Shown: in pieces, positions 1 through 32,000 of the stretch
How positions within the stretch are numbered: position 1 is the first letter of the stretch
How the letters are laid out: every line of letters starts with the position of its first letter
Assembly: GCA_021650915.1 (NCBI GenBank)
Contig: CP091279.1
Coordinates: 750,001 to 782,000 of the forward strand
DNA: 32,000 bases
From: Candidatus Brocadia sp.
Lineage (GTDB): Bacteria > Planctomycetota > Brocadiia > Brocadiales > Brocadiaceae
Direction: 5' to 3'
The notes under the pieces: generated by a model
Database searches by the model: none
The model's input: the letters and a program-made list of their open reading frames with translations, nothing else
What the model was told of the DNA's origin: nothing
Translations under genes and position numbers: made by a program

Positions 1-848
1 ACAAAGCTGAACTGATACACACCCTCAAACCAACAGATTCGATAAAGGGCATTATTCACTTTGCCGCATTTAAGTCTGTGCCTGAGAGCGTGGCCGATCC
101 ATTGTTGTACTATCACAATAACATGGAAAGCCTTGTAAACATCCTTTACTTGTGCAGGGAGAAAAAAATCAGGGATTTTATTTTTTCTTCCTCCTGTTCC
201 GTGTACGGCAACATTAAAACACTGCCGGTAACTGAGGAAGTTGAACTGCCTGAAGCTGAGTCGCCATATGCTCATACCAAACAGATGGGGGAAGAGATGG
301 TGAAATCATTCACGAAATACACCCCGGAATTCAAATCTGTTTTACTCCGCTATTTTAATCCTGCCGGCGCTCATCCAAGCGCAAAAATCGGTGAACTGCC
401 TTTAGGACCTCCGACAAGCCTGGTGCCTGTGATTACCCGAACCGCTGCAGGGCTTATCCCCAAAATGTACGTCCACGGCGGTGATTATGAAACGAGAGAC
501 GGCTCCTGCATCAGGGACTACATCCACGTCAGCGACATTGCAGATGCGCACATTAAAGCGCTTGATTTTGTGCTGAAGGGTAAAAATCGGGAGGCTTGCA
601 GTTTATTCAATCTCGGCACCGGCAACGGCATCACGGTTTTTGAAGCGATCAAATCCTTCGAAAAAGTGTCGGGAAAAAAACTGAATTACGAGGTTGGGCC
701 CAGAAGAAGCGGGGATGTCGTGGCAATTTATGCCAACAACGATCTTGCGAGGAAAGAGCTCGGCTGGCAACCGAAGTACGGATTAGACGACATGATGCTC
801 TCGGCCTGGAAATGGCAACAGCATATTTCAACAATTACGGCAAAATAA
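1..848 (+). CDS. galE: UDP-glucose 4-epimerase, C-terminal part (5' end outside window)
   Basis: The frame of ORF 78-848 stays open back to nt 3 (...GIIHFAAFKSVPESV...), so the GTG at 78 is not the start. SDR catalytic Y-x-x-x-K in 'SPYAHTKQ'. 'LRYFNPAGAHPS' and 'DGSCIRDYIHVSD' blocks are typical of GalE. Stop TAA 846-848. Confidence 0.85.
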   Translation, partial: KAELIHTLKPTDSIKGIIHFAAFKSVPESVADPLLYYHNNMESLVNILYLCREKKIRDFIFSSSCSVYGNIKTLPVTEEVELPEAESPYAHTKQMGEEMVKSFTKYTPEFKSVLLRYFNPAGAHPSAKIGELPLGPPTSLVPVITRTAAGLIPKMYVHGGDYETRDGSCIRDYIHVSDIADAHIKALDFVLKGKNREACSLFNLGTGNGITVFEAIKSFEKVSGKKLNYEVGPRRSGDVVAIYANNDLARKELGWQPKYGLDDMMLSAWKWQQHISTITAK

Positions 849-1157
849 GATGCCGGTTGATGATACGAACAAATCCCCTGGCATAGAGACGTGTCTGAAT
901 ACCAACCCCGATGCACCTCATCAAACAATGACACGAATACAGTTGATGTCAATCCAGTGTTGCATCAAATAAAGCCTTTTCCAAGGTGATTCTCTGTTAA
1001 ACACGTGCACGTGGATTATGGCCATATCCTTCCAGCCCGAACAAGCCGGAAAAGCGAGTCAACCCTGACAGGGTTATCTCTATTCGCATATTTGCCAAAA
1101 ATGTCAAAATATTTTTCATTAGATACTATGAGGTTCTTATGACAAGAGAAGAGAAGC

Positions 1158-3584
1158 ATGGCTATCAAAAAATCTGAGCTCTACGGCTCCCTCTGGGCAA
1201 GTTGTGACGAACTCCGCGGCGGGATGGATGCCTCTCAGTATAAAGACTATGTGCTGGTACTGTTGTTCATCAAATACATCTCTGACAAATATACCGGGGT
1301 TCCCTATGCGCCTATTACGGTGCCCAAAGGCGCCAGCTTTCAAGACATGGTTGCCCTGAAAGGCAAGCCCACCATTGGCGATGACATTAACAAGAAGATC
1401 ATCGGAAAAATCGCCGAAGCCAACAAGCTTACCGGCACCATCGATGTCGCCGACTTCAACAGCGCCGATAAACTGGGCAGCGGCAAGGAGATGGTTGACC
1501 GCCTCTCCAATCTCATCGCCATCTTTGAAAACCCGGCGCTCGATTTCAGTAAGAACAGGGCAGAAGGGGACGATATTCTTGGCGATGCCTACGAATACCT
1601 GATGCGTCACTTTGCCACCGAGAGCGGCAAGAGCAAAGGACAGTTTTACACCCCGGCCGAGGTAAGCCGGATAATGGCGAAGATTATCACTTTTAACTCA
1701 AAAATAACGCCATCAACAACAGGGTATGATCCCACCTGCGGCTCTGCATCGCTACTGCTCAAGGTGGCCGATGAATCAGAATCGGGTATGACGATTTACG
1801 GGCAGGAGATGGACGTGGCCACCGCCGCCCTTGCCCGCATGAATATGATTCTGCACAACAACCCGACCGCAGAAATCAAACAAGGGAACACCCTTTCCGA
1901 TCCGTTGTTTCTGGACGAAAGAGGCAGGCTCAAGACCTTTGACTTTGTGGTGGCAAATCCTCCCTTCTCATACAAGGCATGGAGTAACGGATTTGCCGTT
2001 CAGGATGGCACCATAGCCGATATCCATGGTCGCTTCAAAGATTACGGTATACCCCCGAAGAAAAATGGAGACTATGCTTTTCTTCTGCACATCATCCGCT
2101 CCTTAAAGAGCAAAGGCAAGGGCGCCGTGATCCTCCCGCATGGGGTGCTGTTTCGCGGCGGCGCTGAGGGGGAAATAAGAAAAAATATCATTCGCAGGGG
2201 ATACATCAAAGGCATCATCGGCCTGCCTCCCAACCTCTTTTACGGCACCGGCATCCCCGCCTGCATTATTGTGCTGGACAAAGAAGGCGCAGAACACCGC
2301 AAAGGCATTTTCATGGTCGATGCCAGCAAGGGTTTCGAGAAAGACGGCAACAAAAACCGCCTGCGTGAACAGGACATCCACAAGATCGTGGATGTATTCA
2401 ACAAACAGCTCGAAATGGAAAAATACAGCCGCATGGCGCCGGTAACGGAGATCGAGGCCAATGAGTTTAACCTGAATATCCCCCGCTACATTGATAGCCA
2501 GGAGGGCGAGGACATTCAGCATATTGAGGCGCATTTGCTGGGCGGTATACCCAATGACGATATTGACGCCTTGCACTTGTATTGGGACGTTTATCCAACC
2601 CTGAGAAAGACATTATTCACGACGGGAAACCGTGTCAATTACAGCAAACTGCTTATTGCCCACGATGCCATAAAACCCACCATTTTTTCTCACCCGGAGT
2701 TTACTGCTTACAGTAAAAAAGTAGACACCGTATTCAGTCAATGGAAAAGCAAAAACATACCAAAACTGAGAGGCATTGCCGTTGGCGATAAACCCAAAAA
2801 ACTGATACACGAAATCTCGGAAGATTTACTGCAAGTATTTTCCAGCTTAAAGCTGATCGACAAATACGATGTTTACCAGCATCTCATGGTTTACTGGTCT
2901 GAAACCATGCAGGATGACGTGTATGCCCTGGTAAGCGACTGGTGGGAAGTGGGGAGAGAATTAGAAAGAGATAAAAAACAATGGGAAGGGCGCCTCATAC
3001 CCAAAGGGCTTATCGTTGCCCGCTATTTTGCGACAGAGCGAAAGGCCATTGATAATTTAGAGGCCGGCCGTGATGCGATTGTCAGACAAATGGAAGAGAT
3101 GGAAGAGGAACACGGCGGGGAAGAAGGGCTAATGGCCGATGCCAAAAACGATAAGGATAAGATTACTAAGGCCAGTGTGCAGAAACGCGTTAAAGAATTG
3201 ACAATGGATAATGAACAATGGGCAATTGAGGACAAGGAAGAATTAAAAATATTGAAGGTATATGTGAAGCTGGCAGAACAGGAAGCTGAAGAAAGCAAGA
3301 AAATCAGAGATGCACAGGCCGCCCTGGAGAAAAAGGTCTTTGATAAATACAAGACCCTTACTGAAGCCGAAAAAAAGATTCTTATAATAGAAGATAAATG
3401 GATGGCCGCGCTTGAAAGGGATATAAAAACTGAAATGGAGCGTATCAGCCAGCGGCTTACGGGACGCATCAAAGAACTGGCAGAACGCTATGAAGCCCCA
3501 TTGCCTGCCATCACTGCTGAAGTGGATGCGTTAGAGAAAAAGGTACACGGGCACCTGAAGAAAATGGGGTTGGTATGGAAATGA
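1158..3584 (+). CDS. hsdM: Type I restriction-modification system, DNA methyltransferase subunit M (long form, 808 aa)
   Basis: HsdM N-terminal domain 'SELYGSLWASCDELRGGMDASQYKDYVLVLLFIKYISD'. SAM motif I 'YDPTCGSASLL'. N6-adenine catalytic motif IV 'ANPPFS'. A Glu/Lys-rich helical extension of about 330 aa follows 'FNLNIPRYIDS'. Confidence 0.93.
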   Translation: MAIKKSELYGSLWASCDELRGGMDASQYKDYVLVLLFIKYISDKYTGVPYAPITVPKGASFQDMVALKGKPTIGDDINKKIIGKIAEANKLTGTIDVADFNSADKLGSGKEMVDRLSNLIAIFENPALDFSKNRAEGDDILGDAYEYLMRHFATESGKSKGQFYTPAEVSRIMAKIITFNSKITPSTTGYDPTCGSASLLLKVADESESGMTIYGQEMDVATAALARMNMILHNNPTAEIKQGNTLSDPLFLDERGRLKTFDFVVANPPFSYKAWSNGFAVQDGTIADIHGRFKDYGIPPKKNGDYAFLLHIIRSLKSKGKGAVILPHGVLFRGGAEGEIRKNIIRRGYIKGIIGLPPNLFYGTGIPACIIVLDKEGAEHRKGIFMVDASKGFEKDGNKNRLREQDIHKIVDVFNKQLEMEKYSRMAPVTEIEANEFNLNIPRYIDSQEGEDIQHIEAHLLGGIPNDDIDALHLYWDVYPTLRKTLFTTGNRVNYSKLLIAHDAIKPTIFSHPEFTAYSKKVDTVFSQWKSKNIPKLRGIAVGDKPKKLIHEISEDLLQVFSSLKLIDKYDVYQHLMVYWSETMQDDVYALVSDWWEVGRELERDKKQWEGRLIPKGLIVARYFATERKAIDNLEAGRDAIVRQMEEMEEEHGGEEGLMADAKNDKDKITKASVQKRVKELTMDNEQWAIEDKEELKILKVYVKLAEQEAEESKKIRDAQAALEKKVFDKYKTLTEAEKKILIIEDKWMAALERDIKTEMERISQRLTGRIKELAERYEAPLPAITAEVDALEKKVHGHLKKMGLVWK

Positions 3585-4682
3585 ACAGCCGTGAATTCTA
3601 CGGCGTCTTATTGAGCGATATTAAAACCCGCATTCGCCAGGCGCAGGCCAACGCAATGCTTTCAGTTAATAGTGAGATGATTGCGATGTACTGGGACATT
3701 GGCAGGATGATTCATGACCGTCAGGAGCAGGAAGGTTGGTCGGCATCGGTTATTCCCAGGCTCTCCAAAGACATAAGAAACGAACTCCCTGAAATGAAAG
3801 GATTTTCCGAACGAAATCTTGGCAGGATGCTCGCATTTTTCCGCAACTACCAAAGTATAGAAGACTTTTTGCCACAGCTTGTGGCAAAAAGTGATCGTGT
3901 GAAATATTTGCCACAAGTTGTGGCAAAAACAAAACTTAAAGATTTGCTCTTTGGTATACCATGGGGACACCATTCCTTGCTTATGGAAAAGATCAAAGAG
4001 TTTCCAGTCCGTCTCTGGTATATGGAGCAGACCATCCAAAAAGGATGGAGCAGAGATATGTTGGGACTAATGATAAAAAACAGAGAGCATGAACGGCAGG
4101 GAAAATCGGTAACGAATTTTAGTCGAACGATTCCCGATCCAGGGTCCGACCTTGCAAGGCAGTCCTTGAAAGACCCCTATATTTTTGACTTTCTGACGCT
4201 GACAGAACCTTTTAATGAACGGGAACTGGAGACAGAACTGATAAAGCATCTTGAAAAATTCTTGCTTGAGCTGGGCGGCGGTTTCGCTTTTGTAGGAAGG
4301 CAATATCATATCGAAGTAAGCGGTAATGATTTTTATATTGATTTGCTATTTTACCATCTGAAATTGCGCAGTTTCATAGTGATTGAGCTAAAAAAAGGCG
4401 ACTTCAGGCCGGAATACGCGGGGAAGATGAACTTTTACTGTTCCGCAATTGATGACATGCTCAAACACCCGACCGACCGACCAACCTACCATCGGCCTTA
4501 TTTTGTGTCAAACGAAAGACAGAGTTCTTGCCGAGTATGCATTGCGGGACATGCATAAACCCATCGGTGTATCCGAATATGAACTGACCCGCTCATTGCC
4601 GGAAAATCTGAAATCCAGCCTGCCGAGCATTGAGGAGATTGAAGCCGAGCTTGGCAGAACAGTGGGAGGTAGTAATGAGTAA
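3575..4682 (+). pseudogene. YhcG/DUF1016-family PD-(D/E)XK nuclease-like gene, interrupted by a +1 frameshift at a (CCGA)3 repeat
   Basis: N-terminus 'YGVLLSDIKTRIRQAQANAMLSVNSEMIAMYWDIGRMI' and 'IPWGHHSLLMEKIK' fit the family. Nuclease core 'FYIDLLFYHLKLRSFIVIELKKGDF' (D...E-x-K). The family C-terminus 'PTIGLILCQTKDRVLAEYALRDMHKPIGVSEY' continues in the +1 frame (ORF 4449-4682). Removing one CCGA unit at 4469-4480 restores a single 367-aa frame. The start may be ATG 3575 or ATG 3581 (ATGA overlap with the hsdM stop). Confidence 0.75.
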
Positions 4683-5943
4683 TGGAAAATTGAAAATGGA
4701 TAATTGCCAATTGCCCACGGTTAATTCTAAATTCAAAAGGACCGAGGTTGGGGGCATTCCGAATGATTGGGAAGTGAAGAGAATAGACGAATGCTCTAAA
4801 ATATGTGTAGGTAGAGATTTAATAGAAGCCCACTATTCACCAATTCAAGATCATAAATATCGATACCCAATTTATTCTAATACTGTCGATAATAGAGGTC
4901 TTTATGGATACTATGATATTGAAGAGTATAAAGGAGAAAGCTTAACAGTTGTTGGACGAGGGGTTGGATTAGGAACTGCATTTAAAAGAGATGGTGGATA
5001 TGGAGCAATCGGAAGATTGCTTATCCTATTCCCTCTTGAAAAATATGATGCTTCTTTTCTTACCGAATATATAAATCATAGAGTTAAGATTTTTGAGGAA
5101 AGCAGTGGAATTCCTCAATTGACAAGTGTTTCTTTATCAAAATACAAAATTCCCCTTCCTCCCACCAAAGCCGAACAAACCACCATTGCTGCTGCATTAA
5201 GCGATGCCGATGCACTCATTACACAATTAGAAAAGCTCATTGCCAAAAAGCGGAACATCAAAAGGGGGGCTATGCATGAGCTACTCACCGGCCAAAAACG
5301 CCTGCCGGGGTTTGAAATAAAGAAAGGTTACAAGCAGACCGAGATTGGGGTGGTTCCAAATGATTGGGAAATAAAAAAACTGGGTGAAGTAGTAGAAAAA
5401 TTTGTGAATGGAGGAACACCTTCAACACAAAATGAAAATTATTGGGCAGGACATATTCCTTGGATAACGGGTGCAGATATTTTGAATCAGAGGGTTTCTG
5501 AAATAAGAAGATACATTACGAAAGAAGCATTGAAAAACAGCGCAACAAATGTCATTGAAAAAGGAACTCTCTTACTTGTTTCAAGAACGGGAGTGGGTAA
5601 GTTAGCAATTGCACCATTTGACATAGCTATTAGTCAAGATTTTACAGGGGTTTATGTCAACAACAAAGTTCTGCAAACAGAATATCTCTATAGATATTTT
5701 GATTTCAAATCATCAATGCTCCAAAGCCAAAACCAAGGAACTTCTATAAAAGGAATCACAAGGGATACGTTAGCGTCAATTAAAATTCCACTTCCTACCA
5801 AAGCCGAGCAAGCCGCCATTGCCCAAGTCCTCAGCGATATGGATGCCGAAATAGAAGCCCTGGAAAAGAAGTTGGAAAAATACAAAATGATTAAACAGGG
5901 GATGATGCAGAATTTATTAACCGGGAAAATCAGGTTGGTATAA
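4675..5943 (+). CDS. hsdS: Type I restriction-modification system, specificity subunit S
   Basis: Two AT-rich variable target-recognition domains each open with 'PNDWE'. They are separated by conserved helical repeats 'LPPTKAEQTTIAAALSDADALITQLEKLIAKKRNIKRGAMHELLTG' and 'LPTKAEQAAIAQVLSDMDAEIEALEKKLEKYKMIKQGMMQNLLTG'. ATG 4675 has GGGAGGT just upstream and overlaps the upstream stop, so it is preferred over TTG 4630. Confidence 0.9.
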   Translation: MSNGKLKMDNCQLPTVNSKFKRTEVGGIPNDWEVKRIDECSKICVGRDLIEAHYSPIQDHKYRYPIYSNTVDNRGLYGYYDIEEYKGESLTVVGRGVGLGTAFKRDGGYGAIGRLLILFPLEKYDASFLTEYINHRVKIFEESSGIPQLTSVSLSKYKIPLPPTKAEQTTIAAALSDADALITQLEKLIAKKRNIKRGAMHELLTGQKRLPGFEIKKGYKQTEIGVVPNDWEIKKLGEVVEKFVNGGTPSTQNENYWAGHIPWITGADILNQRVSEIRRYITKEALKNSATNVIEKGTLLLVSRTGVGKLAIAPFDIAISQDFTGVYVNNKVLQTEYLYRYFDFKSSMLQSQNQGTSIKGITRDTLASIKIPLPTKAEQAAIAQVLSDMDAEIEALEKKLEKYKMIKQGMMQNLLTGKIRLV

Positions 5944-6509
5944 TGGAGAAATTCAAAAATAGATACCGCATTCCATCGGCACGGGCGCCGTGGTGGGATT
6001 ATTCATGGCGCGGGTGTTATTTCATCACCATTTGCACCGCACAGCATGAATGTATCTTTGGCAAAATTCGAGACGGACACATGCAACCATCGCACATGGG
6101 CGAAATCGTTTTGCGGGAATGGGAACAATCGTTTCACATTCGGGCGGAATTATTTTGCGATGCATTTGTATTGATGCCCAACCATCTGCACGCCATTGTG
6201 CGGATTGGGAATGCCGATCCCACCACAATCGTAGAGACGCACGGCCGTGCGTCTCTACAAATGCACACGAACACGGGCATTGCACATCGTTCGCCCCGAT
6301 CCATTTCATCATTTGTGGCGGGATTCAAATCATCTGCAACCAAACGCATCAACGAATTTCGCAATACGCCCAAAATACCGGTGTGGCAATCCCGTTTCCA
6401 TGACCACATCATCCGCAACGTGGATGAATATCATCGAATTGCAGATTATATCAGAACCAATCCAGAAAAATGGGAAAATGATACATTCTTTAAACAGGAA
6501 ATACGATGA
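5943..6509 (+). CDS. IS200/IS605-type HUH Y1 transposase homologue of the REP-associated (RAYT-like, COG1943-type) kind
   Basis: HUH motif in 'LMPNHLHAIV'. 'WQSRFHDHII' block. C-terminal tyrosine region 'YHRIADYIRTNPEKW'. No TnpB partner and no flanking IS ends. The start overlaps the hsdS stop (TAATG) and the stop overlaps the hsdR start (ATGA). Confidence 0.8.
   Translation: MEKFKNRYRIPSARAPWWDYSWRGCYFITICTAQHECIFGKIRDGHMQPSHMGEIVLREWEQSFHIRAELFCDAFVLMPNHLHAIVRIGNADPTTIVETHGRASLQMHTNTGIAHRSPRSISSFVAGFKSSATKRINEFRNTPKIPVWQSRFHDHIIRNVDEYHRIADYIRTNPEKWENDTFFKQEIR
6231..6258. repeat. Perfect 28-bp palindrome GTAGAGACGCACGG/CCGTGCGTCTCTAC inside the RAYT-like CDS
   Basis: Checked by hand: the reverse complement of 6231-6244 equals 6245-6258. 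It encodes VETHGRASLQ on the plus strand, and the same ETHGRASL peptide appears in minus-strand ORF 6025-6312. Confidence 0.9.
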
Positions 6510-9500
6510 ACAACATCGGCAAAAAAGAACGTGAAACCCAAAACAGGGTCATTGCCTTGTTCCAGGAAGAATTGGACTATCGCTACCTGGGCAATTGGGA
6601 AGACCGCCCGAACAACAGCAATATTGAAGAAGCAATTCTTCGCAAATATTTAAAAGAGAAAAAAGGCTATAAAAACACCCTTATCAGCAAGGCCTTATAT
6701 GAACTCGGCAAGGCGGCTAATAACCTGAACGATGGTTTATACAGCGCCAATAAAAAGGTATATCAACTGCTCCGTTACGGCGTAAAAGTCAAGTCAGAGG
6801 TCGGTGAAAACTATGAGACCGTTGAACTTATTGACTGGAAGCGCCCGCTTGAAAACGAATTTGCCATTGCCGAAGAAGTCACGATTCAGGGCAATAATGA
6901 AAAACGGCCGGATATTGTTATATACGTAAACGGCATAGCGCTTGGCGTATTGGAACTGAAACGGAGCACAATTTCCATAGGCGACGGTATCAGACAGAAT
7001 ATTGTCAACCAGCAGAAGGAATTTATCCAGTCCTTCTTTACCACCATCCAATGGGTATTTGCCGGGAATGATACCCAGGGGCTCCGCTATGGAACTATCG
7101 GCACACCTGAAAAATATTTTCTGAAGTGGAAGGAAGAAGGAGCGGGAGGAAATCTCCTTGATAAATACCTTTTAAAACTGTGCGATAAGGCGAGGTTTCT
7201 TGAAATCATCTACGACTTTACCCTGTTTGACGGAGGCAAGAAAAAATTGTGCCGTCCGCATCAATACTTTGGCATCAAGGCTGCACAGGGGCATGTGAAA
7301 AGACGAGAGGGCGGGATCATCTGGCATACGCAGGGCAGTGGTAAAAGCCTGGTAATGGTGTGGCTTGCCAAATGGATTCTTGAAAATAACCCCCATGCGC
7401 GCGTGGTGATTATTACCGACCGCGACGAGCTGGATAAACAGATAGAACGGATATTTACCGACGTTGGTGAACGCATGGCGCGCACCCGCAATGGCAGAGA
7501 CCTGATGGATCAACTGGGCAAGGCATTACCTCGCATGCTGTGTTCACTGGTGCATAAATTTGGCAGGAAGGGGGTCGATAATTTTGACGCATTCATTGAA
7601 GAAATAAAAAGGAGTTCCTCCCATACCGTGGGTGAGTTATTTATCTTCGTGGATGAATGCCACCGTACCCAATCGGGCAAGCTCCACAAAACGATGAAGG
7701 CAATATTAAAAAACGCCATCTTTATTGGCTTTACCGGAACGCCACTCTTAAAGCAAGATAGGCAAACCAGTCTGGAGGTATTTGGTAAATATATTCACAC
7801 TTATAAATTCAACGAGGCGGTGGATGATGAAGTGGTGCTGGATTTGGTGTACGAGGCCCGTGATATTGACCAGAAACTATCATCGCCTCAGAAGATAGAC
7901 GAATGGTTTGAGGCCAAGACCCGTGGTTTGAACGACTTTCAAAAATCTGAGCTCAAGAAGAGATGGGGCACGATGCAAAAGGTGCTGAGTTCCCGTTCCC
8001 GGCTGGAAAAGATTGTAAGCGACATCGTGTTCGATTTCAATGTAAAACCGCGTTTGAATTCGGACATGGGAAATGCCATGCTGGTGGCGTCAAGTATTTA
8101 TGAAGCATGCAGGTATTTTGAACTGTTTCAAACTACTGAATTGAAAGGCAAATGCGCCATTGTTACTTCATACAATCCGTCAACAAGGGATATAACAACG
8201 GAAGATACTGGCGCAAATACAGAAACGGAAAAGGAATATATCTACGACATCTATAAAACACTGCCTGGAAACAAGTCCACCGAGAAATACGAAGATGAAG
8301 CGAAGGAAAAGTTTGTAAAAGAGCCGTCAAACATGAAACTGCTTGTCGTGGTGGATAAACTCCTTACCGGGTTTGACGCGCCTCCCTGCACCTATCTCTA
8401 CATCGACAAAAGCATGCAGGATCATGGCTTATTTCAGGCTATCTGCAGGGTCAACCGGCTAGACAGCGATGACAAGGAGTTTGGTTACATCGTAGATTAT
8501 AAAGACCTGTTCAGGAAGGTTGAAAATGCCGTTGCTGTGTACACATCGGAACTTGATTATGATACATTTGAGAAAGGGGACGTGGATGTGTTATTAAAAG
8601 ACCGCCTGGAGAAAGGCAGGGAACGGCTGGACAATGCCCTGGAAGAAATAGCCTTATTATGCGAACCGGTAGCGCCGCCAAAAGACTCACTGGCGTATAT
8701 CCGCTACTTCTGTGGTGATCCGGAAAACGAAGAAGACCTGAAAGTCCATGAGGTAAAGAGAACCTCTCTTTATAAACAAACGGTGGCTGTGATACGCGCC
8801 TACGCCAATATCGCCGCGGAGATGGAAGAGGCAGGCTATACCCAGGCAGAGATTGCAGATATTAAAAAGAAAGTGGATTATTATCTGAAACTCAGAGAAG
8901 AAATCAGGAATGCCAGCGGAGAAACGCTCGATTTGAAGACCTATGAAGCCGATATGCGGCAGTTAATCGACACTTATATACAGGCGGAGGAATCCAGGAC
9001 AATTTCGCCTTTTGCGGATATGTCATTGCTGGATTTGCTTGTTAATTCCGGCATTGCTGATGCAATCAACCGTTTGCCCGAAGGAATTAAACGCAATAAA
9101 GAAGCAGTGGCGGAAACTATTGAAAACAACGTGCGGAAGAAGATCATGCAAGAGCATTTGACAGACCCTGCTTACTTTGAAGAAATGTCAAAGCTTTTGC
9201 ATGAAATTGTTAAAGAGAGAAGGACAAATGCCATCAATTATGAAGCATATTTAAAGAAGATCGCCGAATTGGCAAAGAAGGTAAGCAATCCTGCAAAGGA
9301 TAATTTGCCGGCAAGTATTAAAAGCAGTAACGCCAGACGGGCATTATACAATAACCTCAATTATGATGAGGAATTGGCTGTTGTAATGGACGAAGCCGTC
9401 AGATATGTAAAGAAGGCTGATTGGCGCGGAAATGACGCTAAAGAAAGAGAAATTAAAAAGGCGCTTTATGATATTCTGAAGGATGCCAATGAGGTAGAGC

Positions 9501-9538
9501 GTATTTTTCTGATCATAAAACAGCAGAGTGAGTATTGA
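6506..9538 (+). CDS. hsdR: Type I restriction-modification system, endonuclease/translocase subunit R
   Basis: N-terminal PD-(D/E)XK nuclease 'RPDIVIYVNGIALGVLELKRS'. Helicase motif I 'HTQGSGKSL', motif II 'VDECHRTQ', motif III 'FTGTPL'. 1010 aa. Confidence 0.93.
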   Translation: MNNIGKKERETQNRVIALFQEELDYRYLGNWEDRPNNSNIEEAILRKYLKEKKGYKNTLISKALYELGKAANNLNDGLYSANKKVYQLLRYGVKVKSEVGENYETVELIDWKRPLENEFAIAEEVTIQGNNEKRPDIVIYVNGIALGVLELKRSTISIGDGIRQNIVNQQKEFIQSFFTTIQWVFAGNDTQGLRYGTIGTPEKYFLKWKEEGAGGNLLDKYLLKLCDKARFLEIIYDFTLFDGGKKKLCRPHQYFGIKAAQGHVKRREGGIIWHTQGSGKSLVMVWLAKWILENNPHARVVIITDRDELDKQIERIFTDVGERMARTRNGRDLMDQLGKALPRMLCSLVHKFGRKGVDNFDAFIEEIKRSSSHTVGELFIFVDECHRTQSGKLHKTMKAILKNAIFIGFTGTPLLKQDRQTSLEVFGKYIHTYKFNEAVDDEVVLDLVYEARDIDQKLSSPQKIDEWFEAKTRGLNDFQKSELKKRWGTMQKVLSSRSRLEKIVSDIVFDFNVKPRLNSDMGNAMLVASSIYEACRYFELFQTTELKGKCAIVTSYNPSTRDITTEDTGANTETEKEYIYDIYKTLPGNKSTEKYEDEAKEKFVKEPSNMKLLVVVDKLLTGFDAPPCTYLYIDKSMQDHGLFQAICRVNRLDSDDKEFGYIVDYKDLFRKVENAVAVYTSELDYDTFEKGDVDVLLKDRLEKGRERLDNALEEIALLCEPVAPPKDSLAYIRYFCGDPENEEDLKVHEVKRTSLYKQTVAVIRAYANIAAEMEEAGYTQAEIADIKKKVDYYLKLREEIRNASGETLDLKTYEADMRQLIDTYIQAEESRTISPFADMSLLDLLVNSGIADAINRLPEGIKRNKEAVAETIENNVRKKIMQEHLTDPAYFEEMSKLLHEIVKERRTNAINYEAYLKKIAELAKKVSNPAKDNLPASIKSSNARRALYNNLNYDEELAVVMDEAVRYVKKADWRGNDAKEREIKKALYDILKDANEVERIFLIIKQQSEY

Positions 9539-9539
9539 T

Positions 9540-10241
9540 ATGCTGCAAATCAAATTGAGTAATTTACCTATTGATGTAATTCAAAAGGATATCAAGCATA
9601 TTCATCTGAGTGTTTATCCACCAATTGGCAGGGTAAGAATTTCCGCTCCCTTACGCATGGACCTGGAAACGATTCGGGTTTTCGCTCTATCAAAATTAAA
9701 TTGGATAAAGAAACAGCAGCAAAAGTTGCTCGACCAGGAACGAGAAACCCCAAGGGAATATGTAACACAGGAAAGCCATTACTACCTGGGCAAGCGATAC
9801 CTGATGAAAGTTATTGAGCATAATGCTGCTCCGAGAGTCGTTTTAAAGCACAGCGCTATTGAATTGTATATAAGACCTGATATAAGTAGAGAAAAAAAGC
9901 GGGCCGTTTTGGATGAATGGTATCGCCAAAAACTGAAGGAAATCGTTCCGGAATATATCGCCTACTGGAAGGAAAAGATGAAACTGGAAGGGATTGAGTA
10001 TGCCATAAAAAAGATGAAAACAAAATGGGGCACTTGTAATAGAGAGGCAAAAAGAATCTGGTTAAATCTTGAACTTGCCAAAAAGCCAAAGGAATGTATT
10101 GAATATATCATTGTGCATGAAATGGTGCATCTGTTAGAACGTCATCATAATGAAAGATTTATTGCGTACGTGGATAAGTATTTGCCAAAGTGGCGATTTT
10201 ATAAAGAGGGGTTGAATAAACGCCCGTTGGGCCATGAATAG
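9540..10241 (+). CDS. YgjP/DUF45-type M48-family zinc metallopeptidase
   Basis: HExxH zinc motif 'VHEMVHLLERHH' preceded by 'TKWGTCN'. ATG 9540 lies 1 nt after the hsdR stop. The ORF track allows GTG 9528. Confidence 0.8.
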   Translation: MLQIKLSNLPIDVIQKDIKHIHLSVYPPIGRVRISAPLRMDLETIRVFALSKLNWIKKQQQKLLDQERETPREYVTQESHYYLGKRYLMKVIEHNAAPRVVLKHSAIELYIRPDISREKKRAVLDEWYRQKLKEIVPEYIAYWKEKMKLEGIEYAIKKMKTKWGTCNREAKRIWLNLELAKKPKECIEYIIVHEMVHLLERHHNERFIAYVDKYLPKWRFYKEGLNKRPLGHE

Positions 10242-10489
10242 CCATAACCACCAATGTGAGGAGTGCAGCGAAGGGGATAGGGGGGCATAGCGTTTGCCTA
10301 TGCCAGGTAAAATGGCATTATGATCAACATTGAGACTCCGGCATTTTCTTACCCGTTTGGGTGGTAACCTTTATCCGGCCAATGTTACAGAGAGGAGACC
10401 ACCATTCGGATTTGAAAGTTTTTCAAATTATGAAAAGGGCATTAATATCAGAATATCGATGCAGCATTATAAAAAATTGATATATTGAA

Positions 10490-10885
10490 TTATCGTTTTG
10501 TCCATTGGAAGCTCTTTCTTGCTCCTTTTTTGCCATATTTTTTCCGTTCTTTCATTCTGCTGTCGCGCGTTAACAGACCACTGCCCCGCAAGCTCCCAAC
10601 AAAAGTCGGATTAGACTTAAAAAGCGCCCGGGCGATACCAAGAGATATGGCGCCTGCCTGGCCGGTTATGCCTCCGCCTCGTACATTTGCCAGGACATCA
10701 AATTCACCCAACGTCATGGTAGTTTTTAGAGGAAATTGCACTATACCTCTATCCCGATTAATGGGAAAATAGGTATCCAAGTCCTTGTCATTAACCATGA
10801 TTTTCCCGTTTCCTTTTTTAATTCTTACCCGCGCTATAGATGACTTTCTCCTGCCGGTACCCCAATAATATTGTTCTCCAGTCAC
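10490..10885 (-). CDS. rpsI: 30S ribosomal protein S9
   Basis: 'YWGTGRRKSSIARV', 'GGGITGQAGAISLGIARAL' and C-terminal 'KKYGKKGARKSFQWTKR'. GTG 10885 follows GAGGAGG by 5 nt and gives a typical 131-aa S9. The longest ORF extends to ATG 10927. Confidence 0.9.
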   Translation of the reverse strand: MTGEQYYWGTGRRKSSIARVRIKKGNGKIMVNDKDLDTYFPINRDRGIVQFPLKTTMTLGEFDVLANVRGGGITGQAGAISLGIARALFKSNPTFVGSLRGSGLLTRDSRMKERKKYGKKGARKSFQWTKR

Positions 10886-10962
10886 TTTTTCCTCCTCAAA
10901 AAGGCACGGACATATCTGTTTGCCCATGCCACCCTTTCCCCGTGAAATTTATTAATTTCGAA

Positions 10963-11397
10963 TTAATTACGGATAACCAACTCCTTTGGTTGTTGAGCCT
11001 GGTGTGGGTGCTCGGCACCAGCGTAAATCTTTAATTTTTTCAACATAGCCTTACCCAGCCTTGATCTTGGCAACATCCTTCGCACAGAACGACTGAATAC
11101 CTTTTCAGGCGCTGTCTCCAAGGTTTTACCAACCATTCGTTTCCGCAAACCGCCTTGAAAACCGGTTACATAATAATGAATCTTTTCCTGCATCTTTTTC
11201 CCGGTAAGTTTTACCTTGCTCGCATTCGTTATGATTACAAAGTCTCCGACATCAACGTGAGGCGTATATTCAGGCTTGTGCTTTCCCTGAAGGACCCTGG
11301 AAACGGTGGTTAACATTCGTCCCAGGATTTTATCCTCAGCATCTACAATAAACCAATCCCTCTTTACCTTCTCTTTTTTTGCCATAAAAGTATTCAT
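10963..11397 (-). CDS. rplM: 50S ribosomal protein L13
   Basis: L13 N-terminus 'KVKRDWFIVDAEDKILGRMLTTVSRVLQGKHKPEYTPHVDVGDFVIITNA' and C-terminal 'LKIYAGAEHPHQAQQP'. AAGGA lies 8 nt before ATG 11397. Confidence 0.93.
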   Translation of the reverse strand: MNTFMAKKEKVKRDWFIVDAEDKILGRMLTTVSRVLQGKHKPEYTPHVDVGDFVIITNASKVKLTGKKMQEKIHYYVTGFQGGLRKRMVGKTLETAPEKVFSRSVRRMLPRSRLGKAMLKKLKIYAGAEHPHQAQQPKELVIRN

Positions 11398-11424
11398 TGT
11401 GCGTATCCTTAAACGGTGAAAATT

Positions 11425-11454
11425 AAAAGCGCCTTATAGCGATAAGGCGCTTTT
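11425..11454 (-). terminator. Intrinsic terminator hairpin (symmetric, T-runs on both strands)
   Basis: GCGCCTTAT-agcg-ATAAGGCGC (11429-11450) is flanked by AAAA/TTTT. On the minus strand it is followed by TTTTAATTTTC. It lies 33 nt after the stop of the small Cys-rich ORF and 28 nt before the rplM ATG. Confidence 0.55.
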
Positions 11455-11486
11455 GCTTTTACAATCACAAAAAAATTTCTTTCTCA

Positions 11487-11660
11487 CTACTTTTTACAAT
11501 TGCATTCACGTGCTTTTCCGGAGCAATGGCTGCAGGGACAGCCTTCCGGGCACTGACAATGACCAGCAAACGCGCTTTTAACAAGCGTTGATATATTTGC
11601 TATACCAGCTCCAACCGTAATCACACCAAACACCGCCAGGGATATATATATCTTCCTCAT
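11487..11660 (-). CDS. Small secreted Cys/His-rich peptide (57 aa, below the ORF-track cutoff)
   Basis: Hand translation: MRKIYISLAVFGVITVGAGIANISTLVKSAFAGHCQCPEGCPCSHCSGKARECNCKK*. ATG 11660 is preceded by the extended SD GGAGGTGATAT. The peptide has a signal-peptide-like N-terminus with AFA|G, its own TTGACA-17-TATAAA promoter, and a downstream intrinsic terminator. Confidence 0.5.
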   Translation of the reverse strand: MRKIYISLAVFGVITVGAGIANISTLVKSAFAGHCQCPEGCPCSHCSGKARECNCKK

Positions 11661-11745
11661 ATATCACCTCCTTGCTATAGCTATAAAGTAATACAGATAC
11701 ATTGTCACGAAAACGTTACTATTCAGAAATGAAAAGCAGTTCAAT

Positions 11746-11774
11746 TTTATATCAAAAGACGCTGTATTTGTCAA
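11746..11774 (-). promoter_or_regulatory. Predicted sigma70-type promoter of the Cys-rich peptide gene
   Basis: On the minus strand: TTGACA (11774-11769), 17 nt, TATAAA (11751-11746). Confidence 0.4.
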
Positions 11775-11801
11775 CGATATTTTCGAGAAATGAAATTTTC
11801 G

Positions 11802-11831
11802 TTGACATACCAGATCCATAATCATTAATAT
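11802..11831 (+). promoter_or_regulatory. Predicted sigma70-type promoter of the solitary fabZ-like gene
   Basis: TTGACA (11802-11807), 18 nt, TAATAT (11826-11831), about 78 nt upstream of ATG 11909. Confidence 0.4.
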
Positions 11832-11908
11832 AGCACCAAATCAATTTTTTTTATAACATCTGATAATTCATTTTATTTGGCTATTTTAAAGTTACCGAAT
11901 GAACGATT

Positions 11909-12382
11909 ATGTCACAAGAAATTTTAATTGATTTACGCACCTTAGATTTAAATAAGACCACAGTCGATATTGAAACGATCCGCGCTGTAATACCTCACCG
12001 ATACGAGATGGAGCAGTTAAATGGTATTATACAATTTGATCCTGAACAAAAGATTATTGTAGGGTACAAAGATATTTCGGATAAGGAATTTTGGATTCGG
12101 GGACATATCCCTGGCCGTCCGCTGATGCCAGGGGTGCTTATGCTGGAAGCCGCAGCGCAATTGTGTACATACTATTACAAAAAGACCACACACGATGATC
12201 GTTTTCTTGGTTTTGGCGGTATTGACAAAGTGAAATTCAGAGGAAAAGTTGTGCCCGGAGACAAACTCATTTTAATTGCAAAGAACAAAGAGTTGCGTTC
12301 GCGAAGAGCGATCTTTGACACCCAGGGGGTTGTGGATGGAAAACTTGTCTTTGAGGCTGTTATTATTGGAATGGTGGTGTAA
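11909..12382 (+). CDS. FabZ/FabA-like hot-dog fold 3-hydroxyacyl-ACP dehydratase (solitary paralogue)
   Basis: 'IPHRYEMEQLNGI' and catalytic His/Glu context 'GHIPGRPLMPGVLMLEAAAQ'. 157 aa. Confidence 0.8.
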   Translation: MSQEILIDLRTLDLNKTTVDIETIRAVIPHRYEMEQLNGIIQFDPEQKIIVGYKDISDKEFWIRGHIPGRPLMPGVLMLEAAAQLCTYYYKKTTHDDRFLGFGGIDKVKFRGKVVPGDKLILIAKNKELRSRRAIFDTQGVVDGKLVFEAVIIGMVV

Positions 12383-12398
12383 TGGCAGGTATATAAAA

Positions 12399-13145
12399 TT
12401 AGCGCGTTATCAGGGAGCTTGCATTGGTTATTCCCAAAATATCCTTAATTTGTTTAATAGAATAATCAGGTTTACTATATTTATCCTGCCCTTTCAGATA
12501 TGCCCGATAATGTCTTCCGTGCTCAACCATTACGGTAATCATTCCTAAAGACTTGCCTGCCGTTAATTCATCATCGATCTTATCCCCGATACAAACAATT
12601 TCTTCCGGTCTCAGGTAATATCGTTGGATAATTTCTTTGAAATTGGCATTCTTTGTTTGCCCATTAATTCTATCTGCAATGAAAATATCATCAAAATAGT
12701 TATGCTTTAATCCGAGGGCATGGATCTTTTTGTTTTGTATTTTTTTTTCTCCTGAGGTAACAAGGATGAGTTTATAACCTTGAGCTTTAAGTTGCTTCAA
12801 AGTTTCAATTACGCCAGGGAAGAGGGCGATTCCCACGATGTCAATATGGATAAATTCCTCCCACAATGCATTAACGCAGGCATTTGGAAGATAGTGCATT
12901 GCCACGATTTTTTCGTAGATATTCGCATTTGTTCCATACTGCTCTTCCATCTTCATTTGAAGATGATACGCTTCCTCTTCAGAACAATGGATTAGCCTGG
13001 CGATCATCTTTGCAGCATGTTTTCTTCCCTGCAATACGAGCGTACCGCTGCAATCATACAAGGTATCATCCAAGTCAAAAATAAGCGCTTTCACATTCAG
13101 GGAATTTTGCATCACGTCAGCAATGGAAAATAGGAAACGGAACAA
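12399..13145 (-). CDS. HAD-superfamily hydrolase
   Basis: Motif I 'LIFDLDDTLYD', motif II 'LVTSG', motif IV 'IGDKIDDE'. The start is uncertain: TTG 13145 (AGGTG 6 nt upstream) or ATG 13112. Confidence 0.8.
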   Translation of the reverse strand: MFRFLFSIADVMQNSLNVKALIFDLDDTLYDCSGTLVLQGRKHAAKMIARLIHCSEEEAYHLQMKMEEQYGTNANIYEKIVAMHYLPNACVNALWEEFIHIDIVGIALFPGVIETLKQLKAQGYKLILVTSGEKKIQNKKIHALGLKHNYFDDIFIADRINGQTKNANFKEIIQRYYLRPEEIVCIGDKIDDELTAGKSLGMITVMVEHGRHYRAYLKGQDKYSKPDYSIKQIKDILGITNASSLITR

Positions 13146-13171
13146 TCGTCACACCTGATTAATATCGATTC

Positions 13172-14869
13172 CTACCGTAAATACGCCTCCGTTACATAAC
13201 GGCGCATCATGCGATTGGTATTGAAGTAGTACGCGAGTTTGCTAATTGAATTTTTCATCATCCTGATCCATTGGCTTCTGTCGTGATAATACATGGGAAG
13301 AATAATGGTTTCCAGCTTGTAGTATAAGTCCTCAGCATCCGTTGCGTCGTTAACAGGTATCAGCGATGATTCTACCGGTTTAGGGCCAATAGACCAGCCG
13401 GTTACGCCCTCAAGATGACCCTCAATCCACCACCCATCCAGGATACTAAAATTGATCACCCCATTGTGCGCTGCCTTCATACCGCTCGTACCCGAGGCCT
13501 CGCGGGGGCGTAAAGGTGTATTAAGCCATATATCTACGCCAGAAATGAGCTTTAAGGCTATTTCCATATTGTAATTTTTAATAAACACAACACTGACATT
13601 GTCGTTTATGGTTTTCGCAATTTCAACGATTCTCCTGATAATATCTTTGCCCGGGGTGTCTTTCGGATGCGCCTTTCCCGAATAGATAATCTGAATCTTT
13701 CCTTTTTCACATATTTTTAGAAATCGTTCGAGATTAAAAAATATTAAATCTGCCCGTTTATACGACGTAAATCTTCTGGCAAATCCTATGGTAAACACAT
13801 CAGGGCTCATCTTTATATCCGTAATTTTTTTTACATAATCGACAAGATCATTTTTTGCATGGAGATGCGCTTCCCACACCTCTTCGTCGGGAATAATCTC
13901 TGAGCGGACAAGGAGTTCCGGTTCATTAGCCCAACTGGGTATATATTTGTCATACAAACGTTTAAAACTCTCACACGTCCAGGTAAACGAGTGCACTCCA
14001 TTGGTAATGGCATGAATCTCATAGCCAGGAAAGAGATTTTTCGATACCTCACCGTGTTTTTTTGCTACGCCGTTTATATAGTTACTCAGGTTTAAAGCAA
14101 GGTGTGACATATTTAAGTCATGTTCTCCACCGAGTCTTTTCAATACTTTCAATGGTATAATCTCACCAAGTATTTTCTGTACGAGATCATAGGAAAAACG
14201 ATCATGACCAGCTTCAATGGGAGTATGGGTTGTGAATACACAGAGGTCTTTTACCTTGTCAGTGTCCCAGATCCAATTTTCGTCCCAAACGCTTTCGACG
14301 TCACGTTTGTGGAGCAGAAGCAATTCCAGAGTCAATAGACTTGCATGTCCCTCGTTCATATGGTACTTTTTAATGTGAAATCCAAGAGCCCGAAGCATGC
14401 GCACCCCGCCAATACCAAGCACGATCTCCTGTTTTAACCGGTACTGCAAATCACCGCCATATAAAACGGCAGTAATTTCCCGGTCTTCTTTTGTATTCTC
14501 TGCAACATCAGTATCAAGATAGAAGACATCTATTTCTCCGCCAGCAATGCTTCGCACTTTATAGCACCATGCCTGGATATAAACAGCGCGCCCTTCAATT
14601 TGCACTTTGACCTTTCGCGGCAGGCGAGTCATAAATCTGGCGGGATCCCAGTCTACTGAATGTTCAACTTGTCTTCCCCCGCTGTCAATATCCTGAGAAA
14701 AGTAGCCCTTCTTTGAAATCAGGGTAACGGCAACAATCGGTATCTCCAGATCGGCGCTCGATTTTATGGTGTCTCCCGCCAGCACTCCGAGACCGCCGCT
14801 ATACGTAGGAATATCATTCGACAAACCGATTTCCATGGAAAAATATGCGATCATTGTTTCGTTATTCAT
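13172..14869 (-). CDS. glgP: Alpha-glucan phosphorylase (short GT35 form)
   Basis: 'YFSMEIGL...IPTYSGGLGVLAGD' N-terminus and the pyridoxal-phosphate lysine region 'EASGTSGMKAAHNGV'. 565 aa. Confidence 0.88.
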   Translation of the reverse strand: MNNETMIAYFSMEIGLSNDIPTYSGGLGVLAGDTIKSSADLEIPIVAVTLISKKGYFSQDIDSGGRQVEHSVDWDPARFMTRLPRKVKVQIEGRAVYIQAWCYKVRSIAGGEIDVFYLDTDVAENTKEDREITAVLYGGDLQYRLKQEIVLGIGGVRMLRALGFHIKKYHMNEGHASLLTLELLLLHKRDVESVWDENWIWDTDKVKDLCVFTTHTPIEAGHDRFSYDLVQKILGEIIPLKVLKRLGGEHDLNMSHLALNLSNYINGVAKKHGEVSKNLFPGYEIHAITNGVHSFTWTCESFKRLYDKYIPSWANEPELLVRSEIIPDEEVWEAHLHAKNDLVDYVKKITDIKMSPDVFTIGFARRFTSYKRADLIFFNLERFLKICEKGKIQIIYSGKAHPKDTPGKDIIRRIVEIAKTINDNVSVVFIKNYNMEIALKLISGVDIWLNTPLRPREASGTSGMKAAHNGVINFSILDGWWIEGHLEGVTGWSIGPKPVESSLIPVNDATDAEDLYYKLETIILPMYYHDRSQWIRMMKNSISKLAYYFNTNRMMRRYVTEAYLR

Positions 14870-14936
14870 GGGTATCCAGGCAGATGCGTCTGCTTATCCT
14901 TTCGTTGAACCTAAAGTTTTCAGAATAATCGTATTA

Positions 14937-16370
14937 TTACATATGGATGGGTCTATCAATGACTGCGTGAGCAGCCTCCAGAATGGCCTCAGAGAGGGTA
15001 GGGTGGGGGAATATGGCGTTCGTCAGCTCGATTGCCGTTCCTTCCAAAATTGCCGAAAGAGACATACCCCACATCAATTCGCCCACATTGGGCCCTATGG
15101 CATGCATTCCTAATATCTCACCATATTTATCGTCCGCAATAATTTTTAAAAATCCTTCTTCAGATTCACCATCAATAATTGCCTTGCTGTTAGCAAGAAA
15201 GGGAAATTTTCCTATCCTGGTTTTATATCCTCTTTTAACCGCTTCTTCCTGGGTAAGACCCATACTTGCAACCTGTGGTGAACAATACGTCACGGCAGGT
15301 ATATTTTGATAATTTATTGGTGCGGTCTCTTTGCCTGCAAGGTGAGAGACGGCAAGAAGTCCTTGTTTTACTGCCTTGTGGGCAAGAAGAGGAGGGCCGG
15401 TAATATCTCCAATAGCAAAGACGCCTTTTTGGCTTGTTTCCATAACCTTATTCGTTTGCAGATATTTTCCCTGGTAAGTTAATGATAATTTTTCCAGTCC
15501 AATGTCCGCCAGGGCAGGATTTCTTCCTAATGCAAGGAGTAGATAATCGGCTTTGATGAATTCCTGATTTCCCCTGGTGGCAGGGGGGGGGATGATCTCA
15601 TCTTTTCTTTTTATCTCTGCTGTCACACCATTGCCGACGGTGACCTTTTCCAACGAGGCACTGGTTTGAGTTTCTATTCCTCTGTTGTTAAAAATTCTTT
15701 TTAACGTCGAACTTATCTCTTTATCTCCTGCGGGAAGGATGTCGGTAAAAAATTCAAGGATGGTTACCTTCGCTCCCAAAATATTGAGGAGATGGGCAAA
15801 TTCAACCCCAATGGCGCCACCACCCGCAATAACGATGGATTTAGGGATTTCCTCCCATACTAAGATATCATTGCTGGTAAGAACGTATTTACTGTCGTGC
15901 GGAATGTTACCGGGGATGAGTGGAACAGACCCTGTTGCCAGGATAATATTTTTTGTAATAATCCTGTTAACATCTGTTCCGTTTTTTTTGACTAAAACAG
16001 AATTTGGCGATATGATGTAACCTTCGCCGTGAAAAACCTCAACTCGATTTTTTTTGAGAAGAAACTGGACTCCGTGAAACAGTCTTGCAACGACGTCCTC
16101 TTTTCTCCGGTGCAACTGTGCATAATTAATTTCTGCTTTATCGACCGTAATGCCAAATTCTTTTGCTCTCAGAAAGCGCACATAAAGATCCGCTGCGTGG
16201 AGAAGCACCTTTGTCGGAATACAACCCCGATGCAAACAGACGCCACCCACCTTATCCTTTTCGATAAGAGCAGTTTTTATTCCAAGTTGAGCGGCTCTTA
16301 TAGCCGCTCCATAACCGCCTGGTCCACCACCAATGATTGCAAGATCAAAGGCAGAGTCTCCCCCGGTCAA
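14937..16370 (-). CDS. lpdA: Dihydrolipoyl dehydrogenase (E3) / pyridine nucleotide-disulfide oxidoreductase
   Basis: FAD site 'DLAIIGGGPGGYGAAIRAAQLG'. Redox disulfide 'GGVCLHRGCIPTK'. NAD site 'IAGGGAIGVEFA'. C-terminal 'HPTLSEA'. TTG start 16370 is preceded by AAGGAGGG. Confidence 0.9.
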   Translation of the reverse strand: MTGGDSAFDLAIIGGGPGGYGAAIRAAQLGIKTALIEKDKVGGVCLHRGCIPTKVLLHAADLYVRFLRAKEFGITVDKAEINYAQLHRRKEDVVARLFHGVQFLLKKNRVEVFHGEGYIISPNSVLVKKNGTDVNRIITKNIILATGSVPLIPGNIPHDSKYVLTSNDILVWEEIPKSIVIAGGGAIGVEFAHLLNILGAKVTILEFFTDILPAGDKEISSTLKRIFNNRGIETQTSASLEKVTVGNGVTAEIKRKDEIIPPPATRGNQEFIKADYLLLALGRNPALADIGLEKLSLTYQGKYLQTNKVMETSQKGVFAIGDITGPPLLAHKAVKQGLLAVSHLAGKETAPINYQNIPAVTYCSPQVASMGLTQEEAVKRGYKTRIGKFPFLANSKAIIDGESEEGFLKIIADDKYGEILGMHAIGPNVGELMWGMSLSAILEGTAIELTNAIFPHPTLSEAILEAAHAVIDRPIHM

Positions 16371-16499
16371 TTATCCCTCCTTTTTCCATGTGAAAAGAAT
16401 AACGAAAATGAGTGCAATAGCGACAATCATAATCGCCTTTGGGCTAATATCAGGAATGATTGATTTTTCCATAGACAATGACAACAATTTACCGATCAT
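16371..16499 (-). CDS. Possible 42-aa single-pass membrane peptide, translationally coupled to lpd
   Basis: Hand translation: MIGKLLSLSMEKSIIPDISPKAIMIVAIALIFVILFTWKKEG*. GGAGGT lies 9 nt before ATG 16499. The TAA stop (16373-16371) abuts the lpd TTG start. Confidence 0.4.
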   Translation of the reverse strand: MIGKLLSLSMEKSIIPDISPKAIMIVAIALIFVILFTWKKEG

Positions 16500-16585
16500 G
16501 ATAATTTTACCTCCTTATTTAAAGCGGAAAGATTTTTAGCGTACATCAATTGGATTTCCACCGAACATCAAAACTATAATACAAA

Positions 16586-16615
16586 GGCACATCAGCGATA
16601 ACACATTGATGTGCC
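16586..16615 (-). terminator. Intrinsic terminator of the lipid operon
   Basis: GGCACATCA-12 nt-TGATGTGCC is followed on the minus strand by TTTGTATTATAGTTTT. It lies 39 nt after the radical SAM stop codon. Confidence 0.55.
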
Positions 16616-16653
16616 TCTGCAATCGCCTTTCAAGAAGGCTGAATGTGCTGGTA

Positions 16654-18114
16654 TTATGTAGAAACCGTTTCCATTATGGGTTTCGAAACCGTTACCGCAC
16701 TTGATTTATAGCAATCCTTATAGTAGTCGCCAGAATCATATAACTCTTTCAAATTTAGCAACACCTGTTCAAACACTTGTTTCCAATCGGAACCCACCCT
16801 GAAAGCAAACATGGAATTCCGGGGATTTTTCGTTGTCTTAATAGAATTCCTGAAGCGCGTCCGTAAGTTATCACCTGCATAAACATGATCATATACATAT
16901 TGCATACCCTCGATAAAATCTTCTAACGTCATGTCAACGAGGCGGTGAACAACATGAGCCGTGTCATAATATTGCCAGTCCTCAGGATAATTCTTTCTGA
17001 AAATCCTCTTTTCTGAATCCAGTCTTGAATAAAGCTGTGTTTTTGGGAATGGGCAGTTGATTCCAAAGGTAAGGATATCAATATTATTTTCCAGGATAAA
17101 CTCGGTCATTCTCTTAAAGGAATCTTTATCGTCTCCGTCCGCACCAAACACTACGGAACCCCATACGACTAAGCCTGCGTTATGTATTTTTTGGATGCAA
17201 TCAAAATAACTATCTGTGCCTAATTTAAGATTTACCCGCTTATTCATCTTCTCCAAAACCGCCTCATTGGTAGATTCAATACCGATAAGCATGCCAAAGT
17301 TACCGCTCTTGGCCATATAGTCTAAAGTCTCAGCATCCTGGGAAATATTTAAGGCCGTGAATCCCAACCAGTCTTTGTGTATGCCACGGTCTACCATTCC
17401 TTTAAAAAGATCCCGCGCCCTCTCATTTGACTTTTTACCGTGCCCATAGAAGTTATCCTCTGCAAGCATTAAACCCTTATAATCTGTTGCGGCCATCTCA
17501 TCGAGAACATCTTCATAAGGTCTTTCCCTGAACTTTCTGCCCTGGAAAGTGGGCACACTACAGAAATCACAGTAGTTCGGACATCCTTTTGTTGTCACGA
17601 TAGAGGAAAACTTATAGTTATATTTTTTCTTCATAAGCTCCCGGTTTGGATATACCTTTTTCATCAGGCTGAGAGGCGGTAATCCTCCCTCATAAATCTT
17701 TTTCAGCTTTCCTGCTTCAAAATCTTTTATTACCTGAGGCCACACTTCTTCTGCTTCGCCGACAAAGACGGAGTCAACATAATTTGCTGCTTCTTCTGGC
17801 ATTACCGACGCATGTATCCCACCCATGATTACCGTCATGCCTTTCTTCCTGCAAGCCTCAGCAATTTTATAAGCACGAGGAGATTGGTAGGTAACTGCGG
17901 TAATACATACAAGATCAACAGGCTTAAAGGTAAGTTCTCCGTTATCATCAATTGCCAATTCCAGATTCTCATCAATAACATCAAAATCCCAATCGCCTGG
18001 TGTAAGCGCAGCAACATAAGCAAGATTCAGCGGCATTTGAACGATTACGGTAATACTCTCTTCACCATGCCTACCCGGTTTGTGTGGGTTAATCAACATC
18101 ATTTTTCTCTTCAT
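16654..18114 (-). CDS. B12-binding (class B) radical SAM enzyme
   Basis: Radical SAM cluster motif CxxxCxxC in 'TKGCPNYCDFCSV'. The N-terminal cobalamin-binding-type domain runs about 140 aa ('VCITAVTYQSPRAYKIAEACRKKGMTVIMGGIHAS'). GGAGGT lies 6 nt before the ATG, inside the upstream gene end. Confidence 0.88.
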   Translation of the reverse strand: MKRKMMLINPHKPGRHGEESITVIVQMPLNLAYVAALTPGDWDFDVIDENLELAIDDNGELTFKPVDLVCITAVTYQSPRAYKIAEACRKKGMTVIMGGIHASVMPEEAANYVDSVFVGEAEEVWPQVIKDFEAGKLKKIYEGGLPPLSLMKKVYPNRELMKKKYNYKFSSIVTTKGCPNYCDFCSVPTFQGRKFRERPYEDVLDEMAATDYKGLMLAEDNFYGHGKKSNERARDLFKGMVDRGIHKDWLGFTALNISQDAETLDYMAKSGNFGMLIGIESTNEAVLEKMNKRVNLKLGTDSYFDCIQKIHNAGLVVWGSVVFGADGDDKDSFKRMTEFILENNIDILTFGINCPFPKTQLYSRLDSEKRIFRKNYPEDWQYYDTAHVVHRLVDMTLEDFIEGMQYVYDHVYAGDNLRTRFRNSIKTTKNPRNSMFAFRVGSDWKQVFEQVLLNLKELYDSGDYYKDCYKSSAVTVSKPIMETVST

Positions 18115-18118
18115 AAAT

Positions 18119-19579
18119 TTACCTCCACTTCTCCTTCTCCATAATTAAATTAGCTACACCCCATCCAGAAGACACAACCGCACAAATTCCAGGACCAGGC
18201 CTCGTCCAATGACCGGTTAAATACAGATTTTCAACCGGTGTCTGAGGGGACAGTCTGTTCTCTCCTATTTGATCCACAGTAACCTCCCAGCCATAAGCGG
18301 CTCCATCGGTATTTAATGTGTATCGCTCCAAAGTTTTTGGGGTAGCTGCTTCGATTACTTCAATATAATTTTTTATATCAGGAACATATTTCTCTATCCG
18401 GCCTATTGTGTCCGCAGTCATGTTTTCTTTAAAAGATTTCCAATTTATAACATGTCTGTACTTCTCCTTCTCAAGATACACTACCACAGAAATTATTTGT
18501 TTGTCTGGCGGGGCAAGTGTTGGGCATATCATTGTTGGAATTGAAACGTACAACCACACCGTATCTTTGTAACTTGCATCAGAAGCAGTATGATAAAATC
18601 CTCTTTTTAATTCACGTAAATCTGCGCCTTTACCAATACCTAAATATAAAAGAAAAAAGGAGCAACTTTCCCTCATCTCTTCAATATTTTTAAGAAACGC
18701 GGTGTCTAATTTTCCGTCCAACAATTCAAAAAAAGTCTTTCGGGCATCGATATTTGAAATAACGAGATTTGAGGATAGTTCTTTCCCTTCCTGCAACTTG
18801 ACACCAACCGCAGCGTTGTTGGTGCGTATGATTTTTTCGGCTTTGCATGATAGCATAACATGCCCGCCTAAATCAATAAATTTCTTAAAAAAGGCATTAG
18901 CAAACTCTTGCGTACCTCCTGCAGGAAAAAAAGCGCCATCTTTGAGATAGTTGATCATCATTTGACACATACCGATAGCAGAAGCTTTAGTAGGGGGGAG
19001 ACCTATGTAGCCCCATTGGCCGGAAAGTATCATCTTGAGCTCGTCATTATGGAGAAAAGCATTGAGCATCGCACCATACGTCTGGTCTCTGTATTTATCA
19101 AGAATTTGGCTTTTTTCGTTATTAAAGGTAGCGCGGTAGAGTTTTAGAAAATCCTGAAAGAAATGCTTGATACCATCCTTTTCCAATGGGTAACGATCTT
19201 GCAACCGCGCGATGTATTCGTCCAAATCGGCCGGGATTTCAATGGTAAAGTTGGGAAAAATCAAATGGTCCATGGGATCGAGAAGATGAAAATCCATCTC
19301 TATCCCCAAGGTTTTCAGACAACGCCCCACAATCCCCCATTTCCCACAGCCCCCAATATGATGAACTGCCGCATCAAAATTGAAACCTTTTCTTTTAAAG
19401 GAGGTACAATAACCGCCAGGAATGGAATGGTGTTCAATGATAAGCACCTTTTTCCCGGCCTTGGCAAGAACTGTGCCGCAAACCAAGCCAGCAACGCCTG
19501 CACCAATTACAATCGCATCATAATGAGGATACAATGCATCCTTTTTTGTAGATTGAATGCATCGGCTGGAAGGTGTCAT
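18119..19579 (-). CDS. FAD-dependent oxidoreductase of the phytoene desaturase (CrtI/CrtD, COG1233-like) family
   Basis: Dinucleotide fold 'YDAIVIGAGVAGLVCGTVLAKAGKKVLIIE' followed by 'GGYCTSF'. C-terminal 'LYLTGHWTRPGPGI' block. The start lies 3 nt after the upstream stop. Confidence 0.85.
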   Translation of the reverse strand: MTPSSRCIQSTKKDALYPHYDAIVIGAGVAGLVCGTVLAKAGKKVLIIEHHSIPGGYCTSFKRKGFNFDAAVHHIGGCGKWGIVGRCLKTLGIEMDFHLLDPMDHLIFPNFTIEIPADLDEYIARLQDRYPLEKDGIKHFFQDFLKLYRATFNNEKSQILDKYRDQTYGAMLNAFLHNDELKMILSGQWGYIGLPPTKASAIGMCQMMINYLKDGAFFPAGGTQEFANAFFKKFIDLGGHVMLSCKAEKIIRTNNAAVGVKLQEGKELSSNLVISNIDARKTFFELLDGKLDTAFLKNIEEMRESCSFFLLYLGIGKGADLRELKRGFYHTASDASYKDTVWLYVSIPTMICPTLAPPDKQIISVVVYLEKEKYRHVINWKSFKENMTADTIGRIEKYVPDIKNYIEVIEAATPKTLERYTLNTDGAAYGWEVTVDQIGENRLSPQTPVENLYLTGHWTRPGPGICAVVSSGWGVANLIMEKEKWR

Positions 19580-19582
19580 GAA

Positions 19583-20824
19583 TTACGGTTTGTATTTGGA
19601 GATAATTAAAGACGAATTGTTTCCCAATCGCGAGAAGGTGTTGATAAGGACATTTTTGACGGGTAATACCCTTGCGGTATTGGCTACATAATCTAAATCA
19701 CAGTCGGGGTCCCGTTCCTTATAGTTAATGGTGGGAGGCACGGTGTGAGCGTTGATAGACATTACAGCGGCTATTGTTTGCAATGCCCCGGATGCGTCAT
19801 AGCATTCTCCTGTCATAGATTTAATAGCACTTACAGGAATAAGCTGTGCGCGCATACCAAAAACTTCTTTCATAACCTGGGTTTCCATTGCGTCGCCGTA
19901 GATACCAGAATAAGCATTTGCTGATATGTAAGAAATGTCATTCAGCGTCAGGTTTGCATCCTGAATGGCGCTCATGATGGCTCTTTTGTTGCCGTCTATT
20001 TGATAGTCCTTACTAATAGCCATTTTCGGGTCAAACGCAGTCCCATATCCCTTTATTTCTGCATAAATAGGCGCATTCCGTTTCAAGGCATCCTCAAGAG
20101 TTTCCAGAATAACCAGGGCAGAAGCCTCGCCAATAACCATTCCATTGCGTCTTTTGTCAAAGGGCGCAGAGATTTCCTCATTTCCTTCCCTACTCCCCGA
20201 TAATATCCGTGAATTGTGAGCTCCCCAAAAGATGTCGTGCGTTAATCCATGCACGCCACCGGCAATTACGGCCTTTACCCGACCCATCCGAAGAAAATCT
20301 GAGGCATAAATAATTGCATCAACGCTGCTGGTTACCCCATTCGATATGGTGGTATTCAACCCCGTGGCCTTACAAAAGATAGAGGCGCGGCTGGCAGGTG
20401 CATTCAATACCGTATTCGGAAAATCCATAGGATTAACATAATTAGGACCTTCACGCAAGGATTGAAAATCGAAAGAGCTAATGCTATCAATACTTCCATA
20501 CGTCGAACCAACAACGATTCCCAGTTCATCGCCGTTGTATGTATTATTTTCTAAGTTAGCATCCTTTATGGCAAGGACGGTGGCAGAAGACACGAGCAGG
20601 GAGGTTCTGTCGATATGACGTATTCCCTTTTGCCCCAAGTATACCTTTGCGTCAAAATCAGAAATTTCGCCCGCCTGTTTGCTTTTAAATTTACTTACAT
20701 CAAATAAGGTGATGGGTTTAATGCCTGATACACCATTGGCTAAATTTTTCCAAAAAATCTCTTTTTGATTTCCAATCGGTGAGATAACAGAAACACCGGT
20801 AATAACGATCCTTGTTTTTTCCAT
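19583..20824 (-). CDS. Ketosynthase paralogue lacking the Cys-His-His triad (chain-length-factor-like)
   Basis: Full-length thiolase-fold alignment to the adjacent FabF. TACAAG is replaced by NGVTSS (Cys to Val), AHGTGT by ANAYSG (His to Asn), and GHTMGA by GECYDA (His to Glu). ATG 20824 has AGAGG 6 nt upstream; the track starts at GTG 20827. Confidence 0.85.
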   Translation of the reverse strand: MEKTRIVITGVSVISPIGNQKEIFWKNLANGVSGIKPITLFDVSKFKSKQAGEISDFDAKVYLGQKGIRHIDRTSLLVSSATVLAIKDANLENNTYNGDELGIVVGSTYGSIDSISSFDFQSLREGPNYVNPMDFPNTVLNAPASRASIFCKATGLNTTISNGVTSSVDAIIYASDFLRMGRVKAVIAGGVHGLTHDIFWGAHNSRILSGSREGNEEISAPFDKRRNGMVIGEASALVILETLEDALKRNAPIYAEIKGYGTAFDPKMAISKDYQIDGNKRAIMSAIQDANLTLNDISYISANAYSGIYGDAMETQVMKEVFGMRAQLIPVSAIKSMTGECYDASGALQTIAAVMSINAHTVPPTINYKERDPDCDLDYVANTARVLPVKNVLINTFSRLGNNSSLIISKYKP

Positions 20825-20875
20825 CACGAACCTCTGTTTATCGATACGTATACAGCTCCGAGAAACTGCCTGATT

Positions 20876-22108
20876 TCAAGTCTTGCCAGTAAATTTTTTA
20901 ACCACCAAACAACTATTGTTACCACCAAATGCATGGGCATTGTTCAGTGCAATGGTAACCTTCTGCTTTCTTGCAATATTAGGCACATAATCCAAATCAC
21001 ACTCCGGATCAGGTGTTTCATAATTGATCGTAGGAGGTATGATGTCGTTTTGAACAACCAGGGCGCAGGTAATAGCTTCTATAGCACTGGCCGCACCCAT
21101 CGTATGACCCATCATCGATTTTATCGAACTAATCGCGAGATGCTCAGGTTTATTCCCAAAGACCTTTTTAATAGAGATCGTTTCTGCTTTATCATTAGCA
21201 GGGGTTCCCGTACCGTGTGCACTCACATATTGGACATCTCCGGGCTGAAGATGTGCGCTTTTTAGGGCCTTTTTCATAGCGGAAACAACACCTTCCCCAT
21301 CTGGGTGAGGGATGGTAATGTGATATGCGTCACAGCTAAGGCCGTAACCAATAATTTCCGCATAAATATTGGCATTTCTCTGTATCGCATGATCAAGCGA
21401 TTCTAAAAGAAGCATGCCAGCGCCCTCGCCAACCATCATTCCCTTCCGATTTTTATCAAATGGCTGGCATATTTCAGGTGCAATGGCGCCTAATCTCGCA
21501 AATCCTGTGTAAGCAACTTTTGAAAAAGGATCGGAACCTCCGGCGACCATCAGATCCACCCGGCCAAATTTAATCAAATCATATGCATACCCAATTGCAT
21601 AATTGCCGGCAGCACAAGCAGTAGGAATAATCGTGTTTGGTCCCTTAAATCCAAACTCAATTGCAACATTTGCTGGAATATTATTACAGGGGTGCATCAA
21701 AAAGAGATCGGGGTCTACCTTGTCCTCTCCGTCTTTGTGTCTGATATAATTGACTTTTTCCAGAATCTGTATTTCTCCTGCCGTCGTCCCAACAGACACG
21801 CCAATTCTTTCCAAAGCAGTCTTACCTAAATCAAGCCCGGCGTCATCCAAAGCAAGTCGCGTAGCTGCGATCGCAAACTGAGAACCCTTACCAATTTTCT
21901 TGAGAACGCCATTCTTAATATAATCAGAATACTTGAAGTTTTTCACCTCACATCCCTTGTGAACCTTATATTCTGAAGTGTCAATACACGATACATCATC
22001 TACTCCAGAAGCACCCGCAATAAGGTTACTCCAAAATCCTTCCTTTCCCGATCCAATGGGAGTAATCATTCCTACACCAGTAATAACAACACGTTTATTC
22101 ATAAGCAA
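20876..22108 (-). CDS. fabF: 3-oxoacyl-ACP synthase II-type ketosynthase (intact active site)
   Basis: Active-site Cys '[14 protein letters not shown]'. His motifs '[15 protein letters not shown]' and '[13 protein letters not shown]'. The start is TTG 22108 or ATG 22102. Confidence 0.9.
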
Positions 22109-22119
22109 TTATACTATGA

Positions 22120-22575
22120 TCAATCAGATATTAATGCGTTCTTGTCTGCAATTCCAAAAGTCAAAGTTGCTTTAGCAACCGACTTATCTCCGACTTTTAC
22201 CATTGCCTGAACAATGGCCCCTTTGGATACAATCTTTTCTACCAAAATCTCTATAACGAGTTGATCGCCTGGAAAAACGGGTTTTGTAAATCTGGCATTG
22301 TTCACTGAAGCTAATAAAAAAACCGAATCCCCAGTGATTTGTGTGGAAAGACTTTTCCTGAAAAGGATAATGGAGGCTTGAGCCATCGCCTCTATAATCA
22401 ATACACCAGGCATGATCGCAAAGTCGGGGAAATGTCCAACAAAGACAGGTTCATTGCCGGAGACATTCTTTACACAAACAATCCTTTTCCCTTCTTCAAA
22501 CTCAACAGCTTTATCGATGAACAAAAATGGATATTTTTGAGGAAGAAGAGACCGTATTTCCTCAAAAAAAATCAT
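22120..22575 (-). CDS. fabZ: 3-hydroxyacyl-ACP dehydratase
   Basis: 'LPQKYPFLFIDKA' and 'GHFPDFAIMPGVLIIEAMAQ' (catalytic His and Glu). 151 aa. Confidence 0.9.
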   Translation of the reverse strand: MIFFEEIRSLLPQKYPFLFIDKAVEFEEGKRIVCVKNVSGNEPVFVGHFPDFAIMPGVLIIEAMAQASIILFRKSLSTQITGDSVFLLASVNNARFTKPVFPGDQLVIEILVEKIVSKGAIVQAMVKVGDKSVAKATLTFGIADKNALISD

Positions 22576-22647
22576 TTCCTATAACCCATCTTCTTATTAA
22601 TCAGTAAAATATACACGTTAATTACGTAGCTCTTTGTCTTGAATGAT

Positions 22648-22917
22648 TTACGAAGAAAGTTTTCCACTTTCCGCCAGAACAGATTTTGTTAAATCAATGG
22701 TTGCGCTTAAACACGTAATGTCAACCAGTTTTTCTTCAGGAATTTGCACCTTAAATTTTTTTTCAATAAGCGCCAGGATTTCAAGGGCTAAAAGGGAGTC
22801 TATTTCAAGATCTTTAAAGAAGTTTGCATCTCTTTTATCCCAAATTTCTTTTTCGTCCAATTCTGTGACCTCTGCAACTATCGCAGTTACACCTTTCTCA
22901 ATTTCTTCTGCGTTCAA
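22648..22917 (-). CDS. acpP: Acyl carrier protein (dedicated)
   Basis: Phosphopantetheine attachment motif 'LEIDSLLALEI'. 89 aa. TTG start 22917 has AAGGAGGAG 8 nt upstream. Confidence 0.88.
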   Translation of the reverse strand: MNAEEIEKGVTAIVAEVTELDEKEIWDKRDANFFKDLEIDSLLALEILALIEKKFKVQIPEEKLVDITCLSATIDLTKSVLAESGKLSS

Positions 22918-23000
22918 AATTATTCTCCTCCTTCTTCAGTTGATAAACGGCATTGACACAATAACCAGCATCTTTACTTATTACGTAAACGTAGCGGAGC

Positions 23001-23029
23001 ATATTAGCAGACGGAATTTATAATGTCAA
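23001..23029 (-). promoter_or_regulatory. Predicted sigma70-type promoter of the ACP-to-radical-SAM operon
   Basis: On the minus strand: TTGACA (23029-23024), 17 nt, TAATAT (23006-23001), about 84 nt upstream of the ACP start. Confidence 0.4.
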
Positions 23030-23160
23030 TAATATTCTCTGCGTTAACCAATGCACAAGGGTAAAATGCAAGAATCTAACTTTATCAAAAACCAAAAAAT
23101 CATCTTTTTGTAATGTCTGATAATATATATTATGTTACAAAATAGCAGTTTTTCTTGATA

Positions 23161-23772
23161 CTACCTTAGCCCTTTTAACGACTTCTTTTCATAACGTAAT
23201 TCCCTTCGTCTGTATTTATCCAACTCTTTCAATGCCTTATATACCTGCATCTCTAGCATCGTTTCATATTTAGATAATTCCATACTTCCGTTTTTATTTT
23301 CCATCATCTTCATGGCCTTCAACTGTGAAAGCTCCTTATTTGTCCTCTTTCGCGTCCTCAGAAATCCTTGCTCATATTCCTGGATACAAGAGGTATTGTA
23401 TTCTATTATCTGGCTTTCTATTTTCAAACATCGTTTTAACCGCCAAATACTTGAAATTATGCGATCGACAATAAGCAATTCTATTGCATTAGATGGTTTC
23501 AATTCATTCACAAGCTTATTTCTTAACTCATCAAGGTCGGAACTTTTTTCCCCCTCTAGCAATATTTCACGACTAAATATATATTGGCTTGCATCATTCT
23601 CTCCTGGTTTCATTGACTCTGAGGATATATTATTTTTCATAGCCTCCGTCTTTAAAGGGCTTAATGTTCCGCTTGATTCAACAATGGTACTCATTATCCT
23701 ATCTACTTTTTCTTTAGCAGAAATCTCTTTACTTTTTCCGTGTAAAACATCCTCTTTTAAAATCGTTGACAT
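23161..23772 (-). CDS. Hypothetical protein (203 aa from ATG 23772; ORF open to TTG 23853)
   Basis: Long AT-rich ORF with no motif I recognise. GAGGGAG lies 6 nt before ATG 23772, and there is no SD at 23853. The C-terminal half is predicted helical ('ELLIVDRIISSIWRLKRCLKIESQ'). Confidence 0.5.
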   Translation of the reverse strand: MSTILKEDVLHGKSKEISAKEKVDRIMSTIVESSGTLSPLKTEAMKNNISSESMKPGENDASQYIFSREILLEGEKSSDLDELRNKLVNELKPSNAIELLIVDRIISSIWRLKRCLKIESQIIEYNTSCIQEYEQGFLRTRKRTNKELSQLKAMKMMENKNGSMELSKYETMLEMQVYKALKELDKYRRRELRYEKKSLKGLR

Positions 23773-24088
23773 TATCTTCTCCCTCTTAATAATATCAGTA
23801 TAATATCTTGCTAAAACATCACATACTATCTCATAATCAATGAAACTATTCAATAAAATATTTTAACATTTATGGATTTCGTCTCTTATCGTCATAAAAG
23901 ATGCTATACTGGGTGGGATCGGCAAATCAATCTATAATTACTACGAAAAAGAGTGACAAAAAATGGTGTGCCGCGTGGAATAAATGTGACACCACGGTGG
24001 TTTATGTTTACAAGCTTTAAAACGAATTGATACAAAAGATTCGATTTGTGAAGGGTTTGGTGCAGACGGGTCTCTGTTTGGCAAAACT

Positions 24089-24757
24089 TTATAACGCCGT
24101 TTTAGGATTGCCAAAAATATACTCTGTCTGTTCAGGTGGAATTGCACTACCAAGATCTGCAAGAAATTCATTGGCCAATTGTAAAGCACTCGCGATGCTA
24201 TCTTCTCTTGTAGGAATAGAAAGTCTGACCATTAAACCATTCCTCTTTTTGTTAATCAATGAGAACCATAACTGTTTTATTTTTTGTCCTGTCCAATCAA
24301 CAATATTTTTGTCAATACACATCCAATAAATCATCAAAAAACCCTCCGCATCCTTTTCAACGTACAGGCAGTATGCTCGAAGATCGCGATTTAAAACATG
24401 GAATTCGCTGTCATTTAATTCTGTCACTTTAAAGCCAGAGCTACTAGAACACACCTTTGGGTTGTGAAAATTGCCAGCATCCAGTATTAGCAAAAAAAGA
24501 CTATCGCCATCCTTGTTTATATACTCTCTATCCAATGTCTGGCTAATAAAAGCGTACTTTTCATCGTCGCTATTCCAATCTTGCTCAGCTTCAGTATCCG
24601 TTCCTAGCCATCCAGTAAATTCCAGTGGTATTTTGAGCTGAGAGATAATATTCTGACTTTCATATTTAGCCTTTGGAAAGGTAAAGCAATAAATGCTGGT
24701 AAATAGCAATATTGCAATCGTAATCCACCCCTTCTTGTTAATACTCATCGTGCACAT
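24089..24757 (-). CDS. epsI: Exosortase-associated EpsI-family protein
   Basis: N-terminal membrane anchor, then 'IPLEFTGWLGTD', 'LDREYINKDGDSLFLLI' and 'FHNPKVCSSSSGFKV' (the family H-x-P-x-x-C-x-x-x-x-G block). An alternative ATG at 24748 forms an ATGA overlap with the exosortase stop. Confidence 0.75.
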   Translation of the reverse strand: MCTMSINKKGWITIAILLFTSIYCFTFPKAKYESQNIISQLKIPLEFTGWLGTDTEAEQDWNSDDEKYAFISQTLDREYINKDGDSLFLLILDAGNFHNPKVCSSSSGFKVTELNDSEFHVLNRDLRAYCLYVEKDAEGFLMIYWMCIDKNIVDWTGQKIKQLWFSLINKKRNGLMVRLSIPTREDSIASALQLANEFLADLGSAIPPEQTEYIFGNPKTAL

Positions 24758-25560
24758 CTTTCTAGCATGAACTCTAATCCAATTAATCCCGACACAATAA
24801 AAACAAATATTACAATTCCGCTAAAACTATGAAAAAAACCCTGGCCGGTTTCTTCACCAAAATAATAGGTAATAAGGCATAATGCTATAATACGAATAAG
24901 ATTGCCTAGGACTGCAAAAGGAACTATGGAAGAAACGAGAATAGTTTTTCTGAATAAACTGCTCCTGCTTAGGTATACATAAACCAGAGACAAAGAAAAC
25001 ATCGTAATTATAGAACGAAAACCGCTACAGGGTTGTCCCATAAATAATTCGCTCTCTCCGATCGTTAATAAAAGTCCTTCTCTTGATATAGGAAAATGAA
25101 AAAATCCGAGAATTATTTCGGTCATCACGGAAAGGCCGTATCGCATTGGAAGTGTGAGATCATCCACAATTCCGATGGGAATGGGCACCAAAAGCAACAG
25201 ATATAAAAGAGGAAATAATACAATCCTTGTTGCCTGAAATCCGTAAAGATAGGTTGTCAGCCCTAATAAAACAGGGAGTAAAGAAAGTGTCGTTATAAAT
25301 GAATACTGCTGACGCCAGCCAAAAATAAACAATAGAATTCCAACAAGAAAGCCAAAAAATCCCATGAGATTGTGGTCAAGTCTAGATTTTTGAATTGCCT
25401 CCTTTAAGGTTGTTCGTTTCCTCCAGATAAGCCAAAAGAACACAGGCAAGATAAAATAGGCATGCGTATAATCGAAAGCCTTCCATTCAGAACGATAAAG
25501 GTTAAAAAAAAGCGGTGTATATAAGATAACTATCATCGCCCAAATTATATAATTAATCAT
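24745..25560 (-). CDS. Exosortase (polytopic membrane transpeptidase-like protein)
   Basis: 'WKAFDYTHAYFILPVFFWLIW' N-terminal signature. Catalytic Cys 'MGQPCSGFRSIITMFSL'. 'LPMRYG' Arg. 'FHSFSGIVIF' His. About 8 predicted TM helices. Confidence 0.85.
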   Translation of the reverse strand: MINYIIWAMIVILYTPLFFNLYRSEWKAFDYTHAYFILPVFFWLIWRKRTTLKEAIQKSRLDHNLMGFFGFLVGILLFIFGWRQQYSFITTLSLLPVLLGLTTYLYGFQATRIVLFPLLYLLLLVPIPIGIVDDLTLPMRYGLSVMTEIILGFFHFPISREGLLLTIGESELFMGQPCSGFRSIITMFSLSLVYVYLSRSSLFRKTILVSSIVPFAVLGNLIRIIALCLITYYFGEETGQGFFHSFSGIVIFVFIVSGLIGLEFMLERCAR

Positions 25561-25778
25561 GCTATGGCTCGGGATTTAAGTATAGTAAACGAAATAATTG
25601 TTCGATTATCGGCGAGGTAATTGAGATTTTCCATGCAGAAATCTGAAATGATAAAATTTTGATACCACTAAAATAGTTTGCAGAGAGGTGAACCGGCCTG
25701 CATCTTCGCTGCGATCAAGGACGTTCGTTATTCGCAAACCGCAAGCATTCGTTCATGGTTTCTCCTTTGCATCCACTA

Positions 25779-25814
25779 TCGCTACCCTTCTCTATGTTAT
25801 AGGAAGGGTAGCGA
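25779..25814 (-). other. Conserved 3' stem-loop after PEP-CTERM gene 1
   Basis: TCGCTACCCTTC-12 nt-GAAGGGTAGCGA, 33 nt after the stop. It is homologous to 26503-26541, with compensatory changes between the copies. Confidence 0.5.
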
Positions 25815-25846
25815 GATTTTACCAAATATAATTAATACTAACTATT

Positions 25847-26092
25847 TTATGAAACCCCTTCTTTGTCTTCATGGTGCTGACAAACTGCTTCCTTTGATTT
25901 CCACTTCCTCCGTAAATATCGTAAACCAACGAATGCACCACCTCCAGCCGCAAAAAGAACACTACTTATAGGTTCTGGTACAGGCTTAGGCGGTTTTTTC
26001 TTTCCTTTAGCGTCCGCAGAGTTGACAACTATCGTTGTGGTTAACACCAGGGCAAATAAACATCCTCCAAATTTCATGAATCTTTTTTTCAT
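25847..26092 (-). CDS. Minimal PEP-CTERM protein 1 (81 aa)
   Basis: Signal peptide 'MKKRFMKFGGCLFALVLTTTIVVNSADA', then 10 Lys/Pro-rich residues. PEP-CTERM domain 'VPEPISSVLFAAGGGAFVGLRYLRRKWKSK', plus a 14-aa tail. GGAGGAGG SD. Next to the exosortase/EpsI genes. Confidence 0.7.
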   Translation of the reverse strand: MKKRFMKFGGCLFALVLTTTIVVNSADAKGKKKPPKPVPEPISSVLFAAGGGAFVGLRYLRRKWKSKEAVCQHHEDKEGVS

Positions 26093-26186
26093 ACTCCCCT
26101 CCTCCTTAACATTAATTACCCCCCATTACCCAATACAAGCACGAATTTTTTCATACCAAGTTAATTGCTCATGGTATTATCGCCAG

Positions 26187-26215
26187 ATTCTAAAATATTT
26201 TTCTCATTTTGTCTA
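26187..26215 (-). promoter_or_regulatory. Possible promoter of PEP-CTERM gene 1
   Basis: On the minus strand: TAGACA (26215-26210), 17 nt, TAGAAT (26192-26187). Confidence 0.3.
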
Positions 26216-26349
26216 ATACTAAAGCATCTTCACTTATCTGCTATGCCTTCTTATTATCTCCACCACCACCCAATTATACCCATTTTTTGCATCCCTTTGT
26301 TTGTAAATATTTCCACATTCGTTGAATGTTTCTGCCACACATAGCACTA

Positions 26350-26460
26350 TAAACAAAAAAGCCTTACTGCAAGAATGTTTACTAAAATCAACAACTTCAA
26401 CAGTAAGGCTATCTTTTAAAATACCTTGTTAATGCGACTTAAGGACTTCAACTCCAGTTA
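26350..26460 (-). repeat. Copy A of a ~100-nt repeated element ending in an intrinsic terminator
   Basis: On the minus strand: ...AAGTCCTTAAG...AGATAGCCTTACTG-31 nt-CAGTAAGGCTTTTTTGTTTA. The flanks and stem are shared with copy B (30231-30331), and the loop differs. Confidence 0.55.
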
Positions 26461-26502
26461 TCACTGTGATTTGCATTCTTCATAGTTTTAAAATGTTCAG
26501 GA

Positions 26503-26541
26503 TCTCTACCCTCCCTTCTTTTTAGATAGAGAGGGTAGAGA
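26503..26541 (-). other. Conserved 3' stem-loop after PEP-CTERM gene 2
   Basis: TCTCTACCCTC-17 nt-GAGGGTAGAGA, 33 nt after the stop. Confidence 0.5.
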
Positions 26542-26573
26542 AATTTTACTAAACATGATTAATACAAATTAAG

Positions 26574-26819
26574 TTATGCAATTCCATTCCTGGCATCATC
26601 CTGCTGACAAATTACCTCTTTTGATTTCAACTTTTTCCTTAAATACCGCAAACCAACTAAGGTACCACCGCCAGCGCCAAAAAGAATGCAACTGATAGGT
26701 TCCGGTGCAGGTTTAGGCGGTTTTTTGTTTCCCTTAGCATCTGCGGAGTTGATAACTATCATCGTGGATATCACCAAGGCAAATAAACATCCGCCAAATT
26801 TCATGAATCTTTTTTTCAT
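26574..26819 (-). CDS. Minimal PEP-CTERM protein 2 (81 aa)
   Basis: Paralogue of 25847-26092, with 58 of 81 residues identical by hand alignment. 'APEPISCILFGAGGGTLVGLRYLRKKLKSK' PEP-CTERM domain. GGAGGAG SD. Confidence 0.7.
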   Translation of the reverse strand: MKKRFMKFGGCLFALVISTMIVINSADAKGNKKPPKPAPEPISCILFGAGGGTLVGLRYLRKKLKSKEVICQQDDARNGIA

Positions 26820-27506
26820 ATGCTTCTCCTCCTACAAAGTAATCAAAAATAATTTTATACGAACTCGAATTCTTGCTTCTTTTCCTTCTACTTCTAAACA
26901 ACCGCTCTTAAATCAATTTTCGTTTTCCCTCCTTTCGAAATTATTCCCTAATCTTTTTTTATCACTCCTGAATATATCTCATTTTACTTATCTTTTTTTC
27001 TGTTGATAATCATGAGCAAGGATGATGCCAAAAAGGAAATATCCTTCTGTCCGTTGGTTTTCCTGGGTTTTCATTATTATAAATACGAAGACATGCGATA
27101 TCTTTACCACACCGGTTTAAAACAGTTTTTAAATAAATGCTTATACGACAAACAGATACAAATGCGACCAAAACATCACACCATATGCGGTTGTTCTAAC
27201 CCATGATAGAAGGTATTTCAAACCTGATGCAGCAGACTTCTGGCGATGTAGTTTCATACATTGCTGCTTACTATACTCCACAGGCTCACAATTTGTGATT
27301 TATAGTAGTTCAACACGGACAAACAGAGTTTGTCCATGCCACCTTATTATCAATTTAAAATTCACATTTTATGAGCATCTTGGGTATATCTGCCGCAATA
27401 CAAGCAAACAGCCTTTAAATAATTTCAAATTTTGATTTACATTTTAACACGTAACCTCGCGCCCTACCCTTACAAACTTTTTCTTTGTAATCAAATCCCT
27501 TCGCAC

Positions 27507-27577
27507 AAAAAAGGCAGACAAGAGACGATTTCTTTCGTGTCGCTTTGACCGCGGGAAACGCCCCCCGTCTGCCTTTT
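27507..27577 (-). terminator. Possible terminator after the LamG protein gene (long-loop hairpin + T-run)
   Basis: On the minus strand: AAAAGGCAGAC-47 nt-GTCTGCCTTTTTT, beginning 37 nt after the stop at 27614. Confidence 0.35.
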
Positions 27578-27613
27578 AGCCTACTTTTCAACGCCTAATT
27601 AAGGATGTCTTAT

Positions 27614-29620
27614 TTAGTTGTTGAATATGTCTTGAACCTCCTGATCGGTCAAAGCCCGATTGGAGAGACAAACCTCATCAATGATGCCATTGAAACAACC
27701 CTTTTTCGAGAGACTATTCCCGATTTTTGTGTCAGAATAATACGTTAGCGGAACTACGGTGTTACCCGCTTTATGCCGTACGGTTCTTACCAGTTGTCCA
27801 TTGACATATAACTTCTGTTCACCGGTGGTCTTGTTGTATGTGCCTGCAACATGATTCCAACCACCCACGGAATTACCCATATTATATGACGCCGTCCTCT
27901 GCCTCTTGTTTCCACTTGCGTCTTGCGTCACCAGGGCAAATGCAATTACATCAGGAGTTCTTTTGAGAAACTTTAAACCAAAACCTTCGCGTAATTGCGG
28001 ATTAGAATGCATCCTCAATCCGTCGAAGATAAAATCATACCCCTTCGTGTCATTTGCATTCTTATAGAACCATGCGCTCAGGGAAACTTCCTCGCTATTA
28101 ATGACCGGAATTGATACATTATCATCAACACCGTCAAAACTCAGGCCACTGCCATTTCTTCCGCCGGTCCAGCTTGCGCCATTGATCGTGCCGTCATTAC
28201 CGTTGCCTGACGAGTCGCCAGCAACATTTCCGCTTCCTTCATCAAAGGAATAACAAGCCTGTGCATCTGGGCATGGGCATAGTGGCGGTGTTGTTGACTC
28301 CCATATCTTTGTGACCTGATTCGATGTTTTGGTCTGTCCTGTGCTATCGACAAAGCTTGCCTCGATCACGTCTGTGCCTGCAGCACTACCCGTGTAGGTA
28401 AATGTTGCATGTCCATTGGCATCGGTCGAGTTATTGCTAGAAAGCCCTGCATGCGGACCAGAAACGATCGAGAAAAACACATTGCGTCCTACGATCGGGG
28501 CACCATTGTCATCCTGAACGGTTGCCGTCACGGTATGCTGTGTTCCTACCGGATTGGTGGCAGTTGTTGGTCCCAAAACGATGCCTTCCCCAACGACTGC
28601 GATGGCTGACCTAATGGATAATCCTGCAAAAAAGATACTGTCATCGTTTGAAGGATTAATGGTATTTATTACCATACTCGTATCACCGGTATTGACAAAA
28701 GGCAGAATATCATAGAGTTCATCATCGTCACGAGGATCTGTCGCGCTCGCATTTGGATCCGGCGGATTAGCAGTACTGTCACCAATACCACCAACTGTTA
28801 TCAGTACTCCGTTACCCCCAAGAGTACCGTCATCTTGACCACCTGCAGAAGAGGTAAGTCGCTGACCATTGATATCTACATGGCTCTCTTGTCCTGTCGG
28901 GCCTAGTTGGTAGCTGAAAGAAATTCCCAAGGAGAATTCCATTCCCAGATTCGGATCGCTCTTGTCTATGGGGTCAGAAAATAATACGTTAAATGTATCC
29001 CCGGTAGTATTCTGGGCGCCAAACATGAGAACGATGGTGTTGCTCACGGATTGATTGGGATCATCAAAGATTACCGCCAGAATGGAGCCATCCAGGTACA
29101 TGGTTTCAACAACGGGGATATCGATAATACCCGCCGGAGCGGCATCAACGACTGGTTTTACGATGCTTGTGACATCAGCCCAGGCATGGTTCGGCCCCCC
29201 GAAGATAGCGTTTAGTTTTACATGTAAACTCCAGTTTACCGGAGTGCCGTTGAGTTCAATCGCCCCGTTTGGCAATGGCCCAGGATTACCATTTGAACCC
29301 CACACATCAGCCGCTGCCATGTACGCGCCTCGTACCGTTGCTCCCGCTGGCTTATTCACCTGAATATTTCCGGAAGAGTCTGTACCGAGGCCATCAACAG
29401 ACAATGAAATAAGACCAGTTTCAGTCACCACAGGTTGCAGCGCTGTAGCTGATGCAGCCGCTGGCATCATGGACTGGCTTATCTTTGGACCCGCAGCGGA
29501 TTCTTCGGAAACAGTGCCCGGCACCGGACTACTGTTTGCGAAAGTCTGAACAGCACCGGCAGCTACTAATACTGCTATCAAGAAAAATGCTATGAAAAAT
29601 TTAGATCTTATTGCTTTCAA
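27614..29620 (-). CDS. Secreted protein with an unknown N-terminal domain, a bacterial Ig-like (Big_1-type) domain and a C-terminal LamG/concanavalin-A-like lectin domain
   Basis: Signal peptide 'MKAIRSKFFIAFFLIAVLVAAGAVQTFA'. Ig-like 'GTQHTVTATVQDDNGAPIVGRNVFFSIVSGP...DANGHATFTYTGSAAGTDVIEA'. LamG_3-type 'YSFDEGSGNVAGDSSGNGNDGTINGASWTGGRNGSGLSFDGVDDNVSIP...NGIIDEVCLSNRALTDQEVQDIF'. The TTG start has AAGGGAGGA 7 nt upstream. Confidence 0.85.
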   Translation of the reverse strand: MKAIRSKFFIAFFLIAVLVAAGAVQTFANSSPVPGTVSEESAAGPKISQSMMPAAASATALQPVVTETGLISLSVDGLGTDSSGNIQVNKPAGATVRGAYMAAADVWGSNGNPGPLPNGAIELNGTPVNWSLHVKLNAIFGGPNHAWADVTSIVKPVVDAAPAGIIDIPVVETMYLDGSILAVIFDDPNQSVSNTIVLMFGAQNTTGDTFNVLFSDPIDKSDPNLGMEFSLGISFSYQLGPTGQESHVDINGQRLTSSAGGQDDGTLGGNGVLITVGGIGDSTANPPDPNASATDPRDDDELYDILPFVNTGDTSMVINTINPSNDDSIFFAGLSIRSAIAVVGEGIVLGPTTATNPVGTQHTVTATVQDDNGAPIVGRNVFFSIVSGPHAGLSSNNSTDANGHATFTYTGSAAGTDVIEASFVDSTGQTKTSNQVTKIWESTTPPLCPCPDAQACYSFDEGSGNVAGDSSGNGNDGTINGASWTGGRNGSGLSFDGVDDNVSIPVINSEEVSLSAWFYKNANDTKGYDFIFDGLRMHSNPQLREGFGLKFLKRTPDVIAFALVTQDASGNKRQRTASYNMGNSVGGWNHVAGTYNKTTGEQKLYVNGQLVRTVRHKAGNTVVPLTYYSDTKIGNSLSKKGCFNGIIDEVCLSNRALTDQEVQDIFNN

Positions 29621-29883
29621 GTTTTAGTCCTCCCTTATTAAAACATACGAATAAAAATACAGGAAAAACAGGTTTTTATTTGCTGTATCACCCCCCCTTT
29701 CTCTTCGTTTATAAAAATCTATTCCCGCACTAAAACAACACAATTTTTATGTATCACCTCCTTTTTCCCAATTTCATTTGCCTCAACGAGATATAGAAAA
29801 CATCTTACGTACCTCTTTTTCCACCACTTCCTGAACCATAATTTTCCCACAAAAAATTAAAATCTTTGTAACAATCGTAACAG

Positions 29884-30008
29884 TTTAGCTTTTTGAAAAA
29901 CTCTCAATTTTATACCATATTTTGTTAAAAAATTGCATTATTAGGGCGATTTCTGGCCCTTTTTAAGCGATATTTCGACATTTTTTGGCAGTTTTTCAAA
30001 AAGCTAAA
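29884..30008. repeat. 125-nt element bounded by 19-bp perfect inverted repeats
   Basis: TTTAGCTTTTTGAAAAACT (29884-29902) and its exact reverse complement (29990-30008). A third 14/15 copy of TAGYTTTTTGAAAAA sits at 30024-30038. Confidence 0.6.
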
Positions 30009-30034
30009 TTGATACTAACAATCTAGTTTTTTGA

Positions 30035-30145
30035 AAAATCCCGAAGGGATGACATGGTATCATTCATTTTGCCATATTTCACCCCTATGGGGTTAAATAT
30101 GGTGGTGTGCCCTATTCTATAATCATGTCATCCCTTCGGGATTTT
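30035..30145. repeat. 111-nt element bounded by 22-bp perfect inverted repeats (MITE-like or structured RNA)
   Basis: AAAATCCCGAAGGGATGACATG (30035-30056) and its exact reverse complement (30124-30145). There is an inner hairpin CCATATTT..CCCC-tat-GGGG..AAATATGG (30072-30102). Each arm also contains a local CCC-gaa-GGG hairpin. Confidence 0.6.
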
Positions 30146-30175
30146 CCGGTCTGTCCATTTTCCCTGTTGGCTCTT

Positions 30176-30220
30176 AACTATTCAGAGAAAATATTCTCTG
30201 TCAATTTTTGCTGAATAGTT
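30176..30220. other. Nested hairpin
   Basis: AACTATTCAG...CTGAATAGTT (10 bp) encloses AGAGA-aaatat-TCTCT. Confidence 0.4.
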
Positions 30221-30230
30221 ACCTTTTGCT

Positions 30231-30331
30231 TAAACAAAAAAAGCCTTACTACCGATTTATGGAACTTTTTCGGCAGTAAGGCTATCTTGAGAAAATTGCT
30301 TAGTGCATCTAAAGGACTTTAACTTTCGTTA
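30231..30331 (-). repeat. Copy B of the ~100-nt repeated element ending in an intrinsic terminator
   Basis: On the minus strand: ...AAGTCCTTTAG...AGATAGCCTTACTgCCG-16 nt-CGGtAGTAAGGCTTTTTTTGTTTA. Confidence 0.55.
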
Positions 30332-30510
30332 CCTGATAGAGTATGGTTTATCTATCAAGACCAGAATTATAATCCTTGCATACTTCCCTGTATAATTTCA
30401 AGACCCTTTCCTTTGCGCCCCCCGATCACTCAGGGTTTGCCTTTTTCGAACTATCGACTTAATCGATAGTTATTTGATTATATCACGAAAACAAAAAAAG
30501 TCAATTGCTT

Positions 30511-31584
30511 TTACACAATCCGAACAATCCTATTATCTCCCCGCGTAACTTCACCAATAACTATTCCCGGTTCTTTTGCGTATTTCAAAGTGTTTAAGAC
30601 TTTTTTTACCTCAGATTCTGGTACGATCAGCACCATACCAATACCCATATTGAATACATGAAACATTTCCTGGTCGGTAATTTCACCAACGTCCTGAATT
30701 ATCTTAAATATCTTTGGGACATCCCATTCCTTTCTTTCCAGGGTAACAGAGCAACCTTCAGGCAAGATACGCGGTATATTATCCCGTAGTCCGCCGCCGG
30801 TGATATGCGCTATTCCTTTTATAACATTTTTTGGTTTGTGTTTGTTCAATGTCTTCAGGATCGTTTTTACATAGATATTCGTCGGTCGTATCAGTTCTTC
30901 GCCGAGGGTAGTATTCAGCCCGTATTTCGTGAGCCTCTGGTTTGTTTTCATCTTTGCCTTATCAAAGAAGACCTTTCGCACCAGGGAAAATCCATTGCTA
31001 TGGATTCCACTCGATCTTAAGCCAATCACCCGATCCCCAGGCCGTATCGTTTTGCCTGTGATCACGTTTTCTTTTTCAACAACGCCAATCACAAAACCCG
31101 CGATATCATATTCTCCCTTCTGATAAAACCCCGGCATCTCCGGCGTTTCACCACCAATGAGGGCGCAACCTGCCTGACGACATCCCTCCACAATGCCATC
31201 CAATACTTCATGAAGCACCGTCGGCACAATTTTACTGCTTGCCAAATAGTCCAGGAAAAACAAGGGTTCTGCGCCCAATACCACGATGTCATTGACGCAC
31301 ATGGCCACGAGATCAATTCCAATGGTGTTGTGTTTGTTCATCATAAAGGCAATTTTCAGTTTGGTGCCCACACCATCGGTAGAGGAAACAAGCACGGGCT
31401 GACGATATTTTTTCAGACGGGAGTTTAAAGCGAATAATCCTCCAAAACCATCAGGATTTTCAATCACCCTCTGACTAAAGGTTGTCTGCATTTTTGAATA
31501 AATATCTGTCGTAAATTGACCTTTTGTGCCAATATCAACACCCGCATCACGGTAAGAAAGCCCTTTTTTTGTTTTTTTTGTCAT
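30511..31584 (-). CDS. purM: Phosphoribosylformylglycinamidine cyclo-ligase (AIR synthetase)
   Basis: 'LSYRDAGVDI', 'GFGGLFAL', 'LVSSTDGVGTKLKIA', 'DLVAMCVNDIVVLGAEPLFFLDY', 'GGETPEMPGFY' and 'GLRSSGIHSNGFSL' blocks. 357 aa. Confidence 0.93.
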   Translation of the reverse strand: MTKKTKKGLSYRDAGVDIGTKGQFTTDIYSKMQTTFSQRVIENPDGFGGLFALNSRLKKYRQPVLVSSTDGVGTKLKIAFMMNKHNTIGIDLVAMCVNDIVVLGAEPLFFLDYLASSKIVPTVLHEVLDGIVEGCRQAGCALIGGETPEMPGFYQKGEYDIAGFVIGVVEKENVITGKTIRPGDRVIGLRSSGIHSNGFSLVRKVFFDKAKMKTNQRLTKYGLNTTLGEELIRPTNIYVKTILKTLNKHKPKNVIKGIAHITGGGLRDNIPRILPEGCSVTLERKEWDVPKIFKIIQDVGEITDQEMFHVFNMGIGMVLIVPESEVKKVLNTLKYAKEPGIVIGEVTRGDNRIVRIV

Positions 31585-31601
31585 AGGTTGTCCATGATAA
31601 A

Positions 31602-31630
31602 GTAAGGGCGAACGGCCGTTCGCCCCCTAC
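31602..31630. repeat. REP-like GC-rich palindrome
   Basis: GTA-a-GGGCGAACGG/CCGTTCGCCC-cc-TAC. The 20-bp core is a perfect palindrome. Confidence 0.6.
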
Positions 31631-31663
31631 AATGATAAATTAGGCCTCGGCGACCTTCTCAAT

Positions 31664-31690
31664 GTAGAGCGACGAGCCTCGTCGCTCTAC
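31664..31690. repeat. REP-like GC-rich palindrome
   Basis: GTAGAGCGACGAG-c-CTCGTCGCTCTAC, with 13-bp perfect arms. It shares the GTAGAG...CTCTAC ends with the palindrome at 6231-6258. Confidence 0.6.
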
Positions 31691-31763
31691 AACCACAATT
31701 TTGAAATTCCTGTGCATTAAATTAACGTTTTGCTACTGTGACCTCCGTGCCGCGGTGGTTTAT

Positions 31764-32000
31764 CTATTCCTTCCATGACGGTCGTATTGAACTCAACCTG
31801 CCTCGGTAATAACCCAGCCACATACCATACACATAGGCGAACTCACGTACGAGAGGTAAGACTGCAAGTACCGCCAATGTTTTTAACGATATCCCCGTGC
31901 TGTCTCCCATTCTTGCCATAACGATTATACCTAAGGGAACGTATACAACCGTTAAGATACTTAATAAAAGCAAAAAGATCGAACCCGGTACGAAATACAC
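31764..32000 (-). CDS. Hypothetical membrane protein, C-terminal 78 aa (5' end outside window)
   Basis: The ORF runs to the window edge. It has two hydrophobic helices ('SIFLLLLSILTVVYVPLGIIVMA', 'LAVLAVLPLV'). Stop TAG 31766-31764. Confidence 0.45.
   Translation of the reverse strand: MYFVPGSIFLLLLSILTVVYVPLGIIVMARMGDSTGISLKTLAVLAVLPLVREFAYVYGMWLGYYRGRLSSIRPSWKE

What the first reader, a model, noticed from the sequence alone, without database searches (positions are those of the whole stretch)
16654..23029. ACP / FabZ / KS / dead-KS / CrtI-like flavoprotein / B12-radical-SAM operon: candidate pathway for an unusual (ladderane-type?) lipid
On the minus strand a near-consensus promoter (TTGACA-17-TAATAT) precedes six co-directional genes. 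Their gaps are 72, 11-17, 51, 3 and 4 nt, and a hairpin plus T-rich tail follows. The set comprises a dedicated ACP, a canonical FabZ, one intact KAS-II-type ketosynthase, a ketosynthase paralogue without a catalytic triad, a phytoene-desaturase-family FAD enzyme and a class-B radical SAM enzyme. It is not a housekeeping fab operon: there is no FabD, FabG, FabH, enoyl reductase, thioesterase or acyltransferase. The KS/KS*-ACP-dehydratase core would build an unsaturated acyl or polyene-ACP, and the flavoprotein and radical SAM enzyme are placed to remodel that chain. From memory, the same combination of gene types was proposed by comparative genomics of anammox Planctomycetes for ladderane (fused cyclobutane) lipid synthesis. 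That chemistry has not been demonstrated experimentally. Whatever the host, the product cannot be named from sequence.
Basis: partly seen in the sequence, partly recalled or inferred. Interest (0 to 1): 0.85.

Follow-up and report, generated by a model that had tools for sequence, protein, structure and literature searches.

The report
Known anammox putative ladderane-lipid operon
This is the six-gene "Cluster I" fatty-acid-like operon of an anammox bacterium (Candidatus Brocadia), already published and partly crystallised as the leading but unproven candidate for making ladderane membrane lipids. The same operon layout also occurs in high-GC soil and sediment bacteria whose labels and GC content place them outside the anammox order, so it may not be ladderane-specific.

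Summary
Six co-directional minus-strand genes (ACP, FabZ, intact KS, triad-less KS, CrtI-like flavoprotein, B12-domain radical SAM) lie at 16654-22917. The stated gaps, a promoter-like site and a stable downstream hairpin are all present.

The window comes from Candidatus Brocadia sp. UTAMX2. The operon is the ortholog of Kuenenia kuste3603-3608, "Cluster I", proposed for ladderane synthesis in 2009. That cluster was expressed in E. coli in 2016 without any product. It has since been dissected structurally (amxACP, amxFabZ, and the amxFabF2/amxFabFmut heterodimer). The window's two KS proteins are 100% identical to PDB 9s5h chains B and C. The finding is therefore a correct rediscovery, not a new one.

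Two details need correcting. The FabZ is the short-chain Ile69 variant, not a canonical FabZ. The "dead KS" is a chain-length-factor-like partner of the intact KS.

One result goes beyond the literature I read. The same six genes, in the same order, plus a FabG-like reductase, occur in high-GC (0.54-0.72) loci, several from MAGs labelled Acidobacteria or Planctomycetota. These share the triad-less KS, and all but one that could be read share Ile69. This contradicts the published claim that the cluster is exclusive to ladderane producers. The function remains unproven.

The parts
23001..23029 (-). Promoter-like site TTGACA-17-TAATAT with a TG extended -10, 84 nt upstream of the ACP start
   Evidence: Only weak evidence: the scan found 31 such sites in the 8-kb region against 20.6 +/- 4.3 in shuffles.
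22648..22917 (-). Dedicated acyl carrier protein (amxACP type), 89 aa. TTG start 8 nt after AGGAGG. Ser41 lies in the DSL motif.
   Evidence: Pfam PP-binding, E 1e-13. Below every NCBIfam housekeeping-ACP cut-off. Closest solved chains are amxACP 7auf (E 2e-44), 9s5i_E and 7qv0_D.
22120..22575 (-). 3-hydroxyacyl-ACP dehydratase of the amxFabZ type, 151 aa, with H48, E62 and Ile69
   Evidence: NF000582 FabZ scores 149.2, above the cut-off of 113. Closest solved chains are amxFabZ 8ayd and 7qv0_A. Ile69 replaces the canonical Gly. The ortholog prefers C6-C8 substrates (PMC10139942).
20876..22108 (-). Active KAS-II-type ketosynthase (amxFabF2), 410 aa, with C165/H298/K330/H335
   Evidence: NF005589 scores 451.8, above the cut-off of 387. 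Triad intact. 100% identical over residues 3-408 to PDB 9s5h/9s5i chain B.
19583..20827 (-). Triad-less ketosynthase paralogue (amxFabFmut), 414 aa, with V/N/K/E at the Cys/His/Lys/His positions. It is the chain-length-factor-like partner of the active KS.
   Evidence: Triad lost. 100% identical to PDB 9s5h/9s5i chain C. Heterodimer formation and malonyl-ACP decarboxylation were shown for these proteins in bioRxiv 10.64898/2026.05.19.726425.
18119..19579 (-). CrtI-family FAD flavoprotein ('PDH', kuste3607 ortholog), 486 aa, with GxGxxG at residues 26-31
   Evidence: Pfam Amino_oxidase and NAD_binding_8. crtI_fam scores 168, below the cut-off of 238. The AlphaFold model (pLDDT 85.9) matches carotenoid desaturase 4rep at TM 0.81 and 20% identity. 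The ortholog did not replace CrtI in E. coli (PMC4790861).
16654..18114 (-). Radical SAM enzyme with an N-terminal B12-binding-type domain (kuste3608 ortholog), 486 aa, with C178-x3-C182-x2-C185
   Evidence: Pfam B12-binding scores 42.1 (cut-off 32.1) and Radical_SAM 51.1. No curated family is matched: TIGR04072 scores 90.6 against a cut-off of 360. The model (pLDDT 86.1) is closest to AprD4, MgmA, TsrM, TokK, CysS and OxsB.
16580..16621 (-). Terminator-like hairpin followed by a T-rich tail (to about 16565)
   Evidence: -30.8 kcal/mol over the 91-nt stretch, z = -3.4, and 1 of 200 shuffles folds as well.

Best explanation
The locus is the Brocadia copy of anammox 'Cluster I' (kuste3603-3608). 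It is a self-contained type II FAS/PKS-like module that works on its own carrier protein.

**Steps shown, for identical or orthologous proteins in the cited papers:**
- The intact KS and the triad-less KS form a KS/chain-length-factor-like heterodimer.
- That heterodimer decarboxylates malonyl-amxACP, which primes synthesis, and it prefers short (C6-C8) chains.
- The Ile69 FabZ dehydrates (3R)-3-hydroxyacyl-amxACP, again with a C6-C8 preference.

**Steps inferred:**
- A ketoreductase is supplied in trans. The related high-GC operons encode a FabG-like one directly after the radical SAM gene.
- No enoyl reductase belongs to the set, so the module delivers a short enoyl or polyenoyl chain on amxACP.
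- The CrtI-like flavoprotein (desaturation, isomerisation or saturation) and the B12-domain radical SAM enzyme (radical C-C bond formation or methylation) then remodel that chain.

**Function.** In the anammox host the most likely role is a contribution to ladderane fatty-acid or alcohol synthesis. I put this at about 0.55. The operon alone is probably not sufficient, and its chemistry is probably not unique to anammox bacteria.
For: **Identity of host and cluster.**
- The radical SAM protein is an exact match on GCA_002050315.1.
- The flavoprotein is 100% identical to a Ca. Brocadia sp. UTAMX2 protein.
- That organism belongs to Brocadiales.
- The gene set and order equal kuste3603-3608 as tabulated in PMC4790861.
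- The KS and the triad-less KS are 100% identical to PDB 9s5h chains B and C.
- ACP and FabZ are closest to the amxACP and amxFabZ structures.

**Catalytic residues.** KS triad intact and second-KS triad lost. FabZ H48/E62/I69. Radical SAM CxxxCxxC.

**Synteny.** The order is conserved in every low-GC locus long enough to show it.

**Biochemistry, from the papers.** The heterodimer, malonyl-ACP decarboxylation and short-chain preference are from bioRxiv 10.64898/2026.05.19.726425. The FabZ C6-C8 preference is from PMC10139942. High expression of the cluster is reported in PMC4790861.

**Reductase in related operons.** A FabG-like SDR follows the radical SAM gene in the non-anammox operons: TIGR01830 scores 288.8, just under its cut-off, and NF009466 scores 264.9, above its cut-off of 222.
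Against: - No experiment links any Cluster I protein to ladderanes (PMC10139942, the preprint, PMC13459092).
- Anaerobic expression of kuste3603-3608 in E. coli changed no fatty acid (PMC4790861). This negative is weak, because the paper's main text never mentions cobalamin or B12.
- Polyunsaturated intermediates have not been detected in anammox cells, and labelling patterns do not fit the polyene-cyclisation schemes (PMC10139942).
- The same six-gene operon occurs in high-GC MAGs that are not Brocadiales by label and composition. This undercuts the argument that the cluster is exclusive to ladderane producers.
- Whether the radical SAM enzyme binds cobalamin is unknown. From my own knowledge, its best fold match, AprD4, carries a B12-like domain without cobalamin (for the match itself).
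Confidence: 0.6

Rival explanations
1. Cluster I makes a different specialised acyl product, and ladderane rings are built by other genes. Candidates for that product are a short polyenoyl, isomerised or otherwise radical-SAM-tailored chain. The product would be shared by anammox bacteria and by unrelated high-GC Planctomycetota and Acidobacteriota.
For: - Orthologous operons (identity to the window proteins: ACP 49-55%, FabZ 49-50%, KS 53-58%, triad-less KS 32-38%, flavoprotein 39-43%, radical SAM 58%) occur in the same order, plus FabG, in loci of GC 0.54-0.72.
- The core without the radical SAM gene (SDR, triad-less KS, FabZ, KS, ACP, flavoprotein) occurs in further lineages, including a Desulfobacterales MAG.
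- Expression of the cluster in E. coli gave no ladderanes (PMC4790861).
- Rattray 2009 had already noted related clusters in Desulfotalea, which makes no ladderanes.
Against: - The cluster is present in every anammox lineage sampled and is highly expressed there.
- No alternative product is known from anammox cells.
- The lipids of the high-GC organisms are unknown, so they could themselves make cyclised lipids.
Confidence: 0.28
2. The B12-domain radical SAM enzyme is a C-methyltransferase, and the operon makes methyl-branched fatty acids. Such acids, for example 10-methylhexadecanoic acid, are known from anammox bacteria (my own knowledge, from Sinninghe Damste 2005).
For: - Most characterised cobalamin-dependent radical SAM enzymes are methylases (PMC13598231).
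- The nearest NCBIfam and fold neighbours include the methylases HpnR, PhpK, MgmA, TsrM, TokK and CysS.
Against: - This reading does not explain the dedicated ACP, the KS/CLF pair or the short-chain FabZ.
- The neighbours equally include non-methylating members: BchE, HpnJ, AprD4 and OxsB.
- All matches are far below family cut-offs.
Confidence: 0.08
3. It is an aryl-polyene or other pigment-type highly reducing type II PKS cluster.
For: - The core is a KS/CLF pair, a FabZ-like dehydratase and an ACP.
- Precomputed Pfam hits to ApeI-like and ApeP-like families fall on the FabZ.
- The ishigamide KS, 6kxd, is among the best solved-structure hits of the KS at E 8.5e-100.
Against: - The ApeI/ApeP hits are weak and overlap the stronger FabA hit.
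- The window has none of the other genes usual in aryl-polyene clusters (my own knowledge): starter-unit adenylation or thioesterase genes, a second KS, lipid-transfer or export genes.
- The KS/CLF pair and the FabZ prefer C6-C8 chains (preprint; PMC10139942).
- Aryl-polyene clusters have no radical SAM or CrtI-like genes (my own knowledge).
Confidence: 0.02
4. It is a housekeeping FAS II operon.
For: The FabZ and the KS pass NCBIfam FabZ and KAS-II subfamily cut-offs.
Against: - FabD, FabG, FabH and FabI are absent.
- The ACP falls below all housekeeping-ACP cut-offs.
- Anammox genomes carry a separate canonical set, kustd1386-1391 (PMC4790861).
Confidence: 0.02

Closest known systems
Anammox 'Cluster I': K. 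stuttgartiensis kuste3603-3608 and the Brocadia fulgida and Scalindua brodae orthologs (amxACP, amxFabZ, amxFabF2, amxFabFmut, PDH, B12 radical SAM)
   Same: The gene content and order are the same and the host order is the same. The KS pair is 100% identical to the crystallised proteins (PDB 9s5h). The Val/Asn/Glu substitutions in the triad-less KS match those of Kuste3606. Ile69 is present in the FabZ.
   Different: Nothing material. This is another strain's copy. The flanking genes (small ORF, lpd, glgP, HAD and a second FabZ-like gene) are shared only within Brocadiaceae.
Highly reducing type II PKS systems with KS/CLF heterodimers (ishigamide Iga11/12, aryl polyene ApeO/ApeC, cinnamoyl-lipid systems, cispentacin AmcF/AmcG)
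   Same: An active KS is paired with a triad-less partner, together with a discrete ACP and a FabZ-like dehydratase and with no enoyl reductase. In some of these systems a carbocycle forms on ACP-bound intermediates (PMC8358021, PMC10698177, PMC12532209).
   Different: The window scores below the AmcE and AmcF cut-offs (100 against 140; 245 against 325). Those systems have no CrtI-like or radical SAM partner. The anammox operon encodes no KR. Its chain preference is C6-C8.
Canonical bacterial FAS II (FabF, FabZ, AcpP)
   Same: The folds and catalytic residues of the KS and FabZ are the same, and a phosphopantetheinyl ACP is used.
   Different: The KS is a heterodimer rather than a homodimer. 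The FabZ tunnel is narrowed by Ile69. The ACP is dedicated. FabD, FabG, FabH and FabI are absent.
CrtI / CrtD / carotenoid isomerase family flavoenzymes
   Same: The fold matches (TM 0.81 to 4rep) and the FAD-binding GxGxxG motif is present.
   Different: Identity is only about 20%. All NCBIfam family cut-offs are missed. The ortholog kuste3607 does not convert phytoene (PMC4790861). The presumed substrate is ACP-bound acyl rather than isoprenoid.
Cobalamin-dependent (class B) radical SAM enzymes, both methylating (TsrM, TokK, CysS, MgmA, HpnR) and non-methylating (BchE, OxsB, HpnJ), plus AprD4
   Same: An N-terminal Rossmann B12-type domain is joined to a CxxxCxxC radical SAM barrel.
   Different: Identity to any characterised member is only 11-18%. 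No curated family fits, including TIGR04072 'rSAM_ladder_B12' (90.6 against 360). The reaction and cofactor use are unknown.

Membership tests
Anammox Cluster I (kuste3603-3608-type putative ladderane operon) | Six genes in the order ACP, FabZ, KS, triad-less KS, CrtI-like flavoprotein, B12-domain radical SAM, all on one strand | tested here: met
   The order matches Table 2 of PMC4790861.
Anammox Cluster I (kuste3603-3608-type putative ladderane operon) | The host is an anammox bacterium (Brocadiales) | tested here: met
   Exact protein matches on a Ca. Brocadia sp. UTAMX2 contig. Lineage confirmed.
Anammox Cluster I (kuste3603-3608-type putative ladderane operon) | The second KS lacks the Cys-His-His triad (Val/Asn/Glu in Brocadia and Kuenenia) | tested here: met
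   V/N/K/E at the aligned positions. 100% identical to PDB 9s5h chain C.
Anammox Cluster I (kuste3603-3608-type putative ladderane operon) | The FabZ carries Ile69 in place of the canonical Gly | tested here: met
   The feature is defined in PMC10139942.
Anammox Cluster I (kuste3603-3608-type putative ladderane operon) | The cluster occurs exclusively in ladderane producers (as claimed in PMC10139942 and the 2026 preprint) | tested here: not met
   The same order plus FabG occurs in GC 0.54-0.72 loci L087, L092, L093, L127-L129 and a JGI contig, several of them labelled Acidobacteria or Planctomycetota. This concerns the family's claimed distribution, not the membership of this window.
Anammox Cluster I (kuste3603-3608-type putative ladderane operon) | The product is a ladderane lipid | not testable with these tools
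   No experiment shows this anywhere (PMC13459092, PMC10139942).
Housekeeping FAS II operon | FabD, FabG and FabH (and usually an enoyl reductase) accompany ACP and FabF | tested here: not met
   None was found among the ORFs of the 32-kb window that were scanned.
Highly reducing type II PKS (KS/CLF + KR + DH + ACP) | A KS/CLF heterodimer with one inactive subunit | tested here: met
   Triads compared. Identical to the crystallised heterodimer (preprint).
Highly reducing type II PKS (KS/CLF + KR + DH + ACP) | A cluster-encoded ketoreductase | tested here: not met
   The window has no SDR next to the operon. The high-GC relatives do have one.
Highly reducing type II PKS (KS/CLF + KR + DH + ACP) | A polyene product on the ACP | not testable with these tools
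   None was detected in E. coli or in anammox cells according to PMC4790861 and PMC10139942.
CrtI phytoene desaturase family (TIGR02734) | Score at or above the curated cut-off, and phytoene desaturation activity | tested here: not met
   Score 168.1 against a cut-off of 238.1. The ortholog kuste3607 failed to replace CrtI (PMC4790861). Only the fold matches.
TIGR04072 rSAM_ladder_B12 (lipid biosynthesis B12-binding/radical SAM protein) | Score at or above the curated cut-off of 360 | tested here: not met
   Score 90.6. The paralog and the high-GC relatives score 59-85.
Class B (cobalamin-dependent) radical SAM | A CxxxCxxC motif plus an N-terminal B12-binding-type domain | tested here: met
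   C178/C182/C185 are invariant. PF02310 scores 42.1, above the cut-off of 32.1.
Class B (cobalamin-dependent) radical SAM | The enzyme actually binds and uses cobalamin | not testable with these tools
   The best fold match is AprD4. From my own knowledge, AprD4 has the domain but no cobalamin.

The most novel reading that the evidence does not exclude
The Cluster I layout is not an anammox invention. The layout is ACP, Ile69-FabZ, KS/CLF pair, CrtI-like flavoprotein and B12-domain radical SAM, and in the high-GC lineages a FabG follows it.

Orthologous operons sit in high-GC bacteria that are non-Brocadiales by label and composition (MAGs labelled Planctomycetota, Acidobacteria and Vicinamibacteria). 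Often a copy of the second module (radical SAM, KS, triad-less KS) is present too, sometimes fused into the same operon.

The most novel reading is that an undiscovered class of radical-SAM-tailored lipids exists in soil and sediment bacteria. These lipids might bear cyclobutane rings. Under this reading the ladderane pathway can be attacked through those operons, which carry their own reductase, instead of through the intractable anammox organisms.
Probability: 0.3. Interest if true: 0.75.

Novelty: already known. Interest (0 to 1): 0.35.

Why it matters
Ladderane biosynthesis is a long-standing open problem. No pathway, intermediate or enzyme activity for the cyclobutane rings is known, and anammox bacteria have no genetic system. 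This window adds nothing to what is published about Cluster I itself, since its KS pair is the very protein pair already in the PDB.

What may matter is the comparative result. A main argument for Cluster I is that it is "encountered exclusively in ladderane producers". That argument does not hold at the level of operon architecture and hallmark residues. Either the cluster's product is broader than ladderanes, or ladderane-like chemistry is broader than anammox. In both cases the seven-gene high-GC operons, which include their own FabG, are a more complete set for reconstitution.

Tried and rejected
- **Rfam scan** of the whole window at gathering thresholds: nothing, so no cobalamin or SAM riboswitch lies ahead of the operon. 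No tRNA genes.
- **Promoter and terminator scans.** Promoter-like sites are barely enriched (31 against 20.6 +/- 4.3). Terminator-like sites are not enriched (6 against 7.3 +/- 2.8). The two minus-strand terminator-like hits inside the FabZ and KS genes were therefore ignored. The real downstream hairpin was missed by that tool because its loop exceeds 8 nt, and was confirmed by folding instead.
It returned mostly distant (about 30-37% identical) B12 radical SAM genes with no lipid context. It therefore could not give a species-level census, and did not even recover the window's own genome.
- **TIGR04072 'rSAM_ladder_B12'** looked like a ready label but is not met by this protein, its paralog or the high-GC relatives.
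- **A recollection from memory** that a phytoene-dehydrogenase-like enzyme aromatises the ring in cinnamoyl-lipid type II PKS pathways could not be verified in the library. The paper I read lists an isomerase and a cyclase complex instead, so the point is not used.
- **NCBI taxonomy look-up** of the 'Acidobacteria bacterium 13_1_40CM_2_60_7' name failed. The non-anammox status of the high-GC loci therefore rests on source labels, GC content and neighbouring genes only.
- **Housekeeping fab operon and aryl-polyene cluster** were considered and rejected on gene content.

Full report
**1. Observation**

They are ACP 22648-22917, FabZ 22120-22575, KS 20876-22108, a second KS 19583-20827, a flavoprotein 18119-19579 and a radical SAM protein 16654-18114.

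The intergenic gaps computed from these coordinates are 72, 11 (17 from the next ATG), 48 (51 from the next ATG), 3 and 4 nt.

Pfam and NCBIfam confirm each assignment:
- ACP: PP-binding.
- FabZ: NF000582 scores 149, above the cut-off of 113.
- Intact KS: KAS-II subfamily NF005589 scores 452, above the cut-off of 387.
- Second KS: both ketoacyl-synt domains, but only 332 bits on the same model.
- Flavoprotein: Amino_oxidase and NAD_binding_8, with crtI_fam and carotenoid-isomerase models as best but sub-threshold hits.
- Radical SAM: B12-binding plus Radical_SAM.

Residue checks give the following:
- The first KS has C165/H298/K330/H335, and the second has V/N/K/E at those positions.
- The radical SAM protein has C178-x3-C182-x2-C185.
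- The ACP has Ser41 in a DSL motif.
- The FabZ has H48 and E62.

The promoter-like TTGACA-17-TAATAT, with a TG before the -10, is at 23029-23001. The scan found 31 such sites in 8 kb against 20.6 +/- 4.3 in shuffles, so it is only suggestive.

Downstream of the radical SAM stop codon, a hairpin at 16621-16580 with a T-rich tail folds at -30.8 kcal/mol over the 91-nt stretch (z = -3.4).

None of the window ORFs I scanned encodes FabD, FabG, FabH, an enoyl reductase, a thioesterase or an acyltransferase.

**2. What it is**

The radical SAM protein occurs, residue for residue, on contig MWTE01000147 of GCA_002050315.1 and on several other assemblies with the same neighbours. The flavoprotein is 100% identical to a protein of Candidatus Brocadia sp. 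UTAMX2, which belongs to Brocadiales. The host is therefore an anammox bacterium.

The gene set and order are those of Kuenenia stuttgartiensis kuste3603-3608: ACP, FabZ, FabF, non-canonical FabF, 'phytoene desaturase' and radical SAM enzyme (PMC4790861). This is one of the clusters Rattray et al. proposed in 2009 for ladderane synthesis (PMC2649909). It is now called Cluster I (bioRxiv 10.64898/2026.05.19.726425).

The window's two KS proteins are 100% identical to chains B and C of PDB 9s5h/9s5i. The ACP is closest to the amxACP structures 7auf, 9s5i_E and 7qv0_D. The FabZ is closest to the amxFabZ structures 8ayd and 7qv0_A.

No structure exists for relatives of the flavoprotein or the radical SAM enzyme. 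Their best sequence hits among solved chains are CrtI 4dgk (E 1e-21) and radical SAM core matches only.

**3. What is already shown for these proteins (from the papers)**

- The intact and triad-less KS proteins form a heterodimer analogous to KS/chain-length-factor pairs. It decarboxylates malonyl-ACP and favours C6-C8 probes (preprint).
- amxFabZ carries Ile69 where canonical FabZ has Gly. It dehydrates C6 much faster than C8 and hardly touches C10 or C12 (PMC10139942). The window's FabZ has Ile69.
- Kuste3607 does not replace CrtI in a lycopene pathway (PMC4790861).
- Anaerobic expression of kuste3603-3608 in E. coli changed no fatty acid, although all six proteins were detected. The words cobalamin and B12 do not occur in that paper's main text. 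E. coli makes no cobalamin (established knowledge), so the negative result weighs little against a B12-type enzyme.
- Reviews up to 2026 still describe the pathway as unknown (PMC13459092; PMC13598231).

**4. Structure-level neighbours**

The AlphaFold model of the radical SAM protein (pLDDT 86.1) is closest to AprD4, MgmA, TsrM, TokK, CysS and OxsB, at 11-18% identity. It therefore belongs to the B12-domain radical SAM fold class, but the fold gives no hint of methylating versus non-methylating chemistry.

The flavoprotein model (pLDDT 85.9) matches a carotenoid desaturase, 4rep, at TM 0.81 and 20% identity.

The curated model named for this setting, TIGR04072 rSAM_ladder_B12, is not met: 90.6 against a cut-off of 360.

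**5.

*Within anammox lineages.* The six-gene order is universal wherever the contig is long enough. It holds in all metagenome loci of GC 0.34-0.51 and in L007, L009 and L089. The substitutions in the triad-less KS vary by lineage: V/N/K/E, T/C/K/E, V/C/K/E and E/N/K/D.

*A paralogous module.* A second module (radical SAM, KS, triad-less KS; the kuste2803-2805 type) exists in L008, L010 and L089.

*Outside anammox lineages.* The synteny is not confined to Brocadiales.
- Homologs of the radical SAM protein at 53-60% identity led to L087/L088. These come from 'Acidobacteria bacterium 13_1_40CM_2_60_7' and GCA_036790625.1 (GC 0.60). They carry ACP, FabZ, KS, triad-less KS, flavoprotein and radical SAM in that order, followed by a FabG-like SDR, with FabH next door and glycoside hydrolases as neighbours.
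- A search with the L087 flavoprotein found about 36 protein clusters at 57-100% identity. Where named, they are labelled Acidobacteria, Vicinamibacteria or Planctomycetota. The anammox proteins form the next tier at 43-47%.
- Three further members of that clade were looked up, and all three showed the same order plus SDR. They were L092 (Planctomycetota GCA_004295085.1, GC 0.70), L093 (Planctomycetota GCA_008501825.1, GC 0.58, with the paralog module fused downstream) and a 120-kb JGI contig flanked by TonB-dependent receptors. With L087/L088, every member of the clade looked up has this order.
- The metagenome scan added further high-GC examples. L127, L128 and L129 show the six-gene order where the contig allows. 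L124, L125 and L130 are shorter fragments consistent with it. L126 shows the flavoprotein gene only.
- Rearranged forms also appear (L135 and L137). So does a version without the radical SAM gene (SDR, triad-less KS, FabZ, KS, ACP, flavoprotein) in loci of GC 0.44-0.49. A Desulfobacterales MAG carries a further radical-SAM-less arrangement, with the flavoprotein and SDR genes upstream of ACP, FabZ, KS and the triad-less KS.

*Similarity of the high-GC operons to the window.* Identity is 49-55% for ACP, 49-50% for FabZ, 53-58% for KS, 32-38% for the triad-less KS, 39-43% for the flavoprotein and 58% for the radical SAM protein.

*Hallmark residues.* Every cluster pairs a C-H-K-H KS with a triad-less partner. 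Nearly all have the H48/E62/I69 FabZ. The supposedly anammox-specific hallmarks are therefore shared.

*Radical SAM phylogeny.* A neighbour-joining tree groups the sequences into anammox Cluster I, the anammox paralog and the high-GC clade. Together these form one family, far from the roughly 35%-identical outgroups. The tree is approximate.

*Consequence.* The published statements that the cluster is 'encountered exclusively' in ladderane producers (PMC10139942) or is 'unique to ladderane-producing bacteria' (preprint) do not hold at this level.

*Caveats.* The non-anammox status rests on source labels, GC content and neighbouring genes. I could not inspect whole genomes for hydrazine synthase. 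All of these organisms are uncultured, so their lipids are unknown. antiSMASH-labelled 'ladderane' clusters in non-anammox phyla have been reported before, but only generically (PMC7298704, PMC9902471). In the library I searched I found no report of the exact six-gene synteny outside anammox.

**6. Mechanism**

*Shown* (for identical or orthologous proteins): a KS/CLF-like heterodimer primes by malonyl-amxACP decarboxylation and handles short chains, and the Ile69 FabZ dehydrates short 3-hydroxyacyl-amxACP.

*Inferred:*
- A FabG acts in trans. It is encoded in cis in the high-GC operons, where TIGR01830 scores 288.8 and NF009466 scores 264.9, above its cut-off of 222.
- With no enoyl reductase in the set, a short enoyl or polyenoyl chain on amxACP is the likely intermediate.
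- The CrtI-like flavoprotein is linked to the KS/CLF, DH and ACP core even in clusters that lack the radical SAM gene. It therefore probably acts directly on the ACP-bound chain, by desaturation, isomerisation or saturation.
- The radical SAM enzyme is an add-on that performs a radical step.

Ring formation during chain growth, 'type c' in PMC10139942, fits the short-chain preferences best. This is conjecture.

I put the probability that the operon contributes to ladderane synthesis in Brocadia at about 0.55. I put the probability that it makes some other product shared with non-anammox bacteria at about 0.3.

**7. Verdict**

Two corrections apply: the FabZ is not canonical, and the 'dead KS' is a CLF-like subunit.

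The useful by-product is the occurrence of the same operon outside anammox bacteria. This weakens the exclusivity argument and offers operons with their own reductase for reconstitution.

Noticed in passing
window 16374-16502 (-): A 42/43-aa single-TM micro-ORF (MMIGKLLSLSMEKSIIPDISPKAIMIVAIALIFVILFTWKKEG) with its own AAGGAGG sits between the radical SAM terminator hairpin and the lpd start. It is 85-95% identical across Brocadia-, Jettenia- and Kuenenia-like loci, where Lpd itself is only 62-74% identical. It matches no NCBIfam family.
   Followed up: partly
window 11909-12382 (+): A second, divergent FabZ-like gene of 157 aa has H/E/T at the H48/E62/I69 positions. It falls just below both NCBIfam FabZ cut-offs (109.4 against 113; 112.3 against 155). 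In several Brocadiaceae loci (L099, L101, L102, L104) it is conserved at 86-89% on the opposite strand, a few kb downstream of the operon.
   Followed up: partly
window 23161-23853 (-): A 230-aa protein with no Pfam or NCBIfam match lies immediately upstream of the operon's promoter region. It is conserved (51-65%) in that position in Brocadiaceae loci.
   Followed up: no
window 12399-16370 (-): Dihydrolipoyl dehydrogenase (TIGR01350 scores 508), an alpha-glucan phosphorylase-like protein and a HAD hydrolase follow the operon. The order is conserved within Brocadiaceae but not in the Scalindua-type loci.
   Followed up: partly
L089:3035-21464: On a 5.1-Mb, GC 0.34 contig, Cluster I lies divergently adjacent to the paralog module. 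That module runs radical SAM, KS, triad-less KS, OYE-like flavoprotein, enoyl-CoA hydratase, SDR and muconolactone-isomerase-like protein. A third radical SAM copy (77% identical to the window protein) lies about 9 kb further on.
   Followed up: partly
L093:6807-17307: In a Planctomycetota MAG (GC 0.58), the six-gene set and the paralog module (radical SAM, KS, a 332-aa KS-like protein) plus an SDR are fused into one ten-gene co-directional string. L124 shows the same junction.
   Followed up: partly
L152, L161, L166, L172, L173 (metagenome contigs, GC 0.44-0.49); L094 (Desulfobacterales MAG): A variant without the radical SAM gene (SDR, triad-less KS, FabZ with Ile69, KS, ACP, CrtI-like flavoprotein) recurs in the five metagenome contigs. 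In L094 the flavoprotein and SDR genes lie upstream of ACP, FabZ, KS and the triad-less KS, and OYE-like and flavodoxin-like genes are added. The flavoprotein therefore looks tied to the KS/CLF core independently of the radical SAM enzyme.
   Followed up: partly
window 1158-9538 (+): A type I restriction-modification system: HsdM, a YhcG-like PDDEXK nuclease, HsdS, a 188-aa unknown protein and a 1010-aa HsdR-like protein.
   Followed up: no
window 24089-26092 (-): An exosortase (XrtB/V-like, below the specific cut-offs) and EpsI lie here. Upstream are two 81-aa small proteins, possibly PEP-CTERM-type sorting substrates, and a Big_1/Laminin_G_3 surface protein (27614-29620).
   Followed up: no
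window 16654-18114 (-), structural model: The best fold match of the 'B12' radical SAM model is AprD4. From my own knowledge, AprD4 has a B12-like domain but no cobalamin. The class-B label for the anammox enzyme is therefore domain-based only.
   Followed up: no

What the first reader, a model, noticed from the sequence alone, without database searches (positions are those of the whole stretch)
16654..19579. Translationally coupled CrtI-like flavoprotein and B12-radical SAM pair at the operon end
The flavoprotein starts 3 nt after the KS* stop. The radical SAM gene starts 4 nt after the flavoprotein stop, and its SD (GGAGGT) lies inside the flavoprotein coding end. Class-B radical SAM enzymes are known for methylation or C-C bond chemistry at unactivated carbons. 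CrtI-family enzymes introduce or isomerise double bonds in long hydrophobic chains. Pairing the two behind an ACP-bound chain-building module implies desaturation followed by radical chemistry on an acyl chain. No characterised enzyme pair that I know of does this.
Basis: partly seen in the sequence, partly recalled or inferred. Interest (0 to 1): 0.65.

Follow-up and report, generated by a model that had tools for sequence, protein, structure and literature searches.

The report
Known anammox ladderane-candidate flavoprotein/radical-SAM pair
The two coupled genes are real, but they are the already published, still uncharacterised "phytoene-dehydrogenase-like plus B12 radical SAM" tail of the candidate ladderane-lipid gene cluster of anammox bacteria (here Candidatus Brocadia fulgida), and the same cluster also turns up in uncultured non-anammox soil bacteria.

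Summary
On the minus strand, a 486-aa CrtI-like flavoprotein (18119-19579) starts 3 nt after a catalytically dead ketosynthase. A 486-aa B12-domain radical SAM protein (16654-18114) starts 4 nt after the flavoprotein, with GGAGGT overlapping the flavoprotein stop.

Both proteins are identical to Ca. Brocadia fulgida KKO19126.1 and KKO19125.1. The six genes ACP-FabZ-KS-KS*-PDH-rSAM are "Cluster I" (KustE3603-3608), the published candidate ladderane-lipid cluster of anammox bacteria. It remains untested, and some data weigh against its simplest form. So the pair is already known but uncharacterised.

New here:
- In 58 of 60 assessable metagenome loci seeded with the flavoprotein, the rSAM is the next gene (gap mostly -4 to +92 nt).
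- The full six-gene architecture, dead KS* included, also occurs in high-GC (54-76%) uncultured Acidobacteriota, Myxococcota and Planctomycetota. This contradicts the published statement that the cluster is exclusive to ladderane producers.
- In five of those high-GC loci a second rSAM-KS-KS* module is fused directly behind.
- Across the wider rSAM family, KS/KS* pairs are partners more often than the flavoprotein is.

The parts
22648..22917 (-). Acyl carrier protein (amxACP, Kuste3603 orthologue), first gene of the six-gene block
   Evidence: PF00550 at 51.7 bits. It is 77-98% identical in Brocadiales loci and 48-60% in high-GC loci.
22120..22575 (-). FabZ-like 3-hydroxyacyl-ACP dehydratase (amxFabZ, Kuste3604 orthologue)
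   Evidence: PF07977 FabA-like. It scores 149.8 bits against TIGR01750 fabZ, just under the 155 cut-off. Orthologues also hit ApeI/ApeP-like Pfam families.
20876..22108 (-). Active ketosynthase (amxFabF2, Kuste3605 orthologue)
   Evidence: Cys165/His298/Lys330/His335 are intact. It matches ketoacyl-synt N and C domains.
19583..20827 (-). Catalytically dead ketosynthase (amxFabFmut, Kuste3606 orthologue), the chain-length-factor-like partner
   Evidence: Val/Asn/Glu replace Cys/His/His. This is the same pattern as Kuste3606 in Table 2 of PMC2649909. It forms a heterodimer with FabF2 in B. fulgida (bioRxiv 10.64898/2026.05.19.726425).
18119..19579 (-). CrtI-like FAD flavoprotein ('PDH', Kuste3607 orthologue)
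   Evidence: It is identical to KKO19126.1 of Ca. Brocadia fulgida. PF01593 and NAD_binding_8 match. It scores 168 bits against crtI_fam, below the 238 cut-off. It aligns full length to CrtI 4dgk. The family-specific motif FDAAVHHIGGCG is invariant in the anammox and high-GC clades.
18121..18126 (-). Shine-Dalgarno GGAGGT for the rSAM gene, overlapping the end of the flavoprotein ORF and its stop codon
   Evidence: Read directly from the sequence. It lies 6 nt upstream of the ATG at 18114.
16654..18114 (-). B12-binding-domain radical SAM protein (Kuste3608 orthologue)
   Evidence: It is identical to KKO19125.1 and 87% identical to the K. stuttgartiensis protein that sits in the same six-gene context. 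PF02310 and PF04055 match. The CX3CX2C motif is at residues 178-185. The AlphaFold model has pLDDT 88, and its best fold matches are AprD4, MgmA, TsrM and TokK.
16580..16621 (-). Terminator-like hairpin 33 nt after the rSAM stop
   Evidence: RNA fold gives -30.8 kcal/mol and z -3.4, followed by a U-rich tail. The consensus scan missed it because the loop is too long.
23001..23029 (-). Promoter-like site upstream of the ACP gene (TTGACA-17-TAATAT with an upstream TG)
   Evidence: Consensus scan. This is a pattern match only.

Best explanation
These are the Candidatus Brocadia fulgida orthologues of Kuste3607 (phytoene-dehydrogenase-like flavoprotein, 'PDH') and Kuste3608 (class-B-type radical SAM). 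They are the last two genes of anammox 'Cluster I' (amxACP, amxFabZ, amxFabF2, amxFabFmut, PDH, rSAM), the leading candidate locus for ladderane lipid synthesis.

Most likely mechanism:
1. The KS/dead-KS heterodimer, amxFabZ and a ketoreductase acting in trans work like a highly reducing type II PKS. They build a short unsaturated chain on amxACP.
2. The FAD enzyme changes the number, position or geometry of C=C bonds on that tethered chain.
3. The radical SAM enzyme abstracts a hydrogen with 5'-deoxyadenosyl radical and forms C-C bonds (ring closure). It probably works in concert with a paralogous rSAM-KS-KS* module encoded elsewhere in anammox genomes.

Shown here: gene identity, synteny, cofactor motifs, tight coupling, and conservation of the pair. 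Inferred: every chemical step, cobalamin use, and the link to ladderanes.
For: Identity:
- Both proteins are exact matches to B. fulgida proteins.
- The rSAM is 87% and the PDH 69% identical to Kuenenia proteins.
- K. stuttgartiensis CP049055.1 has the same ACP-FabZ-KS-KS-PDH-rSAM order.
- The KS* residue pattern equals that of Kuste3606 (PMC2649909).

Functional coupling:
- The rSAM directly follows the PDH in 58 of 60 assessable loci, with gaps mostly from -4 to +92 nt, across 11 of 12 PDH clusters at 70% identity.

Cofactor features.

Literature:
- The cluster is conserved and highly expressed in anammox genera (PMC10139942, PMC4790861).
- FabF2/FabFmut form a KS/CLF-like heterodimer that decarboxylates malonyl-amxACP and prefers amxACP (bioRxiv 10.64898/2026.05.19.726425).
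- Radical SAM ring formation coupled to chain growth has a precedent in Jaw5 (PMC13459092).

Link to the second module:
- In high-GC relatives a second rSAM-KS-KS* set is fused directly behind the pair (L088, L089, L090, L138, L140).
- In L084 it sits next to the pair, divergently oriented.
Against: - No experiment links any Cluster I protein to ladderanes (PMC10139942).
- Kuste3603-3608 expressed anaerobically in E. coli changed no fatty acid, and Kuste3607 did not complement crtI (PMC4790861). That test is weak, because E. coli does not make cobalamin (own knowledge).
- amxFabZ and the FabF heterodimer prefer C6-C8 chains. This fits synthesis of the linear part of the lipid rather than the ladder (PMC10139942; bioRxiv preprint).
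- The same six-gene architecture occurs in high-GC contigs labelled Acidobacteria, Myxococcota and Planctomycetota. No ladderanes are known from these groups.
- rSAM relatives at 55-62% identity also occur without a PDH: L086 (KS-KS-rSAM), L087 (rSAM-KS-KS-ECH-SDR-MIase) and L085 (alone).
Confidence: 0.6

Rival explanations
1. The cluster, pair included, makes a non-ladderane product, such as a polyene or another modified acyl chain of a type II PKS-like pathway. That pathway is shared by several phyla, and its presence in anammox bacteria is not what specifies ladderanes.
For: - The complete architecture, including the dead KS*, is found in 54-76% GC contigs labelled Acidobacteria, Vicinamibacteria, Terriglobales, Myxococcota and Planctomycetota.
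- Those clusters carry typical PKS-type extras: Polyketide_cyc2, a FabH/CHS-like gene, ECH and MIase (L090).
- Expression in E. coli gave no new fatty acid (PMC4790861).
- The closest structural homologue of amxFabF2 is the ishigamide polyene KS (bioRxiv preprint).
Against: - The cluster is universal and highly expressed in all anammox genera (PMC10139942). That is unusual for an accessory metabolite.
- No alternative ladderane locus is known.
- The lipids of the high-GC carriers are unknown, so they might make related strained lipids.
Confidence: 0.25
2. The rSAM is a cobalamin-dependent C-methyltransferase, like most class B members. The pair would then make methyl-branched or methylene/cyclopropane intermediates. 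Examples are the mid-chain methyl fatty acids of anammox bacteria, or cyclopropyl precursors later rearranged to ladderanes. The flavoprotein would reduce or oxidise the product.
For: - The nearest solved sequence is the methylase MgmA, 9ccb.
- NCBIfam neighbours include HpnR, PhpK and MgmA.
- Kuenenia annotators called it a BchQ-type methyltransferase.
- A cyclopropane-rearrangement route has been proposed (PMC10139942).
- The FAD-oxidoreductase plus methyltransferase logic resembles BfaA/BfaB in 10-methyl fatty acid synthesis (own knowledge, not tested).
Against: - All methylase families score far below their cut-offs.
- The best fold match is the non-methylating AprD4.
- A simple methylase would not need its own ACP, a KS/CLF pair and a dehydratase.
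- Cyclopropyl fatty acids have not been detected in anammox bacteria (PMC10139942).
Confidence: 0.2
3. The flavoprotein, not the rSAM, is the ring-forming enzyme. It would reductively cyclise an ACP-bound polyene, as the CrtI-like PtmB2/IkaB enzymes do in polycyclic tetramate macrolactams. The rSAM would perform a preparatory or finishing step.
For: - CrtI homologues are proven polyene cyclases in PTM pathways (PMC5361873).
- Kuste3607 lacks CrtI activity (PMC4790861).
- A family-specific invariant His-His-x-x-x-Cys motif replaces the CrtI sequence next to the FAD site.
Against: - No sequence comparison with PTM cyclases could be made here.
- PTM cyclases make five- and six-membered rings by polar chemistry, not strained cyclobutanes.
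- The rSAM is the more conserved partner: 94/80/75/58% against 77/58/53/43% for the PDH in the same loci.
Confidence: 0.1
4. The adjacency is incidental, and the two enzymes act in unrelated pathways.
For: - One locus (L136) has a PDH without an adjacent rSAM.
- rSAM relatives exist without a PDH.
Against: - In 58 of 60 assessable loci the two genes share strand, order and near-zero spacing, often with overlapping stop and start codons. This holds across at least four phylum labels and 34-76% GC.
Confidence: 0.02

Closest known systems
Kuste3607/Kuste3608 of Kuenenia stuttgartiensis 'Cluster I' (KustE3603-3608), the putative ladderane cluster (PMC2649909, PMC4790861, PMC10139942)
   Same: Gene order, sizes and tight spacing are the same, and the KS* residue pattern matches. 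The rSAM is 87% and the PDH 69% identical. The same 42-aa ORF and lpd lie downstream.
   Different: Only the species differs (Ca. Brocadia fulgida). Nothing differs functionally.
Anammox kuste2803-2805-type module (B12-rSAM + FabF + non-canonical FabB/F)
   Same: The rSAM is a 52-53% identical paralogue, again tied to an active KS plus a dead KS (L002, L004, L084).
   Different: It has no flavoprotein, ACP or FabZ. In anammox genomes it lies at a separate locus, but in L088, L089, L090, L138 and L140 a module with the same gene content is fused directly behind the PDH-rSAM pair.
CrtI / CrtISO / CrtD carotenoid desaturase-isomerase family (TIGR02734; PDB 4dgk, 4rep)
   Same: It shares the FAD Rossmann GxGxxG motif, the full-length fold-level alignment and the C-terminal GHWT.PGPG motif region.
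   Different: It scores below the family cut-off (168 vs 238 bits). FDAAVHHIGGCG replaces the CrtI FDAGPTVIT segment. The Kuenenia orthologue cannot replace CrtI (PMC4790861). The genomic context is ACP/KS, not isoprenoid.
CrtI-like cyclases of polycyclic tetramate macrolactams (PtmB2, IkaB; PMC5361873)
   Same: These are phytoene-dehydrogenase homologues that act on polyketide polyene chains and form carbocycles. They show that the family is not limited to desaturation.
   Different: Their substrate is a released PKS/NRPS tetramate. They form 5- and 6-membered rings and have no rSAM partner. The sequence relationship was not tested here.
Non-methylating and methylating class B radical SAM enzymes (AprD4 6fd2, MgmA 9ccb, TsrM, TokK, CysS, OxsB, BchE)
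   Same: They share an N-terminal Rossmann (B12-type) domain plus a CX3CX2C TIM barrel. Foldseek gives E 1e-19 to 1e-13 and TM 0.59-0.68.
   Different: Identity is only 12-19%. The protein is a member of no curated equivalog. The substrate is presumably an ACP-bound lipid.
Highly reducing type II PKS systems with KS/CLF plus FabZ-like enzymes (ishigamide, aryl polyene, cispentacin AmcF/AmcE; PMC10698177, PMC8358021)
   Same: They combine an active KS, a dead partner, a discrete ACP and an ApeI/ApeP- or AmcE-like dehydratase. NCBIfam AmcF scores 245 bits and AmcE 100 bits as sub-threshold hits.
   Different: None of these has a CrtI-like plus B12-rSAM tail.
Jaw5/C10P radical SAM cyclopropanase with an iterative PKS (jawsamycin; PMC13459092)
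   Same: It is a functional analogy: a radical SAM enzyme installs contiguous small rings while a ketosynthase extends the chain.
   Different: It is a HemN-like rSAM, not class B. It makes cyclopropanes from the SAM methyl carbon and works with a type I PKS.

Membership tests
Anammox Cluster I (KustE3603-3608) PDH/rSAM orthologues | Orthologue-level identity to the Kuenenia/Brocadia proteins | tested here: met
   Exact match to Ca. B. fulgida KKO19125.1 and KKO19126.1. 87% (rSAM) and 69% (PDH) identity to Kuenenia.
Anammox Cluster I (KustE3603-3608) PDH/rSAM orthologues | Six-gene order ACP-FabZ-KS-KS*-PDH-rSAM | tested here: met
   Seen in the window, in K. stuttgartiensis CP049055.1 and in dozens of Brocadiales loci.
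Anammox Cluster I (KustE3603-3608) PDH/rSAM orthologues | Second KS lacks the Cys-His-His triad | tested here: met
   Val/Asn/Glu, as in Kuste3606 (PMC2649909, Table 2).
Anammox Cluster I (KustE3603-3608) PDH/rSAM orthologues | Cluster found exclusively in ladderane producers (claimed in PMC10139942) | tested here: not met
   The same architecture occurs in 54-76% GC contigs labelled Acidobacteria, Vicinamibacteria, Terriglobales, Myxococcota and Planctomycetota. The lipids and anammox genes of those organisms were not testable.
Anammox Cluster I (KustE3603-3608) PDH/rSAM orthologues | Participation in ladderane synthesis | not testable with these tools
   No experimental link exists in the literature either (PMC10139942, PMC13459092).
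Class B (cobalamin-dependent) radical SAM | CX3CX2C motif for the SAM-binding [4Fe-4S] cluster | tested here: met
   C178/C182/C185 are invariant in 17 homologues. PF04055 scores 51.1 bits against a 29.5 cut-off.
Class B (cobalamin-dependent) radical SAM | N-terminal B12-binding Rossmann domain | tested here: met
   PF02310 scores 42.1 bits against a 32.1 cut-off, over residues 28-127. The model places a beta-alpha domain before the barrel, with pLDDT 88.
Class B (cobalamin-dependent) radical SAM | Actual cobalamin binding and use | not testable with these tools
   The top fold match, AprD4, has the domain but to my knowledge no cobalamin. The next matches (MgmA, TsrM, TokK, OxsB) do bind it.
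Characterised class B equivalogs (TIGR04072 rSAM_ladder_B12, HpnJ, HpnR, BchE, PhpK, MgmA) | Score at or above the NCBIfam curated cut-off | tested here: not met
   Best is TIGR04072 at 90.6 bits against 360. HpnJ scores 82.7 against 578, HpnR 80.8 against 650 and BchE 69.8 against 481.
CrtI/phytoene desaturase family (TIGR02734) | Score at or above the family cut-off | tested here: not met
   168.1 bits against 238.1. Carotenoid isomerase scores 173.2 against 586.9.
CrtI/phytoene desaturase family (TIGR02734) | FAD-binding fold aligned over the full length to CrtI | tested here: met
   The profile against 4dgk gives E 4e-44 over residues 21-478. PF01593 scores 53.7 bits against 19.8.
CrtI/phytoene desaturase family (TIGR02734) | Phytoene desaturase activity | not tested
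   Literature only: Kuste3607 did not restore lycopene when it replaced crtI (PMC4790861).
KS/CLF-type (type II PKS-like) chain-building module upstream | An active KS adjacent to a triad-less partner, with a discrete ACP and dehydratase | tested here: met
   The heterodimer was shown for the B. fulgida proteins in bioRxiv 10.64898/2026.05.19.726425.

The most novel reading that the evidence does not exclude
The PDH-rSAM pair with its KS/dead-KS partner is an old module that crosses phylum boundaries and performs radical carbocyclisation of ACP-bound chains. On this reading, uncultured Acidobacteriota, Myxococcota and non-anammox Planctomycetota that carry the full cluster make ladderane-like strained-ring lipids. 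In five of those loci the cluster is fused with a second rSAM-KS-KS* set into one operon. That fused operon would define the minimal gene set that has been missing from heterologous reconstitution attempts. The milder version is much more likely (about 0.8): Cluster I is not exclusive to ladderane producers, which contradicts the literature.
Probability: 0.15. Interest if true: 0.8.

Novelty: already known. Interest (0 to 1): 0.4.

Why it matters
How ladderane lipids are made has been an open question in lipid biochemistry for about twenty years. This pair is the prime suspect for the ring-forming chemistry. Rediscovering it adds nothing by itself.

Two results from the comparative work here may help:
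- The pair's adjacency is close to invariant, so the two enzymes should be assayed together.
- The full cluster exists outside anammox bacteria, sometimes as one fused operon that includes the second rSAM/KS/KS* module. This questions the 'exclusive to ladderane producers' argument used to implicate the cluster. It also suggests that Cluster I and the kuste2803-type module should be expressed together, in a host able to supply B12.

Tried and rejected
- **Genome scan with the rSAM alignment.** Only four Brocadiales loci were returned, so it cannot be used to count genomes or to find cultured carriers.
- **Structure prediction of the flavoprotein.** A 13-sequence alignment gave pLDDT 54. The model was discarded and no fold search was run on it.
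- **Consensus terminator scan.** It found nothing after the rSAM gene. A direct fold did find a hairpin.
- **Literature search for CrtI-like enzymes in cinnamoyl or type II PKS pathways.** It returned nothing, so that remembered lead was dropped. The PTM cyclase precedent was found instead.
- **NJ tree of rSAM homologues.** It separates the anammox kuste2803-type paralogues. It does not sort the high-GC first and second rSAM copies cleanly by genomic context. I therefore describe the fused second module by gene content only, not as a proven orthologue.
- **Membership in TIGR04072 'rSAM_ladder_B12'.** Considered and rejected: 90.6 bits against a 360 cut-off.
- **L129 and L134 gap values.** The values -131 and -1464 are artefacts of my ORF extension. 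The tblastn coordinates show direct adjacency in both loci.


Full report
**Observation**

The finding spans two minus-strand ORFs of 486 aa each, 18119-19579 and 16654-18114.
- The upstream ketosynthase-like ORF (19583-20827) ends in TAA. Three bases (TTC) later the flavoprotein ATG follows.
- The flavoprotein ends in TAA at 18121-18119. Four bases (ATTT) later the radical SAM ATG follows.
- GGAGGT at 18126-18121 overlaps the last two sense codons and the stop, 6 nt before the ATG.

Pfam gives Radical_SAM plus B12-binding for the distal protein. It gives Amino_oxidase/NAD_binding_8 for the proximal one. Further upstream it identifies ketoacyl-synthase twice, a FabA/FabZ-like dehydratase and a PP-binding ACP. 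The rSAM carries C178-x3-C182-x2-C185. The second KS has Val/Asn/Glu where the first has Cys/His/His. The description is therefore accurate.

'Operon end' is reasonable. A strong hairpin (16580-16621, -30.8 kcal/mol, z -3.4) with a U-rich tail begins 33 nt after the rSAM stop. The simple terminator scan missed it.

**What it is**

Both proteins are exact matches to Candidatus Brocadia fulgida KKO19125.1 (rSAM) and KKO19126.1 ('putative phytoene dehydrogenase').
- The nearest rSAM relatives come from Brocadia (95%), Kuenenia (87%) and other Brocadiales.
- The nearest flavoprotein relatives come from Brocadia, Jettenia, Kuenenia (69%) and Scalindua (58%).
- In the complete K. stuttgartiensis genome the 87% orthologue sits in the same ACP-FabZ-KS-KS-PDH-rSAM block.

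This block is the published 'Cluster I', KustE3603-3608. Kuste3607 is annotated as phytoene desaturase, Kuste3608 as SAM radical enzyme and Kuste3606 as the non-canonical FabF with Val163/Asn298/Glu333 (PMC2649909; PMC4790861; PMC10139942; bioRxiv 10.64898/2026.05.19.726425). The preprint used the B. fulgida proteins themselves. It showed that the two FabF homologues form a KS/chain-length-factor-like heterodimer.

**State of knowledge**

This is the hypothesis of Rattray et al. 2009, and it is repeated in every later paper. A 2026 review still lists the rSAM's role as unknown (PMC13459092). The published tests are negative or indirect:
- Kuste3603-3608 expressed anaerobically in E. coli changed no fatty acid.
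- Kuste3607 did not replace CrtI in a lycopene pathway (PMC4790861).
- Neither polyunsaturated nor cyclopropyl fatty acids have been found in anammox bacteria.
- amxFabZ and the FabF heterodimer prefer short chains (PMC10139942; preprint).

So the pair is known, named and targeted, but uncharacterised.

**Family placement of the two proteins**

The rSAM matches no curated NCBIfam equivalog. Its best hit is TIGR04072 'rSAM_ladder_B12' at 90.6 bits against a cut-off of 360. HpnJ, HpnR, PhpK, MgmA and BchE follow, all far below threshold.
- By sequence, the nearest solved structure is the methylase MgmA, 9ccb, at E 8e-12.
- A confident AlphaFold model (pLDDT 88) matches AprD4 best (E 1e-19, TM 0.68). 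MgmA, TsrM, TokK, CysS and OxsB come next.
- The architecture is that of class B radical SAM enzymes. Cobalamin use and the type of chemistry cannot be read from it.

The flavoprotein aligns full length with CrtI 4dgk (profile E 4e-44) and CrtD 4rep.
- It scores below the crtI_fam cut-off (168 vs 238 bits) and far below that of carotenoid isomerase.
- It carries a family-specific invariant segment, FDAAVHHIGGCG, where CrtI has FDAGPTVIT.
- CrtI homologues do not only desaturate. PtmB2 cyclises a polyketide polyene (PMC5361873).

**Do the two genes stay together?**

A metagenome scan seeded with a flavoprotein alignment returned 72 loci.
- In 60 of them sequence continues far enough past the PDH stop to judge.
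- In 58 of those the next gene on the same strand is the rSAM. The gaps run mostly from -4 to +92 nt, and several have overlapping ATGA junctions.
- Full-length PDHs from 66 loci (these plus L001, L003, L081, L084 and L088-L090) fall into 35 clusters at 90% identity and 12 at 70%. Eleven of the 12 have the adjacent rSAM.
- The exceptions are L136 and L158. In L136 the PDH is followed by a divergent ROK-family gene, and an extra YjbQ-like ORF sits before the PDH. L158 holds only a PDH fragment.
- The rSAM is consistently the more conserved partner: 94/80/75/58% identity against 77/58/53/43% for the PDH in the same loci.

**The converse is weaker**

rSAM relatives at 52-62% identity occur without a flavoprotein:
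- followed by KS plus dead KS (L002, L004, the second cluster of L084, and L087). This is the gene content of the separate anammox kuste2803-2805 module;
- after a KS/KS pair (L086);
- alone (L085).

The more frequent companion of this rSAM family is therefore a KS/dead-KS pair. The flavoprotein belongs to one sub-architecture.

**Distribution beyond anammox bacteria**

Papers state that Cluster I is found exclusively in ladderane producers (PMC10139942; preprint abstract). The data here disagree.
- Loci L081-L083, L088-L090, L138-L145, L147, L152, L154, L156, L160 and L161 have 54-76% GC. Anammox loci have 34-52%.
- Where enough sequence is present, these loci carry the same ACP-FabZ-KS-KS*-PDH-rSAM order. 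Identities to the window proteins are 48-60, 41-50, 52-58, 30-38, 37-46 and 56-62%.
- In the five examined, the second KS also lacks all three catalytic residues.
- Source labels for identical or clustered proteins are Acidobacteria bacterium 13_1_40CM_2_60_7, Terriglobales, Vicinamibacteria, Myxococcota and Planctomycetota. All are metagenome-assembled; no cultured carrier was seen.
- A search starting from the Acidobacteria PDH finds about 36 protein clusters at 57-100% identity. The next-best hits are the anammox PDHs at 43-47%. The two clades are thus each other's closest relatives.
- In L088, L089/L141, L090, L138 and L140 a second rSAM and a second KS/KS* pair follow the pair directly in the same orientation.
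- In the low-GC L084 the two modules are divergent neighbours.

This argues that Cluster I and the kuste2803-type module belong to one pathway. I could not test whether the high-GC organisms have hydrazine synthase or cyclobutane lipids. 'Ladderane' calls by antiSMASH in other phyla have been noted before without analysis of this architecture (PMC7298704).

**Mechanism**

I commit to the following, at about 0.6 overall. Identity with Kuste3607/3608 is about 0.97. The two enzymes acting on the same ACP-bound intermediate is about 0.75. Ladderane as the end product in anammox bacteria is about 0.5.
1. The KS/CLF-like heterodimer primes by decarboxylating malonyl-amxACP and extends the chain.
2. 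A trans FabG and amxFabZ leave an enoyl or polyenoyl thioester.
3. The flavoprotein re-sets double-bond number or geometry.
4. The rSAM abstracts a hydrogen and closes C-C bonds, probably iteratively and together with the paralogous rSAM/KS/KS* module.

Only the gene-level facts are shown; the chemistry is inferred.

The rivals are:
- a non-ladderane product of a pathway shared across phyla (0.25);
- a plain B12 methyltransferase making branched or cyclopropyl intermediates (0.2);
- the flavoprotein as the cyclase (0.1);
- chance adjacency (0.02).

**Verdict**

Novelty is 'already known'. The added value lies in three results:
- the near-invariant PDH-rSAM adjacency;
- the more frequent KS/KS* partnership of the rSAM family;
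- the presence of the full cluster, sometimes fused with the second module, in non-anammox lineages.

Noticed in passing
window 16371-16499 (-): A 42-aa ORF (MIGKLLSLSMEKSIIPDISPKAIMIVAIALIFVILFTWKKEG) lies between the rSAM gene and lpd. It has one hydrophobic, helix-like segment and its own GGAGG. Its stop codon abuts the TTG start of lpd. It is 85-95% identical in 17 Brocadia/Kuenenia/Jettenia-type loci, which makes it more conserved than the PDH or Lpd. It stays next to lpd when the spacer to the rSAM grows. It is called as a gene in K. stuttgartiensis CP049055.1.
   Followed up: partly
L088 5338-15838; L090 4101-21437; L089/L141; L138; L140: High-GC (57-70%) metagenome or MAG loci carry one long operon: ACP-DH-KS-KS*-PDH-rSAM-rSAM-KS-KS*(-SDR). 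L090 adds FGE-sulfatase-like, Polyketide_cyc2, ferredoxin, ECH and MIase genes, a third KS pair and a FabH/CHS-like gene.
   Followed up: partly
L084 3035-17668: On a 5.1-Mb, 34% GC contig, Cluster I and an rSAM-KS-KS*-OYE-like-ECH-SDR-MIase module are divergent neighbours. A third rSAM copy (77% identical to the window rSAM) lies 9 kb further on.
   Followed up: no
L136 8327-12613: This is the only full-length Cluster I-type locus without an adjacent rSAM. The PDH is followed by a divergent ROK-family gene. A 151-aa YjbQ-like ORF is inserted between KS* and the PDH.
   Followed up: no
L029 7828-11122: A Thermodesulfobacteriota MAG has a distant PDH (33%) directly upstream of a distant B12-rSAM (34%), with no KS genes detected nearby. 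This may be an independent or ancestral version of the pair.
   Followed up: no
window 14937-16370 (-) and related loci: Dihydrolipoyl dehydrogenase follows the cluster in Brocadia/Kuenenia/Jettenia-type loci (62-79% identity). It does not follow in Scalindua-type or high-GC loci.
   Followed up: partly
window 1158-10241 (+): A type I restriction-modification system (hsdM, hsdS, hsdR). A DUF1016/YhcG PDDEXK nuclease gene is inserted between hsdM and hsdS, an unassigned 188-aa ORF lies before hsdR, and a YgjP-like metallopeptidase lies after it.
   Followed up: no
window 23161-25560 (-): Upstream of the ACP lie a 230-aa ORF with no Pfam or NCBIfam match, then DUF3485 and an EpsH-type exosortase.
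   Followed up: no

Follow-up and report, generated by a model that had tools for sequence, protein, structure and literature searches.

The window analysed here, a 32,000-nt stretch of the genome of the anammox bacterium Ca. Brocadia fulgida, carries on its minus strand a gene set made up of two short paralogous genes, called mini1 and mini2 below, an exosortase gene and an EpsI gene. Its features are as follows.

24089..24757, minus strand: EpsI (DUF3485), 222 aa; TIGR02914 and PF11984 matches
24745..25560, minus strand: exosortase, 271 aa, its subtype unnamed and placed between XrtB and XrtV; TIGR02602 and PF09721 matches
25779..25814, minus strand: strong hairpin 3' of the mini1 stop codon, between mini1 and the exosortase gene
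25847..26092, minus strand: mini1 (KKO19134.1), 81 aa, assigned as a minimal PEP-CTERM protein; open reading frame and HMM scores
26098..26107, minus strand: Shine-Dalgarno sequence of mini1, AAGGAGGAGG
26187..26215, minus strand: sigma-70-like promoter candidate of mini1 (TAGACA-17-TAGAAT, 10/12 positions; consensus match only)
26503..26541, minus strand: strong hairpin ~35 nt 3' of the mini2 stop codon, lacking a U-tract
26574..26819, minus strand: mini2 (BROFUL_02178, KKO19135.1), 81 aa, assigned as a minimal PEP-CTERM protein; open reading frame and HMM scores
26826..26833, minus strand: Shine-Dalgarno sequence of mini2, AGGAGGAG

The four open reading frames called in an earlier, sequence-only reading of this DNA were recovered at these positions, and a recount of the mini1/mini2 alignment again gave 58 of 81 identical residues, the first 16 all being identical. 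The exact mini1 and mini2 sequences were found on about 80 independent contigs. Both are identical to public proteins, and the one matching mini1 (100% identity) carries the annotation 'PEP-CTERM motif'. Mini1 lies upstream of the exosortase gene, with 286 nt between its end and the exosortase start, and the exosortase and EpsI genes overlap by 13 nt. Mini1 and mini2 are real genes under purifying selection and not chance open reading frames, with a dN/dS between them of 0.24 overall, 0.14–0.16 in the signal peptide, passenger and transmembrane/basic parts, and 0.84 over the final 14 residues. AGGAGG ribosome-binding sites were found at both mini genes and at neither the exosortase nor the EpsI gene. 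The 3' hairpins folded at -26.2 kcal/mol (81-nt segment, z = -5.4) for mini1 and -28.3 kcal/mol (83-nt segment, z = -5.1) for mini2, with one compensatory change between the two; that of mini2 is probably a terminator, attenuator or mRNA stabiliser. Hairpins of unrelated sequence were also present 3' of mini orthologues in six other loci. An Rfam scan of 23800-27700 (E <= 1) returned no RNA family, so the long spacers at the locus do not correspond to a known riboswitch or sRNA.

Both copies contain every part that had been proposed for them, namely a signal peptide running to NSADA, a Lys/Pro stretch of about 10 residues, PEP, a Gly-rich segment and a basic cluster. The signal peptides, called by inspection, start with a basic n-region (MKKRFMKF), continue with an h-region of 15 residues and end in NSADA, which places A-x-A at -3/-1 (residues 1-28 in mini2); in the family alignment hardly any member departs from Ala at -1. 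They are followed by the passenger (KGKKKPPKPV in mini1, KGNKKPPKPA in mini2), PEP at residues 39-41, a predicted transmembrane helix, a basic cluster and a 14-aa tail, the sorting domains reading VPEP-ISSVLFAAGGGAFVGL-RYLRRKWKSK in mini1 and APEP-ISCILFGAGGGTLVGL-RYLRKKLKSK in mini2. The tripartite PEP-CTERM signal of PEP, adjoining hydrophobic helix and basic cluster is present in both proteins; across 27 family members the E of PEP is invariant and the flanking P nearly so. A lipoprotein reading of FGGC in the signal peptide was rejected: the Cys has no hydrophobic stretch in front of it and is missing in other genera.

Membership of the PEP-CTERM family was tested with two profile models. 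The strict TIGR02595 check was narrowly failed by both window copies (mini1 14.2 and mini2 14.4 bits, cut-off 16), and both also scored below the PF07589 cut-off (19.2 and 12.6 against 20.7). TIGR02595 was passed by 8 of 10 full-length homologues at 16.5–21.2 bits, among them paralogue P0004 from the B. fulgida genome (18.1), the B. sinica (18.3) and Jettenia (21.2) proteins, Kuenenia copy 2 (19.8) and four uncultured relatives. These passing relatives align end to end with mini1 and mini2, and it is through this homology, not through their own scores, that the two proteins are placed in the PEP-CTERM family. PGAP and UniProt likewise name members of the mini family PEP-CTERM proteins. The domain does not sit at the extreme C-terminus, since the chain runs on for about 19 residues past the modelled region and for 14 past the basic cluster; among PEP-CTERM proteins at large, the stretch beyond the 24-residue region is shorter than 10 residues in 87% and has a median of 3 (PMC1569441).

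The exosortase was recognised by TIGR02602 (159.7 bits, cut-off 105.6), TIGR04178 (65.3, cut-off 23) and PF09721 (191.5, cut-off 25.7). Its putative catalytic residues are Cys178 (PCSGFRS), Arg223 (GNLIR) and His244 (FFH), and ten orthologues all share C178, R182, R223 and H244. In the classification of the subtype, suggested in the sequence-only reading, XrtB and XrtV were the best models, but neither cut-off was reached (196 against 275 and 190 against 313). The same sub-cut-off pattern was obtained for six orthologues from three phyla, and the enzyme is assigned by sequence to an unnamed multi-phylum subtype common to Brocadiales, Nitrospirota and Omnitrophota. EpsI passed TIGR02914 (56.6, cut-off 42.8) and PF11984 (70.9, cut-off 26.1) and fell short of the subtype models (B-type, 66 against 220; V-type, 48.5 against 228). 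In Omnitrophota, other Planctomycetota and Auribacterota, exosortases of the same clade (45–60% identity) are flanked by 1–7 regular PEP-CTERM open reading frames, which outside Brocadiales are 130–800 aa long; PEP-CTERM proteins encoded nearby are therefore taken to be the normal partners of the clade.

A genome scan with an exosortase alignment recovered 14 Brocadiales loci in all. At every one of them a mini gene of 72–93 aa lies upstream of the orthologous exosortase-EpsI genes on the same strand, at 3 nt to 3.7 kb, so that the search for the same mini-protein beside exosortases in other genomes, proposed in the sequence-only reading, gave a positive result and one-enzyme/one-target adjacency in Haft's sense was found at 14 of 14 loci. 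This synteny, together with the relatives passing TIGR02595, upheld the view that mini1 and mini2 are PEP-CTERM-type proteins, virtually free of passenger and tied to the neighbouring exosortase. The gene is conserved in Brocadia, Jettenia, Kuenenia and uncultured Brocadiaceae, and mini-proteins were the only PEP-CTERM matches within about 250 kb of the Brocadiales loci. Decay from longer genes, raised earlier as grounds for dismissal, was not seen among the family matches, all 46 of which are 70–119 aa long with their own signal peptide; each member also has its own ribosome-binding site. The B. fulgida genome holds four copies, Kuenenia carries the mini genes as a tandem pair, and in places a mini gene has no exosortase near it (second B. 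fulgida locus, L015). With strong ribosome-binding sites, 3' hairpins and four copies, the mini genes look like the source of an abundant substrate, and the expression signals would match such a substrate paired with a scarce enzyme.

In most Brocadiales loci a gene for a secreted 190–200-aa companion protein, which has no anchor and ends in an F-x-V-like strand, lies just upstream of the mini gene. At L015, two companions and a mini gene occur together with no exosortase alongside. The companion family is confined to Brocadiales (hmmsearch); tblastn found no companion gene in the window, and it is also missing in Jettenia. Pfam and NCBIfam searches gave no domains in the companion or in a 203-aa neighbour. 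Gene fission, with the companion as the former passenger, is unsupported by hhalign comparison with eight regular passenger clusters, in which similarity was confined to the signal peptide. The ladderane lipid cluster adjoins the gene set in the window, in Jettenia and at loci L016 and L017; it does not in Kuenenia (where EPS-export genes and GGDEF/EAL are found instead), at L001 or in B. sinica. A functional tie to this cluster was dropped and the adjacency read as inherited gene order. In the literature searched, no paper joining exosortase or PEP-CTERM with anammox bacteria and no description of cargo-less PEP-CTERM proteins was found.

Passengers in the family are 8–31 residues long (10 in mini1 and mini2), mainly Gly/Pro-rich, and contain 7% Ser/Thr. 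They are conserved in neither sequence nor charge, net charge having a median of +2 and a range of -3 to +6; examples are GHGATDGVPPNA in Jettenia (net charge -1) and KSGGGGRPVPV in B. sinica, and two family members stand at -3. The description of the cargo as a polycationic decapeptide holds in the B. fulgida lineage, where the stub is KGKKKPPKPVPEP-like with a net charge of +4 to +5, but not as a family trait. If the peptide is the product, only passenger composition matters. The tail after the basic cluster was correctly singled out as unusual: it is 6–19 residues long in the family (median ~12), against a median of 1 in 71 regular PEP-CTERM open reading frames adjoining the same exosortase clade. 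A semi-conserved [K/R]-S-K-E/x-L stretch directly follows the basic cluster in the family alignment. Only in the B. fulgida lineage does the tail contain the Cys-Gln pair that had been taken as conserved. The tail evolves at a nearly neutral rate; Kuenenia copy 2 lacks it and one B. fulgida paralogue has a truncated version. The short Gly/Pro-rich passenger and the added cytoplasmic tail appear from the alignments as two derived traits of the family.

On balance we favour, with a confidence somewhat above even, the reading that mini1 and mini2 represent a real, probably highly expressed and Brocadiales-wide minimal PEP-CTERM family whose members would serve the adjacent XrtB/XrtV-like exosortase-EpsI pair as dedicated-type substrates. 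Sec export and cleavage by signal peptidase I after NSADA would leave a 53-residue bitopic precursor, with the N-terminal 10 residues and PEP outside and the transmembrane helix, basic cluster and tail inside. The exosortase, through Cys178/Arg/His, would recognise PEP and the helix and cleave at or near PEP; the resulting 10–13-residue stub, rich in Lys/Pro here and in other genera Gly/Pro-rich with a mildly basic character, would be transferred to an acceptor or released, and the helix and tail discarded. Candidates for the acceptor would be extracellular polysaccharide and, on the model of archaeosortase A, a membrane lipid. Four elements of this path are inferred from sequence, namely where the signal peptide is cleaved, how the protein sits in the membrane, that the exosortase processes it and that anything is attached. 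A pure 'cut and discard' substrate model does not explain the cytoplasmic tail added across the family. As a narrower version of the substrate reading, we regard it as rather improbable that in anammox bacteria exosortase-EpsI makes a peptide conjugate from a ribosomal product consisting almost wholly of sorting signal, such that a 10–15-residue Gly/Pro/Lys-rich stub would be transpeptidated onto a lipid headgroup or extracellular polymer.

An alternative that we hold to be distinctly less probable than the substrate reading, though the most credible of its rivals, is that the mini-proteins stay in the membrane as stable partners of the exosortase and carry no cargo. They would then regulate it or act as decoys in the manner of a pseudo-substrate, serve it as adaptors, or form the anchor or acceptor for other proteins. 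The PEP-helix would dock in the enzyme, and the cytoplasmic tail or the outward Lys/Gly/Pro linker would do the work; a protein loaded in this way could be the secreted companion encoded just upstream in most Brocadiales. Gain of a tail that regular substrates of the same clade lack, the semi-conserved stretch after the basic cluster, a passenger that varies even in the sign of its charge, and the anchorless companion with its exosortase-free pairing at L015 are all consistent with a partner role. Yet beyond KSKE the tail is nearly neutral (dN/dS 0.84) and is dispensed with or shortened in the two copies named above, the companion is absent from the window and from Jettenia, and the strong ribosome-binding sites, four copies and 3' hairpins are more easily reconciled with a product made in stoichiometric amounts than with a protein that regulates a scarce enzyme.

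The same expression signals, multiple copies and hairpins resemble those of precursor-peptide genes and, with the cationic B. fulgida stub, would suit a short cationic Pro-rich peptide released by the exosortase as a diffusible product (antimicrobial, signal or matrix-binding), PEP-CTERM serving as a C-terminal membrane-tethered leader. This we judge unlikely: the cationic character varies across the family and is reversed in Jettenia and in two other members, transporter, immunity and modification genes were linked at none of the loci examined, and the related ArtA and rhombosortase anchor their products and do not release them, according to background given in the Haft 2023 preprint. The idea that the mini genes are functionless leftovers, either the tail end of an ancestral PEP-CTERM protein whose passenger was split off or lost, or spurious open reading frames, could draw on the regular-sized PEP-CTERM genes that hold the equivalent position in other phyla and on the secreted protein with an F-x-V-like end just upstream in most Brocadiales. 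It is, however, already largely refuted and is given very little credence here, given the purifying selection on mini1 and mini2, the signal peptide and ribosome-binding site of every member, retention of the gene from Brocadia to Kuenenia, the absence of fragments of longer genes among the 46 homologues, and the profile-profile comparison, in which the companion resembled regular passengers in the signal peptide only.

To our knowledge, no chemistry is known for any PEP-CTERM/exosortase pair, cut site and attachment never having been shown since 2006. Typical exosortase substrates are large, low-complexity and probably glycosylated proteins, so that their C-termini are hard to map. A processed mini product would be one small species directly identifiable by mass spectrometry, and its tiny cargo could make the mini-protein a natural probe of exosortase action. 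Were the conjugate reading true, the chemistry of a product would for the first time be defined in a PEP-CTERM/exosortase system, and a peptide, not a protein, would for the first time be the cargo; the product would be an abundant, genetically encoded modifier of the surface or matrix, with a strong positive charge in B. fulgida, influencing aggregation or granule formation. If the acceptor were a lipid, the ladderane 'Cluster I' genes directly beside the gene set in several Brocadiaceae would be meaningful. Anammox aggregation matters for wastewater treatment, and the mini family draws attention to a component of the surface or matrix that is lineage-specific to these bacteria. The analysis also defines, from sequence, the unnamed exosortase subtype of Brocadiales, Nitrospirota and Omnitrophota.

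Among known systems, a close likeness is to PEP-CTERM proteins themselves (TIGR02595 / PF07589; PMC1569441), with which the mini-proteins share a signal peptide, PEP abutting a Gly-rich helix, a Lys/Arg cluster and an exosortase nearby (286 nt away in the window, adjacent or nearby at all 14 Brocadiales loci). Typical members differ in having passengers of hundreds of residues, as against 8–31, and tails with a median of 1–3 residues, as against 6–19, and the idea of a glycosylated low-complexity cargo is inapplicable to passengers so poor in Ser/Thr. The window exosortase resembles XrtB (TIGR03113) and XrtV (NF035943) in its length of about 270 aa, eight predicted transmembrane segments and Cys/Arg/His residues, and EpsI is a separate downstream gene as in those systems (EpsI models NF045609, B-type, and NF045608, V-type); unlike them, the window protein and its Brocadiales, Nitrospirota and Omnitrophota orthologues score 190–208 bits against cut-offs of 275 and 313. 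As in the dedicated JDVT-CTERM/MrtJ systems (Haft 2023 preprint), the target gene regularly stands beside the enzyme across a clade. The mini targets differ from JDVT-CTERM/MrtJ-type targets in occurring in one to four copies per genome, some unlinked, in having a hairpin after the gene and, Kuenenia apart, no tight co-operonic arrangement, and in lacking the real cargo domains that those targets carry; the exosortase clade, for its part, has many-to-one relationships in other phyla. Archaeosortase A / PGF-CTERM, which acts on the Haloferax volcanii S-layer glycoprotein, belongs to a homologous enzyme family and differs in being archaeal and in its large glycoprotein cargo; in the account given in the Haft 2023 preprint it is the only experimentally supported model, in which removal of the C-terminal helix is coupled to lipid attachment. 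Set beside these systems, the mini family is best read as a natural minimal exosortase substrate, with a predicted mature ectodomain of 10–15 residues, almost no Ser/Thr and order-wide adjacency to its putative enzyme.

The tandem 81-aa paralogues mini1 and mini2 are most economically read as a dedicated type of minimal exosortase substrate. Both are encoded on the minus strand of the window, ahead of an exosortase gene and an EpsI gene, listed here in transcription order:

27614-29620, minus strand: LamG/Big_1 secreted protein, 668 aa, with Big_1 and Laminin_G_3 domains and without a PEP-CTERM tail, transcribed before mini2
26820-27613: AT-rich spacer upstream of mini2, 794 nt
26574-26819, minus strand: mini2 ORF, 81 aa
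26093-26573: AT-rich spacer between mini2 and mini1, 481 nt
25847-26092, minus strand: mini1 ORF, 81 aa
spacer from mini1 to the exosortase gene, 286 nt
24745-25560, minus strand: exosortase
24089-24757, minus strand: EpsI, overlapping the exosortase gene by 13 nt

The 794- and 481-nt spacers were unusually long, with a GC content of ~35% and without a notable ORF, and an Rfam scan of the spacers around the mini genes gave 0 matches.

The sequence-only reading had described the two proteins accurately: 58 of 81 residues are identical, including the first 16, and each runs from a basic n-region through a 15-residue hydrophobic core, NSADA, ten Lys/Pro-rich residues, PEP, a Gly-rich hydrophobic segment and an Arg/Lys cluster to 14 final residues. 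They correspond to KKO19134.1 (mini1) and KKO19135.1 (mini2, BROFUL_02178) of Candidatus Brocadia fulgida, and their exact sequences were present on ~80 independent contigs. Between mini1 and mini2, dN/dS (Nei-Gojobori) was 0.24 overall; the signal peptide, the passenger and the TM/basic parts gave 0.14-0.16, and the final 14 residues gave 0.84. The duplicated stretch of DNA begins at the ribosome-binding site and ends with a hairpin ~35 nt beyond the stop codon; both hairpins were strong (z ~ -5 versus shuffled sequence) and differed by a compensatory G:C to T:A change. Six other loci also have a strong hairpin, of unrelated sequence, 3' of their mini gene. Both mini genes carry AGGAGG ribosome-binding sites, and none was found for exosortase or EpsI; a promoter-like site 5' of mini1 is a consensus match only. 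Readings of the genes as decayed or spurious ORFs were excluded by selection, conservation and the uniformly small size of the homologues.

A first search of 1.84 billion representative proteins, with a profile built from seven close homologues, returned 50 matches, mostly of 53-98 aa. A 27-sequence family profile returned 46, every one of 70-119 aa; all named matches of the latter came from Brocadia, Brocadiaceae, Kuenenia or an unclassified Planctomycetes genome. A further 79 loci were recovered by contig look-ups and an exosortase scan of GTDB species genomes, and the mini-family HMM was run on every ORF of at least 40 aa in them. In 14/14 loci from the anammox order Brocadiales, the exosortase gene is preceded on its own strand by a mini member of 72-93 aa, at a distance of 3 nt to 3.7 kb (one member was cut by a contig end, one was frameshifted in a long-read assembly, and one ORF reached 118 aa solely through the longest-ORF rule). 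In the Brocadiales locus L001, a Big_5 repeat protein is encoded between the mini gene and the exosortase.

The window exosortase scored above the generic-model cut-offs, with its Cys, Arg and His signature at C178, R223 and H244, and missed the subtype cut-offs (XrtB, 196 versus 275; XrtV, 190 versus 313). The same sub-cut-off pattern held for orthologues from Brocadia, Jettenia, Nitrospirota and Omnitrophota, and the enzyme belongs to an unnamed, well-conserved multi-phylum clade (45-77% identity). Orthologous exosortases of Omnitrophota, other Planctomycetota and Auribacterota were flanked by 1-7 ordinary PEP-CTERM ORFs of 130-800 aa. Nearby-encoded PEP-CTERM proteins are the normal partners of this clade, and in anammox bacteria these regular partners are replaced by a cargo-less version. 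The Nitrospirota exosortase-EpsI orthologues (loci L029, L030, L033-L036, L040, L041, L044, L048, L049, L051, L070, L078 and L084) were located within glycosyltransferase-rich polysaccharide clusters, and no PEP-CTERM-like ORF was found within 5 kb of them. A gene for a UDP-sugar pyrophosphorylase (PF01704) is inserted between exosortase and EpsI in Jettenia (L008, 7789-9312) and in an uncultured Brocadiaceae (L016, 7183-8619).

Both window copies, scored by HMM as the sequence-only reading had proposed, fell narrowly under the cut-offs for TIGR02595 (14.2 and 14.4 bits, cut-off 16) and PF07589 (19.2 and 12.6, cut-off 20.7). They lack two defining PEP-CTERM features, an HMM score above cut-off and an extreme C-terminal position; fewer than 10 residues trail the domain in 87% of PEP-CTERM members, with a median of 3 (Haft 2006, PMC1569441). 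TIGR02595 was passed by 8/10 full-length relatives tested, namely P0004, a third paralogue from the same genome (18.1 bits), the proteins of B. sinica (18.3) and Jettenia (21.2), Kuenenia copy 2 (19.8) and four from uncultured Brocadiaceae (16.5-20.8). Since these relatives pass and are called PEP-CTERM proteins by PGAP and UniProt, membership of mini1 and mini2 in the class is supported through sequence homology. No family-specific NCBIfam or Pfam model for the mini-proteins was found.

Across the family the passenger, from the signal-peptide site to PEP, measured 8-31 residues (median 13), with 41% Gly plus Pro, 7% Ser plus Thr and a median net charge of +2 (range -3 to +6). The cationic decapeptide proposed from the window copies is therefore not a general trait, the B. 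fulgida copies (+5, +4) being the family's cationic extreme; other passengers are GHGATDGVPPNA in Jettenia and KSGGGGRPVPV in B. sinica. The extra cytoplasmic tail noted in the sequence-only reading was borne out: the median length past the basic cluster was ~12 residues in 34 mini ORFs versus 1 in 71 regular PEP-CTERM ORFs neighbouring exosortases of the same clade, and the tail is therefore a real derived trait of the whole family. Its sequence was variable beyond a short K-S-K-E/x-L stretch, and the Cys-Gln pair is not conserved across the family.

The gene pairs of other loci are as follows:

L014 6001-6445: tandem pair of a Kuenenia stuttgartiensis MAG, 78 aa with tail and 72 aa ending at the basic cluster, entirely without tail
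L002 9656-9883 and 10001-10249 (also in L003-L005): second tandem pair of B. fulgida, BROFUL_01647 and BROFUL_01648, 75 and 82 aa

The Kuenenia pair lies directly before the exosortase, with which its second copy is directly operonic, amid polysaccharide-export genes (Bac_transf, Wza-like, Wzz, PilZ) and upstream of a PAS-GGDEF-EAL protein gene; this neighbourhood suggests a link to extracellular matrix and c-di-GMP control. The second B. fulgida pair is flanked by a folC-like Mur-ligase gene and PSP1, distant from any exosortase; the tail of its 75-aa copy is both truncated and different, and a hairpin again lies 3' of the 82-aa copy.

Directly downstream of EpsI is a putative ladderane-lipid "Cluster I" (16654-22917, minus strand), its tags in agreement with bioRxiv 10.64898/2026.05.19.726425; a plus-strand block (1158-10241) is a type I restriction-modification system:

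23161-23853, minus strand: ~203-aa protein between EpsI and amxACP, likely true start Met28 (23161-23772)
22648-22917, minus strand: amxACP (Broful02173)
22120-22575, minus strand: amxFabZ
20876-22108, minus strand: amxFabF2 (Broful02171)
19583-20827, minus strand: amxFabFmut (Broful02170)
18119-19579, minus strand: amine-oxidase/phytoene-desaturase-like gene
16654-18114, minus strand: B12-binding radical SAM gene
1158-3584, plus strand: hsdM
3575-4558, plus strand: YhcG/DUF1016 PDDEXK nuclease, between hsdM and hsdS
4630-5943, plus strand: hsdS
5943-6509, plus strand: unassigned 188-aa ORF
6506-9538, plus strand: hsdR
9528-10241, plus strand: YgjP-like metallopeptidase, trailing hsdR

The exosortase locus also adjoins Cluster I in Jettenia, L016 and L017; Kuenenia, B. 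sinica and L001 lack this adjacency. The conserved ~203-aa protein gave no Pfam or NCBIfam match and was 52-58% identical to same-position ORFs upstream of amxACP in Jettenia (L008, 11667-12278), L016 (2779-3360) and L017 (4564-5163); it is probably an anammox-specific Cluster I partner.

Immediately upstream of the mini gene, most anammox genomes encode a companion, a Brocadiales-only family of secreted proteins (190-250 aa) with a conserved YWYFAW motif and a C-terminal C-x-F-x-V motif, in which no known domain was found:

L001 9381-9983
L007 5994-6563
L014 5386-5982
L015 4540-5304
L015 5349-5951
L016 5358-5954
L017 1943-2515

An origin of the mini gene by fission from the companion was not supported. 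Frameshifts break both genes in the MAG "Planctomycetia bacterium H5_AMX3" (L091, 3-160 and 199-780), through either long-read indel errors or real decay.

The companion may partner the mini-protein, and bears on the main rival reading, in which the mini-protein is left uncut and serves as pseudo-substrate, adaptor or anchor. A conserved secreted protein of 190-200 aa, encoded just ahead of the mini gene in most Brocadiales, would fit such a role, as would the added cytoplasmic tail, but the companion is missing from the window and from Jettenia. As a minimal substrate, the mini-protein would instead undergo Sec-type export and signal-peptide cleavage to a 53-residue bitopic precursor, which the exosortase would cut at PEP; the short stub, expected as KGKKKPPKPVPE(P)-X, would then be attached to an acceptor or released. 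In the searchable library, no paper connecting exosortases with anammox bacteria and no description of cargo-less PEP-CTERM proteins was found. The family offers a tractable natural probe of exosortase chemistry.

The attachment step is borrowed by pure inference from archaeosortase A and rhombosortase. The mini 3' hairpin precedes the gene of a poorly translated enzyme, the exosortase, and, together with the strong ribosome-binding site, a promoter candidate of its own and two to four copies, this gives an expression architecture that resembles other pairs of abundant substrate and scarce enzyme.
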